Of a stretch of 64,000 nt of DNA, positions 1 through 64,000 are shown piece after piece. The translations under genes and the position numbers were made by a program. How positions within the stretch are numbered: the stretch's first letter is position 1; every line of letters begins with the position of its first letter. Origin of the DNA: an uncultured Pseudomonadota bacterium (GTDB taxonomy: Bacteria > Vulcanimicrobiota > Vulcanimicrobiia > Eremiobacterales > Eremiobacteraceae); contig CAVTNB010000001.1 of the NCBI GenBank assembly GCA_963736005.1, forward strand, positions 576,001 to 640,000, in the 5' to 3' direction. The notes below the pieces were generated by a model. That model ran no database searches. It had not been told where the DNA came from and was given only the letters and a program-made list of their open reading frames with translations.

Positions 1-1
1 T

Positions 2-493
2 CCCTACAAGGGCGGTACGATCTCGTTTGCTCTCGGGACGGGAGTTCGCATTGGCAGTTTGACGTGGCCGGGAAACCTTTGGGGTGAAGTGAGCGTCTCG
101 TCCTCCGGAGGGGCGCTGACCAGCGCGTCATTTGGCCAAGGCGGATACATTGACGCTATCGGCGTGACGAATTCGTTCGCTGACACAATGCTCACCCCAT
201 CGGGTTCGCTGTTCGTGGTCAGCGATGTGATGAGTCCGGTAAACTATCCGGAATTTGTCTATCGCGTACGACGGCCAGGAGATCCACTCGGAACCTTGAG
301 TTCACCGGTGCTCGTTCAACCCGGTCTCGATAGCTACTTCCCGCAATTCGGAATCCCCGGATTCGGCAACTTGCGCTGGGGCGATTACGAAGCGTCATCC
401 TACACCGGATTCTCGGATAACAAAGTCTGGATCGCATCAGAGTATCCCAACACAGACTATGACTGGGGATCATCCATGGCAGAAGTCAAGTAA
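2..493 (+). CDS. Hypothetical protein, C-terminal part (5' end outside window), probably a secreted beta-rich protein
   Basis: Frame is open from nt 2 to TAA at 491-493; contains an RWGDY...VWIASEY segment typical of extracellular beta-rich hypothetical proteins. Confidence 0.55.
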   Translation, partial: PYKGGTISFALGTGVRIGSLTWPGNLWGEVSVSSSGGALTSASFGQGGYIDAIGVTNSFADTMLTPSGSLFVVSDVMSPVNYPEFVYRVRRPGDPLGTLSSPVLVQPGLDSYFPQFGIPGFGNLRWGDYEASSYTGFSDNKVWIASEYPNTDYDWGSSMAEVK

Positions 494-517
494 CCATCTG
501 TCATTCGCGCAAAGCAA

Positions 518-546
518 AAGGGGTCGGCCAGATAGGTCGGCCCCTT
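518..546 (+). terminator. Hairpin/intrinsic terminator between convergent genes
   Basis: AAGGGGTCGGCC-loop-GGTCGGCCCCTT (two G-U pairs), followed by CCATTTTGTT and preceded by an A-run. Confidence 0.6.
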
Positions 547-585
547 CCATTTTGTTCCTAAGGCTGGCCCCGCCGCTTAGGTAGA

Positions 586-1161
586 CTACTCGTGCTGCAT
601 CGCATGACGTCTTTCATAGCGGTGATCCATGCGGCCTGGCATATCCTCGCTCGGCCCGGTCCACACGCAGCTGAAATGCAACCGCTCCAGGAGGCGGATT
701 GAAGCAATATTGTCCGTGTCCACCACCGCTAGAACGCTTGTGACACCGTACTCCTCACCGAGCATGCGTATGAGCTCACTGCACGCTTCGGTTGCGTACC
801 CACGTCGCCAGAAATCAGGAAAGATGTCGTACCCAATTGTTGCGACGCGTGACGCAATGGTTGCTTGCACCCATCCGATGTAGGGTCCACGTTTCTCCCG
901 AACGGCATAGTTCAGCCATGTCTGCGTTCCATCTGGAGACTGTCGCAATGCCCAGCCGGCGTAACGCTGCTCGAGCTCCTCGATGCTCGCGGGAGGCGGG
1001 CCGGCATGAAATTGGTAGAGTCGAGGGTCTTGCAAGAATTCGAAAAGATGCCGCGCATGTGTCGGCAACAACGGCTCCAATTGCAAACGCCGGGTCGCTA
1101 GGACTCGTTCTGAAATCAGGGCGGGCAGCCTTGCTTCTGCCAGCTCTTGAAGCGAGCACAC
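586..1161 (-). CDS. GNAT N-acetyltransferase, RimJ/RimL-like
   Basis: TRRLQLEPL start, IGYDIFPDFWRRGYATEA acetyl-CoA motif, DNIASIRLLERLHF. Confidence 0.85.
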   Translation of the reverse strand: MCSLQELAEARLPALISERVLATRRLQLEPLLPTHARHLFEFLQDPRLYQFHAGPPPASIEELEQRYAGWALRQSPDGTQTWLNYAVREKRGPYIGWVQATIASRVATIGYDIFPDFWRRGYATEACSELIRMLGEEYGVTSVLAVVDTDNIASIRLLERLHFSCVWTGPSEDMPGRMDHRYERRHAMQHE

Positions 1162-1364
1162 ATCTCATCGGTCCACTGTGGTTCTCCAGCGCTGTCCGGT
1201 GGCATCGTCTTTTCACGGACGGCGGCATAGATTGCGACAGCGTGATCGGCAACGTCATCACGACTGCTAAGATCCATGCCCGCTGCCTTCATATGCTCGA
1301 TGTCTAAGTCGGTGAACATCGGTCGAATGTCCCGTGCAAAACTCACCGTTGGATTCGTGCTCAT
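1116..1364 (-). CDS. Small hypothetical protein (82 aa)
   Basis: ATG at 1364 with GAGGAG SD at 1371-1376; MSTNPTVSFARDIRPMF...MPP...W...FKSW...G. Confidence 0.7.
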   Translation of the reverse strand: MSTNPTVSFARDIRPMFTDLDIEHMKAAGMDLSSRDDVADHAVAIYAAVREKTMPPDSAGEPQWTDEMCARFKSWQKQGCPP

Positions 1365-1383
1365 CAAAGTCTCCTCTGAACTC

Positions 1384-1854
1384 TTAGCCGTGCTGCGCGG
1401 CGGTGCGCAGCGCATTGCCCGTTAGATTCATCGTTGTCCACTCGGCCAGCGCATCGGCGCCCGCTTTCTTGAAGAAACCCAGCCCTTTATCATTCCACGC
1501 GAGAACATTGAAGACGAGCGCGTAGCTGTTTGCTTTAATGGCGATGTTTGCCACGGCGGCGAGGAGGGCAGTTGCGATGTTCTTCTTGCGAAAATCAGGA
1601 CGCACGTAGAGATCTTCCAAGAACGTGCCTTTACCCTGAAAGGAAGAATAACACTCGTGAAAGAGCGCATAGCCGGCGGGTTCGCGGTCCCAGAGTGCGA
1701 GCAACACGTGAAAGCGATGCTGCTCTCCAAACCCGTCGGCGAGGAGTTCTTGCTCGCTGATGGTGACGGGGAGGCGTTCGTACGAGCCCATTTCCTCGAT
1801 CATGGTTTTGAGCAAAGGAACGTCGTGCGGCTCTGCGTTCCTGATGAGGACTAT
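1384..1854 (-). CDS. GNAT N-acetyltransferase, SSAT-like; probable ATA start
   Basis: FLEDLYVRPDFRKKNIATALL and VLAWN motifs; in-frame IRNAEPHDVP upstream of the tracked TTG; AAGGAG 7 nt before ATA at 1854. Confidence 0.8.
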   Translation of the reverse strand: MVLIRNAEPHDVPLLKTMIEEMGSYERLPVTISEQELLADGFGEQHRFHVLLALWDREPAGYALFHECYSSFQGKGTFLEDLYVRPDFRKKNIATALLAAVANIAIKANSYALVFNVLAWNDKGLGFFKKAGADALAEWTTMNLTGNALRTAAQHG

Positions 1855-1882
1855 GATGATTCTCCTTGACGTACCATCGAGG

Positions 1883-2128
1883 TTAGCTCTTCTGAGGCTT
1901 CTGAGGAAATAGACTTACTAGCAATAGGACACCTCCGAGACCCATGATGCCTATACTGCCGGTATGCAGCATCTGAGCGTTGTGGCACCTAGCGGCAAGA
2001 CTCTGGTCGAAGACCTGTCCGATGCTTGTAAGAACCGTCTGGCATTGCTGATAAGCCGACTGATTGGTCAAGAACACCACAAAACCGATCAACAACACAA
2101 CAATTGCCAGAATGGAAAAACTGCTCAT
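1883..2128 (-). CDS. Small membrane protein with two TM helices
   Basis: Two hydrophobic segments flank a loop containing two Cys. Confidence 0.6.
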   Translation of the reverse strand: MSSFSILAIVVLLIGFVVFLTNQSAYQQCQTVLTSIGQVFDQSLAARCHNAQMLHTGSIGIMGLGGVLLLVSLFPQKPQKS

Positions 2129-2267
2129 GTCTTTGATTCCTGGGCGATGAAGTTGTGAAAAATAAGATTGAGAGGATCTCTTGGATCCATGAACGCGGCA
2201 AGCATGCCCATGCGGTTGACGCCGACCATTCGGATGATCGCGCCGCGTATTCCAAAGAGAAATTCTT

Positions 2268-2342
2268 TCGGGCCGACTGGATTCGAACCAGCGATCTCCT
2301 GCCCCCCAGACAGGCGCGATAACCAGGCTTCGCTACGGCCCG
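2268..2342 (-). tRNA. tRNA-Pro(GGG)
   Basis: Reverse complement CGGGCCGTAGCGAAGCCTGGTTATCGCG-CCTGT-CTGGGGG-GCAGG-AGATCGCTGGTTCGAATCCAGTCGGCCCGA folds as a cloverleaf; CCA not encoded. Confidence 0.95.
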
Positions 2343-2763
2343 ACCTTTATTTCATGATGTTTTGCGCGATTGTGCTGTTGCCGTTAGTCTCCCATTGGAA
2401 AAATCAATCTAATTTTTTCACGCTGTGGGTAGTGCCTAGGGTCATTTCCGCATCGGCATGAAATCGAGGTATGTCTTCGCAAAAGGGTTCCCAAATCATT
2501 CACGCCCTAACGTGATTGTGTCCGAAAGGCAGGCGCAAATAATAAGGCTCAGCCTGTAGTGCGCATGCTTTTGCAACAGATAGTTAGGGTCAGAGCGAGT
2601 GTATTTTGAGGTTCGGTGAGAGAGCGCTCGAACTCCGCTGGCGGAACGTAGCCTAAAGCTGATGCAAAGGGTTCGACATCAACGACTGAGCCCACGTGGA
2701 CTTCGATTTTTGGTTCGGTGACGGATTGTCACCCGCTCCCAACCCACTGACGAGAGGTCTCAA

Positions 2764-3264
2764 ATGAAAATCGTCGCATTCACAGCTATTCTCGCGGCAC
2801 TGCTCACTCTACGGGCACTGTGTGCGGGGTCTGTGGAATCACCGTACCCCGCCGGCAGCGTGACTGCTGCCTCAATCGATTGTCGCAGCGCTGCCGCCCC
2901 AGCTGCTGATCCCACGCTGACCTTCAGCATCACGAACAGGGGCACATCGGACCTTCAGGTGTGGAGCTTCCCGATATTTGTCATGGTTCACCTCACGATA
3001 AAGGAGAGTGGCACAGGGAAGATCATCCCTCAAACGGAGGTCAGTGAACCACCGAGAAGCCCGCGGGTCGTTGCAGTGTTGAAACCCGGCCAGACCATAG
3101 CTCTAAAGGATTGGCCACAGGTGAGCCAACCGGCGACTTCCCTGATCCCACTCTCAATGTTCGGCTATCATCTGGCGAGCGGTAACTACATCGTTTCAGC
3201 CTCAACGCCTGGCGCTGAGGGTCGCACGCTCTGGAGCTCTCCGTGCGCAGTAACCGTTCCTTGA
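2764..3264 (+). CDS. Secreted hypothetical protein (Ig-like beta-sandwich suspected)
   Basis: Signal peptide MKIVAFTAILAALLTLRALCA; GAGG SD; LTFSITNRG and GNYIVSA strands. Confidence 0.65.
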   Translation: MKIVAFTAILAALLTLRALCAGSVESPYPAGSVTAASIDCRSAAAPAADPTLTFSITNRGTSDLQVWSFPIFVMVHLTIKESGTGKIIPQTEVSEPPRSPRVVAVLKPGQTIALKDWPQVSQPATSLIPLSMFGYHLASGNYIVSASTPGAEGRTLWSSPCAVTVP

Positions 3265-3400
3265 GCCAACTTGAGCCTGAGCGCTGCATAGCTTGTGGCT
3301 CGCGCCGAGGGCAGGCGCTTGCGCCAGGCATAGTACCCGCTGGTGGAGACCTCCAGCACGCGGCACATGGTGGCGATGGGGTAAACGGCCTGATGCACCT
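3265..3400 (-). mobile_element. IS3-family transposase OrfB N-terminal remnant
   Basis: YPIATMCRVLEVSTSGYYAWRKRLPSAR matches the IS3 OrfB N-terminus; no DDE domain or inverted repeats. Confidence 0.8.
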
Positions 3401-3413
3401 CGCGAGCCCTGAA

Positions 3414-3442
3414 TTGCAAGTTGACCCACGGCATGCTATAAT
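3414..3442 (+). promoter_or_regulatory. Sigma70-type promoter
   Basis: TTGCAA (3414-3419), 17-nt spacer ending TGC, TATAAT (3437-3442). Confidence 0.65.
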
Positions 3443-3472
3443 CGCTTTGGTTTGACAGACCACTGAGGCACC

Positions 3473-3501
3473 ACCACCCCGATTAGGGGTGGTTTGTTTT
3501 T
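3473..3501 (+). terminator. Intrinsic terminator
   Basis: ACCACCCC-GATTA-GGGGTGGT followed by TTGTTTTT. Confidence 0.7.
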
Positions 3502-3664
3502 GTGCTGTTACCGCCCGTGGTCTAACGTACAGGGACGCGGGTTTGAATTCGTCCTTACACCTGTCTCAGAGACAGGCGCGATCCGCGCGCTTGCAACGTT
3601 CACGCCGACGCATCCTCTGCAGGCGCCAGAACCGGAAGTGTCGGACCTGTCGCGCGACTCGGGC

Positions 3665-5791
3665 CTAAGGCACGCGCACGAGCTCGACTCGCCGGTTGAG
3701 CGCTTTGCCCGTCTCCGCCGCATTCGAAGCGATAGGCCGGGTGAGCCCGTATCCCCTGGCCTCCAGTCTCGACGATGCGATCCGGTACTTGCTCACCAAC
3801 TCGTCGACGACTGCCTGTGCGCGCCGCTCGCTCAATTGCAGGTTGTAGGCCGCGCCGCCATCCGAATCGGTATGACCTTCAACGCGCATGCGCCAGAGCG
3901 GATGGATTTGTAAAACGCGAGCGATCTCGAGGATCGTGGCTTCCGACTGCGATTTGATCCGCGCGCTCGCGACGTCGAAGTGTATTCCATAGGTGCGGGC
4001 TCGGCCTCCCTGTTCGAGCTGCTTTGCGATGGACGGCGCGGCGGGTCGAAGCGCCGCAACGATTCGGCGCGGTCCGTTGCGTTCGAGCGCGACGCGCGCC
4101 ATGCATGGCAATGCAGTCTGCGGCGACAGCCCATACTCCGCGCGCGCGATCTGAATGGCCTGCGGAATACGAGCCCCCATGTCGTCAACGTCGAACCCGT
4201 TGTAAATGAGCACGCCTCGACCGAAGCGAGCATATGCATGCACCCACCCGGATACGCCCTTCGCGTTCTTCGCGAAGAGCAGGCCGCACCAGTGTGGATC
4301 ATTCGTCTGCATGATGTCAGCATCGCCGATTTGCTGCGTCTCGATCGCGAGATAGGCTCGCACGTCGAGAAAATGCGCCCGGTCTTTCGGGTCGTTGCTG
4401 CCGAGCACCGAGGAATCAGCGATCTGCAGCTCGTGGCCGCTAGCGCCGCCGGCTCCAGTCGCCGCGGTTCGGAACGGGTAGGGTATGAACGCGTAGTCGG
4501 AGTGGGAGCAGACGTCGGCGTCGCGGATGATCAAGATATGCCCGTTCGCCACGTAGTCGAGAAGCGCTTTCGTCTGTTCCGATGTCAAGTCGGTATTCGC
4601 CGCGCAGTCATTGGCGAGAATTGCCGCATGCGCGCGGTTGAGCGCGGCCGGCGAAAGCCCCGGCAAGAAGAGCGTCTGGTAGTGGAAGCCGGGTGCGACC
4701 TTGGGGTCGGCCTCAGGACCGCCGTTCGTAGGAATCCGCTTGATCACGAGCACTGTGGGTCCGCTGCCGGCGGCGGCCACGTCGCAGGTCGGAGCCGCCC
4801 CGATTCTGCGGGCCACAAACGGCAGTCCGCTAACTGAACCGACCAAGAGCGACCCCTTCGCGACGACGGTCAAGACGTCGCTGCCTCCGAGCGTGGCAGT
4901 GCCGTTCCGGATTGGGCCGTTCCACAGTGGATCTGTGCGCGTGCACGGTCCACCGCTCATCGCGCCGTCGCGCTCGAAGGTGGCGATTTGGGCTCCATCG
5001 GGCTTTAGGTGGTCGTCTGGATTGACGGCGCCGACAGTCGGCGCGAAGATCATGCCGCCATCGCCGTTCGCGTTGTCGGCAAGCGCCCAGCGTCCATTGA
5101 AGGACAAGGACGGCAGCGTCATGCTGCCGGCTGCCGAAATCGATTCGATAATGAGTGTCCCACCGGGCTTGCGGAGAAAAGTGAACCGCACCCATCGTGC
5201 CTGAAGCGGACCGGCGAGGGTGCCGGTCCGCTCGTAACCCGTTGCGGGGAACGTGATCGTTCCCGCACGGCTGAAAGCCAGGCCATTGACGGAGGCATCA
5301 ACGTCGACGTGCGTGTCTGGATCGGTCGCGCCGTACGTCGTGATGTTGATCGCGTCGATGCGAGCGACCGTCGGGAGCTCGAACAATACCTGCGGTGCTG
5401 TTTTGAAGTCGGGGTGGATCGTCCATCCACCGCCTGAAGCCAAGAGCGGAGCACCGCGGTTCGACGCGGCAACACTCCAGCTCTTTACGAAAGCGCCGCG
5501 CACATAGCTCAGCAGATTGCCTGACGGGCTGGCCGATGCAGAGGGCGACGGAACGGGAGCCGGCGCAGAGCTCGTCGGTTGCGATGCGATCGCCACGGGC
5601 GAGGCCTGCTCGCTAGACGTCGCCGGCGATCCGATCCCCTCAGACGATTGGGGACCCTGCGCACTCGGCGAGGTCGATGGTGGAGTGGCGGCGGGCGCTG
5701 AGGTGGCGCCGCTAGAGCTTTGATTGTGGCCGCAGGCTGACACCGTGACCAATGCGGCGAGGCACAGCGACGTGACAATCCTATTCCTCAT
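3665..5791 (-). CDS. Multidomain lipoprotein with C-terminal OmpA peptidoglycan-binding domain
   Basis: Lipobox VSAC; S/P/A linker; discoidin-like region (ARWVRFT); EGHTDSDG...NLQLSERRAQAV...NRRVE. Confidence 0.85.
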   Translation of the reverse strand: MRNRIVTSLCLAALVTVSACGHNQSSSGATSAPAATPPSTSPSAQGPQSSEGIGSPATSSEQASPVAIASQPTSSAPAPVPSPSASASPSGNLLSYVRGAFVKSWSVAASNRGAPLLASGGGWTIHPDFKTAPQVLFELPTVARIDAINITTYGATDPDTHVDVDASVNGLAFSRAGTITFPATGYERTGTLAGPLQARWVRFTFLRKPGGTLIIESISAAGSMTLPSLSFNGRWALADNANGDGGMIFAPTVGAVNPDDHLKPDGAQIATFERDGAMSGGPCTRTDPLWNGPIRNGTATLGGSDVLTVVAKGSLLVGSVSGLPFVARRIGAAPTCDVAAAGSGPTVLVIKRIPTNGGPEADPKVAPGFHYQTLFLPGLSPAALNRAHAAILANDCAANTDLTSEQTKALLDYVANGHILIIRDADVCSHSDYAFIPYPFRTAATGAGGASGHELQIADSSVLGSNDPKDRAHFLDVRAYLAIETQQIGDADIMQTNDPHWCGLLFAKNAKGVSGWVHAYARFGRGVLIYNGFDVDDMGARIPQAIQIARAEYGLSPQTALPCMARVALERNGPRRIVAALRPAAPSIAKQLEQGGRARTYGIHFDVASARIKSQSEATILEIARVLQIHPLWRMRVEGHTDSDGGAAYNLQLSERRAQAVVDELVSKYRIASSRLEARGYGLTRPIASNAAETGKALNRRVELVRVP

Positions 5792-5803
5792 CGACCGACG
5801 CCA

Positions 5804-7291
5804 TCATGAAGGATTGCAGAGCTTGATGTTCTTTGGGACGATTATGCTGAAGTTACGAGTGTAGAAGTTCCAGCTCTTGTTGGCCAGCTTTTGTCCTAGC
5901 AGCCCTGCCTCGTAGCCTCCCCGTGCGATGATGTTCAGGTCGCGGCGCTCGCATGCCACGATCGAGACCGGGCCGGTGGCGATGAAGTTGGCTTGCACAA
6001 AGAAGGCTGCCCAGATGCTGCCGCCTTGCTCACCGAGGATGCTCTCGAGCTCTTCTGGCGCGCCCACTTTCGCTGAGATCTTCGGAGCCATGAGCGTTAC
6101 CGAGAGGCCAAGCGGTGCGAGGGACATGGTCCCCCCATACGATGTGATTTCGCCTTGCGCTTGAACGGAGCCATCTACGCCAGCCGATTGCCCCTGGTCG
6201 ACGTTGACGGCGCCGCCAAACGAGGCATGATATTGGCCCTGCGCCACCGTGGTTTTACTTGAGAAGACGGGCGCAAAGGCAAAACCCGAACCAATCGAGA
6301 TCTGGAACGGGATCGGTCCGATCAAGAACGGCCAAGAAAAACCTAATGGCAGCTTGATGACGTCCGGCGAGTTCCACTTGCTCAGGTCCGTACTGGGTTC
6401 GCCGCCGAGCGCAACTGACCACTCAACGTCGAAGTTGCCTTGCAGCTGCTGGTTGTCGAAGGTGATCTGCGTCGTCTGCCCGTCAGCGACAGTGACATTG
6501 AGCGAGCTCGTCAGGTTGTCCAGTTCGCCTTCGCCAGTCACCTCGGCTTCGCCGCCGCCCGGCACCGACTTCTTCGCCGTGAGATCGATCTTGAGGTCAT
6601 TGGTCTCCGGCGTTAGAGTCAAGTCGACTTTCCAATCTTTGATCTTCTGCTCGTAATGAACGCCGGAACCGGCGAGCGCCGGATCGGCGACCAGGCGCTC
6701 GAACCACGAAGGATCCTCCGCGACGTCCACTCGATGAAAGCCGGGGGGCGTGACGTAGGCGAGACGTGAGAAATCCACAGCGACCTGACCGCCTATGTGA
6801 CCATTGCTAATTGCCTCGTCCAAAGCGACAGGTTCGGTTGCCACGTGCAGCTGGCCATCTTGATTCTCGACGCTCTTGATCTTCCGCAGCGCGAGATTCG
6901 AGAAGAGCACGATGCTGCCGGGCGTCAACGAGGCGATCTGCGCAGCCGAAGAGTCGAAGGTGAGCGTGCCATCACTTGCAACCCCGCGATACGTCTGTTT
7001 GACGGTTCCTGCATCAATGATCTTGGTTTGAGGGTTCCAGGTGACGTTATATGTCTGTTGCGAGGCTGGCACCGCGTTTCCAGGGAGAGCGCTCGTGTTG
7101 ACAGCCGGCGCTTGAGACGAGGCCGTACCTGTCACAGCTTGCGTTGCGGCTGTGCCGGGCGCCGTGCTCGCGCCCGTGGCCGAAGGCCCATTGGGACTTG
7201 CTGTTCCGTTCGAGCCTGAGGAATTCTGCGAGCACGCGATGAGCGTTGCTACGAACGCTAGGGTGAGGAAGCGAACGATCGAGCGCGTCAT
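5804..7291 (-). CDS. Large beta-rich lipoprotein of unknown function
   Basis: ATG at 7291 overlaps upstream stop (ATGA); lipobox LIAC; S/T/A linker. Confidence 0.7.
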   Translation of the reverse strand: MTRSIVRFLTLAFVATLIACSQNSSGSNGTASPNGPSATGASTAPGTAATQAVTGTASSQAPAVNTSALPGNAVPASQQTYNVTWNPQTKIIDAGTVKQTYRGVASDGTLTFDSSAAQIASLTPGSIVLFSNLALRKIKSVENQDGQLHVATEPVALDEAISNGHIGGQVAVDFSRLAYVTPPGFHRVDVAEDPSWFERLVADPALAGSGVHYEQKIKDWKVDLTLTPETNDLKIDLTAKKSVPGGGEAEVTGEGELDNLTSSLNVTVADGQTTQITFDNQQLQGNFDVEWSVALGGEPSTDLSKWNSPDVIKLPLGFSWPFLIGPIPFQISIGSGFAFAPVFSSKTTVAQGQYHASFGGAVNVDQGQSAGVDGSVQAQGEITSYGGTMSLAPLGLSVTLMAPKISAKVGAPEELESILGEQGGSIWAAFFVQANFIATGPVSIVACERRDLNIIARGGYEAGLLGQKLANKSWNFYTRNFSIIVPKNIKLCNPS

Positions 7292-7803
7292 GGCGTTGCA
7301 CTCGCGGTCGGTGATTGGTCGCCGAGGCCTTGCACTTGTTTGGCCGCCTGCTGCAACGCGGGAGGCGCTTTGATCGGCGGGCAACTCGGCGGTGCTGTCG
7401 CCGAGCCGCTGTTCAACATCGATGCGGCCTCGCTGCCCACGCACTTTGGATCCGGCACTGCATTCAGATCCCCGGAGACGGCGCCAGGATCGTGAGCTCC
7501 ACCCGACGAGCCGTTCGCATCATCGGTCGCGGCTTGTTGTCCGTTCGCCTGAGCGCTGCCCGTTTGCACTCCAACGCTTTGACTGTCGGCGCTGCCTCCC
7601 GGCTGAGCGGGCCCCGTCAACTGCCCTCCACCGGGTGACAGGAAATGACTCAAGGGCCGGAACTGCGGCGGCACGCAGGCGCCGGCTGAACGAAACCAGA
7701 GCACGAGCGCGATCAGGACCGCTACCTCGACCAACCCGACCAAGACAACGAGTCCGGATCCTATACCGCCACGGCTCGAACGCGGGAAGACCATCTTTTG
7801 CAT
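7288..7803 (-). CDS. Single-TM hypothetical protein with low-complexity tail
   Basis: TM GLVVLVGLVEVAVLIALVLWF; coupled to the next gene; start at 7803 inferred. Confidence 0.55.
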   Translation of the reverse strand: MQKMVFPRSSRGGIGSGLVVLVGLVEVAVLIALVLWFRSAGACVPPQFRPLSHFLSPGGGQLTGPAQPGGSADSQSVGVQTGSAQANGQQAATDDANGSSGGAHDPGAVSGDLNAVPDPKCVGSEAASMLNSGSATAPPSCPPIKAPPALQQAAKQVQGLGDQSPTASATP

Positions 7804-7871
7804 TGCAATCCATCCTCCGTCGCCATCGTACCGCGCGCCCGTGCCGCGGCCGTGCCGGGGTCGTTGCCCCT

Positions 7872-8320
7872 TTAGCGACAAGTCCGGTGATTCTGACTGA
7901 GAGAAGCCATGGCGACGGTGGAGAGTGCCGGTTTGAACGCCTCGTAGGTGACTGCGTACACATCGCTCGTGCCCACAGAACCCGTGATGACGACATCCAT
8001 CGTTCCGTCAGGCTTGAAGTAGACGTCTTGCGGGCGATTGTAGCGCATGAAATGATACTTCCCAAAACCTGAAAGGTGCGCGTCGTACCACGACACATAC
8101 GTCGCGTCCTTGCCATGCGGCATGTACATGTTTCCTCGCATTTGCGATCCGCAGTAGACCGCGTCCGGAAGCTTCTCGATGAACGGCGCTCCGGGGTAGA
8201 GCGGCAGACCGGTAAGACTGTCTGTGTCCGCTCCGAGCGCCGGCACCCCAGCGGGAGTCCAGCCGCTATGGCTGCCGCCATGCCAAGAATCATCGAAAAC
8301 CCGCGATGATGTGCTTGCAT
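7872..8320 (-). pseudogene. Secreted hypothetical protein split by a 1-nt frameshift (or sequencing error)
   Basis: Signal peptide MQAHHRGFSMILGMAAAIAAGLPLG is in one frame and VPALGADTDSLTGLPLYPGA in another; one extra G in the G4 run (8246-8249) joins them. Confidence 0.6.
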
Positions 8321-8454
8321 GATAGAAAAGCCTCCTGACCACGCCCGCACCAGGAACAGATGTTCACGTCGTGCCGGACTGATGGTCAGAAGCTTACCGT
8401 GAGGGCGTGCCGCTTTCGTGCCGCCTCGGCGGGTGAGCCTTGGAGCGCAACCTT

Positions 8455-8695
8455 AAGCTATTCTTGGCTTGATCTTCACAACTTTTACGCGCTATGTTTG
8501 GACTCGAACATGGCCTACTCGTGCGCGTATTTTCGGGATGCTTCCGACACGATTGACGAGGCTCAGCTTCAGAAGTGCGATTTGATCTGCCGCAAGTCAC
8601 CCCTCAAACGAGGCGAGCGGTTCTTGGACATCGGTTGCGGTTCGGGCGGCCTCGTGCGCTTCGCCTGCGCGAGTACGGAGTGGAAGCAGTTCTGA
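8455..8695 (+). pseudogene. cfa: Internal fragment of cyclopropane-fatty-acyl-phospholipid synthase
   Basis: NFYALCLDSNMAYSCAYF...DEAQLQKCDLICRK..LKRGERFLDIGCGSGGL; both termini missing. Confidence 0.8.
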
Positions 8696-8824
8696 TACTT
8701 GTGGTTGTGATAATGATCCTACTCGCGGTCACCGGCCACCTCAAACCATAGATCGCGCTTCCAAGACCTTGAGGGTGGCACTTCGGTTCCGCCTTTCGCT
8801 GTTATTCATGGTGCGCGGTCCAGC

Positions 8825-9850
8825 TCAAGGCAAAACCCGGTAGCGTGCTTCCATCCCCGCCATCAGGTGGCTTTGGACGTGGCAATGAAGCAACCAGACG
8901 CCCGGGTTGTCCGGGATCATGTCGGCGACCGCGATCTCGTCGATCTCCACCTGGAAAGCGTCGGTGCGCATCCCATTTTGCAACAACGTCTGGCCGTGCC
9001 AGTGCGGTGCGTGCGCGTCGAACCCGCTGCGCGTGACGATGACGTACCAGCGAGTCCGCTCGCCTTCGCGCACGGTGACCATCGGCATGGTGCCATAGCT
9101 GTAGCCATCGATGGTGAAGAATACGTTGGCGAACTGGAAGTTCGGCGCATGGCTTCCAACGTGTCGCGGATTGAGTTCCGGATCCGCGATGTTCGCACCG
9201 ACGAGGCGGCTCTGGCTCTCGTCCATCATAGCGAAGAGGATGGGCACTTCGCGGTCGACATCCGAGGGAGTTCCGTCGGGCCTCGCTGACCCTCGCCTGG
9301 TCACGATGACCGCTCCGATCATACCGGTGTTTTCGTCCCTATTCTCGGCGACCGGACTGTAGTAGCGCCACGCGATCGAGCTGCCATCGTTCACCCCGGG
9401 GCCCGAGCTCGCCGGAACGTGCCAAACATAGGTGTGCCGCCCGCCCGGTGCCACGACCGAGGATGAGCCCGCCAGCCCCGCAACTGCCATTGCGGCCGGT
9501 AATGGGGAATTGTTCTTGAATCGCACCACGAGCGTGTCTCCCACGACTGCGTGCATGGTCGGACCGAGCAGGCCCTGATAGGCGTCCGAGGCCGGCACCG
9601 GCACGCGCTTGGTGAACGACGCGTCCGTGTACGCTCGATACATGACCTTTCGAAACCGCCATCCCAGCGCGCCTGGGGGTAACGAGGGCAAAGGGCCGCC
9701 TGCAATCTGATCCTGACCGCCCGGTGCGTAATTCCAAACCACCTCATCCGCCGCGATGTAGTACGTGCGGATTGCCGCCTGGGCAGGTGCCGCGTAGATC
9801 AGGGCCGCGCCCAACAGTATCGCGGCAGTGGTTACAGACGCAGCCCTCAC
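8825..9850 (-). CDS. Two-domain multicopper oxidase, chain C (domain-2 ligands intact, domain-1 His lost)
   Basis: GTGA overlap start; signal peptide ending AQA; RTYYIAADE; HAPHWHG and HCHVQSHLMAGM intact; AVAG and YYSP replace HxHG and YHSH. Confidence 0.9.
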   Translation of the reverse strand: MRAASVTTAAILLGAALIYAAPAQAAIRTYYIAADEVVWNYAPGGQDQIAGGPLPSLPPGALGWRFRKVMYRAYTDASFTKRVPVPASDAYQGLLGPTMHAVVGDTLVVRFKNNSPLPAAMAVAGLAGSSSVVAPGGRHTYVWHVPASSGPGVNDGSSIAWRYYSPVAENRDENTGMIGAVIVTRRGSARPDGTPSDVDREVPILFAMMDESQSRLVGANIADPELNPRHVGSHAPNFQFANVFFTIDGYSYGTMPMVTVREGERTRWYVIVTRSGFDAHAPHWHGQTLLQNGMRTDAFQVEIDEIAVADMIPDNPGVWLLHCHVQSHLMAGMEARYRVLP

Positions 9851-10923
9851 GGCCGCACCGTGTAGCGCCCGGTCATGCCCGCGTCGAAGTGTATGTTCAA
9901 GTCGCAATTGAGCATCCATACTCCCGGATTTTCCGGCACCATGTCCGCGACTCTCGTATCGCCCGGACCTAGCGGGAGCGTGTTCGAGCGTTGGCCGTTG
10001 GCGAGCACCGTCTGTCCGTGCCATGTGGGGAAGTGAAAGTCGAAATCGCTCATCGTCGTCATTAGATACCACCTGACTCGCTGGCCTTTTGTCATGGTGA
10101 GCATGGGCAGATTCCCGAATAGGAAGCCGTTGATCGTGAAGAACTGGTTGGCGCCTTGAAACTGCGGTGCTGATGCGGAGATGTGGTGCGGATTGGTCGA
10201 TGCACCTACCAGATTTTCCGATACCAGGCGGCTTTGGCTCTCGTCTATCTCCGAGAACATCGTGACGAACTCGGCATCGATATCCTTGGGTGATCCATCG
10301 GGGCGCGCCATGCCACGCCGCGTGATGATGATCGGGCCCACAGGGCCGGTGTTCAGGTCGCGCACGTCATCGGTGTGCGAATAATACATCCACACGATCG
10401 AACTTGGATCCGCCGGACCGGGCCCCGAGCGCTCCGGCACCGTCCAGGTGTAGGTGTACACGCTGCCGGGGGCAACCGCGCCACCGCGCTTATCCGATCG
10501 CGGAGCGTGGTCGCTATATGGCGCTCCTTCCGACGCTTTGCTGTACTCGACGCCTCCTGGATAGACGCTCAGGTGCAAGCTGGTGTTGTTCTTGAACACT
10601 ACGACGATCGTGTCGCCCACCACAGCGCGGATGATCGGGCCTAGCACGCCGAGGTACGCATCTGCCGGTCCGCGCCTTTTGAGATGACGAAACGTTCTGT
10701 CGGTATACGCACGGTAGAGCGCCTTGTGATAGCTCCAGCCCAGTTGCGGCGGCTCGACTGCGGGCAGTGCGGTGCCCGTGATGAGGTCGCGCCCGCTCGG
10801 TGCGAAGTCCCAGAGCACGTCGTCAGCGGCGATATAGTACGTGCGGACGGCGGCATTGCATGGCACTGCCCCCAACAGAACGATAGCGGCGATCAACGCT
10901 GCTTGTGCGGCGCGGGTGATCAC
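9847..10923 (-). CDS. Two-domain multicopper oxidase, chain B (T1 site only)
   Basis: GTGA overlap start; signal peptide ending CNA; YPGG, YYSH, HFPTWHG, NCDLNIHFDAGM. Confidence 0.9.
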   Translation of the reverse strand: MITRAAQAALIAAIVLLGAVPCNAAVRTYYIAADDVLWDFAPSGRDLITGTALPAVEPPQLGWSYHKALYRAYTDRTFRHLKRRGPADAYLGVLGPIIRAVVGDTIVVVFKNNTSLHLSVYPGGVEYSKASEGAPYSDHAPRSDKRGGAVAPGSVYTYTWTVPERSGPGPADPSSIVWMYYSHTDDVRDLNTGPVGPIIITRRGMARPDGSPKDIDAEFVTMFSEIDESQSRLVSENLVGASTNPHHISASAPQFQGANQFFTINGFLFGNLPMLTMTKGQRVRWYLMTTMSDFDFHFPTWHGQTVLANGQRSNTLPLGPGDTRVADMVPENPGVWMLNCDLNIHFDAGMTGRYTVRP

Positions 10924-12011
10924 GGCAGCACCGTGAAGCGCGCCGTCATGCCAGCCTCGAGATGGACGGCCAGGCTGCAATCGAACAGCCACACGCCGGG
11001 ATTGTCCGGCACCATGTCCGCCACTTTCATATCCATGGGGCCGAGCATGATGGTGTTCGCCCGCTGGCCATCGTACAGCACGGTCTGTCCATGCCAGGTC
11101 GGCGCATGGAAATCGTTATCGTCCATTGACGCGAGCAAATACCAACGGACGCGCTCGCCCCTTTTCATCGTGAGCATGGGAAGGTTTCCATAGTCAAACC
11201 CGTTGATGGTGAGGAACTGGTTGGCTGCCTGTAACTTGGCCGCCGAACCGGTCACGTGTTGCGGATTCGTCACGGGGTCCACGAGATTCGCGTGGAGCAA
11301 ACGGCTCAGGCTTTCGTCCATTTGCGCGAACATCGTGATGAATTCGACATCAACGTCCTTCGGTGATCCGTCGGGGCGCGCCATGCCGCGCCTCGTGACG
11401 ATGATCGGTCCGATCGGGCCGGTGTCCATGTCGCGGGTTTCATTGGTGTGCGAATGGTACATCCAGATGATCGAGCTCGGGTCCATAGGTCCAGGCCCGG
11501 AGCGCTCCGGCACCATCCACGTATAGGTATGTCTACCACCAGGTGGCACGGCGTCATCCCACTTGTCAGCGTGCGACGTTTCATCGCGATACAACGCACC
11601 CTCCGACGCTTTGTCGTACTTCATGCCGTGCGCGTGCAGACTCAAGTGCAGCCGCGTGTTGTTCTTGAACACCGCGATGATCGTATCGCCAACCTCGGCA
11701 CGGATCACGGGTCCGAGCAAACCGAGATATGCGTCCCGGGGTGCTCGCGCCTTGAGGTGGCGAAAGCTCGCGTCCGTGTACTCCCGATAGATCGCTTTGT
11801 GGTAGATCCAACCCAGCTGCAACGGTTGTCGCGGCGGCAGCGCCTTGCCCGCGACGAGGTCCTGCCGGCTCGGCGCGAAGTTCCACAGCACCTCGTCAGC
11901 TGCGATGTAGTACGTGCGTACGGCTGCCTGGGCGGCTGTCGCACTCGCTACCAGTAGGCCGGCGGCGATCGCAGCCATTCCCAGCGCCATTGTCATGCTC
12001 CAGCGTCTCAC
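10920..12011 (-). CDS. Two-domain multicopper oxidase, chain A (domain-1 His intact, domain 2 T1 only)
   Basis: GGAGG SD then GTG at 12011; signal peptide ending AQA; HAHG and YHSH intact; HAPTWHG and DCSLAVHLEAGM. Confidence 0.9.
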   Translation of the reverse strand: MRRWSMTMALGMAAIAAGLLVASATAAQAAVRTYYIAADEVLWNFAPSRQDLVAGKALPPRQPLQLGWIYHKAIYREYTDASFRHLKARAPRDAYLGLLGPVIRAEVGDTIIAVFKNNTRLHLSLHAHGMKYDKASEGALYRDETSHADKWDDAVPPGGRHTYTWMVPERSGPGPMDPSSIIWMYHSHTNETRDMDTGPIGPIIVTRRGMARPDGSPKDVDVEFITMFAQMDESLSRLLHANLVDPVTNPQHVTGSAAKLQAANQFLTINGFDYGNLPMLTMKRGERVRWYLLASMDDNDFHAPTWHGQTVLYDGQRANTIMLGPMDMKVADMVPDNPGVWLFDCSLAVHLEAGMTARFTVLP

Positions 12012-12259
12012 AACCGGTTCCTCCCCGTGCGGAAAAGCTATCTGGAACAAGGATAGCACCCCGCCGTGCGACCCGCGTGCGGACCTGCGGAGCTAGGGTA
12101 GAGATACGGAAATGCCTTGCGGCCGCCGGATCAAGATTTGCCGGAAATGTGCCACAAACGCCATCTTTCGCATTCCCAGCGCGACGGCAAACTCCAGGCA
12201 AGACGCGCATAGCCTTAATCCCGGACTGAGGTGGGCCGTCTCATCCGGCTCGGATGTCC

Positions 12260-12460
12260 TCACAGCGATCCCTTTCGTGACGAGCCGGTACCCATTTGAA
12301 GCCTGATGAAGTCCGCGACCTCACCCGCACTGCCGACAAAAAGCCGTCGCCCGGAAGACACGTGCTGTACCGACCCACGGAGTTGCGTGGTTTCAGTCCC
12401 ATGCTCAAGCCACATCCGCACCAGGAACACGTGCTCATTGCGCCCGTCGTCGCTGCTCAA
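12260..12460 (-). CDS. Small hypothetical protein (66 aa)
   Basis: GGAG SD then TTG at 12460; FLVRMWLE...RGSVQHVSSGRRLF...VADFI. Confidence 0.65.
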   Translation of the reverse strand: MSSDDGRNEHVFLVRMWLEHGTETTQLRGSVQHVSSGRRLFVGSAGEVADFIRLQMGTGSSRKGSL

Positions 12461-12480
12461 ACAGATTCTCCGGTCGGCTG

Positions 12481-15400
12481 CTACCGCTTCTTGCGCCGTC
12501 GAACCTGAGTATAGCGCACGGGCGCGCCGTGGGCGTACGCGGGCCATTCTCCCCGGTCGCCCGCGGCGACGATTTCACGGTTAAGGGGGAGCGCGAAAAA
12601 CGCGGCTCGCGTCTTGGCGTCCGCCACCCTATTGGCGAAGTTCTGCATGGTCGTCACCGCGTTCTGAAGATGGAGCTTCGCTTGCGCCTTATCGGCGTTA
12701 GCCTGGCAGACGATCGCCGCTGCCCAATAGCAATAGTGTGGCCAGAAGGCGCCATCCGCGCTCTTGCCGGCGATTTTCAGCAAAGTATCTGCGGTCGCCC
12801 GGGCCTTGACTAGGTCGCCCGTCTGGACGTAGCACACCGCAAGGTCGCAATAGTCGTCCAGTAGGTCCGTCGGCTCGAGCACAGCTTGGCGCAGCGCGAG
12901 TCCCTGCTCCAGGTGCCGCACGCCGGCGTTCACCTGGCCGCTCATGCGTTCGGCATTGCCGAGATTTGCAAGCGCTGCCCCCTCGAAAAGTGGGAACTTG
13001 ACCTCCCGCGCGATCTGGAGAGCCTCGGTCGCGAGTCGCACTGCGCCGTCGGTATCGCCTTGCAGTAAACGATTGAGACTCATATTGACTTTGGTCACCG
13101 CGAGAGGGCGACGGTCACCCGTCCGTTCCGTGATTTCGAGGACGCGAGCGCCCAACTGATCCGCCTCTTGGAGCAGCCCGAGCCGCAACGCGAGCACAAA
13201 ATGGTTGGCCACCACGTGTGAGGTGCCGCGCAGGTTGCCGATGGACTGCATTGCCTCCGCAGCCTGCGCAAATAACCCGCGTGCCGCCTCGAAGTCTGAT
13301 TGAAACGTCGCGATGGTCGCGAGACGCTGCAATGCGTGTGCTTCTTCTTCTCGGTCGCCGATCGAGCGGCTCAGCGCAAGGTCCTCATGCGCGAGCTCGG
13401 CTGCATCGCCGATACGGTGTTGCTGCAACGCCGCGATCGTGGCAGTCGAGATCGCGCGCAGGATCAAGGTCTTGGCGGGGTGCTCGGCAGTCCGGCTCCG
13501 TAAGGTCGCAAGCAATTGTCGTGACTGCTCGCCATGACCCGCGGCGGTTGCGATTTCGACGAGCATGGCGAGCGTCTCGACCTGGCCGTCGTTGTCGCCG
13601 AGGTTTTGATACAGCTCGAGCGCCGCCTTCGCCGGCTTTTCGGCCTGTGCATGACTCGTCAACCAGACGAGGTGTTCCGCCCTCGCAAAGAGTGCCTTCG
13701 CGCGCCGGTGCGGATCGCTGCTGACCGCTGCCCGGCGTTCGAGCTCTTCGACCGCGCTAGCCTGCTTTTCGCGATCGCCCAGGCTCCGCTGCAGTTGCAG
13801 CGTGCGCAGCAACGTCTGCCAAGAAAGTTCGTCATCACCGTTTTGTTCGCTCAGCGCGCGAAGGACCTCGATGTCAGCGGCTTGCGCTTCACGCTCCCCG
13901 AGCTTTCCAAAGGCCTGCTCTCGCAGCAGCAACGCCTGCGACCGCGTTTGGTCGTTGTTCGCCAAAGCGAGAGCTTTGGTCGCGTGTGCGATCGCTTCGT
14001 GGTTTGCGAACAACGCAGCGGCGTGAGCTGCCGCAGCGAGATACTGCGTAGCCGCCCGCGCCCCGTCGCCGCCACGCTCCCAGTGCAGCGCACGATCCGC
14101 CGCGGCGAATCCGCCTGCGTCCGAGGGTTGCGCTTCGAGCAATTGCGCGATGCGGCGATGCCGGCGCGTGCGCAACGGTTGAGCCACCATTTCATAGATG
14201 GCCTCTTGGATGAGATGGTGGGTGAATGCGTAGTCGTAGCGCCGCCGTACCCCTGCCTCGCGCACGAGGTGCCGGTCCATCAACTCGTTGACGCCGTCGA
14301 GAATCGCGGCCTCGCTCGCACCCGCGACCTCGCGGATAAGGTCGACGTCAAAGCCGTGGCCCACGATCGCAGCTACCTGCGCTATCTCGCGACCTTCCTC
14401 GCTCAGCGATGCGAGGCGCGCAGCGATCGTCGCGTGTAGGATGTCGCCGCTTGTCCGACGTGCGTCACCGCGAGCCGGCCCTCCCTCGACTTCACGCACG
14501 ACGTCGCGCAGCGCCTCGGTGAGAAAAAGCGGATTGCCTTCGCTGCGTTCAAACCCAAGCCGCGCCATTTCCGGACCCTTGCCGGCCGGGATCGGCATCC
14601 GTTCGACGATGTCAATGACGTCCGCCTGCGACAGCCGCTTGAGCGTGAGCGTGTTCGCCAATTGTTCGCCGCGCAGTTCTTGCAGCACCGCACGCAGGGG
14701 ATGCGCCCGGCCTGCCTCTTCTTCTCGATAGGTGCCCACCAAGAGCACTGCGCTCTTGGCAAGCCGGCGCGCGAGAAAGGCGATCGCTGCGAGCGTGTCG
14801 GCTCCAGCCCAGTGCAGATCTTCGAAGATCATTAAGAGCGGACGCGGCAACGCCATGGCGGAGATAGCCGATGCCGCTGCGTCGAGCAAGCGGGCCTGCT
14901 CTCGGCTTGGATCGACTGAGGGTATTTCCGGCAGGTCCGCTCTCCGGATGGCCAAATCGGGGATGAGCTGGGCGATGATCGCCAGTCGCAGCGGGTCGAG
15001 ATTGAGAGTCGCCACGTACGGCAGGCTGTAACGCAGCGCTTCAACGATGCATTCATACGGGAAACGCTCGGGGCAGGTGGTCACGCCGACACAGACTCGT
15101 CCCCCTTCGGACTCGACCGATCGGGCGAGCTCCGCCACGAGGCGCGACTTGCCGATGCCGGCTTCGCCCGCGACGAACATGAGGCTGCCGTTGCCCCGTG
15201 CGGACCGCATCCAGAGCGCGCGCAGTTGCTCGAGTTCGCCGTGGCGGCCGGCGAAGGGCAGGCCCTCGTTTGCCTCCCGAGCCGCGGAACCCTCAGGCAT
15301 CGCACCCGAGCCAAGCGACGCCGGCAGCGGCGCATTGCGCACGATCGCGTCGCGAACGACGAGCGTTTCCGGCATCGGCTCCACGCCAAGTTCCGCTTTC

Positions 15401-16050
15401 AATCGCTTCGCAAACACCTCGAATGTCGCAATCGCCCCGGCGGCATCGCCCGACTCGTAATGACACGCCATGGTCAGGCGCACGATATCTTCGCGCCATG
15501 GGTCTGCAGCGAGCAATCGCGCGGCGTACTCCAACGCGCGGGCGAACTTGCGGTCGTCACGATAACGCGCGATGAGCGTGCTTAGGTCGGTGAAATAGAG
15601 CGCGCGTAATCGCTCGCGATACGAGACGACCCAGTCGTCGTAGCTGTCTGCCAAGAGATCGCCGGCATATACGTCGACCGCCTCCGCGCAGGTACCCGGA
15701 TCGGCGCTGAGCCGTTCGAAGTCTGCAACGTCAAGCCGCATGGCGTCATCGACGTGCCAGCGCAGCATGTCACCGTCGGCGCGTATCCATGGCTCGCCGG
15801 ACGGCGTCGGCGGGAGCGTCTTATTCAGCAGATACACGTAGCGGCGGAGTTCGGCCAGGGCGACCTCTTCGGTCGCATCCGCCCACAAAGTGAACGCGAG
15901 CGTGTTCCGCGAGATCTGTTGCTCGCGATGCAGGAGGAGATATGCGGCCAGCGGTATGGTCGCAGCGCGTTTCGGCAACTTGATGGTCGCGCCCGCTGAC
16001 GCGATTTGCGGATGACCCAGCAGGCGGATATCGAGTTTCGCCTCGTCCAT
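12481..16050 (-). CDS. SARP/BTAD-family transcriptional regulator with AAA ATPase and TPR domains
   Basis: IRLLG wHTH start; BTAD (DPWRED...LGVEPMPET); Walker A GEAGIGKS; FEDLHWA; SEGNPLFL; FTHHLIQEAIY; TPR tail. Confidence 0.9.
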   Translation of the reverse strand: MDEAKLDIRLLGHPQIASAGATIKLPKRAATIPLAAYLLLHREQQISRNTLAFTLWADATEEVALAELRRYVYLLNKTLPPTPSGEPWIRADGDMLRWHVDDAMRLDVADFERLSADPGTCAEAVDVYAGDLLADSYDDWVVSYRERLRALYFTDLSTLIARYRDDRKFARALEYAARLLAADPWREDIVRLTMACHYESGDAAGAIATFEVFAKRLKAELGVEPMPETLVVRDAIVRNAPLPASLGSGAMPEGSAAREANEGLPFAGRHGELEQLRALWMRSARGNGSLMFVAGEAGIGKSRLVAELARSVESEGGRVCVGVTTCPERFPYECIVEALRYSLPYVATLNLDPLRLAIIAQLIPDLAIRRADLPEIPSVDPSREQARLLDAAASAISAMALPRPLLMIFEDLHWAGADTLAAIAFLARRLAKSAVLLVGTYREEEAGRAHPLRAVLQELRGEQLANTLTLKRLSQADVIDIVERMPIPAGKGPEMARLGFERSEGNPLFLTEALRDVVREVEGGPARGDARRTSGDILHATIAARLASLSEEGREIAQVAAIVGHGFDVDLIREVAGASEAAILDGVNELMDRHLVREAGVRRRYDYAFTHHLIQEAIYEMVAQPLRTRRHRRIAQLLEAQPSDAGGFAAADRALHWERGGDGARAATQYLAAAAHAAALFANHEAIAHATKALALANNDQTRSQALLLREQAFGKLGEREAQAADIEVLRALSEQNGDDELSWQTLLRTLQLQRSLGDREKQASAVEELERRAAVSSDPHRRAKALFARAEHLVWLTSHAQAEKPAKAALELYQNLGDNDGQVETLAMLVEIATAAGHGEQSRQLLATLRSRTAEHPAKTLILRAISTATIAALQQHRIGDAAELAHEDLALSRSIGDREEEAHALQRLATIATFQSDFEAARGLFAQAAEAMQSIGNLRGTSHVVANHFVLALRLGLLQEADQLGARVLEITERTGDRRPLAVTKVNMSLNRLLQGDTDGAVRLATEALQIAREVKFPLFEGAALANLGNAERMSGQVNAGVRHLEQGLALRQAVLEPTDLLDDYCDLAVCYVQTGDLVKARATADTLLKIAGKSADGAFWPHYCYWAAAIVCQANADKAQAKLHLQNAVTTMQNFANRVADAKTRAAFFALPLNREIVAAGDRGEWPAYAHGAPVRYTQVRRRKKR

Positions 16051-16462
16051 CAGCGCTGTCCGCAACGATTCTTCGGACGCCAGCCCGACATGGCTGACCA
16101 CGGAACGCTGGGATCGTGCACGACGATGAAGAGCGCATCCCGCCGGTCTGGCCCGAGTATGTCAGCCGCATCGGGGTGCCCATAGGCTCGAACATAGAAT
16201 GCTTCGCTGATATCATCTTCACTCCGCGCTGCGTTTCGACGCACTGAGCGCCACTCACAAGGTACCACGCGTCCGGCCCCGGGTGCACGTGCACACGGGT
16301 GATGCCGTTGAAGCCAACCCCTTCTCCGACGAGCAATTCGAGCGGTCTGCAGGTCGGCAATGGCAATGCACCAACTTCAGCAACAAACTTCGCACCTGAG
16401 AGTGCCCACTCTTGCGTCCAAGGGTCATCAGGAGGATCCGCTTGTCTCCAATAGCACCGCAT
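16050..16462 (-). pseudogene. Cupin-domain protein, truncated and frameshifted
   Basis: HVHPGPDAWYLVSGAQCVET...GTPMRL continues in another frame near 16160 as RRDALFIVVHDPSVPW. Confidence 0.6.
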
Positions 16463-16518
16463 GCTTCGGCTGTCAATCGAAGTTTCTGACGACCATTTGA
16501 ACGGCGAACTGCGTGCTT

Positions 16519-18828
16519 TTACTGTCGCGAATCGGGAATGCAGACAAAAGATCCTAAGTTTGGAATGGTCATGGTGTTCTTCGGAATATTTACCTGGAAA
16601 TGACATGGTCCGGCAGAGCTTTGGGCCGAAAGTGAAAGCGTGCTGCCCGCTCTCACCCCGCCCAAATAAAGCTCGCCGTCTTCTCCAACGGGCCACGAGC
16701 TCTGTCCGTCCGAAGTGTGCACGATCGCGCCGGTACCCAAAGGCAGCCCGTCGCTACCCGTCACCGTCAGTACCACCCCACCGGCGGGTTTAACGGGGAA
16801 GACGGCCGTGACAGGGCTCCCATAATATGGCACCGCAGTGATCTGAGGCTCGCCGATATTTTCTGCGACCGGCAAATCTGACGATTCAACCCGGATGTAA
16901 TTGGTCTGATAAGGCTGCAGCGATGCAGCCAGGAGTCGACCCCGGGAGTCCGTGCGGCCCTCATTTTCGCCATTCACGTAGACGTGAACGTCGGGGTAAC
17001 CTGGGAGCTCTACGAGCGCGTAACTGTTGTCTATGCGCGGCGCGAGATACCATCCGTTGTCGACGTTCACCATTGAACCGGTTGCATCGACAGAGTAGGC
17101 CGTGCCGCCGCCGTTATTGCTGACCTCGGTGTCGATGACTCCTGTTCGGCCCCATTGCTCGATGTTGGCGTCAAAGCCCGCGCTTGATCCGGATTGCGCA
17201 AGTAAACGATACGCAAAGCCTTCGTTCGGTTGCGGCGTCCGTTCGCTAATATCAATGCTCTGTGATGCGTGGCTTTTGTCGACGGTCGCCTCCGAGATGA
17301 GCGAGCCGCGTCGGCCGAGAGCCACCGAATAGAGCAACGTGGCATCGATCGCATGCGCCGTTTGGTCGTCCAGCGCGATGAAACTCAATTGGCCGGAAGC
17401 GACGCTTCTGGACAAATTGAAGCTAGCTATTTCGTCTGTTTGTTGACCGGGGCGTGATCGCTCCACAATTCCTAGGCCGAGCGTGGTGCGTCGCCCGAGA
17501 GCGAGGCCAACATTGCCGCTTATTTGCTGCGTCCATTCGGTGCAAGTGAGGATGCACCCAACGGTGCTGAAACCTTTCGAGGCCTCGGCGATCTGCGCGC
17601 CGATGGAAATGCCCCGGTCGCTCTGCTGGTACCCGAAGCTCAACTTCCCGCCCGCAGTCTGACCAGTGCTTTCCGCTGCCCCAAGGGCCAAAACTCCAAT
17701 ATCGTCCAACCCCCAGTTCCCTGCAAGGGAAGCCATTGTTAATCGACCCTGCGTTTCGAGATGCGCCTCACCCGTGAAGCTTTCGGAAAATCCGTGGCGC
17801 CAGGTGCCGTCCATGAGAAACTGTCCGTAGGTGCCGGACGTTAATCCGTAATCTTCACGCGGAAAACCAGCAGAATACGAGAAGGCGCTGAGACCGCTTT
17901 TGAGGAGGGAATTAGACGCGTAGAACGAGCTTGTCAAATGTCGCTCATTTCCCAAAATGTCCTTCACCGTGACTTGAATTTGACCTTGACCGGTCACCAC
18001 GGGTAGATTTGCTATGTCCACCGGTCCCGGCTGCACCTGGCTGCTGTACTCTTTAATGCCGTTCACGTAGATGTCTACGAGCGACGGCAATGTTGCGGCA
18101 AGCGACAGCTGCGGCGTGGGGAACGTGATAAAACCGGGATCTGTAGAAAAGTTTGATTCCCACGTGATGCCGGCGAAGCGTACAGGTAATCCTAGCTGGC
18201 TCATCCCCGTCACGGCATCGCCCAGGAACCACGTCGCGCGGTCCGCGAGATCATCATGCCGAAGCGTGGTTGAGAGCCGTACGATCCCGTGCGATTGAAG
18301 AGCGCCTGCCTGGTAATCAAATGACTGCGTCAGGACCATTCCGTTAGCGGCGTAGTTGGCGTCAAAGATGCCGGCAGATGCGAACGATCGAGCTGCGCCA
18401 AACATATGCACATCATAATTCAGAAATCCCCCTGTGCCTCGCTCTGGAGGAGCGGCCCGCGTCCGTCGAGCGTCGACCGTGGTGGGTGCAAACGCTGCAG
18501 CACTCGCGTCGATGTTCAAGACTTGGTTCGGCTCGTCAAATGAGACGTGATCAATATGAAGAGATCCATCAAGCGGCACATACACGTTGCCGCGGTGCGT
18601 GATGCGGCGGGAAATCGGGACTGTAAGGCGCCAGGACCGCACCTCCGAAAGGGCCGCCCAGTAGGTATCGTCTTGTTTTAGAATGACACTCCCTTGCGAA
18701 ACAGCAACGCCGTTCAGCACGACCCCACAGAGAATTTCGCGATAGGTTTGATCAGGCCACGCTGGAAGCGCTGCGATGCCCAGCCAAACAAGTAATGCTG
18801 CGCAGAAAAAGGCGCAGCGCCTGGTCAT
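16519..18828 (-). CDS. Fimbrial outer-membrane usher (Csu/sigma clade)
   Basis: Signal peptide; GFLNYD; PSLVDIYVNG...PGPVDIANLPVVTGQGQIQVTVKDILG; LLKSGLSAFSYSAG. Confidence 0.9.
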   Translation of the reverse strand: MTRRCAFFCAALLVWLGIAALPAWPDQTYREILCGVVLNGVAVSQGSVILKQDDTYWAALSEVRSWRLTVPISRRITHRGNVYVPLDGSLHIDHVSFDEPNQVLNIDASAAAFAPTTVDARRTRAAPPERGTGGFLNYDVHMFGAARSFASAGIFDANYAANGMVLTQSFDYQAGALQSHGIVRLSTTLRHDDLADRATWFLGDAVTGMSQLGLPVRFAGITWESNFSTDPGFITFPTPQLSLAATLPSLVDIYVNGIKEYSSQVQPGPVDIANLPVVTGQGQIQVTVKDILGNERHLTSSFYASNSLLKSGLSAFSYSAGFPREDYGLTSGTYGQFLMDGTWRHGFSESFTGEAHLETQGRLTMASLAGNWGLDDIGVLALGAAESTGQTAGGKLSFGYQQSDRGISIGAQIAEASKGFSTVGCILTCTEWTQQISGNVGLALGRRTTLGLGIVERSRPGQQTDEIASFNLSRSVASGQLSFIALDDQTAHAIDATLLYSVALGRRGSLISEATVDKSHASQSIDISERTPQPNEGFAYRLLAQSGSSAGFDANIEQWGRTGVIDTEVSNNGGGTAYSVDATGSMVNVDNGWYLAPRIDNSYALVELPGYPDVHVYVNGENEGRTDSRGRLLAASLQPYQTNYIRVESSDLPVAENIGEPQITAVPYYGSPVTAVFPVKPAGGVVLTVTGSDGLPLGTGAIVHTSDGQSSWPVGEDGELYLGGVRAGSTLSLSAQSSAGPCHFQVNIPKNTMTIPNLGSFVCIPDSRQ

Positions 18829-18830
18829 AC

Positions 18831-19559
18831 CTACCGCCCGGCAGGTATGAGCGGCACCTGCACGACGCCGTCATCCGTATGCAGTTCAACCGCTAAATCG
18901 AAGAGCTCGTTCGGCACGGCAAACTTTATTGGGAATGCTCTCGTCTCGTGGGCCAACACGTAAGAGGCCAGCGTGCCTGCAAACAGGATATGGCCGGTGC
19001 CCGCTTGCTTGATCCAGAGCTGGCTGACCTGGGCATGGATGTTGCCAGCGTTCGCTATTGTGAGCAAACCCCGATTTCGACCGGATCCTGCAAGCGAACA
19101 CGAGAGCAAAGGATGTCCTGCGGCTGACGGCTGGAGGAAGACCGGAAGCGCAAATTCCATCTGGAATGCGATGCCCATCCGTGCCTTAACCGGCGCGTTG
19201 AGCTGCTTGATGAACACCCGGTAGGTTCGTTCCGTGCTTGCGTCCGGCATAATGCGCGAACCGATGCGAAGCACTTGGCGCGCGCCGGGCTGCAGTGAGA
19301 ATATAAGGGGCGAGACAATGAGATCGTCCGTGGGTGATAGCACGTCTTTGCCGTTCTGCTGCGTCCACCGGGAAACGTGTATTTGGAAAAGGTCTATTGC
19401 GACATCGTTGTTTGTGAGTTCGACCGTTTGAATCGGCTGACGTGCGGATATCTGAAGTCGTGGGGGCGTCACTTCGATACCCCCCAAATTAGCGCCGGCA
19501 GCAAGCAAAGGTAAGAAGGACGCGGCAAAACAAAACGCGGCCAAGATACCTTTCTTCAT
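18831..19559 (-). CDS. Periplasmic fimbrial chaperone (PapD/CsuC-like)
   Basis: WTQQNGKDVL...LIVSPLIFSLQPGARQVLRIG...ERTYRVFI...LPVF; NAGNIHA. Confidence 0.9.
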   Translation of the reverse strand: MKKGILAAFCFAASFLPLLAAGANLGGIEVTPPRLQISARQPIQTVELTNNDVAIDLFQIHVSRWTQQNGKDVLSPTDDLIVSPLIFSLQPGARQVLRIGSRIMPDASTERTYRVFIKQLNAPVKARMGIAFQMEFALPVFLQPSAAGHPLLSCSLAGSGRNRGLLTIANAGNIHAQVSQLWIKQAGTGHILFAGTLASYVLAHETRAFPIKFAVPNELFDLAVELHTDDGVVQVPLIPAGR

Positions 19560-19590
19560 TGCGGTGGATCCAAGATCGAGCTGGTTTATG

Positions 19591-20121
19591 CTAGAAGGAC
19601 ACCGTGATGACGACCTTGTCCTGGTAAGTGCCAGCTGGTGTCGTAGTGGTGATTGCACCGACTGGTACATCGCCGAATATGGTGAACGGATCCGGATTAC
19701 CGTCACCGACGGCCGTTTCAGCTGAACCCCCGGCTCCAACCATGCCCGAGCCCCAAACAGTTGTGAAACCTGGATCCTGAAAGAGGTTGTAGGCGATCAA
19801 GACGTCTCCGCCCGAGCCCCCGTTCCAAAGATTCCTAGTGGAGAAACCGGGACCGGGGTTGCCTCCGGTGCTAAGGTCAACCGAATAGGGAATATTCTGG
19901 TTACACATGACGTAAAACGTCATCTGTGCCGGGATATCGCTCGACTGATTGTACAGGTAGTTGGAAGTCCCGAAATCAAGCAACGCGGGATTTTTGACTA
20001 TAGCGCACGCGTTCGTGACATTCAGCGTAGCCAAAAAAGTGTCGCTCGTTGAGTCGGCTCGGGCTACTACCGGAGCCACAAAGCACAACGCGATTGCTGT
20101 TATAAAAAAGAACCTTTTCAT
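19591..20121 (-). CDS. Csu-type fimbrial major subunit (spore coat U domain)
   Basis: Signal peptide; VTNAC...LDFG...C...YNLFQD....VWG...GTYQDKVVITVSF. Confidence 0.9.
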   Translation of the reverse strand: MKRFFFITAIALCFVAPVVARADSTSDTFLATLNVTNACAIVKNPALLDFGTSNYLYNQSSDIPAQMTFYVMCNQNIPYSVDLSTGGNPGPGFSTRNLWNGGSGGDVLIAYNLFQDPGFTTVWGSGMVGAGGSAETAVGDGNPDPFTIFGDVPVGAITTTTPAGTYQDKVVITVSF

Positions 20122-20244
20122 TGGAGAAGCTCCTTGAGCTGGAGCACTCTCGTACTCCCTGCTATACGTTAGTTCGGTCAGCTCAATGGAACATCGCAGC
20201 GGCACTGTTGGTATTGCCGCTCTGGCTATGAATCGTAAATGACT

Positions 20245-20283
20245 TGTGATGTTTCACACAAGTAAGGTGTGATTCTTCACACA
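20245..20283. promoter_or_regulatory. Two tandem CRP/FNR-like boxes upstream of the pilin gene
   Basis: TGTGATGTTTCACACA (20245-20260) and TGTGATTCTTCACACA (20268-20283). Confidence 0.5.
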
Positions 20284-20561
20284 CGCGTGCTGTTTTCGCA
20301 CGCGTGTGTTCTTCATTCGGGACTCACAAGATATTCACAGGAGCCTTCGAAAGCGAATAGCCCGGCTCGGCAGATTGGAGGCTAATCGACCTCTAGTCGC
20401 CGGATTCGCTCCCCCGCAAGCGTGAATCGATAATCTAAGGCAATGGTTCCGCCTAACTGAGCAGCAAAGTACCGCGTGATGACTTCTTGTGGCAATGAGA
20501 CGCTATCGTTTCCTGCGTTTATTCTCAGCTACCCGTTCAAAAACGACCTTAAGAACCTTGT

Positions 20562-20656
20562 AGACAGGCGCAATAACAGAGGCTTTGCTAGGCCCGACTT
20601 TATACTTACAGGGCTTCGCTTCTTCTTTCGTCCGTCGTCGTTGAGCCGGTGTTGAG
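20562..20656 (+). repeat. ~95-bp dispersed direct repeat, copy A
   Basis: About 75-80% identical to 23819-23914 by hand alignment. Confidence 0.8.
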
Positions 20657-20732
20657 CACCAAACCGCGCAGAATCCAGCCATTTTAAGTAGCCGACTCCT
20701 AGGTAACAGAAGTGTTGGACCCCAAGTCTGAT

Positions 20733-21026
20733 CTAGATAGTTAGTCCATCGATAAAAACAATCCAATCCGTCTTGGCAGACACAGCCCGTATCTTGCGGG
20801 GAAGTCTATACTCTTCGGATTCGTAAAACTGTTTCGCTGCGTCGAGCGAAGGAAATTCCACGATGGCTAAGTCCGATGGAGCGTTGTTGCCCTCCATCAC
20901 GGTGATTGGCCCAAAAGCAAGATATTTTCCGCCAAACGATTTGAGCGTATTCTGCACAAGCTTCAGGTAGCGTTCAGGCCCCTGCGCCTCAGTCCACTTC
21001 ATTTTAGCTACGGCGTATGCTGGCAT
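20733..21026 (-). CDS. DUF1330-family protein
   Basis: MPAY...FGGKYLA...MEG...IVEFPSLDAAKQFYESEEY. Confidence 0.9.
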   Translation of the reverse strand: MPAYAVAKMKWTEAQGPERYLKLVQNTLKSFGGKYLAFGPITVMEGNNAPSDLAIVEFPSLDAAKQFYESEEYRLPRKIRAVSAKTDWIVFIDGLTI

Positions 21027-21396
21027 GCTATGCCTCCCAATGAGATCGGGGAGCGGTTGTCCGTATCAATTGTATGCCACTTCGCTAGTATGATCACGCT
21101 GAAGCTCGCACGGCAACGCTGAGGGTGCGGGCTTGGGTCTGGCTACTGCCAAGCGCGATCACTGCGAGCGCACGTTCGATATCGCCCAGGCGATTTCAGA
21201 ACTGTAGGGTTGGTTTAAGATGATTGTGGCGTCGCAGGTCCGCTCTGGCAGCCTTGTCGCGCTTTGCTCGGAGGCGATGGTTCGCATCCTGAAGTTTCTC
21301 CGGCGACGTGCAAGCATGGTAGTGGATTCTCTTATCGCTGTGCAAGAGGCTGCTCGACCGCTGCCGTGGGGCTTCATCCGTGTTATACTACCGTAC

Positions 21397-21594
21397 ATGC
21401 GTAAGGATAAATTACCGTATTCCGATAGCGACGACGATGTCATCGCACCCGACGTTGCACCTCGCCACGATCAACCGCTCGATCCTGCTGAGGCCGTTCG
21501 CCTTGAAGAGGAAAAATACGCCGACAGCAGTGCGGACGAAAATCGTGACGACGAGCTCGACGCGCATCACGCGGATCAGGACGACGTCGTCTGA
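21397..21594 (+). CDS. Small, very acidic hypothetical protein (65 aa), possibly leaderless
   Basis: D/E-rich sequence; TGTTATACT extended -10 ends 7 nt before the ATG. Confidence 0.5.
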   Translation: MRKDKLPYSDSDDDVIAPDVAPRHDQPLDPAEAVRLEEEKYADSSADENRDDELDAHHADQDDVV

Positions 21595-21782
21595 GTGGTT
21601 CTCCTTCCCGACCCAGGTATGGCGTGTCCGTGCGGCTCTGCAAAGCAAGAACAATAATACAATCTCATGCCAAGAACGGCTTTGTTGAAGAGTTCTAAGC
21701 TATGTGATACTTGCGGTCTTATTTACGAGGATTTACACGCAGGAAAGATTGCAAAAAACCGACGACTTTCCGCAACGGCCGA

Positions 21783-23444
21783 CTATGCTGGCTGCTGCAC
21801 CTGTTGGGACTCCAGGTATTGATAGATATACGAGATCACGATACTACCTTCGCCGACCGCCGACGCGACGCGCTTGACCGACGAGCTGCGAACGTCACCC
21901 GCCGCGAAGATCCCGGGGATGCTCGTTTCGAGCGGATAAGGCTTCCTCTCGAGCCGCCAATCTTCGATCTCTCGTCCCGTGCGAATATAGCCGTGCTGAT
22001 CTCGCTCTAGTTCCTCGGGCAACCAAGAAGTCTCCGCATCGGCGCCGATAAAGATGAACAGCGCATGAGCGTCGCGTTCTTGCTCTGCGCCCGAAACGCT
22101 CGATCGAGTGACGATCCGCTCCAGACGCCCATCGCCGTCGACCGCTTCGAGGCTCGTACAGGTTTCGACCGCAATGTTTGACACCGCGCGAATCTGCTCG
22201 ATCAAATATTGCGACATCGTTCGCTCGAGTCCATTACCGCGAACCAAGATCGTCACGCTGCGCGCGTAAGGCGAGAAGAACATCGAGGCCTGTCCCGCCG
22301 AATTTCCGCCGCCGACGAGAAAAATGTCCTTCCCGCGAACGGAGTAAGCTTCGCCGCGTGACGCACCGTAAAAGACGCCGCGTCCGACTCGCGCGTCGAG
22401 CCCCGGCGTCGGCAGCTTCCGCCACGCTACGCCCGTTGCGAGTACACTACTGCGCGCGCGAACCTCCATTCCGCCATCTAACACCACGACAAACCCGGCG
22501 TTGTCAGGCCGGATTTCGCACACGGACCGCGTGACGACGATTTCCGCGCCTAGCCGTTTGGCTTGCTGCAGCGCGCGATGCGCCAGCTCGCCTCCGGAGA
22601 TTCCGCTGACGAACCCGAGATAGTTTTCGATGCGTGACGACGTGCCAGCTTGTCCGCCAGGCGCGTCCTGCTCGATCAAGATCGTTGCAAGACCCTCAGA
22701 GCCTCCATACACTGCCGCGGCCAAACCCGCCGGACCACCGCCGATGATTACCACGTCGTACTCGCGGAGTCGCGGCGCGATCGGAAGACCGATGGCTTCC
22801 GCAAGCACTCGATGATCCGGTTTGACGAACGTACGCCCGTCGGAGAGACGCACGAGCGGCCACGTCGACGTGCCGACGCTGAGCTTCGCAATAGATTCCG
22901 CATCGATCGCATCGTCGAGATCGAGCCATTCAAACGCCACCTGGTTGCGTGAGAGGAAGTCGCGAATCGCATGCGAGCCCGCGTCGAGATCGCTGCCAAT
23001 CACGACGGCCTGCCGCGCCCCGTACTTTCCGTACGCTTCGTCGAAAATCGTCACGCGGCGAATTAGTGTTTGAGCCACAACGGCCGCCGCCTCTTTTGAC
23101 TCGGAAATGAGCAAATGGAAATCGGCCGGATCGACGCGCATCAAACGCGATGGGCGGAGCGCGCGAATCGAAATGAACGAATCCGTGCCGAAAATGACAG
23201 CAAACTCGCCGAAGTATTCACTCGGATCAAAAGTCGTTGCCTGGGTCTCTTGTCCACTCAGGAGCCGCACCCGCTCTACCTCCCCTGAAAGAACGACCCA
23301 CAGATATGCGGCATCGCCTTCTCGCGTGACCCACTCCCCGGGTGCCGCCACGATCTCGGCGGAATGCGAAGCAATACGCGCTCGCAGCGTCGGCGCTGCG
23401 CCGGCGAAAAGCGGGATCTCTGCCAGCTCTCCGGCTTCGATCAT
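21783..23444 (-). CDS. cNMP-binding-domain FAD-dependent thioredoxin-reductase-like oxidoreductase
   Basis: cNMP domain (YFGEFA); GGGPAG; SSRIENYLGF; GGGNSAGQA; PGIFAAGDVR; YGASRGEA at the CxxC position. Confidence 0.9.
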   Translation of the reverse strand: MIEAGELAEIPLFAGAAPTLRARIASHSAEIVAAPGEWVTREGDAAYLWVVLSGEVERVRLLSGQETQATTFDPSEYFGEFAVIFGTDSFISIRALRPSRLMRVDPADFHLLISESKEAAAVVAQTLIRRVTIFDEAYGKYGARQAVVIGSDLDAGSHAIRDFLSRNQVAFEWLDLDDAIDAESIAKLSVGTSTWPLVRLSDGRTFVKPDHRVLAEAIGLPIAPRLREYDVVIIGGGPAGLAAAVYGGSEGLATILIEQDAPGGQAGTSSRIENYLGFVSGISGGELAHRALQQAKRLGAEIVVTRSVCEIRPDNAGFVVVLDGGMEVRARSSVLATGVAWRKLPTPGLDARVGRGVFYGASRGEAYSVRGKDIFLVGGGNSAGQASMFFSPYARSVTILVRGNGLERTMSQYLIEQIRAVSNIAVETCTSLEAVDGDGRLERIVTRSSVSGAEQERDAHALFIFIGADAETSWLPEELERDQHGYIRTGREIEDWRLERKPYPLETSIPGIFAAGDVRSSSVKRVASAVGEGSIVISYIYQYLESQQVQQPA

Positions 23445-23818
23445 GCGTCAGACAATGTCATCGAGGTCGGCGTGGTTAGCATCACGCTGATCGGCTCTTG
23501 CTAGGCGGGGGCAACGTAGAGAGCAACGTCGGGAGCGACATAGTCGCCATCGTCGTCGGGATAAGGGATCGGTCGCTGTCCATAGTGCCTCGAATTCTGC
23601 ATGAAGGCGGGTACACCCTTAGACGTCGACGCTCTCGCGCTAGGCACTCAAGTGGTCTCGATTCGCACCCCCAAAGAGCCCCCATACGCGTTGATTATCA
23701 TGGACGTGCACGGACAGGGCTGCAGGTGCAGAAAAAGCCCAATCCCTACATGATCGAGGCTCTTCCTTTGTTTCTGCCTAGTTGCTTGTCGAGTCGCCTC
23801 TAACGGCCGTCGCGCCCC

Positions 23819-23914
23819 AGACAGGCGCAATAGCGGAGGCTTTGATATTGCGCGACCTTATGCTATGGGGCGTCGGTTCTTCTTTCGGTCGTCGTTGTGA
23901 AGCCCCGTGTCGAG
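23819..23914 (+). repeat. ~95-bp dispersed direct repeat, copy B
   Basis: Matches 20562-20656; ends 63 nt before the peptidase ATG. Confidence 0.8.
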
Positions 23915-23977
23915 TGACTTGGCTGCCGGCGCCTGTTTGGAGGGCGCCGCTTCCTGAGGCCGCAAATATCACGGCTT

Positions 23978-26185
23978 ATGATGAATAAAAGCCAACTGTT
24001 TCTTGCATTTAGCTTAGCGCTAGTCGGGCTGATAGTCACACCCCGCACTACTGTCGCCGTTGCCGGTACTGGACCCTCAAACGCGACCCAGACGACGGTC
24101 GCGCACGCTATGAAGGAGGTGCCGCCCAACACCGATCCGTTTTTATGGCTGGAACAGGTAAAAAGCCCGCGAGCTTTAGCGTGGGTGAACGCGCAGGACG
24201 CGCAGACGGTAGCCGTGCTCGAGCATGACCCCCACTTTAGAGTCTTCTATGCGCAAGCGCTAAAAATCGATGAATCGAAAACTCGGATCCCTTACCCAAT
24301 GACAATTGCCGGAAGCATTTACAATTTTTGGCAAGACCACACGTACGTGCGAGGCATCTTGCGGCGCACGTCGCTCCAGCGTTATGTCAGTAAGTCGCCG
24401 CTTTGGACGACAGTGCTCGACCTTGATGCCGTAGCCAATGCAGAACATGCAAACTGGGTTTGGGAGGGAGTCAGCTGCGCGCTGCCGCGCGAGCAACGCT
24501 GTCTGGTTTTCTTGTCTGATGGCGGCGAAGACGCGGTAACTATTCGCGAATTCGATCTTGGGTCTGGACGTTTTGTTTCCGGCGGCTTTGTGTTTTCGCG
24601 GCAAAAGCAATATCCCGCCTGGGAAGATGAAAATACTCTTCTCGTTTCTCGTGCCTGGACACAACGCGAACTGACTCTGTCTGGATATCCGTATGACGTC
24701 AGGGAACTGACGCGCGGTCAACCGCTTGATCAGGCCAAAGAGATCTATCGAGGGTCACAAAGCGACATTGACGTGAACCCAAACGTCTATCGCGATGGAG
24801 CAGGTCACAAGCTTACGATGATTGAGCGCGACATCGCATCATTTAAGAGCGAGTTTTATCTCGTTACGGCAAACGGCCTTCCCAAACTTGACTTGCCGCA
24901 AAAAGTCGGCATCGTCGGCCTAGTAGCCGGAAGACTCCTGGTCTCCCTCAATGAAAACTGGACGGTTGGAGGCCACGCATTTCCGTCTGGCTCGCTTATA
25001 TCCGTCGATCTGACAAACATCATGAGCGAGCCTGCTCATCTCAAGCCTACCCTCGTGTATGCTCCCGGCCCGCGTGAATCAGTGTATGGCGTGCTGATAA
25101 CAAAAGACCACGCCCTCATGGTCGTTTATCACAACGTCAAAGGTGTAGCATTCAGCCTCACACCCGGCGTTGAGGACTCATGGACTAAAGTGAAACTGAG
25201 ATTGCCCGACAATTTGTCAATCAATTTGGATGACTCCAACTTGCGGAATAACAGCGTGTTCTTGGACGCCAACGGGTTCTTAACGCCGACTACCCTTTCT
25301 CTGGCAGATGCGGCCACGGACACGTTATCCGCAATTAAATCGCAACCTGCACAATTCGATGCATCAAGAGATGTAGTCGAGCAAGGTCAGGCGACGTCAA
25401 AGGACGGTACCAAGATACCCTACTTTGTGGTGCGCCCCGAGCACATGATCTTCAAAGGCGCAAATCCCACAGTGTTATACGGATACGGCGGTTTTCAAAT
25501 CTCAATCACGCCGTACTACGAGCCGAACATTGGGAAGCTTTGGTTGGAGCGCGGAGGCGTTTTTGTCGTCGCCAACATTCGTGGGGGCGGTGAATTTGGA
25601 CCAGCTTGGCATGAAGCTGGTCTCAAGACGCATCGTCAGCGAATTTATGACGATTTTTACGCGGTCGCTCGCGACCTTATGGTTCGCAAGATTACATCGC
25701 CGCGATACCTCGGCATTCAGGGCGCTTCCAACGGCGGACTGTTGATGGGGGTTGAGTTCACGCAGCACCCTGAGATGTGGAACGCAGTCGACATTGGGCT
25801 TCCTTTGCTTGACATGCTGCGCTACGAGCAAATCAATGCGGGAGAGTCTTGGTCGGGTGAGTACGGGAGCGTTTCTAACCCCGCGGAAAAAGCTTTCCTC
25901 GCATCGATTTCGCCGTACCAAAATATAAAACCGGGCCTTGCTTACCCAGAGCCCTTTATCTGGACAACGTACAAGGACGATCGCGTGGGACCTCAACACG
26001 CGCGCAAGTTCGCGGCGAAGCTCAATGCAATGGGCGTCAAATATTTGTTCTACGAAGTGACCGAAGGCGGTCATGCATTTGGAGCTAATCTCCGCGAAGA
26101 CGCACATACGACCGCGCTGGAGTGGACGTATTTGACGCGCAAACTCATGACTGATCCGGGACCCCCGGGTTTCGGTTCTTTCTAG
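23978..26185 (+). CDS. Prolyl oligopeptidase (S9A), secreted
   Basis: DPFLWLE; YGYGGF; GASNGG nucleophile; DDRV; GGH. Confidence 0.92.
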   Translation: MMNKSQLFLAFSLALVGLIVTPRTTVAVAGTGPSNATQTTVAHAMKEVPPNTDPFLWLEQVKSPRALAWVNAQDAQTVAVLEHDPHFRVFYAQALKIDESKTRIPYPMTIAGSIYNFWQDHTYVRGILRRTSLQRYVSKSPLWTTVLDLDAVANAEHANWVWEGVSCALPREQRCLVFLSDGGEDAVTIREFDLGSGRFVSGGFVFSRQKQYPAWEDENTLLVSRAWTQRELTLSGYPYDVRELTRGQPLDQAKEIYRGSQSDIDVNPNVYRDGAGHKLTMIERDIASFKSEFYLVTANGLPKLDLPQKVGIVGLVAGRLLVSLNENWTVGGHAFPSGSLISVDLTNIMSEPAHLKPTLVYAPGPRESVYGVLITKDHALMVVYHNVKGVAFSLTPGVEDSWTKVKLRLPDNLSINLDDSNLRNNSVFLDANGFLTPTTLSLADAATDTLSAIKSQPAQFDASRDVVEQGQATSKDGTKIPYFVVRPEHMIFKGANPTVLYGYGGFQISITPYYEPNIGKLWLERGGVFVVANIRGGGEFGPAWHEAGLKTHRQRIYDDFYAVARDLMVRKITSPRYLGIQGASNGGLLMGVEFTQHPEMWNAVDIGLPLLDMLRYEQINAGESWSGEYGSVSNPAEKAFLASISPYQNIKPGLAYPEPFIWTTYKDDRVGPQHARKFAAKLNAMGVKYLFYEVTEGGHAFGANLREDAHTTALEWTYLTRKLMTDPGPPGFGSF

Positions 26186-26414
26186 CACGCTCACGTGCTA
26201 AGGCCTGCTCCGTTGCAGCGTAAATAACGCATAAATCCAGCATCGAGGGGTTGCCTTGGGCGAGGGCAACCGCATATCAACTGATGATGGTCGCTGCTCC
26301 GAGCGTTGACAATTTGCAAGAAGAGTATTGATGACGATAACTATTGCTATAGCGATCTATTTTTCACTCGTTCTCATTAGCGCAACGAATTCTTGGAATT
26401 ATCCTGGGGATGCG

Positions 26415-26897
26415 CTACGGCTTAGGCGCTTCCCAAACTGATCCATCTGAAAACCTAACGAGTGTAGCCTCACAGGTTACATGGTCACGGTTCGGGTTGC
26501 CGTTACGACCATGCCAACTGCGTGGTCCTAGCAGATCGAGTGATGACCTTGGTGCGAGATTCAGTCCATTCGCAGCCTGGTTCGATGCGGTGTCTAAGTT
26601 CGCTGTGCCAAGGACTGCATTGAACGAGTCATAGGAAGTCATCATCACCCTTACCTCGATCACTGGTTTGGAAGAATTATTGGTGAGGGAGACACCAAGA
26701 TCGAAAAGCCGATTCCCCACTGCAGCGTGTATGTTTAAGACGGTCTTATTCCAGTCACGTGCCCAAGCTTCACACGATGTCAATGTGACTGGAGATCCCG
26801 GTGCGGAAATAACGGTAGCGGGATACTGCTTGTCTGCCAGAGCCGGAACAATTCCGGCAATCAGAAGGATCAACACCAGAAGAAGCCAGCTACGCAC
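26415..26897 (-). CDS. Secreted hypothetical protein
   Basis: Signal peptide ending PALA; C-terminal VRFSDGSVW. Confidence 0.65.
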   Translation of the reverse strand: MRSWLLLVLILLIAGIVPALADKQYPATVISAPGSPVTLTSCEAWARDWNKTVLNIHAAVGNRLFDLGVSLTNNSSKPVIEVRVMMTSYDSFNAVLGTANLDTASNQAANGLNLAPRSSLDLLGPRSWHGRNGNPNRDHVTCEATLVRFSDGSVWEAPKP

Positions 26898-26948
26898 TTC
26901 TACTCACCTGGCAGAGACGCAGATTCAGTCTGCGTGACATATTCTTAG

Positions 26949-27332
26949 CTAGGTTTCAAGTACAGACAAAATATTGCCAGCTGGGTCCTTAAACCAAGCT
27001 ATGTCAGGGCCTATGTTCTGCTCCTTACCCCGCATGATGCCTTTCTTGTCCGTCTTTGGACCACTTTCGTAGTGCTCGAACTGCACGCCTCGACTGGTTA
27101 GTTCATCCACCGCCCCATCAATATTCTCAACCGCAAAGTTTAAAATGGTGAACGTTGCGGGCTGATGAGTGCTTTTTGGATACGCAAACACCGTGCCACC
27201 GCCGGGCAAATGAAGCCTTATCCCTACGCCCTCATCGTCAACTCTTACTCCAAGGATCTCGGTATAGAATTTCTTTGCCTTTGCCAAGTCATCGACCGAA
27301 AAACCACTAAATGCCGTTTTTGCTTTCAGCAC
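26949..27332 (-). CDS. VOC/glyoxalase family protein
   Basis: [31 protein letters not shown]. Confidence 0.9.
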
Positions 27333-27344
27333 AGGTTTGCTCCT

Positions 27345-27821
27345 CTATGGAGTCGCTAGCTCATATGCTTGTTGTAACTTTTCGATGTCAATCTTGTCCA
27401 TTTTCAGCATCGCTTGAAAAACTCTCTCCGATCTTGCCGGGTCAGGGTCTTCCATCATTTCGCTAAAGGCAGTGGGAATAATCTGCCACGAAATACCGTA
27501 CTTATCTTTGAGCCAACCACATCGTTGTTTCTCTCCTCCTTCGGAGAGCTTTTCCCACAACTCGTCCACTTCTTGCTGCGTCTTGCAGCGCACAAAAAAC
27601 GATATGGCTGGTGAGAAGGTGAAGTGTGGACCACCGTTAAGGGCGATAAACTCTTGCCCTTCGATTTCGAAGGTCACGCTCATGACCGGTTCCTTCTCTC
27701 CCGCTTCCTCTCCATCGCGACCGTCGCTTATTATCTTTGAATTCTTAAAAACTGAGATGTAGAAATGCATCGCCTCTTCGGCGTTACCGTCGAACCATAA
27801 GAACGGAGTGATTTTTTGCAT
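27345..27821 (-). CDS. VOC family protein, PhnB/3-demethylubiquinone-9 methyltransferase-like
   Basis: MQKITPFLWFDGNAEEA; LNGGP; CGWLKDKYGISWQI. Confidence 0.92.
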   Translation of the reverse strand: MQKITPFLWFDGNAEEAMHFYISVFKNSKIISDGRDGEEAGEKEPVMSVTFEIEGQEFIALNGGPHFTFSPAISFFVRCKTQQEVDELWEKLSEGGEKQRCGWLKDKYGISWQIIPTAFSEMMEDPDPARSERVFQAMLKMDKIDIEKLQQAYELATP

Positions 27822-27842
27822 GATTTTGTTCCTTCTCTTTGG

Positions 27843-27969
27843 TTATTTAGTTAATACGCCCGACCCCAACAGCTCAGCCATCCGGTCATAGCTCTCGGCT
27901 GCCCCGTGCTCCATACCAGTCTCGATCACTGCGTCGCGAATCTCGTGCGACGGAAACGGCGTTCTTCAT
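27843..27969 (-). pseudogene. SRPBCC/AHSA1-like gene with a large internal deletion
   Basis: GAGGAG SD and MKNA start are fused out of frame to FPSHEIRDAVIETGMEHGAAESYDRMAELL...stop. Confidence 0.75.
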
Positions 27970-27982
27970 CGCTGCTCTCCTC

Positions 27983-28360
27983 TTATCGCTTTGTGCGTCC
28001 ACGTTTCTTTTTGTTGGTTTTCAGCTCGCCAAGCAGCGCGTCGAGGCGTTGGAAGCTTCCTTCTAACGTTTGCCTGTACGATTCCAGCCAATCGGTTGCT
28101 TGCGCGAGCGGTTTTGCCTCGAGACGGCGAGGCCGACGCTGAGCGTCACGGCCACGCGAAATCAGACCGGCCCGCTCCAAGACCTTGAGGTGCTTGGAGA
28201 TGGCCGGCTGACTCATCGCGAAGGGCGCTGCCAGTTCGGTTACCGATGCCTCGCCCGAGGCTAGCCGCGCCAGGATCGCCCGCCGCGTGGGATCCGCCAG
28301 CGCCGCGAACGTTGCGTCGAGGCGCTCAGGAGTAAGGTGTCCATAACTTGTTGGTTGCAT
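27983..28360 (-). CDS. ArsR/SmtB family transcriptional regulator
   Basis: LDATFAALADPTRRAILARL...MSQPAISKHLKVLERAGLI. Confidence 0.92.
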   Translation of the reverse strand: MQPTSYGHLTPERLDATFAALADPTRRAILARLASGEASVTELAAPFAMSQPAISKHLKVLERAGLISRGRDAQRRPRRLEAKPLAQATDWLESYRQTLEGSFQRLDALLGELKTNKKKRGRTKR

Positions 28361-28549
28361 AACCTCTGAGTAATATAACACGAACCGGAAACCTTTGTCA
28401 AGACCTAGCGCAACGAGGCAACGCTCGGTTTATCACCAAGCAAGCGTAACGAACGTTGGCTTTGCACGTTGGGTAGCCCTGAGGGTGAGAGCAGGAAGCG
28501 TTCGACGCAACCGTAATACGCACGCAACTCACTTTTTCTCCAGTCAGTA

Positions 28550-29368
28550 TTGGCAAGAACCGTGCGATATTTTCTCGCTCTGCTCATCCTCGTTTGCGTC
28601 GCCTTACCAGCCTTTGGCAGCACTCATATGATCCAAGTGCTCGGCACCGAGCCATTGTTTGCAAAGGCCGAGTCGCGGGCGCAATTCCTCGCCATCATGC
28701 ACAAGTATCCCGACCGAGAACGAATCGCGCTCAACATGCTCGGCATCGATCGCGGAGAATTTGAGCGCGGCATGCAGTCTGCGAAGAGCATCGTGACGCA
28801 GGCGCCATTTCATCTGGATGCAATGGCATACTACGATGGAGGCGTCAAGGTGACATACGACGTTGACGTACCGACCCACACCTACATGTGGGTTCTGTCT
28901 GTCCGACACAAGACGGTGTACGTACCGCAACTGTGCGGAAATATTTCGACCGTTACGGCGGCGGGCATCGAGTCCTATCACGCCCACTTTCCAGTGACAG
29001 CGCAGACGCCCAAAATGATCAGCACCCAAGCTCTCGGGGGGCCGTCGCCGCAAGCCGCTATGCCGACGCAGGTGCCCGTTGCAACGCCTTTGGCTCAGCA
29101 ACCGGCAGCTGCGGCGGGCTTCAAGTTTCCTTGGTGGATAATCTTGTTGCCGGTAGCCTTGATCCACGGCGGCCATTCCAGTTCGTCGTCGACGCCGCCG
29201 CCAGTCGGGCCCACGCCGACGCCGACGCCAACTCCCACTCCAACGGGGCCACCGACAGCGACTCCGACGCCGACTGGGACTGCGACGCCGTGCTCAACCC
29301 CAACGCCAAGACCAACTCCAAAACCAACACCGACACCTTGCCCCACGGCTACCAAGGCTCGAACCTAG
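28550..29368 (+). CDS. Exported hypothetical protein with a late hydrophobic segment and Pro-Thr repeat tail
   Basis: Signal peptide; FPWWIILLPVALI; (PT)n tail. Confidence 0.7.
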   Translation: MARTVRYFLALLILVCVALPAFGSTHMIQVLGTEPLFAKAESRAQFLAIMHKYPDRERIALNMLGIDRGEFERGMQSAKSIVTQAPFHLDAMAYYDGGVKVTYDVDVPTHTYMWVLSVRHKTVYVPQLCGNISTVTAAGIESYHAHFPVTAQTPKMISTQALGGPSPQAAMPTQVPVATPLAQQPAAAAGFKFPWWIILLPVALIHGGHSSSSSTPPPVGPTPTPTPTPTPTGPPTATPTPTGTATPCSTPTPRPTPKPTPTPCPTATKART

Positions 29369-29462
29369 GCGCAATCGCGAGTTAGATTCGACACTAGCAT
29401 CCGCAGGCTTAGCTTGCGGAGCATTATGATGCAGTATCGCGCTTGAACTTTAGGGATCGCCC

Positions 29463-29762
29463 CTAGCCGCCGGCCATCGCTCCCACGACTAGAAAGGGTT
29501 CCGTCCCCAGTGCGACCGCGTTGGGAAGCGGGGCATCTGGCGATTCGTTTGACAGATCCTGCTCGCACGCGAAGAATCTCACGAAGGCGCGACGCTGTTG
29601 CGTGAGGTGGTCGCGAATAGTCCCGCGCAACATTGGGTAGGTGGTCTCGAGCGCGTCGAGGACCGAGCGCTGCGTGACGGCGCGGCTGTCAACGTCGAGC
29701 TGTACCTCGCCATTGACGCGCGCCAGGGTCCGCAGATGCGCTGGAAGGATAACCCGGATCAT
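29463..29762 (-). CDS. MoaD/ThiS-family ubiquitin-like protein
   Basis: [11 protein letters not shown]...C-terminal AMAGG; ATGA overlap with the upstream gene. Confidence 0.88.
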
Positions 29763-30874
29763 GCCAGCGTTTGTACTTCGACCGACAGCACGGCGGGAAG
29801 GTCTCGCACGATAGGCGCCCACTTATTTCCGGCGTCGCTCGATGCATACACTTGACCACCGGTCGTACCAAAGTACACGCCGCACGAGTCAAGCGAGTCT
29901 ACCGACATCGCATCGCGCAGCACATTAACGTAGCAGTTGCTTTGCGGCAAGCCCTTCGTGAGTGCTTCCCACTCGTTACCACCCGTCCGACTGCGATACA
30001 CCCGTAACTTTCCGTCGGGCGTGTAGTGCTCGGAGTCGCTTTTGATGGGAACAACGTAGATCGTGTCCGGTTCGTGCGCGTGAATGTCGATCGGAAAACC
30101 AAAGTCGGTCGGCAGGTTGCCGCTGATCTCGCGCCACGATTCCCCGGCGTCGTCGCTGCGCATAACATCCCAATGCTTTTGCATGAACAATACGCCTGGG
30201 CGCTTGGGGTGCATCGCAATCCGGTGAACGCAGTGCCCAACCTCGGCAGTCGGGTCCGGGATCTGCTCGGATCGCAGTCCGTGGTTGATGGGCCGCCAGG
30301 TCTTGCCGTCGTTGTCGCTGCGGAAGGCGCCAGCAGCCGAGATTGCAACAAACATCCTCCCTTTGTTGTTCGCATCCAAAATGATCGTGTGCAGGCACAT
30401 CCCGCCGGCACCCGGCTGCCAATGCTGGGCTGAGCCATGATTGCGCAGGCCGGAAAGCTCCTGCCACGTCAGCCCGCCGTCGGTCGTGCGGAATATGGCC
30501 GCGTCTTCTACCCCAGCATACACGGTGTCCGGATCGGTCAACGATGGTTCGAGATGCCACACTCGCTTGAACTCCCAGGGGTGTGGCGTGCCATCGTACC
30601 ACAGGTGAGTGCCCGGCACACCATCGTAGACGAATTGGTTACCTACCGGCTCCCAGGTCTTACCGCCATCGTTGGAGCGCTGGATAAGTTGTCCGAACCA
30701 GCCGTTGGACTGCGATGCATACAGGCGATCCTGGTCGATGGGTGATCCCTTGAGGTGGTAAATCTCCCAACCTCCAAAATGCGGTCCGTTGACATCCCAC
30801 TGTTCGCGCTTTGCGTCAGATGTGAGGATGAAGGCTCCTTTGCGCGTACCAACGAGCACCCGTACTCCACTCAT
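29759..30874 (-). CDS. BNR/Asp-box repeat beta-propeller (sialidase-like) protein
   Basis: Repeated SxDxGxTW-type boxes ([32 protein letters not shown]). Confidence 0.88.
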
Positions 30875-30904
30875 TCTTTGCTCCTTCCTAACGAAACCGC
30901 GAGG

Positions 30905-31966
30905 CTAGTGGCTATCTCGGAACAGGTCAACCATCGGCACCACGCCGGGCGCATTGGCTTGGCGTAAGTGCGTCGTGATTCCAAAAGCATCCTCGATGGT
31001 CCGAAGCAGCGAGTAGTGGCTGTACGGCGTCGGATCGACCAAAGCGCGTGGCCCATGATTTGCAATGACGATCGTGGGAATACGGCCGCCACCGGCGTTG
31101 GCGGGATCGCTTCGGTCGATGCCGCAGCACCCTTCTTTGCCATGGTGATCGTCTTCATCAAAGGTGATCACAATCGCGTCGCGATCCGACGAACCCCAGG
31201 TTTTCGAAGCCATGATTTCGTCGACCAATATCTTTGCGTGGGCATCTCCCCGCTGGATCAACGCCGACAGATTTTGATCTTGGCAATCCGCTGGCGCATT
31301 TTCCCCGACACCGTGCATGTCATTGCACAGGTTGGGGATGATCATCGCGAGATTTGGAAGTTTATTCGAGCTCAGATCTGCTTTCAATTGCGTGAAATCG
31401 ACAATTTTCTGCGCGCGCGATGGGCTATCTTGGACATCGACAAAGTTCAAGAAGCCTGAGTGTTTGGAAGCATACACGATTGGTCCCTGAGGATCGCTTG
31501 GATCTACCGCCGCAACCGCAAGCGAGCCTGGGGCTGGCAGTGATTCGTTGTAGCTCTTCCACGTCAAGCCTGCGGTCTGTAACTGCGTACCGATATTCGG
31601 CGCGTCGATCGTATGATTGGCATACCATGGGAGCCATGAAAACTTGCAATTCGGCCGCTTGTCACCGCTCTTGCAATAGTACGCGTCGTCGTCGAGGATG
31701 CCAAAGGTGGCACCACCAACGAGGGCGACGTAGTTTGGCTCGCTTGGATGGGTCTCCGCGTAGAAGTTGCTCGCAAGGCCATAGGTTTTTGCAAGATTGG
31801 TCAAGGCCGGCGCGTCGGGACCTCCGATGATCGCCGCGCTCTTGTTTTCTTCGATGATGACAAAGATATGGTTGAAACGCGGCATCTCGCTGTCGCGAGA
31901 CGCGGGAGCCGCTGCAAACGCGAAAAACGATGCAGTCAGGAGTGGAATGAGGCGCCGAAGTCGCAT
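30905..31966 (-). CDS. Secreted phosphoesterase/acid phosphatase family protein
   Basis: HIFVIIEENK; THPSEPNY; CNDMH; ITFDE; HYSLLRTIEDAFG. Confidence 0.88.
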   Translation of the reverse strand: MRLRRLIPLLTASFFAFAAAPASRDSEMPRFNHIFVIIEENKSAAIIGGPDAPALTNLAKTYGLASNFYAETHPSEPNYVALVGGATFGILDDDAYYCKSGDKRPNCKFSWLPWYANHTIDAPNIGTQLQTAGLTWKSYNESLPAPGSLAVAAVDPSDPQGPIVYASKHSGFLNFVDVQDSPSRAQKIVDFTQLKADLSSNKLPNLAMIIPNLCNDMHGVGENAPADCQDQNLSALIQRGDAHAKILVDEIMASKTWGSSDRDAIVITFDEDDHHGKEGCCGIDRSDPANAGGGRIPTIVIANHGPRALVDPTPYSHYSLLRTIEDAFGITTHLRQANAPGVVPMVDLFRDSH

Positions 31967-32005
31967 CCCCCGATTTTGCCTTCGAACCGGAAGGAGTCCT
32001 CTCGA

Positions 32006-32767
32006 TTAAAGTTTGGGCACGAGGAGAAAAACAATACCGAGAAGCGCGATCAGCGATCCGCTGAGCACCTCTCCATAACGTTCTAAGGGACCGAGGTCGA
32101 GCGCTCGCGCGCCGACGGTTGAGGCAACGCAGAGTACCACGTATGTCACGATCGTTGCAGCCCCAAAAACCAGCGACATAATCCCAAGCAATCCGAGCCC
32201 GTAGCGGCTCGCAGCAAAAAAAGCGGGAATGCCTTCAACCATGGGCGAGGAGCCCACGATGAGCAAGAGGGCAGTACGCGAGGAAGTCTTGTGTTCGTGT
32301 TCGTGCACCGGGGGGCTCGTCGCGTGAGCGTCAACCTCGTGCCAATCATGTTCGTGATGCAGATGCCAGTGGACGTGCTCGGTGCCTTCGGGATGTCGGT
32401 GCAGATGAGAGTGGCCAAAGTGCGCGTGGCCGGGATCGTGGTGCAGCTCCCGCCAGCTGCCGATGGCGATCCACGCGCCAAAAAGAATGAGAGCCAGCGA
32501 TGACGCGAGATTAACCGCCTGACCGAACCGCGCAGCAAGCGCCACACCTGCAAACCACACGATCGCCGCAATCACAAGCGTCGAGAGGGTGTGCCCCAAT
32601 CCGGCAACGGCGGCGGTGCGAGCTGTTTGCGCCTTGGTCCAGCCTTGTTGCCTGGCCAGCAGTGCAATCGGCGCCCAGTGATCCGGCACGAGCGTGTGAA
32701 GTACGCCCACTGCGGCGACGGCGAAAATCAAAAGCGCTGGCGAAAGGGATGCTGGATTTGCGCTCAT
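32006..32767 (-). CDS. NicO/RcnA-like Ni/Co transporter with His-rich loop
   Basis: HTLVPDHW; GLGHTLS; HHDPGHAHFGHSHLHRH...; multiple TM helices. Confidence 0.75.
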   Translation of the reverse strand: MSANPASLSPALLIFAVAAVGVLHTLVPDHWAPIALLARQQGWTKAQTARTAAVAGLGHTLSTLVIAAIVWFAGVALAARFGQAVNLASSLALILFGAWIAIGSWRELHHDPGHAHFGHSHLHRHPEGTEHVHWHLHHEHDWHEVDAHATSPPVHEHEHKTSSRTALLLIVGSSPMVEGIPAFFAASRYGLGLLGIMSLVFGAATIVTYVVLCVASTVGARALDLGPLERYGEVLSGSLIALLGIVFLLVPKL

Positions 32768-32784
32768 GCGGCCCGCCTAGTTAA

Positions 32785-32818
32785 ATGGCGCAGCGGACCT
32801 TGGGGTCCGCCGCACCAT
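32785..32818 (-). terminator. Long hairpin downstream of the 32858-33430 gene
   Basis: Reverse complement ATGGTGCGGCGGACC-CCAA-GGTCCGCTGCGCCAT; short U-tract. Confidence 0.45.
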
Positions 32819-32823
32819 TCAAT

Positions 32824-32847
32824 GCGCGAATAAATTCGCGCGACTAC
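32824..32847 (-). repeat. REP-like palindrome, family 2
   Basis: GTAG-TCG-CGCGAATTTATTCGCG-C; related copy at 58895-58916. Confidence 0.6.
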
Positions 32848-32857
32848 AAGTCCCCTG

Positions 32858-33430
32858 CTACATGGTCTTGTTGCAGACGGTGTCGACGCTAACCCATCTC
32901 CCGCTGCTGCGCTCTTTGAAGGTCGTGTGCGAGGTCAATTTCGTGTCGCTGACCTTTGTGTTGATTAGGGGGGTCACCGCGACGACATCCATACCCGGTT
33001 TGAAAAGGGCGTCGGTCCAGACCATCGTGTTTCCGGTCCACCCCGGTGACGTCGAGGCGTCGTACGCACCGAAGTCGCCGACGTTAATGTCAACCCAACG
33101 CTTTGTGTCAGAGTCCCACGTCACCCAGTCAGTCGCACCGGCCTTCGGAGCCCAGGACGTCTTTGCTGTGGTAGACTTGGTCACCATGAAGTAGCCGGTC
33201 GGATCCATTGTCGTAACCGACGTTGTGATATAAGGACCCGGGCGTCTGGCGCTTTTTGTGCTACACATCCACGTGCCGAGTGAAAAATTCATTGACGAGA
33301 AGTCGGGCTTGCCCGGGGCCGGGATAGGTGTACTCTCAATCTTAGGCGAGCTCGCCGCGAGAGCTATGGTTGTTGCCGCACAAACAACGACTGCCAGCGC
33401 GCCGAACATGTTAAACCATCGAACTGTCAT
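32858..33430 (-). CDS. Secreted hypothetical protein (beta-barrel suspected)
   Basis: Signal peptide; LGTWMC; WDSDTKRWV; terminal CNK; AGGAGG SD. Confidence 0.7.
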   Translation of the reverse strand: MTVRWFNMFGALAVVVCAATTIALAASSPKIESTPIPAPGKPDFSSMNFSLGTWMCSTKSARRPGPYITTSVTTMDPTGYFMVTKSTTAKTSWAPKAGATDWVTWDSDTKRWVDINVGDFGAYDASTSPGWTGNTMVWTDALFKPGMDVVAVTPLINTKVSDTKLTSHTTFKERSSGRWVSVDTVCNKTM

Positions 33431-33500
33431 TCATTCCTCCTTGTAGGGGATGGTTCGAGACACTAGTCTTCAGTTTCGGTTGGCTGGCGCCCTACCAAGC

Positions 33501-34130
33501 TCACCACTTTGGCTTGCGGTAGCCAAGCAGTCCCGCGTGCACACCCAGCCGATCGATGCGGTAAAGTCGATCGACCTGCGATTTGGTCAAGAGTTTTTTG
33601 TGAGGCATCTCGAGCAGGTACTCGGGGATGTACCATACCGGTTTTTCGGATGCCATCCAGTTGCGCCGGTCGAAGCGGGCGAGATTCACCGGGCGCGAGT
33701 AGCGGCGCAGCGTGCGTTCGCCCAGGTCGTTGAAGTAGTCGTCGAAGTACGACATGGCAAGTTCGCGCAGTGTGCGATAGATTGGCATGCGGTCGCGCAA
33801 TCCCGTGAAGTGAGATTTCGCTATCGCACCCCAGTATCCGCGCACCCGGTAGAGTGCTAGGACATGGTCGGTGTCGCGGTTAGCTTCCAGATCGAAGACA
33901 AGTGGCGGATAGCCGATCGCGCGCAATGCTGCAGCAGCGAGCAACGCTCCCTCCAAGCAGTGCGCGGTTTGCTCTTGCAAGACTCGCCTTGGCGACCACG
34001 CGGTGTCCGCTTTGTGATACGAAAACGAATCGAGCAGGCGTTGAATACCTTTGGGAGTGCGAAGACGCTCGAGCATTCGCCACTCTCTTTTTGAGAAACC
34101 AAAAGCTCCATTGCCTGGCTCGAGCTTCAT
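33501..34130 (-). CDS. Conserved hypothetical protein, transglutaminase-like
   Basis: SPRRVL...AHCLEGALLAAAAL...DTDHVLALY...WGAIAKS; ATGA overlap start. Confidence 0.7.
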   Translation of the reverse strand: MKLEPGNGAFGFSKREWRMLERLRTPKGIQRLLDSFSYHKADTAWSPRRVLQEQTAHCLEGALLAAAALRAIGYPPLVFDLEANRDTDHVLALYRVRGYWGAIAKSHFTGLRDRMPIYRTLRELAMSYFDDYFNDLGERTLRRYSRPVNLARFDRRNWMASEKPVWYIPEYLLEMPHKKLLTKSQVDRLYRIDRLGVHAGLLGYRKPKW

Positions 34131-34807
34131 GGATTTGCCGTCATGACGAGCCATTCGCCGCCCGCGTCGCTCGTGCGACCGCGCTCGACGAATCCATTGT
34201 CGCGATACGCTGCAATGGCAGCAAGATTGTCCGGACGAACTTCTAATCGCACTTCGGGTGCTTTGCGCTGCGCGAGATAGAGGAGGCCCGCGCGGACGAG
34301 AGCTTTGGCGACACCTTTCCCGCGCGCCGCAGGTGAGACGGCAATGTTGAGCAGCTGCGCATCGCCCGCGGTACGAAAGCGTGCTGCGCCGCCGACGAAC
34401 AGCACTTTGTTCCACAAAAGTCTTCCTACGTGGAACCAGCGGATACCGTAGCGACCGCTCAGTGCTCGGGCAGCCCAAACAAGAAGTTTTCCTTCTTGTA
34501 GAGCACGTCGCTGAAGCGTCTTGATGGAATGTGTGAAGATTGCGTAACCAACCAGATCCGCGCCGCTGCGGGCGGCGAGGAAACCACCTGGTTCTACGGT
34601 GCGGACAAACGTCCAGACGTCTCGCATAGCATCTGGTTTTGGTTCGGTCCCATAGATGAGCCGCACATTATCGCGGAAGGCATTGAGGAAAATGTGCACG
34701 GCAGCATCGATTTCGGCCTGTTCGATCGGACTAACGACAAGCGGACCTACAGGTCCGCTGCTGCATTGGCTGGCCGTCAAAATAAGAGCCCCCTCGACTG
34801 GACCCAA
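34127..34807 (-). CDS. GNAT N-acetyltransferase, RimI-like
   Basis: LLNIAVSPAARGKGVA; LEVRPDNLAAIAAY. Confidence 0.85.
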   Translation of the reverse strand: MGPVEGALILTASQCSSGPVGPLVVSPIEQAEIDAAVHIFLNAFRDNVRLIYGTEPKPDAMRDVWTFVRTVEPGGFLAARSGADLVGYAIFTHSIKTLQRRALQEGKLLVWAARALSGRYGIRWFHVGRLLWNKVLFVGGAARFRTAGDAQLLNIAVSPAARGKGVAKALVRAGLLYLAQRKAPEVRLEVRPDNLAAIAAYRDNGFVERGRTSDAGGEWLVMTANP

Positions 34808-34856
34808 CGCTGGGGCACGTCCGAGGAGGCCGAAAAGATGGCGCTAGAGCCTTGCG

Positions 34857-35147
34857 TTATTTCTTCTTAGCACCCTTTTGCACGGCTTCGCGCAAGTCTT
34901 TACCAGGATGAAACGCGGGAACGCTGCGGGCCGCGATCATGAGCTTCTCGCCCGTCTTGGGGTTGCGCCCTTCGCGAGCTTTGCGCTTCCGAACCTCGAA
35001 GCTGCCAAATGGAATGAGCTGCACTTTCTCGCCTTTCGCTAGTGCGCCTTTGATGCTCTCAAGAGTATTGTCGACAACGTCTGCGACATCGCGGCGCGGC
35101 AACTCTGTCTTGCTTGTTATCTCTTCGATCAGCTCGGCCTTGGTCAT
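34857..35147 (-). CDS. hup: DNA-binding protein HU
   Basis: MTKAELI...FGSFEVRKRKAREGRNPKTG. Confidence 0.95.
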   Translation of the reverse strand: MTKAELIEEITSKTELPRRDVADVVDNTLESIKGALAKGEKVQLIPFGSFEVRKRKAREGRNPKTGEKLMIAARSVPAFHPGKDLREAVQKGAKKK

Positions 35148-35281
35148 CGGTCACCTCTCTATTACTTCAGCAAAATAACGCGCGAATGTTCGCGCTCGTT
35201 ACAGGAGCGTTCGCGCGACGATTGCCTGCTCCGGCACAACCTGTTAGCGGACTGCACCTTGATTCCTCCCGTTTTTGCCTC

Positions 35282-35743
35282 TCAATCCCTTATTTCATCG
35301 AGCATTGCGACAGCCGAGCGCAGTGCGAGGAGATATGAGCGGGCGCCAAAACCAAACACACCTCCATTGACGACCGGCGCGATGACGGAACGGCGGCGGA
35401 ACAACTCACGCGCATAGATGTTCGTGAGGTGGATTTCTATTTTCGGCACGCTGACTGTGGCGAGCGCGTCGCGGAGGGCATACGAGTAGTGCGAGTAAGC
35501 ACCCGGATTGATGATGATGGCACGATGCGCCCGTGCCGCAGCATGGATTGCGTCGATGAGAGCGCCCTCTGAAGAGTGTTGCGCAATTGAAATATCGCAG
35601 CCGAGCTCGCGCGCGAGCTTTCGGAGGCTGGAATTGATTTCCTCAAGCGTGGTTGTGCCGTAGACCTGCGGCTCGCGCTTGCCGAGCATGTTGAGGTTGG
35701 GGCCGTGAAGGATCGCGACGGCTTTGCGGTTTCGTTTCTTCAT
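35282..35743 (-). CDS. aroQ: Type II 3-dehydroquinate dehydratase
   Basis: HGPNLNMLGKREPQVYG; INPGAYSHYS; EIHLTN. Confidence 0.95.
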   Translation of the reverse strand: MKKRNRKAVAILHGPNLNMLGKREPQVYGTTTLEEINSSLRKLARELGCDISIAQHSSEGALIDAIHAAARAHRAIIINPGAYSHYSYALRDALATVSVPKIEIHLTNIYARELFRRRSVIAPVVNGGVFGFGARSYLLALRSAVAMLDEIRD

Positions 35744-35827
35744 GATTTGGCTTGCCTGCTTGCTCCTCGCCTTCGCCTCATTTGGAGCAGCGGACCTTTG
35801 GGGTGGCTCCAGAATTGTCATGCACAA

Positions 35828-36718
35828 ATGAACAAGGACTACAGCGCCTCAGCGCTGGCCGCGGGTGACAGCGTTCGCATCGTCGCGGCGAGGACCACCG
35901 TTTTGGTATCCGAAGCACAGGCGCGGCACGATTGTTCACCTAGTGTCACAGCCGCCCTCGGACGGCTCTTGACCGGTGCGGCGCTGATGGGGACGCTGCT
36001 TTCGGGGCGTGAACGGATAACGCTGCAAGTGGCAGGCGACGGACCGGTACGCGGGCTGGTCGCGGACGTCACCACCGGCGGGCGCGTGCGCGGATATCCC
36101 CTGCGACCACGCGCCGAGATCCCGCTCAATGCTCGCGGTAAGTTTGACGTGGCTGGGCTCGTTGGTCGAGGGTCCTTACACGTCACCCGTACGTTCGATA
36201 CCGGGCTCCCGTACACGAGCGCTGTGCCGCTCGCAAGCGGCGAGGTCGGCGATGATCTTGCGCATTACTTCGTCCACTCGGAGCAGCTGCCGTCGGTGGT
36301 GGCGGTCGGCGTCCTCGCCAATCCGCAGGGAGTCGCAGCTGCAGGCGGTTTTTTTGCGCACCTGCTTCCAGGAGCGAATGAGGGAACGATTGGTCTCTTA
36401 GAAGAGACGGTTGCCCAGTTGCCCCACCCAAGCTCCATGATTCGAGAAGGCCTTCTCCCGGAAGACATCATCGCACGGGTGGGTCAAGATTTGGCTCCTC
36501 GGGTCACGCATGTGGCTCCTGTGAATTTCACTTGTTCGTGTAACCGCGAGCGCGTCACGCAGGTGCTGGTTGGTTTGGGTCCCGCCGAGCTTGCGCAGAT
36601 GGCCAACGCAGAAACGGACACAGAGGTAACCTGCGATTTTTGCGGGCAGCGATATCACTTCGCGCCGCAAGAGATTGGGGAGTTGCTCGAATCGGCTCGT
36701 CAGCGTTCCTACCCTTAA
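35828..36718 (+). CDS. hslO: Hsp33 redox-regulated chaperone
   Basis: AALGRLLTG; SEQLPS; zinc ligands CSC and CDFC. Confidence 0.93.
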   Translation: MNKDYSASALAAGDSVRIVAARTTVLVSEAQARHDCSPSVTAALGRLLTGAALMGTLLSGRERITLQVAGDGPVRGLVADVTTGGRVRGYPLRPRAEIPLNARGKFDVAGLVGRGSLHVTRTFDTGLPYTSAVPLASGEVGDDLAHYFVHSEQLPSVVAVGVLANPQGVAAAGGFFAHLLPGANEGTIGLLEETVAQLPHPSSMIREGLLPEDIIARVGQDLAPRVTHVAPVNFTCSCNRERVTQVLVGLGPAELAQMANAETDTEVTCDFCGQRYHFAPQEIGELLESARQRSYP

Positions 36719-37950
36719 GGGCTCACAATGCGGACGAATTGATGATTGCCCTTTTGTAGAACTTTGCCATGCCAAGATTGCTCCACATGTTTCGCATCAC
36801 TGGCACGCCCGCCGTTAATTTTGATGGCGCCCTGTTCGACCAGACGTTGCGCCTCTCGATTCGATGCGGCCCAACCCACGAGGACGAGCAATTTGCCCAA
36901 AGTTAGGGTCGAGCCGTCCGCCTTCAATTGATATGCGGCGATATCATCAGGCAATTCCTTGCGGACGACCGTCTTCTCAAAGTGCTCCAAGGCGCTTTTC
37001 GCAGCTGCGCTGCCGTGATAGAGCGCGACGATTTCGCCGGAAAGTTTGATTTTGGCGTGGCGCGGTGTCAGGGCTCCGCGCGCCAGTTCCGCTTCTATGC
37101 GATCGCAATCTGCGGCTGAAAGCGTCGTCGCCAAGCGAAAATACCTGACGATCAGGGCATCCGGAATGGACATCACCTTGCCAAACATCTGTGCCGGCTC
37201 ATCCCGCAGGGCAATGAAATTATTGAGACTCTTTCCCATGCGAGCAACGCCGTCTGTGCCTTCGAGGATTGGCAGCGTCATGCAGACCTGCGGTTGTTGC
37301 CCAAACTCTTCTTGCAAACGGCGACCGACCATGAGATTAAAAAGTTGTTCGCTGCCGCCGAGCTCGACGTCGGCCTTGATAGCAACCGAATCATAGCCTT
37401 GACTCAAGGGATAGAGAAATTCGTGCAACCCAATGGGGGAGCCGGCATCAAAGCGCTTCGTAAAGTCATCGCGCTCGAGCATTCGCGCGACGGTTATCTT
37501 GCTTGAAAGCCCGATAACGTCCGCAAAAGACATCGGCGCCAACCACTCGCTGTTGTATTTTATTGTGGTGCGTTCGATATCCAAAATAAGGGCGGCTTGA
37601 TCGGCGTACGAGCGCATGTCACTGCGAATCTCTTCAATGCTGCGCGGCTTTCGTGCGCTTGAGAGGCCGGTTGGGTCCCCTATTTGTGCAGTAAAATCCC
37701 CCACAATGAGCACCGCTTGATGCCCAGCGTCTTGAAAGTCACGCAGCTTGCGCAGTGCCACCGCGTGACCTAGATGAAGCAGAGGGCCAGATGGGTCGAT
37801 CCCAAGTTTCACCCGCAGAGGGTGGTCAAGCCGCGCGGCAAGCTCGTCAGCCGAAATAACGTCGACACAGCGTTCGACGAGTTTCTCTAGTTGTTCGGTT
37901 GCGTTCTTTGCCATTGCCTCTGGTTTTCGGGGCGACTTGACAGCCGCCAA
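36715..37950 (-). CDS. tyrS: Tyrosine--tRNA ligase
   Basis: GIDPS..LHLGH; IGDPTG; RMGKS (KMSKS variant); C-terminal S4 domain. Confidence 0.95.
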   Translation of the reverse strand: MAAVKSPRKPEAMAKNATEQLEKLVERCVDVISADELAARLDHPLRVKLGIDPSGPLLHLGHAVALRKLRDFQDAGHQAVLIVGDFTAQIGDPTGLSSARKPRSIEEIRSDMRSYADQAALILDIERTTIKYNSEWLAPMSFADVIGLSSKITVARMLERDDFTKRFDAGSPIGLHEFLYPLSQGYDSVAIKADVELGGSEQLFNLMVGRRLQEEFGQQPQVCMTLPILEGTDGVARMGKSLNNFIALRDEPAQMFGKVMSIPDALIVRYFRLATTLSAADCDRIEAELARGALTPRHAKIKLSGEIVALYHGSAAAKSALEHFEKTVVRKELPDDIAAYQLKADGSTLTLGKLLVLVGWAASNREAQRLVEQGAIKINGGRASDAKHVEQSWHGKVLQKGNHQFVRIVSP

Positions 37951-37964
37951 CTACATTTACGTTC

Positions 37965-40376
37965 TTACACGAGCCGGACAATCGTGATCCCGGTGCCGCC
38001 CTCCCGCTCTGGAGCATGCGACACCGACTCTACCTGGGGATGTTCGTCCAAAAACTCTCGGATTCCGCGAGCGAGACGGCCCGTACCTTTTCCGTGCAGA
38101 ATTCGCAGCTCGCTCAAACCGCCAAGCACTGCGTTGTCAAGTGCTTTGTCGATCAGCGGCCACGCTTCGTCCACTCGCATCCCGCGGACGTCGACCGATG
38201 GTGAAGTATCGGACCGGATCTGAAGGTGCGCCGGCACGTCCCCTGTGCGCGCGTGGGTGGAGCGAGGACGACTGGGGCGGACTGCGACATCCGCTGCTTT
38301 GGCGGAGTGAAGGCCGCTGGCGCGCTTGACGACGTCGCTCGTTGAAACGAGCATCTTGAGATTTCCGATTGCGACGAGCAATTCGCGCTCGTACACTTCT
38401 GCGACAATCCCCGTGGCATCAAAACTCTTCACATAGATCTCGTCGCCTGAGTGAAACGATGCCGTCCGGCTACCGTGCTCTGACGTCTCAAGTCCGAGGC
38501 TACGGCGCATCTCTTGCAGCGTCTGCTCGAGGAGACGCCCACTTGAGGGCAGCGGTTTGCTTGCCTGTCGGGCAGCGGTTGCGGAACGATGCTCCGCTTG
38601 TTGGGTCAGCGTTTGACGCACGTCTTCGATGGCACGGGTAAGCTCTGCGGTCGCGCGCCGCTCGAAAGCATCTTTCTCCTGTTCCAAGGCCGCGATTCGC
38701 TGACGCATGGTTTGCTCCGCGCGCTGCGACCGGCTCTGCTGTTCTTCGAGCTCGGCTTGCATTTGTTTGAGCTTATCGCGCTCTTGCGCAAGCCGCTCGA
38801 AGGTTCGCTCGAGATTTTGCGCGTCGATACCGACCAGCGTTTCAGCCCGCGCGATCGTCTTGGGATCCAGCGCCAGCGAGCGGGCAAGCGCAAACGCAAG
38901 CGACTGACCGGGAACCCCGAGCGCAAAGACATAGGTGGGTTGGTAGGTTACCGGATCGAAGAGCATGGAGGCATTGCGCACTCGGTCGTGAGTCGCTGCG
39001 AACGTTTTGAGCTGCGTGAAGTGCGTGGTAACCGCGACCTTTGCCCCCAACCGAATCAGCGCTTCGATGAACGCTTGCGCCAAAGCCGCGCCGGCTCCAG
39101 GTTCGGTGCCACTCCCGATTTCATCGACCAGCACGAGGGTCTTTGCATTCGCGCCACTGGCAGCTGCCTTGAGCGCTTGCAGATGCGCAGAGAACGAAGA
39201 AAGATCTTGGGCAATGGACTGCTCGTCACCAATCACGCAGTCGATCCTGGTAAATTCGCCCACGGTGCTCGTGGCGCTCGCCGTGATGGGGATGCCAGCG
39301 TAGGCAAGCAGACACAGCAGACCTGCGGTTTTGAGGACAACGGTCTTTCCACCCATGTTTGGGCCCGAGATCACGACCGCGTCGAATGACTCTCCGATTT
39401 CGAAATCCAAGGGCACCGCCTCGCGGCGAAGCAATGGATGGCGGCCGTGCACGATGCGCAGCACCGGCTCGCTCGTCAATGTCGGCGCCCCCGCATTGCG
39501 GGCTATGCCGAAGCGCGCGCGTGCGCCCGCCGAATCAAGACGCCCGAGTAGCAGCACGTTTGCAAGCGCTTCTTCTTCCTTACGCGCGACCAAGGCGGAG
39601 AGTTCGGCCAGGATGCGCGCGATCTCGCGCTCTTCGTCCGCTTCGAGCGTTCGTAAGCGGTTGTTTGCCTCGACCGACGCGAGTGGTTCCATGAACACCG
39701 TAGCGCCAGATGCCGATTGGTCGAGGACCACGCCCGGAAAGTGCGCGGCGTGTTCGCTGCGCACGGGCATGACATAGCGGCCGGACCGAACAGTGACGAT
39801 CGGCTCTGAGAGCAGTTTGCCCAGCTCGACACTGGCGACGATCGAGCGACACCGATCCCGCACTCGCTCCCCCAACTCGCGATGTTGACGACGAATGCTT
39901 GCGAGTTTTGACGAGGCATCGTCACTGACTCGCCCCTCTTCTTCTATGGAGCGATCGATTGCAGTGATGAGCTCGTCAGTGTTGCGCCTGCCGCTCGCGA
40001 GCGCTCGCAACGGACCGGAAGGCCGCTTGTCTCGTCCGATGCTTGCGACCGCGGTGCGAAGCTTTCGCTCAGTGTCAGCAAACTGGCGCAAGTCCATGGG
40101 GGAGAGCGAGGCTCCCAGTTTTGCTTGTTCGATGGAGGCTAGCGTGTCGATCGCGCCGCCGAAACTGAAGTCGCCGCCTGCCATAAAAAACCCGGTTGTA
40201 TCTTCGACGAGGGCTTGTTCCGCCTGCGCCCACGCGCGCTCACCCAATCGAGGAACGAGCGATAAGACGACCGAGCTTCCCACAACGCAGCTGCAGAGTC
40301 GAGCAATCTCTTCAATGACGGCGGAAAATTCGAGCGCGCGAAGGGCGGCGGCATCGACGCCACCGTCGTGTGTCAT
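37965..40376 (-). CDS. mutS2: MutS2 (MutS ATPase + Smr domain)
   Basis: SGPNMGGKT; DEIGSGTEP; Smr DVRG...ILHGKGTG. Confidence 0.95.
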   Translation of the reverse strand: MTHDGGVDAAALRALEFSAVIEEIARLCSCVVGSSVVLSLVPRLGERAWAQAEQALVEDTTGFFMAGGDFSFGGAIDTLASIEQAKLGASLSPMDLRQFADTERKLRTAVASIGRDKRPSGPLRALASGRRNTDELITAIDRSIEEEGRVSDDASSKLASIRRQHRELGERVRDRCRSIVASVELGKLLSEPIVTVRSGRYVMPVRSEHAAHFPGVVLDQSASGATVFMEPLASVEANNRLRTLEADEEREIARILAELSALVARKEEEALANVLLLGRLDSAGARARFGIARNAGAPTLTSEPVLRIVHGRHPLLRREAVPLDFEIGESFDAVVISGPNMGGKTVVLKTAGLLCLLAYAGIPITASATSTVGEFTRIDCVIGDEQSIAQDLSSFSAHLQALKAAASGANAKTLVLVDEIGSGTEPGAGAALAQAFIEALIRLGAKVAVTTHFTQLKTFAATHDRVRNASMLFDPVTYQPTYVFALGVPGQSLAFALARSLALDPKTIARAETLVGIDAQNLERTFERLAQERDKLKQMQAELEEQQSRSQRAEQTMRQRIAALEQEKDAFERRATAELTRAIEDVRQTLTQQAEHRSATAARQASKPLPSSGRLLEQTLQEMRRSLGLETSEHGSRTASFHSGDEIYVKSFDATGIVAEVYERELLVAIGNLKMLVSTSDVVKRASGLHSAKAADVAVRPSRPRSTHARTGDVPAHLQIRSDTSPSVDVRGMRVDEAWPLIDKALDNAVLGGLSELRILHGKGTGRLARGIREFLDEHPQVESVSHAPEREGGTGITIVRLV

Positions 40377-40377
40377 C

Positions 40378-41838
40378 TCACCCTAACCGTTTTTGAAGCG
40401 TGGAGCGCACGAGCTCAATGTTCGCTTTGCCTCGGCTCGCCTTCATAACTTGTCCAACCAGGAACTCGAGCGCTTTGGTCTTGCCGGACTTATACGAAGC
40501 GACCGAATCCGCGTTGGCGGCGACAACATCATCAACGAACTGGGCGATGGCCCCCTCGTCTGAAACCTGCGACAAGCCGCGCTCTGCAATGATTGCTTGA
40601 GGATCCTTGCCCTCCACCACGATGACCTCGCATACTTCCTTCGCGGCTTTGCCCGAAACGCCGCCGGTCTTGACCAGGTGGATGAGCGCTGCCAGCTGCG
40701 CCGGCTTCATGGGAGATGTCGCAAGCGTGAGGCCGTGTTTCTCGAGCGCGCGTGGCACATCGTTGAGCATCCAATTCGCTGCTGCTTTTGGCTCGTCCGA
40801 CGCCGCGACAACCGCTTCGAAAAATTTCGCCGTGCGCGAGTCCTCGGTCAGAATCGCGGCATCGTACTCCCCGAGTCCATAGCGCGCTGCGAAGCGCTCG
40901 CGCTTGGCCAGCGGGAGCTCGGGCAACTCGCCTCGCCATCGATCGATCGTGACCTGCTCGAGGGCGAGGGGCACGAGGTCGGGATCTGGGAAATAGCGAT
41001 AGTCGTGGGCTTGCTCTTTTGACCGCGTCGAGTAGGTCAGCTTGCGGCCTTCATCCCAGTTGCGGGTTTCTTGCACGATGCGCTCGCCTTTGCGCAGTGC
41101 GGCCTCTTGGCGCTCGATTTCATACCGCAGGGCACTGACGACCGAGCGAAATGAGTTCATGTTCTTGACTTCCGCCTTCGTGCCAAGCGCCGTCGAACCC
41201 ACGGGCCGGATCGATACGTTTGCATCGCAGCGCAGCGAGCCTTCGTGCATTTTGACATCCGAAACCCCGAGATAGGAAAGAACAGCCTTGAGCTGCACGA
41301 GGTAAGCTTCAGCCTCTTCGGGGGATGCGATGTCGGGCTCGGTCACGATCTCCATGAGCGGCACGCCGGCGCGGTTATAGTCAATGAGCGTGTACTCAGC
41401 GCCCGCCATCCGGCCGCCGGCGTGGACATTCTTGCCGGTATCCTCTTCCAGGTGAATGCGATTGAGACGGATGACCTTACCGGAAGGCAACGTGACGACG
41501 CCACCGGTCGTCAAGGGCATGTCATACTGAGAAATCTGATAATTCTTGGGCATGTCGGGATAGAAGTAGTTCTTGCGATCGAACTTCGAGTGCGACGCAA
41601 TCGAACAACCAAGAGCGATGCCGGTCTTGCACAGGTACTCGACGGCTCGGGCGTTGATGACCGGCAGCGTTCCCGGCATTCCTAGGCAAATAGGACACAC
41701 AAGGGTATTCGGCTCAGCGCCAAACTCATTGCGGCAGCCGCAGAACATCTTGCTCTTGGTCGAGAGCTCGGCGTGCACTTCTAGGCCTATGACCGGTTCG
41801 TAACGCATTTCTTCCAGCGCGGTCACCCGAGTGCTCAC
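40378..41838 (-). CDS. gatB: Asp/Glu-tRNA amidotransferase subunit B
   Basis: IGLEVHAEL; RKNYFYPD; YRYFPDPDL; start either GTG 41838 or ATG 41808. Confidence 0.95.
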   Translation of the reverse strand: MSTRVTALEEMRYEPVIGLEVHAELSTKSKMFCGCRNEFGAEPNTLVCPICLGMPGTLPVINARAVEYLCKTGIALGCSIASHSKFDRKNYFYPDMPKNYQISQYDMPLTTGGVVTLPSGKVIRLNRIHLEEDTGKNVHAGGRMAGAEYTLIDYNRAGVPLMEIVTEPDIASPEEAEAYLVQLKAVLSYLGVSDVKMHEGSLRCDANVSIRPVGSTALGTKAEVKNMNSFRSVVSALRYEIERQEAALRKGERIVQETRNWDEGRKLTYSTRSKEQAHDYRYFPDPDLVPLALEQVTIDRWRGELPELPLAKRERFAARYGLGEYDAAILTEDSRTAKFFEAVVAASDEPKAAANWMLNDVPRALEKHGLTLATSPMKPAQLAALIHLVKTGGVSGKAAKEVCEVIVVEGKDPQAIIAERGLSQVSDEGAIAQFVDDVVAANADSVASYKSGKTKALEFLVGQVMKASRGKANIELVRSTLQKRLG

Positions 41839-43306
41839 GAGGCACGACCTGCCGCAACCGCGGCGTGCGCTTGGACGCATGTTGCGTCGCCTGCTCGTAG
41901 GCGTGCGCAACGCCAAGCATTGCAGCTTCCTCGAAGGCCGGCGCGACAATCTGCAGACCAACGGGGAGATCTCGAACATAGCCCGCCGGGACCGAGAGCG
42001 CGGGAACGCCGGCCAAGCTCATCGGGATTGTGAAGTAGTCCATGAGATACATCGCGACAGGGTCCGCAGTTTTGGCGCCCAACTCGAACGGCGGGCACGA
42101 TACCGCAGGACACGCGATGACGTCGCAGGTCGCAAAAGCCTCGTCGAAGTCCCTCTTGATGAGCGTACGAATTTTTTGGGCCCGCCCGTAGTAGGCATCA
42201 TAGTAGCCAGCTGAGAGCGCATACGTGCCGAGGATGACGCGGCGTTTGACCTCATCACCGAAGCCGGTTGCCCTCGTGCGCTCGAACATGGCGAACACGT
42301 CGCCACCATCTTCCACGCGGCGTCCATAACGGGCTCCGTCGTAGCGGGCAAGATTGGACGAACATTCCGCTGGTGCGATGAGATAGTACGTCGCGAGACC
42401 GTAGCGTGCATGCGGCAATCGCACGTCAATCAGCTGCGCGCCTAGTCGCTCGAGGTCCGCGTATGCAGCTTTGTACAGCGCTGCAAGCGCCTGGTCGCTC
42501 TTTCCGATCTGCTCTTCAAATTCGGCAACGATTCCCACTCGGATACCTGCGAGGTCCGGACGGAGAAACGTGCTGTACTTGGGCACAGCCGTGTCGACGC
42601 TTGTTGAATCAAGCGGATCGTGGCCTGCGATCACCTCAAGCGTTTGTGCAGCATCGCGGACGTCGGCCGTCATTGGCCCTGCCTGGTCAAGCGATGAGGC
42701 AAAGGCGATCAAACCGTATCGCGATACCCGGCCGTACGTCGGCTTGACCCCAACAATATTGCAAAATGCTGCCGGTTCGCGAATCGATCCACCGGTGTCG
42801 GTGCCAAGCGCGATAGGAACGGTGCCGGCGCCGACCGTGCTCGCACTGCCTCCTGATGATCCACCAGGTACTCGGGTCGTATCCCAAGGGTTGCGCGTGG
42901 GAAAAAACGCCGAGTTCTCACAGGACGAGCCCATCGCGAACTCGTCCATGTTCGTCTTCCCGATGATCACCGCACCCGCGTCCTCGAGTTTTTGAACTAC
43001 TGTGGCTGAATACGGCGAGCGAAAATTTTCCAGGATTCTCGATCCAGCTGTTGTGATTTCGCCCGCGACGCAAAAAATGTCCTTAACCGCGACGGGGATG
43101 CCCGCAAGCGGCCCCAGGTCTTTGCCCGCTGCAATAGCGTCGTCGATCTTCTGGGCTCTGGCAAGAGCGCGCTCGGGAGTGAGCCTCACGTAGGCTGAAA
43201 GTTGTGGCTCGAGCGCTTGCGCATCGCGAAGCGCCGCTTGGGCGACCTCAAGCGCGCTCCTCTGCTTGCGAGCAATCGCCTCTCGTATTTCGTGTCCAGT
43301 TTTCAT
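41726..43306 (-). CDS. gatA: Asp/Glu-tRNA amidotransferase subunit A (3' end possibly frameshifted)
   Basis: GKTNMDEFAMGSS; GGSSGGS; GTDTGGSIR. Confidence 0.95.
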   Translation of the reverse strand: MKTGHEIREAIARKQRSALEVAQAALRDAQALEPQLSAYVRLTPERALARAQKIDDAIAAGKDLGPLAGIPVAVKDIFCVAGEITTAGSRILENFRSPYSATVVQKLEDAGAVIIGKTNMDEFAMGSSCENSAFFPTRNPWDTTRVPGGSSGGSASTVGAGTVPIALGTDTGGSIREPAAFCNIVGVKPTYGRVSRYGLIAFASSLDQAGPMTADVRDAAQTLEVIAGHDPLDSTSVDTAVPKYSTFLRPDLAGIRVGIVAEFEEQIGKSDQALAALYKAAYADLERLGAQLIDVRLPHARYGLATYYLIAPAECSSNLARYDGARYGRRVEDGGDVFAMFERTRATGFGDEVKRRVILGTYALSAGYYDAYYGRAQKIRTLIKRDFDEAFATCDVIACPAVSCPPFELGAKTADPVAMYLMDYFTIPMSLAGVPALSVPAGYVRDLPVGLQIVAPAFEEAAMLGVAHAYEQATQHASKRTPRLRQVVPREHSGDRAGRNALRTGHRPRSARRALDQEQDVLRLPQ

Positions 43307-43317
43307 GCTTGTTTCGC

Positions 43318-43605
43318 CTACTCGAGGATCCGCGGCGTCTTGAAGAATGGCCCGTCTCGGTCGGGAGCATTCTCAAGGGCTTCCTCTCGGCTCAAGCAAG
43401 GCCTCAGCTCGTCATCACGCACGACGTTTTGCAAGGGAATGACTTGTGCTGTGGCTGGTATCTCGGACACGTCAAGTTGCTGCAGCTCTTTGATGAATTC
43501 GAAGAGCCGCGAAAACTGAGCGGAAAAGCGCGCGGCCTCTTCTTTGGTAAGGTCGATGCGCGCTAGCTTCGCGACGTGGTCGATGTCAATCGGAGTGTCA
43601 GCCAT
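43318..43605 (-). CDS. gatC: Asp/Glu-tRNA amidotransferase subunit C
   Basis: HVAKLARI...NAP...FFKTPRI; directly upstream of gatA. Confidence 0.93.
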   Translation of the reverse strand: MADTPIDIDHVAKLARIDLTKEEAARFSAQFSRLFEFIKELQQLDVSEIPATAQVIPLQNVVRDDELRPCLSREEALENAPDRDGPFFKTPRILE

Positions 43606-43628
43606 AGTTTGTATTTAGCCAAGCGGAG

Positions 43629-44999
43629 CTAAAGGTCCGCTGATCTTGTGAAGTCGGCTAGGGTTTCCACGTGACCCGTGAACGGAAACATATCGAAGGG
43701 TCGTACCGAGCGCAGCGTATAGCCAGCATCGACGAGACGGCGAGCATCTCTGGCAAGGGTTGCGGGATTGCACGAGAGGTAAAGAAGACGCGCGACGCTC
43801 GCAGCCGCTAAGGCGTCGAGCTCTGCCGGTTCGCAGCCGCGTCGTGGTGGATCGAGGATGACCACATCCGCGCCTTCCAGCAGCGTTCGCCCGCGCTCCC
43901 CGCTCACTGCTTCCAGCACGCTTGCGCATTCAAAGGCGGCGCTTGTGATGCCGTTGATCGCCGCGTTAGCGGCCGCTTCGTCAACAGCACCACGAGACGA
44001 CTCCACCCCCGTGGCCGCAATCCCGCGCTTTCCCGCCAGCACTGCGAAGGTCCCCACACCGCAGTAAAGATCGACAATTCGGCGCGCGCCCGCCAGCTCG
44101 TCCAGCACAATAGCGGCGATCCGTTCAAGCATGCCGGTATTGATTTGGAAAAATGAAGCCACACCAAAATGGAAGGTGGCGCCTGCAACCCGTTCGATCG
44201 TCTCGGGCGAACCCCACAAGGTTGCAAACCGCCGGCCGAAGATCGCGTTGGCGCTTGATGGATCCCAACTTGCTGCAAGTCCTGTCAAGGTGGGAATCGC
44301 GTGGCGCAGTGCGTCGACACATGAACTGAGATCAGCCCGCTCCCGTGACGTGCACAGGGCGAGCACGAGCGTCTTTTGAGCGACACCGGTTCGCACGACC
44401 ACATGTCGCACGTCGCGCAGCAGCCGTGGCGTCTTCTTCACCAGGGCAACAAAAGCCCGGACTGCATCATCGAGCCAGGGAAGCAACACGGGGCAATTCG
44501 CGATGGGGACGACCCGATGCGAGCGTGCCGCGTAGAACCCAACGGCCGCGCTGTCACGGCTCGACTCACCGACGAGGCTCACCTTGTTTCGGTATCGAGT
44601 CGAATCAAAAAAGTCGCTGCCAACGGTCGGTTGCACCCGAACCCCTTCCAATCGGGCGATTCGCGCAAGCGCATCCGCGACGAGCCGCTGTTTCCAGCGG
44701 AGTTGGGCTTCGTATCGCAAGTGGAGCGTCTGACAGCCTCCACAACGAGGAAAAACGGGGCAGACCGACTCGATGCGATCCTGTGAGGCGTGGACGATGT
44801 CGACGGCGTGCGCGCTGACGTAGTTCGGTTTTACCGCATCGACGGCAATCCGGACATCCTCGCCTGGTAGAGCACCGGTGACGAAGGCAACGAGCTTCTC
44901 ATCGCGGCCCACACCTTGGCCGTTTGCCAGAAGATCGTCGATATGGAGCGTGTGTGAGGTAAGGTCGCGGGGTGCCGGTTTACCCGCGGCGCTGCTCAT
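43629..44999 (-). CDS. rlmD: 23S rRNA m5U1939 methyltransferase
   Basis: TRAM domain; CPVFPRCGGC; SFFQIN; DLYCGVG; DPPR; SCNPATLARD. Confidence 0.92.
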   Translation of the reverse strand: MSSAAGKPAPRDLTSHTLHIDDLLANGQGVGRDEKLVAFVTGALPGEDVRIAVDAVKPNYVSAHAVDIVHASQDRIESVCPVFPRCGGCQTLHLRYEAQLRWKQRLVADALARIARLEGVRVQPTVGSDFFDSTRYRNKVSLVGESSRDSAAVGFYAARSHRVVPIANCPVLLPWLDDAVRAFVALVKKTPRLLRDVRHVVVRTGVAQKTLVLALCTSRERADLSSCVDALRHAIPTLTGLAASWDPSSANAIFGRRFATLWGSPETIERVAGATFHFGVASFFQINTGMLERIAAIVLDELAGARRIVDLYCGVGTFAVLAGKRGIAATGVESSRGAVDEAAANAAINGITSAAFECASVLEAVSGERGRTLLEGADVVILDPPRRGCEPAELDALAAASVARLLYLSCNPATLARDARRLVDAGYTLRSVRPFDMFPFTGHVETLADFTRSADL

Positions 45000-45168
45000 C
45001 AAGAGTCTTGAGGAGTTGGTCAGCTTCGCCGATGAGTGCGCGAATTCTGTCTCGTGTGGGATTGGCCGTTTCGTGTTCGAGCAAAGAGCGGACAAGCCGG
45101 TACGTGGCGTATGCCGACAGCAAGAAAGCGGCGGTCCAAAGAACAGGATACACTTGTTTCGCGCTCAT
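44980..45168 (-). CDS. Small single-TM hypothetical protein
   Basis: N-terminal TM followed by a helical tail; ATGA overlap. Confidence 0.55.
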   Translation of the reverse strand: MSAKQVYPVLWTAAFLLSAYATYRLVRSLLEHETANPTRDRIRALIGEADQLLKTLDEQRRG

Positions 45169-45416
45169 GCTTGTCTCCATTTAGGCGCCGCCTGCGCCAG
45201 GTCCCTCTCGCTTGCAACGCTTTCACGCGGTAACTGATAGCGGTCGAGCAGGCACACAGCATGTGGGGACGCGCCGAACAGTATCCGACGCCCATCGACA
45301 TCGATCGCATAGAGCGTCACACCTGCGGCGAGTGGCTGCACGCACGCCACGTGGATGATCTTCTTTCGCCCGCCCCCAAAAACGTGTGACATCCATCGCT
45401 CGAGTCTGTGGATCAT
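45165..45416 (-). CDS. FliO-like cytoplasmic domain protein
   Basis: IHVACVQPLAAGVTLYAIDVDGRRILFGAS resembles the FliO beta-domain; no TM. Confidence 0.5.
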   Translation of the reverse strand: MIHRLERWMSHVFGGGRKKIIHVACVQPLAAGVTLYAIDVDGRRILFGASPHAVCLLDRYQLPRESVASERDLAQAAPKWRQA

Positions 45417-46525
45417 GTCGTTCGCAACCTTTGACTTGGGACAAGCCAGCGTAACAGACCCTTCCTCCCCTCAATCGTAAAGCCGTGCTCGATTGCGTGG
45501 TGAGGCAAAGACGCGAGTATTGCGTCGTCCGTTAACCGCATCGCTCGCTGGGTCTCTTCGCGTGCAAAGGGCAAGGACGCTATGAATGCATGCAACATGT
45601 CGAGGAGAAGCGCTTCGGCTCCCGTTTGCGCGAGCATACCAGGATTTTGCTCGTCCACGACCTTGGTACCCAAAAGCGCATTCAAAAGCGCCGCCCCGCT
45701 CGGTTCGTCCGCAACCAGAATCACTGCACCACCGGCGTGGTTCGGTACGCCCAGGCGAAGCCACCCTTGCGGCATTGTGGGTGACGACAGCTGCTCTATG
45801 TGGGGCGGATCGAACGTGACAACTTTCCGCAGGGTTCGCTCGAGCGCCGCTCGTGCGTTTTCGAGTGACGCCTCAAGACCTACGCCCGCGACTTCTCTCG
45901 ATCGCGCCGCTGCACCGACCGGCACCCTTGCCTGCGCGGCGTGCCCAAAAATGTGTGGTGGCGGCGCTGCTTGGTGCGTATCTGGCGCGTTAAGACCTAT
46001 CTGCCAATGATAGCTCTGCGCTCCGACCGCCAGCGTTCCCCCACCCAAGGGCGTCTTTTGTTTGAAGGCAGACACGTGCTCGACCGTGAGTGGCGGTACA
46101 AGATCGAGCACCTCAGCCATCACGGTAAACACCTGCCCAGCGGCGGCCGCTGCAACGCGCATTGCTTTCGATCCTAAACCAACTCTGCTAGGGTCGCCTT
46201 CACCACCGATCATCGCGTCGGCGAGGCAAGCGGCGAGCAGCGAGTCTATCGTGAACCAATACTCGACGCCTTGGCTGCGTCCGCAGTACATCGTTCGCTC
46301 GGAGGTGAGCTCGACGACATCAGTACTGGCACACCGAACCGGGCGATTCAGATACGTGGCGAGCTGTTGGGTGATCATCGGACCAAGACCACCGCTCGCA
46401 GACAGCTGCGACAGCTTGCGCCTCGCCAGCTCAACATGAGGGGTCGAGTCAGGCACGCCGGCGGCGGCGGGCTCTGCAAGCCGTTCGAGCAGGCCTTCCA
46501 CTTGCGCGTCGTTTAGTCTGGCCAC
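45413..46525 (-). CDS. Divergent FliM/FliY(CheC-fold)-like protein
   Basis: LNDAQVEGLL resembles the FliM N-peptide; IDSLLAACLADAMIGGEG resembles FliM LGG; second similar repeat. Confidence 0.5.
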   Translation of the reverse strand: MARLNDAQVEGLLERLAEPAAAGVPDSTPHVELARRKLSQLSASGGLGPMITQQLATYLNRPVRCASTDVVELTSERTMYCGRSQGVEYWFTIDSLLAACLADAMIGGEGDPSRVGLGSKAMRVAAAAAGQVFTVMAEVLDLVPPLTVEHVSAFKQKTPLGGGTLAVGAQSYHWQIGLNAPDTHQAAPPPHIFGHAAQARVPVGAAARSREVAGVGLEASLENARAALERTLRKVVTFDPPHIEQLSSPTMPQGWLRLGVPNHAGGAVILVADEPSGAALLNALLGTKVVDEQNPGMLAQTGAEALLLDMLHAFIASLPFAREETQRAMRLTDDAILASLPHHAIEHGFTIEGRKGLLRWLVPSQRLRTT

Positions 46526-46872
46526 GGCGTGGGCTCGGCTCGAGCGGCGCGGCGCGCGAGACCTACCCGAGCCGTTGCCCAGCGCGCCTTTTCTTTTGCG
46601 AAGCGTGCTCCATCAGCCAGGATCGCACGTTGGGCGATCGATATGGCGGAGGAGGCTGCCGCACTCCACAGGGTGTGGTTGGTAACCATTGCACAGTCAA
46701 ATGCACTCCACAAGCGCCGAGCATGGAGAATTCTTTTTGCGGCAGCGGATTGGGCGAGCACCGCGTTGCGCTGAGCGCGAAGCACAAGAAGTCTGGCATG
46801 CAGAGCGGCGAGTTGCGCGCCCGCTGCACGCTCGAGGAGCCCGATTGACTGTAAAGTTCTCGAGCGCTTCAC
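46513..46872 (-). CDS. Helical hypothetical protein, possibly degenerate FliJ-like
   Basis: GTGA-coupled to purA; Ala/Leu/Arg-rich coiled-coil character. Confidence 0.35.
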   Translation of the reverse strand: MKRSRTLQSIGLLERAAGAQLAALHARLLVLRAQRNAVLAQSAAAKRILHARRLWSAFDCAMVTNHTLWSAAASSAISIAQRAILADGARFAKEKARWATARVGLARRAARAEPTPWPD

Positions 46873-48146
46873 CGAACGTGGGCGGGAATGGCAACGGGCG
46901 CGCCGGGCCGCACGATGATTTGCATGCGCTCGGGCCCGACGGAAACATACGAAACGGGAACGCCCGCGAAGCTCTCGATGAGCCCGATGTACTCGCGCGC
47001 GTTATACGGGAGATCATCCCACGAGTGGGCGCTAACGGTTGGCTTGAGCCATCCCGGCACCGTTTCGTAGATGGGCGTCGCACCGCGGGCAATCACGAAC
47101 GGCCACGATCCTTCGCTTGGGTTGTCATAGCCCGTGCACACCGAAATTTGGTAGAAGGTGTCGAGGACGTCAAGCTTTGTAAGGGCAAGGTGGGTGATGC
47201 CGCTGATCTGCACAGCATAGCGCAGCGCGACGAGATCAAGCCATCCGCAGCGGCGCGGCCGCCCTGTGACGACGCCAAACTCTGCGCCACGCTTTCGCAA
47301 TTCTTCGCCTTGCTGATCTTGCAGTTCCGTTGGCAACGGCCCACCGCCCACTCGCGTTTGGTACGCTTTGACAACGCCAAGAACGCAGTCCACTTCCTTG
47401 GGGCCAAAGCCGAGTCCCGAACAAGCGCCTCCCGCGATCGTCACCGATGATGTCACATATGGATAGGTGCCGAAGTTGACGTCGAGGAGTGAACCTTGCG
47501 CGCCTTCAGCAAGCACGTGCTTGCCCGCGCGAAGTTCTTCATGGAGCAACGCGACCGTGTCACGGACGTGAGGCACGATTCTCGCCGCTTGACGGGTCAG
47601 CTCGGCCACCGTGGCATCCAAGTCTAACACGATCCCGTGCGAGCGGAGTTCTTGGGTGCGGGCAAACAGCGCCTGACGAGCGCGGCGCATATCGAGGAGT
47701 TCTCCCGCGCGCATCCCGGTGCGCGCAACTCGATCGACGTATGCCGGACCGATGCCGTTGCCGGTCGTACCGAGCGCGTCTTGACCTCGCTCGCGCTCTG
47801 CCGCCTTGTCGATCTCGATGTGATACGGCAAGATCAAATGTGCCAAATCCGATACCCAGACGCGAGAGGTGTCGACCCCGTTGAATTCCAGTGTGTCCAA
47901 CTCGGCCACGAGAGCCGTCGGCGACACGACAGTTCCCGGTCCGATGATGCAGTGCTCAACTCCCGCGACCACACCGCTTGGAACAATCCGTAGTTTGTAC
48001 GTCTTGTCGGCGACGCGCACGGTGTGCCCGGCGTTTGAACCTCCGCCGAAACGCGCAACGACGCTGGCGCCGCGGGAAAGGAAGTCGACAATGCGCCCTT
48101 TGCCTTCATCACCCCATTGGACACCGAGGACAAGGGTTACCGACAT
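46869..48146 (-). CDS. purA: Adenylosuccinate synthetase
   Basis: QWGDEGKG; NAGHT; EGAQG; TGRPRRCGWLD. Confidence 0.97.
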   Translation of the reverse strand: MSVTLVLGVQWGDEGKGRIVDFLSRGASVVARFGGGSNAGHTVRVADKTYKLRIVPSGVVAGVEHCIIGPGTVVSPTALVAELDTLEFNGVDTSRVWVSDLAHLILPYHIEIDKAAERERGQDALGTTGNGIGPAYVDRVARTGMRAGELLDMRRARQALFARTQELRSHGIVLDLDATVAELTRQAARIVPHVRDTVALLHEELRAGKHVLAEGAQGSLLDVNFGTYPYVTSSVTIAGGACSGLGFGPKEVDCVLGVVKAYQTRVGGGPLPTELQDQQGEELRKRGAEFGVVTGRPRRCGWLDLVALRYAVQISGITHLALTKLDVLDTFYQISVCTGYDNPSEGSWPFVIARGATPIYETVPGWLKPTVSAHSWDDLPYNAREYIGLIESFAGVPVSYVSVGPERMQIIVRPGAPVAIPAHVR

Positions 48147-48153
48147 GCGTCGT

Positions 48154-49509
48154 TCAGGGCCGCATGGGCCAGATGGCTGCGGTCGTATTATGCAGGTTGC
48201 TTCCGCCACGGCTTGGCGGCAGGGGTGAGGTGTACCCCATCACGCGACTGAGAACGAGCTCTGCATACAGCGAACATGCCCATCCAAAATTCGAGCGGGT
48301 AAACTTGGTTGGGTCGTTTGGATCGAACGACTCATGCATCAAGTGGTCGCCTGTATCGGACGCGCGCAATTCCCCCAACACCGCGTCGACCTCTTTGGGG
48401 TCTTGCGCGGTCAGACCTTGCACGGCGAGCGCCAGCGGCCAAATGTACCCTTTCGGCGTGTGCGGGCTACCCACGCCGCTTGCAATCTTGCCTGCGAAAT
48501 AATACGGGTTGTCGCTTGAGAGCACAAAGCGCCGCGTATTCTGATAGATCGCCTGATCGGCCGGGTACTGCAAGTATGGAATTGAAAGCAAACTGGGCAC
48601 GTTTGCGTCGTCCATCAAATTGGAATGACCCAGGCCATCGACTTCGTACGCGTAGATGTACCCATACTTGGGCGTGTACACAATGCCGTAGTTGTTGATA
48701 CCATCGACGATCCCGTCGCGCAGTGCCGTCACCTCAGCTGACATTTTCCCATCGTGCCAGAGGTTTGTCTCGAGGTCCGCTAGCTCGGAAAGCGCCACCG
48801 CGGCAAACATGTTCGAGGGAATGTTGTAACCGTACAGCGCGGGATCATCGCTTGGACGGAATCCCGTCCACACCATCCCCGTGTATCCGACAGCGCTCCC
48901 AGCACCGCCGTTGGGAAGCGAGCGGTGGCGGTATTGCGAGAGCGAGTGGTCGCGCTCCAACTCCATGAGGAAGACTGCCCGTTCGTATGCCGCTTTGGTC
49001 TGTGGCGTGAACGCACTCGTGTCGCCAGTTTGCTTCCAATAGTTCCATGCCAGAACCATGGGATAGGCGAGCGAGTCGAGTTCGAATTTTTCCTCGGTGA
49101 CTTGATAGTCTCGGTTAAACGCATTAGCGTAGGGATCGATAAGGATGTTCTTTGCCTCGCGGGCAATCACGCCGCGCAACATGTCGCGGACGGCTGGATC
49201 TTGCGCGAAGAAGAGATACGGTCGCATTTGCGCGCTTGCATCGCGCAACCACATGGCCCCGATATCTCCGGTGATGACATAGGTCGTCTTGTCGGACGCA
49301 AAACTGACGTCGTAGCGGATGGTGGAAAGCAGACACTGCGAATAAATCTGCCCGGCATCCGGCGCACCCCGGTATTGCGTCGCCGCTTTCGAGATGGCAT
49401 CCAGCTCGGCTGTTTGAGCACCGCTTGGACGCAATAGGACGCAGACCGCGAGCATAAAAAAAAGCGCGGCGAGTCGCCTGTTCAACGTGTCGCTTGCCTC
49501 GATGGTCAC
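48154..49509 (-). CDS. Glycoside hydrolase family 125, exported
   Basis: ITGDIGAMWLRD; KFELDSL; FRPSDD; YAYEVDG; MDDANVPSLL. Confidence 0.92.
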   Translation of the reverse strand: MTIEASDTLNRRLAALFFMLAVCVLLRPSGAQTAELDAISKAATQYRGAPDAGQIYSQCLLSTIRYDVSFASDKTTYVITGDIGAMWLRDASAQMRPYLFFAQDPAVRDMLRGVIAREAKNILIDPYANAFNRDYQVTEEKFELDSLAYPMVLAWNYWKQTGDTSAFTPQTKAAYERAVFLMELERDHSLSQYRHRSLPNGGAGSAVGYTGMVWTGFRPSDDPALYGYNIPSNMFAAVALSELADLETNLWHDGKMSAEVTALRDGIVDGINNYGIVYTPKYGYIYAYEVDGLGHSNLMDDANVPSLLSIPYLQYPADQAIYQNTRRFVLSSDNPYYFAGKIASGVGSPHTPKGYIWPLALAVQGLTAQDPKEVDAVLGELRASDTGDHLMHESFDPNDPTKFTRSNFGWACSLYAELVLSRVMGYTSPLPPSRGGSNLHNTTAAIWPMRP

Positions 49510-49607
49510 GCGTCTTGCTTCCTCTTCCTATATGAAAGAGGTCGGCAGACGCTTGGTTGTTACTCACAAACGCTTGTTCGGTCCTGCGGGATTCTTTTTA
49601 CGGTCTT

Positions 49608-50681
49608 TTAGCCGGTGGTGGGGAGTGTGACGGTGATCCGGTTTGGTCGTCCCTTGGCGACAGCCAGCTTGCCACCATGTGCTTCGATGACAACTTTTGA
49701 GATCGCAAGACCGAGTCCAACTCTTCCATCGAACCCTCGGCTAAACGGCCGCCCAAGCGCCTGCCGCAGGGCCGGCGGAAAACCAGTGCCCCGATCCGCA
49801 ATCGTGATCGTGCAGGCTGTTTGGTCGGCCCGCACGTTCACCCTCACGATACTCTTGGGAGGCGCGTGGCGCACCGCGTTGTCTAATAGATTAAGGAACA
49901 CTTGAAGGCAGCGGTTTCGATCGGCCGTGACCGACCCTTGCCCCGCAATGGTTATGGAAATCTCTTTGGCACGCGCGATATCCGCTATGGACTCGGTCGC
50001 CTTGCGGATGAGAGGAGCGACATCAAAGGACTCGCGCCGCAAGTGCAGATGGCCGGCCGTCCACGCACCGATGTCGATCAACCCTTCAGCGAGTTGGGTG
50101 AGCCGACGAGACTCCTCGATGATGATTTCGATGGATCGCGCTCGTCCTACCTCATCCAGCTGCGCGCCTTGAAGGCGCTCGGCAAACCCCACGATCGCCG
50201 TGAGTGGCGTGCGCAGCTCGTGGGTGACGGCGGCCAGCACGATAGCGCGCTGCTCCTCAATCCGCGCAACAACGGCCGCACCGCGCACAGCTTGGCGCAG
50301 GGCAAAAAGCGGCGACTGTCCGTCGAGTTCGAGCACGGTCCATCCGCATCGCACGGCGCGCTCTTCTTTCAGGGGGCTCGCGTCTTTCCTTTCCCGATCG
50401 CGCCTTACGTCAAGTGCACGCTCGACTGCCCGGCGAAGTCGTTCGGCGGCGAGCCCAAGATCAGCATCCGCGATCAGTGCCTTGCGCCGCCGAGCCTGCG
50501 CGACGAGCAGGGCGATGAACCACTGTGCGCCCGTGCCGGCTGCGGCAAGATCTTCCTTGCGAAGCACAGTCCCCAAAGATGCTCTCAACGCTGCTGCGAT
50601 GGCCCGCTTGTTCTGGGCTTGGCGTGCTCTGGCCGGGGCTCCCTTCCTGCTTTGCGAGCTCGCAAATTCGATGTAGAGCAA
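49608..50681 (-). CDS. Soluble sensor histidine kinase with degenerate GGDEF-like N-domain; true start probably upstream (possibly ATA 50777)
   Basis: THELRTPL; NLLDNA; DRGTG; GLGLAI. Confidence 0.88.
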   Translation of the reverse strand: MLYIEFASSQSRKGAPARARQAQNKRAIAAALRASLGTVLRKEDLAAAGTGAQWFIALLVAQARRRKALIADADLGLAAERLRRAVERALDVRRDRERKDASPLKEERAVRCGWTVLELDGQSPLFALRQAVRGAAVVARIEEQRAIVLAAVTHELRTPLTAIVGFAERLQGAQLDEVGRARSIEIIIEESRRLTQLAEGLIDIGAWTAGHLHLRRESFDVAPLIRKATESIADIARAKEISITIAGQGSVTADRNRCLQVFLNLLDNAVRHAPPKSIVRVNVRADQTACTITIADRGTGFPPALRQALGRPFSRGFDGRVGLGLAISKVVIEAHGGKLAVAKGRPNRITVTLPTTG

Positions 50682-50773
50682 AGGGACCGCCGGACGCGAG
50701 CGCGCGAGTGGCTTCAGGCGAGCAGCAACGTCGCCGAGGTCAGGTAAGCGCGAGGCGAGATTACGTCGGTTCG

Positions 50774-51487
50774 CTATTTTGGCGCGGTGAATTTGTATCC
50801 CAGCCCGTGAATCGTGTGGAGATAGCGCGGGTGCGTCGCTGGGTCCCCAAGCGCGCGTCGAATCCTGCGCACGTGCACGTCAACCGTACGCGGATCGCCT
50901 TCGAAGTCAAAACCCCAGACGGCTTCGATAAGCTGGTCGCGCGTGAAAACATGCCCCTCGTTGCGCGCAAACAACCACAGGAGATCGAACTCTCGAGGTT
51001 TGAGACGGATACCTCGACCGGAGATCGTCACTTCGCGCCGGTCGGCATCAACGCTCACCTCTCCGATGCACCTGACTTTGGCGGGCGATGGTGGTTCGAC
51101 GCCCGTCCGCCGAAGAATGGCTCTCACCCGAGCTGTGAACTCGCGCGGTGAGAATGGCTTGCTGAGGTAATCATCCGCACCGATCTCAAGACCGACAATC
51201 TTGTCCACCTCATCGCCTCGCGCCGAGACGACGATAATTGGCGCCGAGGTCTCTTTGCGCAGCGCGCGGCAGACCTCAAATCCGTCGAGTCCCGGGAGAC
51301 CAATGTCGAGCACGATGACGTCGGGTCCATATTGGCGAGCACGCCGCAGTGCGGCCAAGCCGTCAGCTGCGACAACCGGCGTGAATCCTTCGGCTGCAAG
51401 CGCAGCACTCAACAGCTCGGCAACGTGCGGTTCGTCGTCGACGATGAGCGCGCACCCTCGCGCGCCGACCTTCGTTGTTGTGCTCAT
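50774..51487 (-). CDS. OmpR-family response regulator
   Basis: VDDE; LDIGLP; GADDYLSKPFS; RTVDVHVRRIR. Confidence 0.95.
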   Translation of the reverse strand: MSTTTKVGARGCALIVDDEPHVAELLSAALAAEGFTPVVAADGLAALRRARQYGPDVIVLDIGLPGLDGFEVCRALRKETSAPIIVVSARGDEVDKIVGLEIGADDYLSKPFSPREFTARVRAILRRTGVEPPSPAKVRCIGEVSVDADRREVTISGRGIRLKPREFDLLWLFARNEGHVFTRDQLIEAVWGFDFEGDPRTVDVHVRRIRRALGDPATHPRYLHTIHGLGYKFTAPK

Positions 51488-52272
51488 GCTTTGCGTGCGG
51501 CAATCGCCGCCATGAGGGGACCGCCAGCGCCGTTACGCCGATATGAATGGAAGATCGCAGCGTTGCAGCGCGTGCACGCCGTGGCCGTAAAAATTTCTTC
51601 GTCGCGCACGCCGGCTACGATCAGCTGCTCGCAGATCACGGCCGCGAGGTCCAAAGCGAAGCTATCGCTTCGTTGACGCTGCGTAACGAGACGGCTCGCC
51701 GGCAAGAGCGCGCTCGGCCACCTCGAAAACTGCTCGGCGACCTCCGGTCCAACTTCAAAGCAACATGATTGCAGATGTGGACCGATGGCGACCACTAATT
51801 CGGCCGGGTCGCTCCCGTTGCGGCGCAATGCCTCAACCCCGCTTTGAATGATGCCGGCAGCGGCTCCCCGCCATCCGACGTGGAGCAATGCAAATCTTTG
51901 GCTCGCCGTGTCGACCAGCCACACCGGCGCGCAGTCTGCGGCCTTGATGCCCAAGACCTGATCCGGCGCGTCAGACCACATCCCATCTGCTTGCGCATCT
52001 GCGGCGAGCGGCGGAACTCTCAAGACGGCAGTGCCGTGCACCTGATGAACGCGCGCGTAAGGCCCGTCAGAAAGGACGTTCCATCGATGCAGCCAGTTGC
52101 TAACCTCCGATTCGCTCCTCGCGTTGACGGATTTTGGACTCATCATCCCCAAGACGCCAGCGCTTTGGACGTGCGGCGCCAGAACGGCGCATTCGCCGTC
52201 CTGGCGCTCGACCAAAATGAATCCGCCACCGAGCTCTGTCGCCCCGGCCATGTTGCGGGGCTGCGCGCTCAT
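51484..52272 (-). CDS. pgeF: PgeF/YfiH family protein
   Basis: QVHG; ADCAPV; HVGWRG; CCFEVG; HSYRR. Confidence 0.9.
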   Translation of the reverse strand: MSAQPRNMAGATELGGGFILVERQDGECAVLAPHVQSAGVLGMMSPKSVNARSESEVSNWLHRWNVLSDGPYARVHQVHGTAVLRVPPLAADAQADGMWSDAPDQVLGIKAADCAPVWLVDTASQRFALLHVGWRGAAAGIIQSGVEALRRNGSDPAELVVAIGPHLQSCCFEVGPEVAEQFSRWPSALLPASRLVTQRQRSDSFALDLAAVICEQLIVAGVRDEEIFTATACTRCNAAIFHSYRRNGAGGPLMAAIAARKA

Positions 52273-52772
52273 CGCATCTCCTCAAGGCCGCCGATCGCAG
52301 CACCCTCTTGCGCGCGGCGGCGCAGTGCGCGGGCCACGACGGGTGGCGTATATCCCAAGTTGACGAGCCGGCGAGCCAGCCGATCGAATCGCTCGCCGGG
52401 CCGACTGGCCTCGAGCTTGCGGATAGCACGTTCGAGGCGCTCTTCTTCACCGGCATCTGTTTCTTCCACGACTTCGCGGGCTAAATCTCCGTCGATACCT
52501 TGCTTGATGAGATCGCGCAAGAGGCGCATCCGGCCAACCGGCTTCTTCTCAATTGCGCTCGTGACATAGAGCTGCGCGAAGGTGCGGTCGTCGAGGTATT
52601 TCCTTCGTTCGCACTCATCGACGGCTTCGCGAACTACGTCAGTCGCGAAACCTCGATCGCGAAGTTTCTTCCCCAGCTGCATTTTCGAGAGCCGCTTAGC
52701 CGCGAGCAGGCGCAGCGCCGTTAGGAAAACGGGCTTAGCTAGGCCGTACGGGCTGCCCTCGAACGCGGGCAC
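52269..52772 (-). CDS. recX: RecX
   Basis: ALRLLA...YLDDRTFA; downstream of recA. Confidence 0.88.
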   Translation of the reverse strand: MPAFEGSPYGLAKPVFLTALRLLAAKRLSKMQLGKKLRDRGFATDVVREAVDECERRKYLDDRTFAQLYVTSAIEKKPVGRMRLLRDLIKQGIDGDLAREVVEETDAGEEERLERAIRKLEASRPGERFDRLARRLVNLGYTPPVVARALRRRAQEGAAIGGLEEMR

Positions 52773-52781
52773 TGCGGACTC

Positions 52782-53825
52782 CTAATCTGAGACGACTGCG
52801 TAACGGGGCGAGCCATTTTCAGCCGGGCCACCTTGACGGACAAAACTTGCTCGCAATTTCTCTTCGATGGCATCGGCGATTTCTGGATGTTCTTCCAAGT
52901 ACGTCTTCGCGTTCTCGCGACCCTGGCCAATGCGCGTATCCCCATACGTGTACCAAGAACCGCTCTTCCCCACGATCTCGTGCTTGAGACCGAGATCGAT
53001 AAGGTCGCCGCTGCGGCTGATGCCCTTGCCGTACATAATGTCAAACTCGGCAACCTGGAAGGGAGGTGCCACTTTGTTCTTGACGACCTTGACCCGCGTG
53101 CGCGAGCCGATAGGGTCTGTGCCGCCTTTGATCTGCTCGAGCTTGCGGATGTCGAGCCGCACGGATGCGTAGAACTTCAGAGCCCTACCCCCGCTCGTGG
53201 TTTCGGGATTGCCGAACATGACGCCAATCTTCTCGCGGATTTGGTTGATGAAGATCATGGTCGTCCGCGACTTGCTGATGGCCGCAGTCAGCTTGCGGAG
53301 CGCCTGCGACATCAGCCGCGCCTGGAGACCGACGTGCGCATCACCCATATCGCCTTCGATTTCGGCTTTAGGAACGAGCGCCGCCACCGAGTCGACCACG
53401 ACGATGTCGACGGCATTCGAACGGACCAGCATCTCTGCAATATCCAGGGCCTGTTCGCCCGTGTCGGGCTGTGAGATGAGCAAATTGTCGAGATCCACCC
53501 CGAGGTTGCGCGCATATGCAGGGTCGAGTGCATGCTCGACGTCGATGAATGCCGCAACGCCGCCTGCCTTTTGCGCCTCGGCGATGACATGCAGGGTCAG
53601 CGTGGTCTTACCGGATGATTCTGGGCCGTAAATTTCGACAACTCGGCCGCGAGGCAGTCCACCGACGCCGAGAGCAACATCCAGCGAGATGGAGCCTGTG
53701 GAAATAACTTCAATCTGGAGATTTGCGGCGGCCTCGCCGAGCTTCATGATGGAGCCTTTGCCGAATTGGCGCTCGATTTGTGCCAAGGCGGCCTCTAACG
53801 CTTTGTCCTTCTCTTTATCCGACAA
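52782..53825 (-). CDS. recA: Recombinase RecA
   Basis: [18 protein letters not shown] at 53825 with GAGGAG SD. Confidence 0.98.
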
Positions 53826-53870
53826 CGCTGATCTCCTCAATTAAGCGTGGGCGACTTGTCCCTTAAGTTG

Positions 53871-53895
53871 GGGCGATTTGCCAATCGCCGCCTAC
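53871..53895 (-). repeat. GTAG-type REP-like palindrome, family 1
   Basis: GTAG-GCGG-CGATTGGCAAATCG-CCC just after the ftsY stop. Confidence 0.7.
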
Positions 53896-53902
53896 AAGGT
53901 CA

Positions 53903-54811
53903 TTAAAAGAGGGCCTCGACATACCCTCGCGGATCGAACGGCCGTAGTTGATCGACCTTCTCCCCAAACCCAACGTATTTCACCGGTAGATCTACTTGGT
54001 CCATAATCGCGATGATTATCCCGCCTTTTGCCGTCCCGTCTAGTTTCGTGAGCACGATGCCGGTGAGTTCAATCGCCTCGTGAAAAAGTCGCGCCTGCGA
54101 CAGGGCATTCTGGCCCGTCGAGGCGTCGAGCACAAGAAGCGTCTCGTCTGGCGCGCCCTGCACCTCGCGCGCAATGATCCGGCGAATCTTCTTCAGCTCT
54201 TCCATAAGGTTGTGGTTGGTTTGGAGCCGGCCCGCCGTGTCGATGAAGACGACATCTGTGCCTCGGGACTTTGCAGCGGCCAGGCCATCGAAGACGACCG
54301 CCGCCGGGTCGGCTCCTTCCTTGTGGCGGATAATCTCTGCGCCGGCTCGTTGCGCCCAGATGGCCAGTTGGTCTGCGGCTGCGGCGCGAAACGTGTCTGC
54401 AGCAACGAGAAGCACGGAATGGCCGCGCTGCCGCTCTTGTGCAGCCAGTTTGCCTATGGTGGTCGTCTTGCCCGAACCATTGACCCCAACGACGAGCACG
54501 ACGTGCGGTTTGCGCTGACGCTGGACCGCTTCTATCTTCGGGTGCTTGAGATAGTCACCCACGTCGGCCTTGAAAACCCGGATGACATCGCCCGCGACTT
54601 TCAGGTTTTGCTGCTGGGCCGCGATTTTGAGCTGCCCGACGATCTTTTCCGTCGTCGAGATCCCAAAATCAGCCCCAATAAGCGTCTCTTCTAGCCCAAT
54701 CCAAAACTCATCGTCCACGAGCTGGCGCCCGAGCAGAGCATTCAGATGGCCGGCGAGGTTGTTTCGGGTTTTTGCCAAGCCGTCGCGAAAAGAGGCGAGC
54801 CACTGCTGCAT
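53903..54811 (-). CDS. ftsY: SRP receptor FtsY
   Basis: GVNGSGKTTT; DTFRAAA; DTAGR; TKLDGTAKGG. Confidence 0.96.
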   Translation of the reverse strand: MQQWLASFRDGLAKTRNNLAGHLNALLGRQLVDDEFWIGLEETLIGADFGISTTEKIVGQLKIAAQQQNLKVAGDVIRVFKADVGDYLKHPKIEAVQRQRKPHVVLVVGVNGSGKTTTIGKLAAQERQRGHSVLLVAADTFRAAAADQLAIWAQRAGAEIIRHKEGADPAAVVFDGLAAAKSRGTDVVFIDTAGRLQTNHNLMEELKKIRRIIAREVQGAPDETLLVLDASTGQNALSQARLFHEAIELTGIVLTKLDGTAKGGIIIAIMDQVDLPVKYVGFGEKVDQLRPFDPRGYVEALF

Positions 54812-54881
54812 GGGCCCGCCAATTCGGGGAGGCTAGCCCTTCGCCCCCTCGGTTGGAATGCGAGAGATCGTGTGACGAAGT

Positions 54882-55757
54882 TTAGCCGGAAGCGGCGCGC
54901 GGTGTGTGGTGATGCGGGTGACTTGCAGGCGACGGATGAGGAGTTTGCGGTTTCTTGCGCACGTACTTTTGCTTGATCGTTGGGTCGCCTTCACGGTATC
55001 CCATGTCCATTTGCAGCACTCGGAGTTTCGAGCGGAGGCGGATGACAGCTTGCGCATGGATTTGGGAAACGCGTGATTCCGAAACTTCCAAAACGTTCTT
55101 GATTTCCTTGAGCGTCAGTCCCTCAAAATAATACAGCGAAATGACCGTGCGTTCTTGGGGAGGCAGGCTTTCGACTGCCTGTGCCAGCGTGCTCTTGACC
55201 TCGGTCGATTCCAAGACATGGGTGGCGTCCGGTCCGTGGTCGCGCAGCGTATCGAGCAGGGCAACGTCATGGCCCTTTTCATTCGGTAAGAATTCTTCGA
55301 GCGATAAAATGGCCGTTCCGCGGATTTTGAGCAAGAGCGTGTGATACTCTTTGAGACTTACCCCAAGCGCTCTTGAGACTTCTTCATCATCGGGCACGCG
55401 GGAGAGTTTATTCTCGAGGTCGACAAAAACGCGCTCGAGCTCCCGCGCTTTCTGCCTCACCGCTCGCGGTACCCAATCGAGCGCTCGCAATGCGTCGAGA
55501 ATAGATCCATTGATGCGAGTGATGGCATAGGTTTCAAACTTCACGCCGCGCGAATCGTCGTACTTGCCGATGGCGTCGATCAGGCCGAGAATGCCCTCGT
55601 TGATGAGATCGTCGATCTCAACATGAGGCGGGAGATTGACGGAGATTCGTCCGGCGACGTACTTGACCAGGTGCAAGTACTTATGGATGATCTCTTCGCG
55701 GCTGAGCGGCACGCCGCCAATCACGCACAGGTCTTGCGGCTTTGCGCGCATCGTCAT
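54882..55757 (-). CDS. fliA: FliA/WhiG-family sigma-28 factor
   Basis: KFETYA..RI.G.ILDALRALDWVPR; VSESRVSQIH. Confidence 0.92.
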   Translation of the reverse strand: MTMRAKPQDLCVIGGVPLSREEIIHKYLHLVKYVAGRISVNLPPHVEIDDLINEGILGLIDAIGKYDDSRGVKFETYAITRINGSILDALRALDWVPRAVRQKARELERVFVDLENKLSRVPDDEEVSRALGVSLKEYHTLLLKIRGTAILSLEEFLPNEKGHDVALLDTLRDHGPDATHVLESTEVKSTLAQAVESLPPQERTVISLYYFEGLTLKEIKNVLEVSESRVSQIHAQAVIRLRSKLRVLQMDMGYREGDPTIKQKYVRKKPQTPHPSPASHPHHHTPRAASG

Positions 55758-56008
55758 CGATTGCCGCGCGCAGGCGTGACCGTCTTCGCCCGCGGACCTT
55801 TAAAAGACCGAGACTTCATGAGATCGGTGACGGCTTCGCGTCGAAATCGGTACTGACCGCCGGGCGTCTTGATGGCGTCGAGCAGACCTTCGCGCGCCCA
55901 GCGACGGATGGCGGCGTCGGTCATGTTGAGCGCACGGGCAACTTCTCCTGAAGTAACCCAGGATTTTTCGGATCGTTCCATCCTCGAGCTGCGCCGACGA
56001 GCGGCCAT
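55754..56008 (-). CDS. BldC/excisionase-like small MerR-type HTH protein
   Basis: VTSGEVA...IRRWAREGLL...KTPGGQYRF; ATGA overlap with the sigma gene. Confidence 0.8.
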   Translation of the reverse strand: MAARRRSSRMERSEKSWVTSGEVARALNMTDAAIRRWAREGLLDAIKTPGGQYRFRREAVTDLMKSRSFKGPRAKTVTPARGNR

Positions 56009-56160
56009 ACTCTGCGCTCCTCTATGGGAACACTAAGAACCGCATGCATCATCATAGACGACAAAGCAACGACTCCTGACGCGCTCCCCGCGCCAGGCGC
56101 CGCTTTTTATCCATAATTACGGTTTTACCCTTTTTTCTGTTCTAGCCGATATTAGGCTTT

Positions 56161-56805
56161 TTATCGGCTGTCTGCGCCAACCTTAAGGCCCGGGCTTTGG
56201 GCTGTTGCCCCGCTTGCAGCCTCGGTCCAAAAGATGCAACGAACCTCGCCAAATGTGACCTGGTCGCCGTCTCGCAGAAGGGTTTGGGCGTGGGGTTGAA
56301 GCCGCTGTATGCCGTTCAGATACGTCCCGTTGACGCTTTCCAGGTCCTCCACCACGAAGCCACCGCGCTTGCGCAAGACAAAGGCGTGGCGGCGGGAAAC
56401 GAGCCTATTTGGGTCCACGTCCGTGAAATCGACGTCGGGCGCGACGCCATCTGCCGGGGAGCACCGCCCGATGAGGGCAGCATCCTTGTCAATCCAAAAC
56501 TCGGCGATGCCGCCGTTGCCCACTTCAACGATCAACTGTGCTCGGGCGGCCGCTGGGACGAGCCGCCGGGTAACGTCTGCATCGACGTCCGCCAGGGTTT
56601 CCGGCAGCTCTTCGCCGCAAACTTTACAGAATGTATTGCCCGCCTCGTTGCGGGCAAAGCAGCGCTCGCAGACCCGCGACCCTCGCAATTCGCGGCTCAG
56701 CGCTGACCGGCGCGAACTGGCTTCTTGCGCTTCCTGGCTCTTGCTCTGCAAAGTCTTGCTCACCATGCGACAGTCCCGATGTGGAGTTTGCTCATATACT
56801 AGCAT
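56161..56805 (-). CDS. Zinc-ribbon + FHA domain protein
   Basis: CERC...FCKVCG; IGR...VSRRHA...DLESVNGTYLNG. Confidence 0.88.
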   Translation of the reverse strand: MLVYEQTPHRDCRMVSKTLQSKSQEAQEASSRRSALSRELRGSRVCERCFARNEAGNTFCKVCGEELPETLADVDADVTRRLVPAAARAQLIVEVGNGGIAEFWIDKDAALIGRCSPADGVAPDVDFTDVDPNRLVSRRHAFVLRKRGGFVVEDLESVNGTYLNGIQRLQPHAQTLLRDGDQVTFGEVRCIFWTEAASGATAQSPGLKVGADSR

Positions 56806-56870
56806 GCAGTCGCATATGCGGCGGTGACGGGTGGCACTAAGGATTGACGTCTAATCTGCTGACGCGAATG

Positions 56871-56895
56871 GAGCGATTTTCCAATCGCCCCCCAC
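56871..56895 (-). repeat. REP-like palindrome, family 1
   Basis: GTGG-GGGG-CGATTGGAAAATCG-CTC just after the stop at 56903. Confidence 0.7.
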
Positions 56896-56902
56896 AGTCG
56901 CC

Positions 56903-57715
56903 TTACCGCCTGGGGCACCCACCCGGCATACCCCCGCCACCTGGAAATCCGCCTCTGCCCAGAACGATGCCCCCGGGGACAATTGAACCCGGACCGTTTT
57001 CACTCCAAACCGGCCCGCGCGGAATCTGTCTTCCTGGGGAACCCGATTCGGTCGAGGCAGTAGCGTCTGAGGAAGCCTGTGCATCGGATCCAGAGGAAAC
57101 CGCTTGAGCTTCACTGCTTGCTGCGGAGGATACGAGCGCCGGAGCACGCGACTCGCTGACTTCTTCGTGGAAACGTGGCGTCGCTGCGGTGTGCATCTTT
57201 TCCGCGAGTACTTTCGCGCGAGCCGTTTGCGGCGCGCCATGCAGTTTTGGCAGGGGTGAGGCAATCATCGCGCGAGTGAACGTGCGTGTCTTTTTCTGGG
57301 CAACAACGGCGAGCGTGCGTTCAAGCTTTGCCGCCGCGGCGGGCCCCAAATTGTCGTGGCGCGAGATGACCCGTTTCGCTGCAGCCGGGTGACTTTGAGG
57401 CGCGAGAGAGACAAGCGGCGGAATGTCCGCGTTCATACGCGCGCGCATGACGACCCCAAATGCGTAGGCTGCTCCGACTGCCAGCAGGAGTCCAACGATC
57501 GCGAGCGTTCGCCAGAGGTCATTGCTCGCCGCCGGTTCTTCCACCTGAGCAGTTCCGGCTATGGGGGATTGCGCCAGCTCAGCGTCCGCCCGGTCCAGCG
57601 TGGGGTACAACTGTGGATGATCGGCGATGAGCCGGTCACTCAGTTCCGGGTCGGCAAGCGCGCGGAGGCGTGGATCGACAGAATTCGGCGGGGTCGAGGG
57701 CTTTGCAAGCATCAC
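56903..57715 (-). CDS. Single-TM hypothetical protein
   Basis: TM LAIVGLLLAVGAAYAFGVV; low-complexity C-terminus. Confidence 0.55.
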   Translation of the reverse strand: MMLAKPSTPPNSVDPRLRALADPELSDRLIADHPQLYPTLDRADAELAQSPIAGTAQVEEPAASNDLWRTLAIVGLLLAVGAAYAFGVVMRARMNADIPPLVSLAPQSHPAAAKRVISRHDNLGPAAAAKLERTLAVVAQKKTRTFTRAMIASPLPKLHGAPQTARAKVLAEKMHTAATPRFHEEVSESRAPALVSSAASSEAQAVSSGSDAQASSDATASTESGSPGRQIPRGPVWSENGPGSIVPGGIVLGRGGFPGGGGMPGGCPRR

Positions 57716-57828
57716 ACTACCTCTACCAAAGCGGCCCTAAAGGTCCGCTGCTACACCTTTGCCGGCATTGTAACGCCACGACCTTAGGATTTGCTTAGAT
57801 GGGCCTGGGAATGAAAAACTTTTCTCCT

Positions 57829-58848
57829 TTACGCGTAACGAATCTTGGGATCGAGTACGGCATACAGGATATCGACAAGAAGGTTCACGAGCACGAAGGT
57901 TGCCGCAAACAAGAGAATCGTGCCGTTGATCAGAGGATAATCCCGATTGCTAATCGCTTCGAAAGCGAGGCGCCCAACCCCGGGCCACGCAAAGATACTT
58001 TCAGTAAGGACTGCACCTCCGAGCAAAAAGCCCGTTTGCAAGCCAACCACTGTGACGATCGGGATCAGCGCGTTCCTCAGTCCGTGCTTGAACACGACTG
58101 CGAGGTTGCTCAGTCCTTTTGCGCGCGCAGTGCGAATGTAATCAGTTTGCAAAACCTCGAGCATGCCGGCGCGAGTCATCTTTGCGATAATGGACATGGG
58201 GATCGTGCCCAAGGTTACCGCCGGCAGGACAAGATGCCAAAGAGCATCGACGAATGCGTTCCAATTCAGGGCGAGCAGCGAATCGACGACCAACAAGTTT
58301 GTATGCACTGGAATATCGTAGCGCATGGACAGGCGACCGGCGAGCGGAAACAAGTTTATCCCGACCTTGCTTGGTTCGTACGCTAACAACCAAAGCAACA
58401 TCCATCCGAGCCAAAAAACCGGGACCGATACCCCAAGCAGGGCGGCGACGGTCGTCGCCGTGTCGAGGATGCGCCGGTGAGTCAACGCGGCCAGGATGCC
58501 GGCGGGAACGCCCACCAGGACCGCAACCACCATCGCGGCGATGCCGAGTTCGACCGTCGCGGGAAAGTAGGTGGCGAGCTTTTCGGCAACCGGCAAATTA
58601 TCGGTGAGCGAGCGCCCGAGATTCCCGTGCGCCGCTTGCCACAGGTACGCGCCGTACTGGACGTACCAAGGTTGGTCGAGTTTGAGTTGGTGCGTCAATT
58701 CGACGACGTCGGCGTGGGTCGCGTGTTCGCCAAGCAAAATCTCCACCGGATTGCCTGGGATGAGGTGGAGAAATAAAAAAGACACCGCAGTAATGGTCGC
58801 CAAAACTGCGATGAAGCGAAAAAATCTCTGGGCAAGGAAACCGGCCAC
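57829..58848 (-). CDS. dppB: Peptide ABC transporter permease (DppB/OppB family)
   Basis: FPATVEL; DYIRTARAKGL; TESIFAWPGVG; DILYAVLDPKIR. Confidence 0.92.
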   Translation of the reverse strand: MAGFLAQRFFRFIAVLATITAVSFLFLHLIPGNPVEILLGEHATHADVVELTHQLKLDQPWYVQYGAYLWQAAHGNLGRSLTDNLPVAEKLATYFPATVELGIAAMVVAVLVGVPAGILAALTHRRILDTATTVAALLGVSVPVFWLGWMLLWLLAYEPSKVGINLFPLAGRLSMRYDIPVHTNLLVVDSLLALNWNAFVDALWHLVLPAVTLGTIPMSIIAKMTRAGMLEVLQTDYIRTARAKGLSNLAVVFKHGLRNALIPIVTVVGLQTGFLLGGAVLTESIFAWPGVGRLAFEAISNRDYPLINGTILLFAATFVLVNLLVDILYAVLDPKIRYA

Positions 58849-58894
58849 GGACGAACGGTTTTAGTGATGGTCCGGACGCAACCTTCACGTCCTA

Positions 58895-58916
58895 GCGAAT
58901 AAATTCGCGGGACTCC
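58895..58916 (-). repeat. REP-like palindrome, family 2
   Basis: GGAG-TCC-CGCGAATTTATTCGC. Confidence 0.55.
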
Positions 58917-59058
58917 ACAAGCGGCTTTTGGCGGGGCGTGCGAAGGAGGCAGGAACCAAACCTCAAACACCGGTCTTGTCAATAGTTTGCGAGCTCCCGG
59001 CGCGTGCGGCTATGCATGGCTCGTGAGCACCCTATGCTGCGGGAGACGATGAGCCTCA

Positions 59059-61173
59059 ATGCCTGCTTCGAGTGACATGGTCCTGACCACAGCCGTCCGG
59101 TTCGCCGTGGCAAGCGGCATTCTCGCGATCCTGTATGGACTGTACCTGATCGTTTGGGTCCTGCGAAAACCGACCGGCAACGACCGCATGCGGGAGATCG
59201 CGGCCGCCATTCAAGAAGGCGCGATGGCGTACTTACGCAGGCAGTACACAACGGTTGCCATCGTTGCGGTGGTCCTGATTGCCATCATTGGCTTCAAACT
59301 GTCATGGCAAGCGGCGGTGGGTTTTCTCATTGGCGCCGTGCTCTCCGGCGCAACAGGCTTCATCGGCATGGCGATTTCGGTGCGGGCAAACGTGCGCACC
59401 GCTGAAGCTGCCCGAGCGGGCATGGGACCGGCCTTTGCAGTCGCGTTTCGGGGCGGCACGATCACTGGCATGCTTGTGGTGGGTCTAGGGCTCATCGCCG
59501 TCGCTGGATATTTTGCGCTCATGCACCGCCTGTATCCGGGCGATCTGCGAGCTGCCCTAAACGCGATGATCGGCTTGGGCTTCGGTTGTTCGCTCATTTC
59601 TGTGTTCGCCAGACTTGGCGGCGGCATTTACACGAAGGGTGCTGATGTGGGTGCTGACCTCGTTGGCAAAGTCGAGGCAGGCATTCCTGAAGACGATCCG
59701 CGCAATCCAGCGGTCATTGCCGACAACGTTGGTGACAACGTGGGCGACTGCGCCGGCATGGCCGCGGACCTCTTCGAAACGTATTGCGTGACGACCATCG
59801 CCGCAATGCTTCTGGGAGCGCTGGTCTTCCGCGCCTCTCCCGACTTTGCGATCATCGCGGTTTCATTCCCACTCATCCTCGGTGCGATTTCGATCGTCAC
59901 GTCCATCATCGGCACGCTCTTTGTCCGCGTTCGTGGCGGTCGCATCATGATGGCCATGTATGCGGGTCTCGCCGTCGCTGCCGTGCTCTCGGCGATTGCG
60001 TTTTGGTATGTCACGCCGGCAATCATGAGTGGCGCTGCCGCGGCGGCAGGCGGAGCTTTGCTCTACGCGCCGTGGAGGCTCTGGGTCTGCGCGGTGATTG
60101 GGTTGATCATCACCGCGCTGATGGTCGTCATCACCGAGTACTTCACCGGCACGCAATTCAAGCCCGTGCAAGAGATTGCCAAGGCGTCGACGACTGGCCA
60201 TGCCACCAACATCATCGCCGGACTGGGAGTGTCCATGCGCTCGACGACCCTGCCAGTGCTTGTCATCGTCGTGGGTATTTTAGCTTCGTACTCCATGAGC
60301 GGGTTGTATGGCGTGGCCATTGCGGTCATGTCGATGCTCTCCATGGCGGGCGTCATCGTCGCGCTGGATTCGTACGGACCAATTACGGATAACGCCGGCG
60401 GCATCGCCGAGATGGCAAAGCTCGGACCGGAAGTTCGCGCCATCACCGATCCGCTTGACGCGGTGGGCAACACGACCAAGGCAGTGACCAAGGGATACGC
60501 GATTGGGTCCGCCGCGCTGGCAGCGATCGTTCTCTTCGCCTCCTTTCAGCAGGAGCTGGCAGAAAAAGCTGGACAGGCAGCGTCTGCGCTGGTCTTTGCG
60601 CTCGACCAACCCTACGTGCTGGCAGGCTTGCTCGTGGGCGGCGCGTTGCCATATCTGTTTGCCGCGCTCTCCATGGAGGCTGTCGGCATCGCCGGCGGCG
60701 CAGTGGTTGAGGAGGTGCGCCGCCAGTTCCGCGAGATCAAAGGCATCATGGAGGGCACTGCTAAGCCGGAGTACGGACGCTGCGTTGATATCGTCACCAG
60801 GGCCGCTCTTCGCCAGATGATCGTACCGGCGCTCATCCCGGTGCTCACGCCCGTGGTCATCGTGGCGCTCGGTGCGCTGCACATTTTCACGCCCGATAAC
60901 GCAGCGCTCATGCTCGGAGGCGTGCTGGTTGGTTCGATCGTCACTGGCGTGTTTGTCGCGATTTCCATGACATCGGGTGGCGGCGCTTGGGACAATGCGA
61001 AGAAGTTCATCGAGGATGGTCACTATGGCGGCAAGCGCAGCCCCGCGCACCAAGCTGCCGTTACGGGCGACACCGTCGGCGATCCCTACAAAGACACCGC
61101 CGGACCCGCCATCAACCCGATGATCAAGGTTCTCAATATCGTCTCGTTGTTGCTGGTACCGTTCTTGCGCTAA
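59059..61173 (+). CDS. hppA: Membrane H+-translocating pyrophosphatase, K+-independent type
   Basis: [26 protein letters not shown] (Lys = K+-independent determinant); start may be 59077. Confidence 0.95.
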
Positions 61174-62792
61174 ATTTTTTGCCAGCTCCACGAAGCCCAC
61201 ATCGTCTCGCCCGGTCTGAAATCTGTCACCGAATCGCGGACGGCGTACGTCGTGTCGACCCATGAGAGAAATACCACAGGCACGTCTTGCGCCAATAGTT
61301 CCTGTATCTTCCAATATGCCGCGCGCCTGCCCGAAAAATCATACGTGGTGAGCGCCACCCGTTCGGCAGCATCAACGCGGGGATCGCACAAGAATGAGGT
61401 GTTGTATCCTTGCGGCGGGCGCTGATCGCACATCCATAGTGTTGATTCGTCAGGGTCAGAACCCCAGACCCAGCCGGTAACGGCGATGTCATACTTTCCC
61501 AGCGCCATGATGCCGCCCTGAGCCTTTTGCGCATAGAAAAGATTGTATGGATAGGATCGAACCTCGAGCGCGATTCCGATGTTTTTCATCGCATCTTGAA
61601 AAAGCGGCGCGAATTTTGTATCCGGCTCTCGAGCCGAAATGTAGACGAACGTCAGAGCAAGCTGCTTCCCGTTCTTGCTGCGGTACCCGGTCTGATCTGC
61701 ATGCCAGCCCGCTTCGTCCAGGAGTCTTCGCGCCTGCGCCGGATCGTACGGCGGGGCATGGACGCTAGGGTCGACCCAAGGAAGAAATGGCGGTTGATCC
61801 GTTTCCGCGACCGATCCTGTGCCATATTGAAATGCTTGGACGAAGAACTTGCGATCCACCGCCATCGCAATGGCGCGCCGCACTCGAACATCATCGAGCG
61901 GAGGATGGGTAACGTTCAGCGAGAGGTACAAGTCTTCGGCAGCAGCCTCCCGCACCATCCGGATGCCTGGCGCTCGGGCCAACTCAACGGAATGCTCGCC
62001 TCGCACAAACGCGACATCAAGTTCGTTGGAACGCAGCATCACCATCTGGGTATTCGCGTCGGGAATGATCATATAGTCAATCTGACGCAGCTTCGGCTCT
62101 CCACGCCAATAGTTTTGATTCGCAACAAGCGTCACGCCCGAACTCGGGTCGTAACGCTCGATCACGAATGGTCCTGTGCCAACCGGCTTGTTGTTGTATG
62201 CTGCGTGATTGAGGTCGGGCAGCGAGCCGAGCAGGTGCTGCGGGAGAATTGGCATGGGTACTTCGCCTGGGCCGAAGAGGGTCGCAACCGCGGGCGCGAA
62301 TCGCTCCTTGAGTCGCACGTGCACGGTGTACGGATCGACGATGGTCATGGAGGCAACTTTGTCGTATCCAAGCCGCGTCACGACATTGTTCTTCGGGTTC
62401 ATGATGGCGCGCCAGGTAAAGACGACGTCGCGCGCATCGAAAGGACTGCCGTCCTGCCAGCGAACGCCATGGCGCAAGTGATAGGTGATGGTCAATCCGT
62501 CCCGGCTGATGCCGCCGTTGTCGATGGTTGGAATGACCACAGCTAGCTCGGGATGCAGCCGGCTTTGGTCGTCTGCTACAAACAAGTAGGCACCCCAAAG
62601 ATAGGACAGATACGTTGAAGAGCCCCCGCCGGAAAGTACGGTATTGAGGTTGTCGAACTGACCGGTTGCCATGCGAAGGATGCCCGGCGCGCCGCCGACC
62701 GTGCCCCGAGAGAGTTCCACTCGCGAGCATCCAGCCACAACAACGGTGAGCAGTGCGAGCAGGAACACGAACGGGTGCTTGGTGGGCATCAT
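61170..62792 (-). CDS. Peptide ABC transporter substrate-binding lipoprotein (SBP family 5)
   Basis: Lipobox [28 protein letters not shown]. Confidence 0.92.
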
Positions 62793-62851
62793 AAGCGGAG
62801 CTTCGGATGGCTGAAGGAAACTCTTTCTGACGGGTGCACGTTTAAGAAATC

Positions 62852-63691
62852 ATGCAGCACGGAAAGTTTTCCCGACGTTCGTGGATCTGTGGCATTTGTG
62901 CCGCGGGCACAGCCGCAACCCTGCCCGCATTCGTGGAACCGGCGCTAGCTGACGAACAAGCTCAAGAGCGCAGCGTTGGCCAGCAGGTGTATGACGACCA
63001 ACGCAAACAGGGACAGATACTCAACCTTTCGCCATACTATGGCGTCCTTCGCGAAGTTGGAGCAAGAATCGGGGCGGCTGCTCAGCCACATTGGTGGCCG
63101 ATGAACTTCGTGATCGTCAAGGGCACGCAGCCGAATGCTTTCTCGACGCCCGGCGGGTGGGTATACGTCAATGAGGCGCTGCTCAAAGATGCAGCCAGCA
63201 ATGACGAGCTTGCGAACGTGGTCGGTCACGAAACTGGGCATATCGTGTTGGGCCACGTGATGAATCGCATCAAGCAGGCGCAAAACCTGAATCTGCTTTT
63301 GATGCTCGGCAGCATCTTCGTTCGCAGCCAGGGAGCTGCCAACGTCTTTACCCTTGCACAGCTCGGCGCTAACTATGGGTTCCTCAACTTTAGCCGACAA
63401 CAAGAATATCAGGCCGATCATGAAGGCGTGATTCTTGCGGCGAAAGCTAACTACAACCCGTACGGTATGATCTGGTTTTTCCGCACGCTCGAGAAAATCA
63501 CAGGCAACCCATCAGGGTTCGAACAGGCGGTGCAGGATCATCCCTCCACGCCCGACCGTATCGCTCGCTTGCAACACTTTTTTGCGAGCGACCCGGGGCA
63601 GTTTGGCAAATGGAAAGATAACAAAACGGTGACATCTGGTCTGCGTCAGTCAAGTGGTGCGAGCGCGCAATTGGTGCTGACGCCGGCGTAG
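62852..63691 (+). CDS. M48-family metallopeptidase with Tat-like signal
   Basis: SRRSW; PNAFSTPGG; HETGH; FSRQQEYQAD; DHP...RI. Confidence 0.9.
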   Translation: MQHGKFSRRSWICGICAAGTAATLPAFVEPALADEQAQERSVGQQVYDDQRKQGQILNLSPYYGVLREVGARIGAAAQPHWWPMNFVIVKGTQPNAFSTPGGWVYVNEALLKDAASNDELANVVGHETGHIVLGHVMNRIKQAQNLNLLLMLGSIFVRSQGAANVFTLAQLGANYGFLNFSRQQEYQADHEGVILAAKANYNPYGMIWFFRTLEKITGNPSGFEQAVQDHPSTPDRIARLQHFFASDPGQFGKWKDNKTVTSGLRQSSGASAQLVLTPA

Positions 63692-63693
63692 CT

Positions 63694-63719
63694 GTAGGGG
63701 GCGATTGGAAAATCGACCC
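63694..63719 (+). repeat. GTAG-type REP-like palindrome, family 1
   Basis: GTAG-GGGG-CGATTGGAAAATCG-ACCC just after the M48 stop. Confidence 0.7.
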
Positions 63720-63763
63720 TCGGTGACTGGCAGTCGGCCCAACGCGTCATCGATTCGAATGGA

Positions 63764-64000
63764 TTATTTGATTTCGGCGGTCGCGCCTTGCTCCTCGAGC
63801 TTAGCCTTGATCGCCGCAGCCTCATCCTTTGTGACCCCGGTCTTCACCGGCTTGGGAGCACCCTCTACGAGGTCCTTGGCTTCTTTCAGACCGAGCCCCG
63901 GAACCACTTCGCGCACTGCCTTGATGACGTTGATCTTCTTCTCGCCCGCGCTGATCAGGTGCACGTCAAACTCGGTCTTCGCTTCCGCCGGTGCGGCCGC
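63764..64000 (-). CDS. rplL: 50S ribosomal protein L7/L12, C-terminal part (5' end outside window)
   Basis: [25 protein letters not shown]. Confidence 0.96.

Follow-up and report, generated by a model that had tools for sequence, protein, structure and literature searches.

Layout of the three-gene array

In the window (the whole stretch of DNA that was analysed, 64,000 nucleotides), we identified three adjacent genes on the reverse strand, denoted A, B, and C, encoding two-domain chains that are predicted to be secreted (Table 1). Each chain contains an N-terminal Cu-oxidase_3 domain and a C-terminal Cu-oxidase_2 domain, with scores above the curated Pfam cut-offs of 21 and 20.4, respectively (A, 33.8 and 62.8 bits; B, 29.1 and 40.7 bits; C, 23.4 and 48.8 bits). 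The T1 copper ligands His...Cys-x4-His-x4-Met (His, Cys, His, and Met) were found in domain 2 of every chain, where the initial annotation had placed them. Based on the Pfam domains and T1 ligands, A, B, and C are assigned to the multicopper oxidase (MCO) superfamily.

The genes are separate open reading frames (ORFs), each with its own stop codon and signal peptide, rather than one polypeptide of six cupredoxin domains. The GTG start of gene A at 12011 gives 363 aa, and an alternative ATG lies at 11996. At both junctions (...CCGTGA...), the TGA stop of the upstream gene shares letters with the GTG start of the next, which suggests that A, B, and C are translationally coupled. Read by eye, all three N-termini run from a short polar segment through a hydrophobic core to an A-x-A-like end, directly followed by the conserved A[VI]RTYYIAAD. 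ORFs, junction letters, and N-termini thus confirmed the earlier description of three genes with individual signal peptides joined by GTGA overlaps. The predicted signal peptide of A is assigned to the Sec type. Tat export of A, suggested by its VRRW start, was rejected because RR is absent from the orthologue in genome G103.

Table 1 Features of the array and of the gene upstream of it, with positions in the window.
Feature	Position	Strand	Content or basis
Gene A, two-domain MCO, predicted secreted, 363 aa	10920..12011	-	ORF + Pfam
Gene B, two-domain chain, predicted secreted, 358 aa	9847..10923	-	ORF + Pfam
Gene C, two-domain chain, predicted secreted, 341 aa	8825..9850	-	ORF + Pfam
A/B junction	10920..10923	-	GTGA overlap, A stop with B start
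B/C junction	9847..9850	-	GTGA overlap, B stop with C start
Predicted signal peptide of A, residues 1-29	11925..12011	-	...ATAAQA, then AVRTYY; by eye
Predicted signal peptide of B, residues 1-24	10852..10923	-	...VPCNA, then AVRTYY; by eye
Predicted signal peptide of C, residues 1-25	9776..9850	-	...APAQA, then AIRTYY; by eye
A domain 1 motifs	HAHG 11625-11636; YHSH 11448-11459	-	4/4 trinuclear-cluster (TNC) His
A domain 2 motifs	HAPTWH 11091-11108; DCS...H...M 10947-10982	-	T1 kept, 1/4 TNC His
B domain 1 motifs	YPGG 10552-10563; YYSH 10375-10386	-	1/4 TNC His
B domain 2 motifs	HFPTWH 10018-10035; NCD...H...M 9874-9909	-	T1 intact, 1/4 TNC His
C domain 1 motifs	AVAG 9476-9487; YYSP 9353-9364	-	0/4 TNC His
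C domain 2 motifs	HAPHWH 8996-9013; HCH...H...M 8852-8887	-	T1 kept, 4/4 TNC His
Candidate regulator upstream of A	12481..16101	-	BTAD + AAA_16 + TPR (MalT-like)

A search for arrays with the same ligand pattern, as the initial annotation had proposed, found two more, in genomes G155 and G103. The three-gene array was therefore present in 3 of the 30 genomes searched in family f1 (apparently Eremiobacteraceae), from 2 genera; the exact three-gene form was seen in these 3 genomes only. In each array, neighbouring genes either abut or overlap. A TPR/MalT-like homologue was also found upstream of A in all three (besides the window gene, at 5842-7374 of locus L035 and 5955-7997 of locus L037, both partial coordinates cut by the ends of the stretches examined), which makes it a candidate regulator. 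A promoter and terminator scan of positions 8300-12600 detected a single promoter and a single terminator, numbers that shuffled sequences also reach. Neither an iron permease (FTR1/EfeU type) nor a copper chaperone was found among 51 neighbouring ORFs (the window and 9 related loci). Nine DNA sequencing runs, mostly soil metagenomes, matched at most 0.23 of the words, and no RNA run was among those listed, a result with no bearing on expression or habitat.

Partition of the copper ligands and its conservation

We then compared the copper-ligand motifs of the chains. In the alignment, these were HAHG, YHSH, HAPTWH, and DCSLAVHLEAGM in A; YPGG, YYSH, HFPTWH, and NCDLNIHFDAGM in B; and AVAG, YYSP, HAPHWH, and HCHVQSHLMAGM in C, exactly as initially annotated. 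The complete type needs eight TNC His (HxH, HxH, HxxHxH, and HCH). A has five, B two, and C four (domain 1/domain 2: 4/1, 1/1, and 0/4), and a full set of four occurs only in domain 1 of A and domain 2 of C. Domain 1 of C also has an 18-residue loop deletion. The partition of the TNC His described earlier is therefore present, and so is its consequence: since each chain lacks part of the eight His, identical chains cannot build a cluster (AAA, BBB, and CCC interfaces would have 5, 2, and 4). In an A-B-C ring, domain 1 of A and domain 2 of C together supply 8/8, domain 1 of B with domain 2 of A supplies 2, and domain 1 of C with domain 2 of B supplies 1; with the ring order reversed, the counts are 5, 1, and 5. 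Ligand counting does not call for B, and a single cluster would likewise arise in an A2C or AC2 ring.

The TNC His of A domain 1 and C domain 2 were invariant in all three arrays, and the lost-ligand positions were found to drift (YPGG or HPYG in B; YYSP or YHCP in C). T1 ligands and signal peptides were kept in all orthologues, with reading frames intact. The dN/dS ratios were 0.070-0.087 for A, 0.091-0.133 for B, and 0.099-0.117 for C (three pairs each), at dS of 0.4-1.6 between orthologous arrays. A, B, and C are all under purifying selection. The random ligand loss or relaxed selection that would have spoken against the initial proposal was thus absent from the orthologous arrays.

The pattern extends to other proteins. 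HxPHWH and HCH were kept in all 23 further C-type protein clusters, with variable domain-1 motifs, and the T1 ligands were kept in 10/10 clusters of T1-only ('null') proteins. Of 124 typed chains, 99 were of the complete kind and 19 were further A-type or A'-type proteins. Given the two orthologous arrays and these further C-type and A-type/A'-type proteins, the ligand pattern is judged not to be due to chance. Domain-wise divergence agreed with prediction only in part and is therefore treated as weak evidence: A domain 1 was near complete chains, as expected (0.638 vs a baseline of 0.664), and A domain 2 had diverged (0.507 vs 0.606), but C domain 2 (0.498) was as diverged as C domain 1 (0.542), against prediction.

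Family f1 also contains A'+C' pairs, pairs of a complete and a T1-only chain, and four-gene arrays. Independent complementary A'+C' neighbours were found in genomes G300 and G166 and in the metagenome locus L137. A complete paralogue, D, with 8/8 TNC His, is encoded elsewhere in the genome that carries the window. The bacterial ceruloplasmin-like family is large (6354 proteins at E <= 1e-20), and no member of it was among the matches of the solved-structure search. A genome-collection scan with the C-type alignment gives the spread of the family rather than of the C type, as its patterns demand HSH and its hits are mostly complete chains. The top matches of C in a representative library were multi-repeat eukaryotic proteins; this search served for typing only. 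We tentatively suggest that gene-encoded pseudo-symmetric heterotrimeric MCOs may be a genuine and diverse class of enzymes in the lineage labelled Eremiobacterota among the matches, built from two-, three-, and four-gene sets of A-type, C-type, T1-only, and complete chains, although we regard this as somewhat doubtful.

The putative heterotrimer and its alternatives

The best reading of the locus, and a probable one, is a heterotrimer of A, B, and C that has three T1 sites but a single TNC, given the recurrence of the array, the invariant His, the purifying selection, the related gene sets, and the 23 C-type clusters. Each chain would enter the periplasm on its own, and the three would then join in an A-B-C ring of pseudo-threefold symmetry, like the trimer of two-domain MCOs and the three repeats of ceruloplasmin. 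Domain 2 of every chain would contribute one T1 copper site to this ring, three in all, and a single trinuclear O2-reducing cluster would form where the four His of A domain 1 meet the four of C domain 2. The T1 site of C is probably wired directly to the cluster, since C alone has cluster His on both sides of its T1 Cys (HCH). In A and B, the T1 sites could serve as extra points of electron entry or storage, passing electrons to the T1 site of C. Such a ring, with three T1 sites and one A/C cluster, had been proposed initially; ligand arithmetic and conservation favour it, and the assembly, ring order, and electron path are what we infer from them. Complex prediction for mature A+B+C, with C as partner, gave scores of 0.10 and 0.25, under the mark of 0.32 (no controls), and weighs neither way. 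Paralogue D could in principle fill a ring position.

A ferroxidase function of A-B-C is unsupported. The residue before the T1 His is Val in A, Ile in B, and Ser in C, and it is Asp in paralogue D and in repeat 3 (R3) of the animal proteins. We take Asp at this position to be an example of the acidic Fe(II)-holding residue near T1 in multicopper ferroxidases.

A rather unlikely alternative is that A and C alone form the functional heteromer, as A2C, AC2, or mixed rings, perhaps with D, leaving B as a T1-only protein that is dispensable or acts separately, such as a blue-copper electron carrier. The cluster needs only A domain 1 and C domain 2, A'+C' neighbours occur without an adjoining B-type chain (L137; genes 1-2 of the four-gene arrays), and 'null' chains commonly partner complete chains. 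However, B is held between A and C by start/stop overlaps in the window and is present in 3/3 arrays, and it is under purifying selection (0.09-0.13) with its signal peptide and T1 ligands kept.

It is more improbable still that the chains form separate homotrimers, none of them a four-electron oxidase, acting as T1 electron-transfer or copper-binding proteins or using partial interface sites for other chemistry, much as nitrite reductase employs a type-2 site. T1 is kept in all chains and an AAA interface would still have 5 His. However, this leaves unexplained the complementary 4+4 His that are invariant in 3/3 arrays, the 23/23 C-type clusters that keep their cluster His while other ligand positions drift, and the adjacency of A-type and C-type genes.

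Comparison with ceruloplasmin and other known systems

The best solved matches of A, B, and C were ceruloplasmin repeats (E 1e-147 to 1e-199). Each chain aligned end to end with all three repeats (141-254 bits per repeat), and animal ceruloplasmin, hephaestin, and HEPHL1 were 35-42% identical to B. Repeats R1, R2, and R3 of ceruloplasmin and hephaestin have the A-type, null, and C-type ligand patterns, unit for unit as in A, B, and C, so the ceruloplasmin layout in matching gene order that was first noted holds. According to Vasin 2013 (PMC3600357), the ceruloplasmin cluster sits between domains 1 and 6, and in the textbook scheme a two-domain oxidase was triplicated to give one chain of six domains and three clusters, two of which were then lost. 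The ceruloplasmin arrangement, with one cluster of the first and last domains and T1 sites in the even domains, is found here as ligand residues spread over three chains.

We constructed a phylogenetic tree of the units, using a 'quick' search with SH-aLRT support only. The animal repeats formed one clade (99) and the bacterial units another (98). A and B were sister paralogues (99) nested in the A'-type clade (97), and C was sister to C' (98). Animal R1 and R2 were grouped at 92, more weakly than A and B. This contradicts the initial suggestion that the array is a pre-fusion intermediate or a fission product. A direct unfused ancestor or fission product of eukaryotic ceruloplasmin, with A, B, and C orthologous to R1, R2, and R3, would agree with the ligand pattern and order, with the phmmer bits (B with R2, 254 vs 206 and 201; C with R3, 186 vs 141 and 154), and with the domain-1 loop shortened in both C and vertebrate R3. 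However, AU tests rejected both C+R3 (dlnL 205, p 5e-66) and B+R2 (dlnL 229, p 1.6e-51), as did the separate clades and the sisterhood of A and B, and cnidarian R3 has a long domain-1 loop of 22-24 residues, so the vertebrate deletion is independent of that in C. We therefore consider this origin very improbable. Least credible is that the losses of ligand His reflect decay of B, and perhaps A or C, as redundant paralogues turning into pseudogenes in a genome that also encodes the complete paralogue D. No reading frame is broken, dN/dS stays at 0.07-0.13 even where dS reaches 1.6, and every orthologue retains its T1 ligands and signal peptide.

Judged on the tree and the AU tests, the likeness of the array to animal ceruloplasmin is parallel evolution. 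The tree suggests a history in which a complementary A'+C' pair arose from a complete chain that formed homotrimers, A' was duplicated into A and B, and B then lost its domain-1 His, which would be unused at the middle ring position. Ceruloplasmin itself may have passed through an A2C-like heteromeric stage, because the (A,B),C branching order recurs, with less support, among the animal repeats.

The A-B-C locus would be a living unfused system in which the predicted clusters are already down to one, with related genomes holding the stages of complete chains, complementary pairs, and triples, and a metagenome holding a natural fused form. It would be a natural case of a homomer becoming an obligate heteromer through complementary loss of active-site residues. 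If the suggested class of heterotrimeric MCOs is real, the ceruloplasmin design, with its one O2-reducing cluster and three T1 sites, arises when paralogous subunits divide the ligands between them, prior to gene fusion and independently of it. Whether asymmetry precedes fusion and why one cluster with three T1 sites is repeatedly favoured become questions for the bench at this locus, which also gives access to a large family of ceruloplasmin-like proteins in bacteria.

Among known systems, SLAC-type two-domain MCOs with T1 in domain 2 are labelled 'type B'. Like these homotrimeric enzymes, A, B, and C have two cupredoxin domains per chain, T1 in domain 2, and a cluster expected where subunits meet. 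However, SLAC-type chains match them in domain 1 only (E about 1e-13), and none of A, B, and C has all eight cluster His; paralogue D fits the homotrimeric complete kind. According to PMC11761707, two-domain MCOs build their TNCs at the interfaces between subunits. Within the literature searched, we found no ligand-partitioned MCO heterotrimer, and the only two-domain MCO called heterotrimeric there was Nmar_1354, from an archaeon that oxidises ammonia, whose crystal form is described as an 'alpha-alpha-alpha-prime heterotrimer'. As described there, Nmar_1354 differs in being one gene whose chains differ by loss of a pendant domain, with no ligand partition among paralogues.

Ceruloplasmin and hephaestin share with the array T1 sites in even domains, a first unit with the domain-1 cluster His, a second with hardly any cluster His, and a third that keeps the domain-2 His and HCH. 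In contrast to the single 1050-residue chain of ceruloplasmin, the array encodes three separate predicted-secreted chains, keeps the axial Met at all three T1 sites, and, by the tree and AU tests, consists of units that are not orthologous to R1-R3. A search with the metagenomic fused protein P0124 as query (E <= 1e-150) found the fused form in 0/401 genomes of the phylum, an empty answer that shows little. P0124 and the green-algal Fox1-type six-domain ferroxidases each have one predicted cluster per three units, in the cyclic orders null-C-A and C-A-null, respectively. Both differ from the array in being fused chains, which were triplicated independently of each other (R1-R3 of P0124 are grouped in one clade, SH-aLRT 98), but their cyclic unit order is that of the A-type, null, and C-type chains found here.

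Partition of copper ligands among three adjacent oxidase chains

Genes A, B and C each encode a secreted two-domain multicopper oxidase. Both junctions, A/B and B/C, read CCGTGA in the DNA, so that the upstream gene's stop (TGA) and the downstream gene's start (GTG) overlap. Each chain matched the Pfam families Cu-oxidase_3 and then Cu-oxidase_2, and the aligned chains are 65% (A/B) and 53% (A/C) identical. Signal-peptide-like N-termini, read by eye, were found on all three chains, ending directly before a conserved A[VI]RTYYIAAD segment, and likewise in the orthologues of A, B and C. Since the RR at A's N-terminus lacks conservation, these signals were taken as Sec-type.

Table. Positions of the genes discussed (window coordinates unless a contig or locus is named) and cluster His retained in each domain.
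Feature	Position	Strand	Description	Domain 1 His	Domain 2 His
Gene A	10920-12011	-	ORF, head to tail with B	4/4	1/4
Gene B	9847-10923	-	ORF, head to tail between A and C	1/4	1/4
Gene C	8825-9850	-	ORF, head to tail after B	0/4	4/4
CMAS-like ORF	8360-8695	+	111 residues		
Chaperone-usher pilus cluster	16519-20205	-	Usher/PapC, PapD, SCPU-domain subunit; directly upstream of regulator		
OmpA-domain protein	3665-5791				
Paralogue D	G000:C1:661292-662386 (L003 1495-2709)	-	About 21 kb past the window end		

Alignment and coordinates matched exactly the ligand motifs that the initial annotation had described. The type-1 copper (T1) set (His, Cys-x4-His-x4-Met) is retained in domain 2 of every chain, the His residues of the trinuclear O2-reducing cluster are divided among the chains, and C is missing 18 residues of one domain-1 loop. 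We counted His on the premise that, in a ring of three two-domain units, every domain 1 faces a neighbour's domain 2. Only domain 1 of A with domain 2 of C gave 8 of 8; the remaining interfaces of an A-B-C ring have 2 and 1, and with the order reversed the counts are 5, 1 and 5. As homotrimers, AAA, BBB and CCC reach 5, 2 and 4 of the 8, in agreement with the proposal that no single chain makes a full cluster.

Orthologous arrays and breadth of the family

The closest database proteins carry the names Candidatus Eremiobacter antarcticus and Eremiobacteraceae, which assigns the organism to the Eremiobacterota. With C as query, 98 of 401 genomes of the phylum contained a match (including the window's own genome and two, G233 and G276, that were left out of later work), and tandem arrays were confined, among these 401, to one family. 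The suggested search for further arrays with the same ligand pattern recovered A-B-C triples in G155, from the same genus, and G103, from another. Eight arrays in six genomes of the family (L036, L040-L046) consist of a complete chain, with all 8 cluster His, followed by a T1-only null chain with a short domain-1 loop and no cluster His. Two four-gene loci, L038 (G300) and L039 (G166), have the order A'-type (domain-1 His kept; HAPDWH, NCD), C'-type (domain-2 His kept), complete and null; pieces of a similar set lie on short contigs of G380.

Across the three A-B-C arrays, the domain-1 His of A and the domain-2 His of C are invariant. The lost positions vary: among these arrays, B reads YPGG twice and HPYG once, and C reads YYSP twice and YHCP once. 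Pairwise dN/dS values were 0.070-0.087 for A, 0.091-0.133 for B and 0.099-0.117 for C (dS 0.4-1.6). Neither random ligand loss nor relaxed selection was thus observed, and the sequences indicate that decay is absent in A, B and C alike. In the main rival reading, A and C, the two chains that supply the 8 His, stay together and B, itself free of decay, is optional or separate; we consider this unlikely.

Around A, 124 chains were typed (120 matches plus A, B, C and D, a paralogue in the same genome): 99 complete, 20 A- or A'-type including A, 4 B-like including B, and C. One A-like row, P0054, is missing only the middle His of HxxHxH and retains HCH. C as query recovered 56 new proteins, of which 23 were C-type, all with HxPHWH, HCH and the short loop and with highly variable domain-1 motifs; 23 were complete and 10 null-type, the latter all with T1 intact. 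Two oxidase ORFs were present in 14 of the 80 metagenome loci found with A'-type chains; some of the loci may be one region recovered from several samples. The 14 comprise complete plus null chains in 11 (L139-L148, L159), A' plus C' in L137, A' next to another oxidase that the contig end cuts off after 50 residues in L136, and a 7-His chain plus a truncated chain without domain 1 in L150; the other two A'-bearing contigs break off too early to show a neighbour. For the complete plus T1-only pairs, an E2F-type ring would likewise hold one cluster.

A set of 80 loci drawn from named genomes extends the family to Gemmatimonadota, Acidobacteriota, Actinomycetota, Chloroflexota and one Nitrososphaera MAG, almost always as single complete chains (78 of 86 ORFs complete; pairs in 5 loci). 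One pair, from a Gemmatimonadaceae MAG, has a long-loop C-like chain beside a complete one. In L066 and L089, both from Gemmatimonadaceae MAGs, a chain that has lost domain-1 ligands (HPQG, YRSD) but has a long loop and full domain 2 adjoins a complete chain; here such a partition may have begun independently in a second phylum. Paralogue D (longest ORF, 404 aa) has all 8 cluster His and an HCHVSDH motif like that of animal R3, the third two-domain repeat of the six-domain proteins.

Relationship to ceruloplasmin and other six-domain proteins

Ceruloplasmins are the best solved relatives, followed by factor V and factor VIII (E 1e-186 for A, 2e-199 for B, 6e-147 for C), and all three chains align end to end to every ceruloplasmin repeat. 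SLAC-type small laccases match domain 1 only, at about 1e-13. Two-domain oxidases were reportedly sorted by Nakamura and Go into types A, B and C and proposed as ancestral to ceruloplasmin. We typed the repeats of 16 six-domain proteins, 10 of them animal or animal-like (ceruloplasmin, hephaestin, HEPHL1 and three unnamed look-alikes). In these, R1 is A-type (HPHG, YHSH, domain 2 without HCH), R2 has almost no ligands and R3 is C-type (HTVHFH, HCH). The claim of ceruloplasmin architecture in matching gene order therefore holds at the ligand level.

For the phylogeny, 92 two-domain units were analysed in IQ-TREE (quick search, LG+C20 PMSF, SH-aLRT support); to limit the size of the tree, loci L045 and L047 were omitted, as were 5 of the 16 six-domain proteins. 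All animal R1, R2 and R3 fell in one group (99) and all bacterial units in another, with paralogue D basal (98). Within the bacterial group, A orthologues are sister to B orthologues (99) inside an A'-type clade (97), and C pairs with C' from the four-gene arrays (98), to which the null chains with a short loop are then added (84). Among the animal repeats, R1 pairs with R2 and R3 falls outside (92, not starred), which repeats the (A,B),C branching of the bacterial triple; the green-algal repeats instead pair null with C-type, but with long branches.

The initial annotation had taken the array for a pre-fusion intermediate or fission product of ceruloplasmin, and its pairings of C with R3 and B with R2 were fixed before tree building. 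Grouping C with animal R3 cost 205 log-likelihood units (p-AU 5e-66) and B with animal R2 cost 229 (p-AU 1.6e-51); together with the clades, these tests refute that origin. Convergence thus explains why phmmer scores B higher with R2 and C higher with R3. The loop deletion common to C and vertebrate R3 is also convergent, since cnidarian R3 still has 22-24 loop residues and vertebrate R3 has 8-13.

Multi-unit proteins were also found. The metagenomic P0124 (1048 aa), whose three repeats group together (98), is a natural fused six-domain protein of the bacterial lineage and was not found among the 401 genomes at E <= 1e-150. Its R1 has no ligands and has lost the T1 Cys too, and at the R1-R2 joint a ...YRVLP chain end is retained and a short linker comes after it, which fits gene fusion. 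R2 is C-type with a short loop and R3 is A-type, so the single predicted cluster would lie between domains 4 and 5, where according to Vasin et al. 2013 (PMC3600357) none had been described. That work covers only chains of > 800 residues and sets out a scheme with an ancestral six-domain protein carrying three clusters. P0237 (1275 aa) is a three-unit protein whose units have 3+4, 4+4 and 4+4 cluster His and a full T1 set, and it is close to this hypothetical ancestor.

Proposed assembly and comparison with known systems

The comparative evidence supports well, without proving, the A-B-C heterotrimeric ring, which we regard as the probable arrangement. After export, the chains would assemble into a ring with six coppers, its single cluster fed by the T1 site of C through the HCH of C, and the T1 sites of A and B may be extra entry or storage sites. 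The tree suggests a history that began with a complete homotrimer, passed through an A' plus C' heteromer with one cluster either as A'2C' or as A'C'2, and ended with duplication of A', after which the middle-position copy (B) dropped its unused domain-1 His.

A ferroxidase role, which had been raised as a possibility, is unsupported. Directly ahead of the T1 His, A carries V, B carries I and C carries S; animal R3 and paralogue D have Asp there, a residue presumably tied to iron binding. The database names 'manganese oxidase' and 'hephaestin' are automatic labels. A Pfam scan of 51 neighbouring ORFs (the window and nine related loci) gave no iron permease or copper chaperone; the three A-B-C arrays share a single neighbour, a BTAD/AAA/TPR regulator lying upstream. 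The pilus cluster and the OmpA-domain protein are consistent with an outer membrane and periplasm. The cyclopropane-fatty-acid synthase (CMAS) profile spans 273 positions, of which the CMAS-like ORF matches only 19-82; this ORF is probably the remnant of a truncated gene, and in the G155 locus a far longer CMAS gene stands on the matching side of the array.

No account of heterotrimeric two-domain oxidases with partitioned ligands turned up in the literature searched, with supplements and most subscription journals outside the search. Heteromers were absent from the titles of the two-domain oxidase papers listed and from the consulted portions of PMC7036934 and PMC5158116. The only relevant 'heterotrimer' paper (PMC11761707) concerns an alpha-alpha-alpha-prime form whose chains all come from one gene. 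On the present tree, the array is neither a ceruloplasmin fragment nor its direct unfused ancestor; the same design appears to have been gained independently, by parallel evolution.
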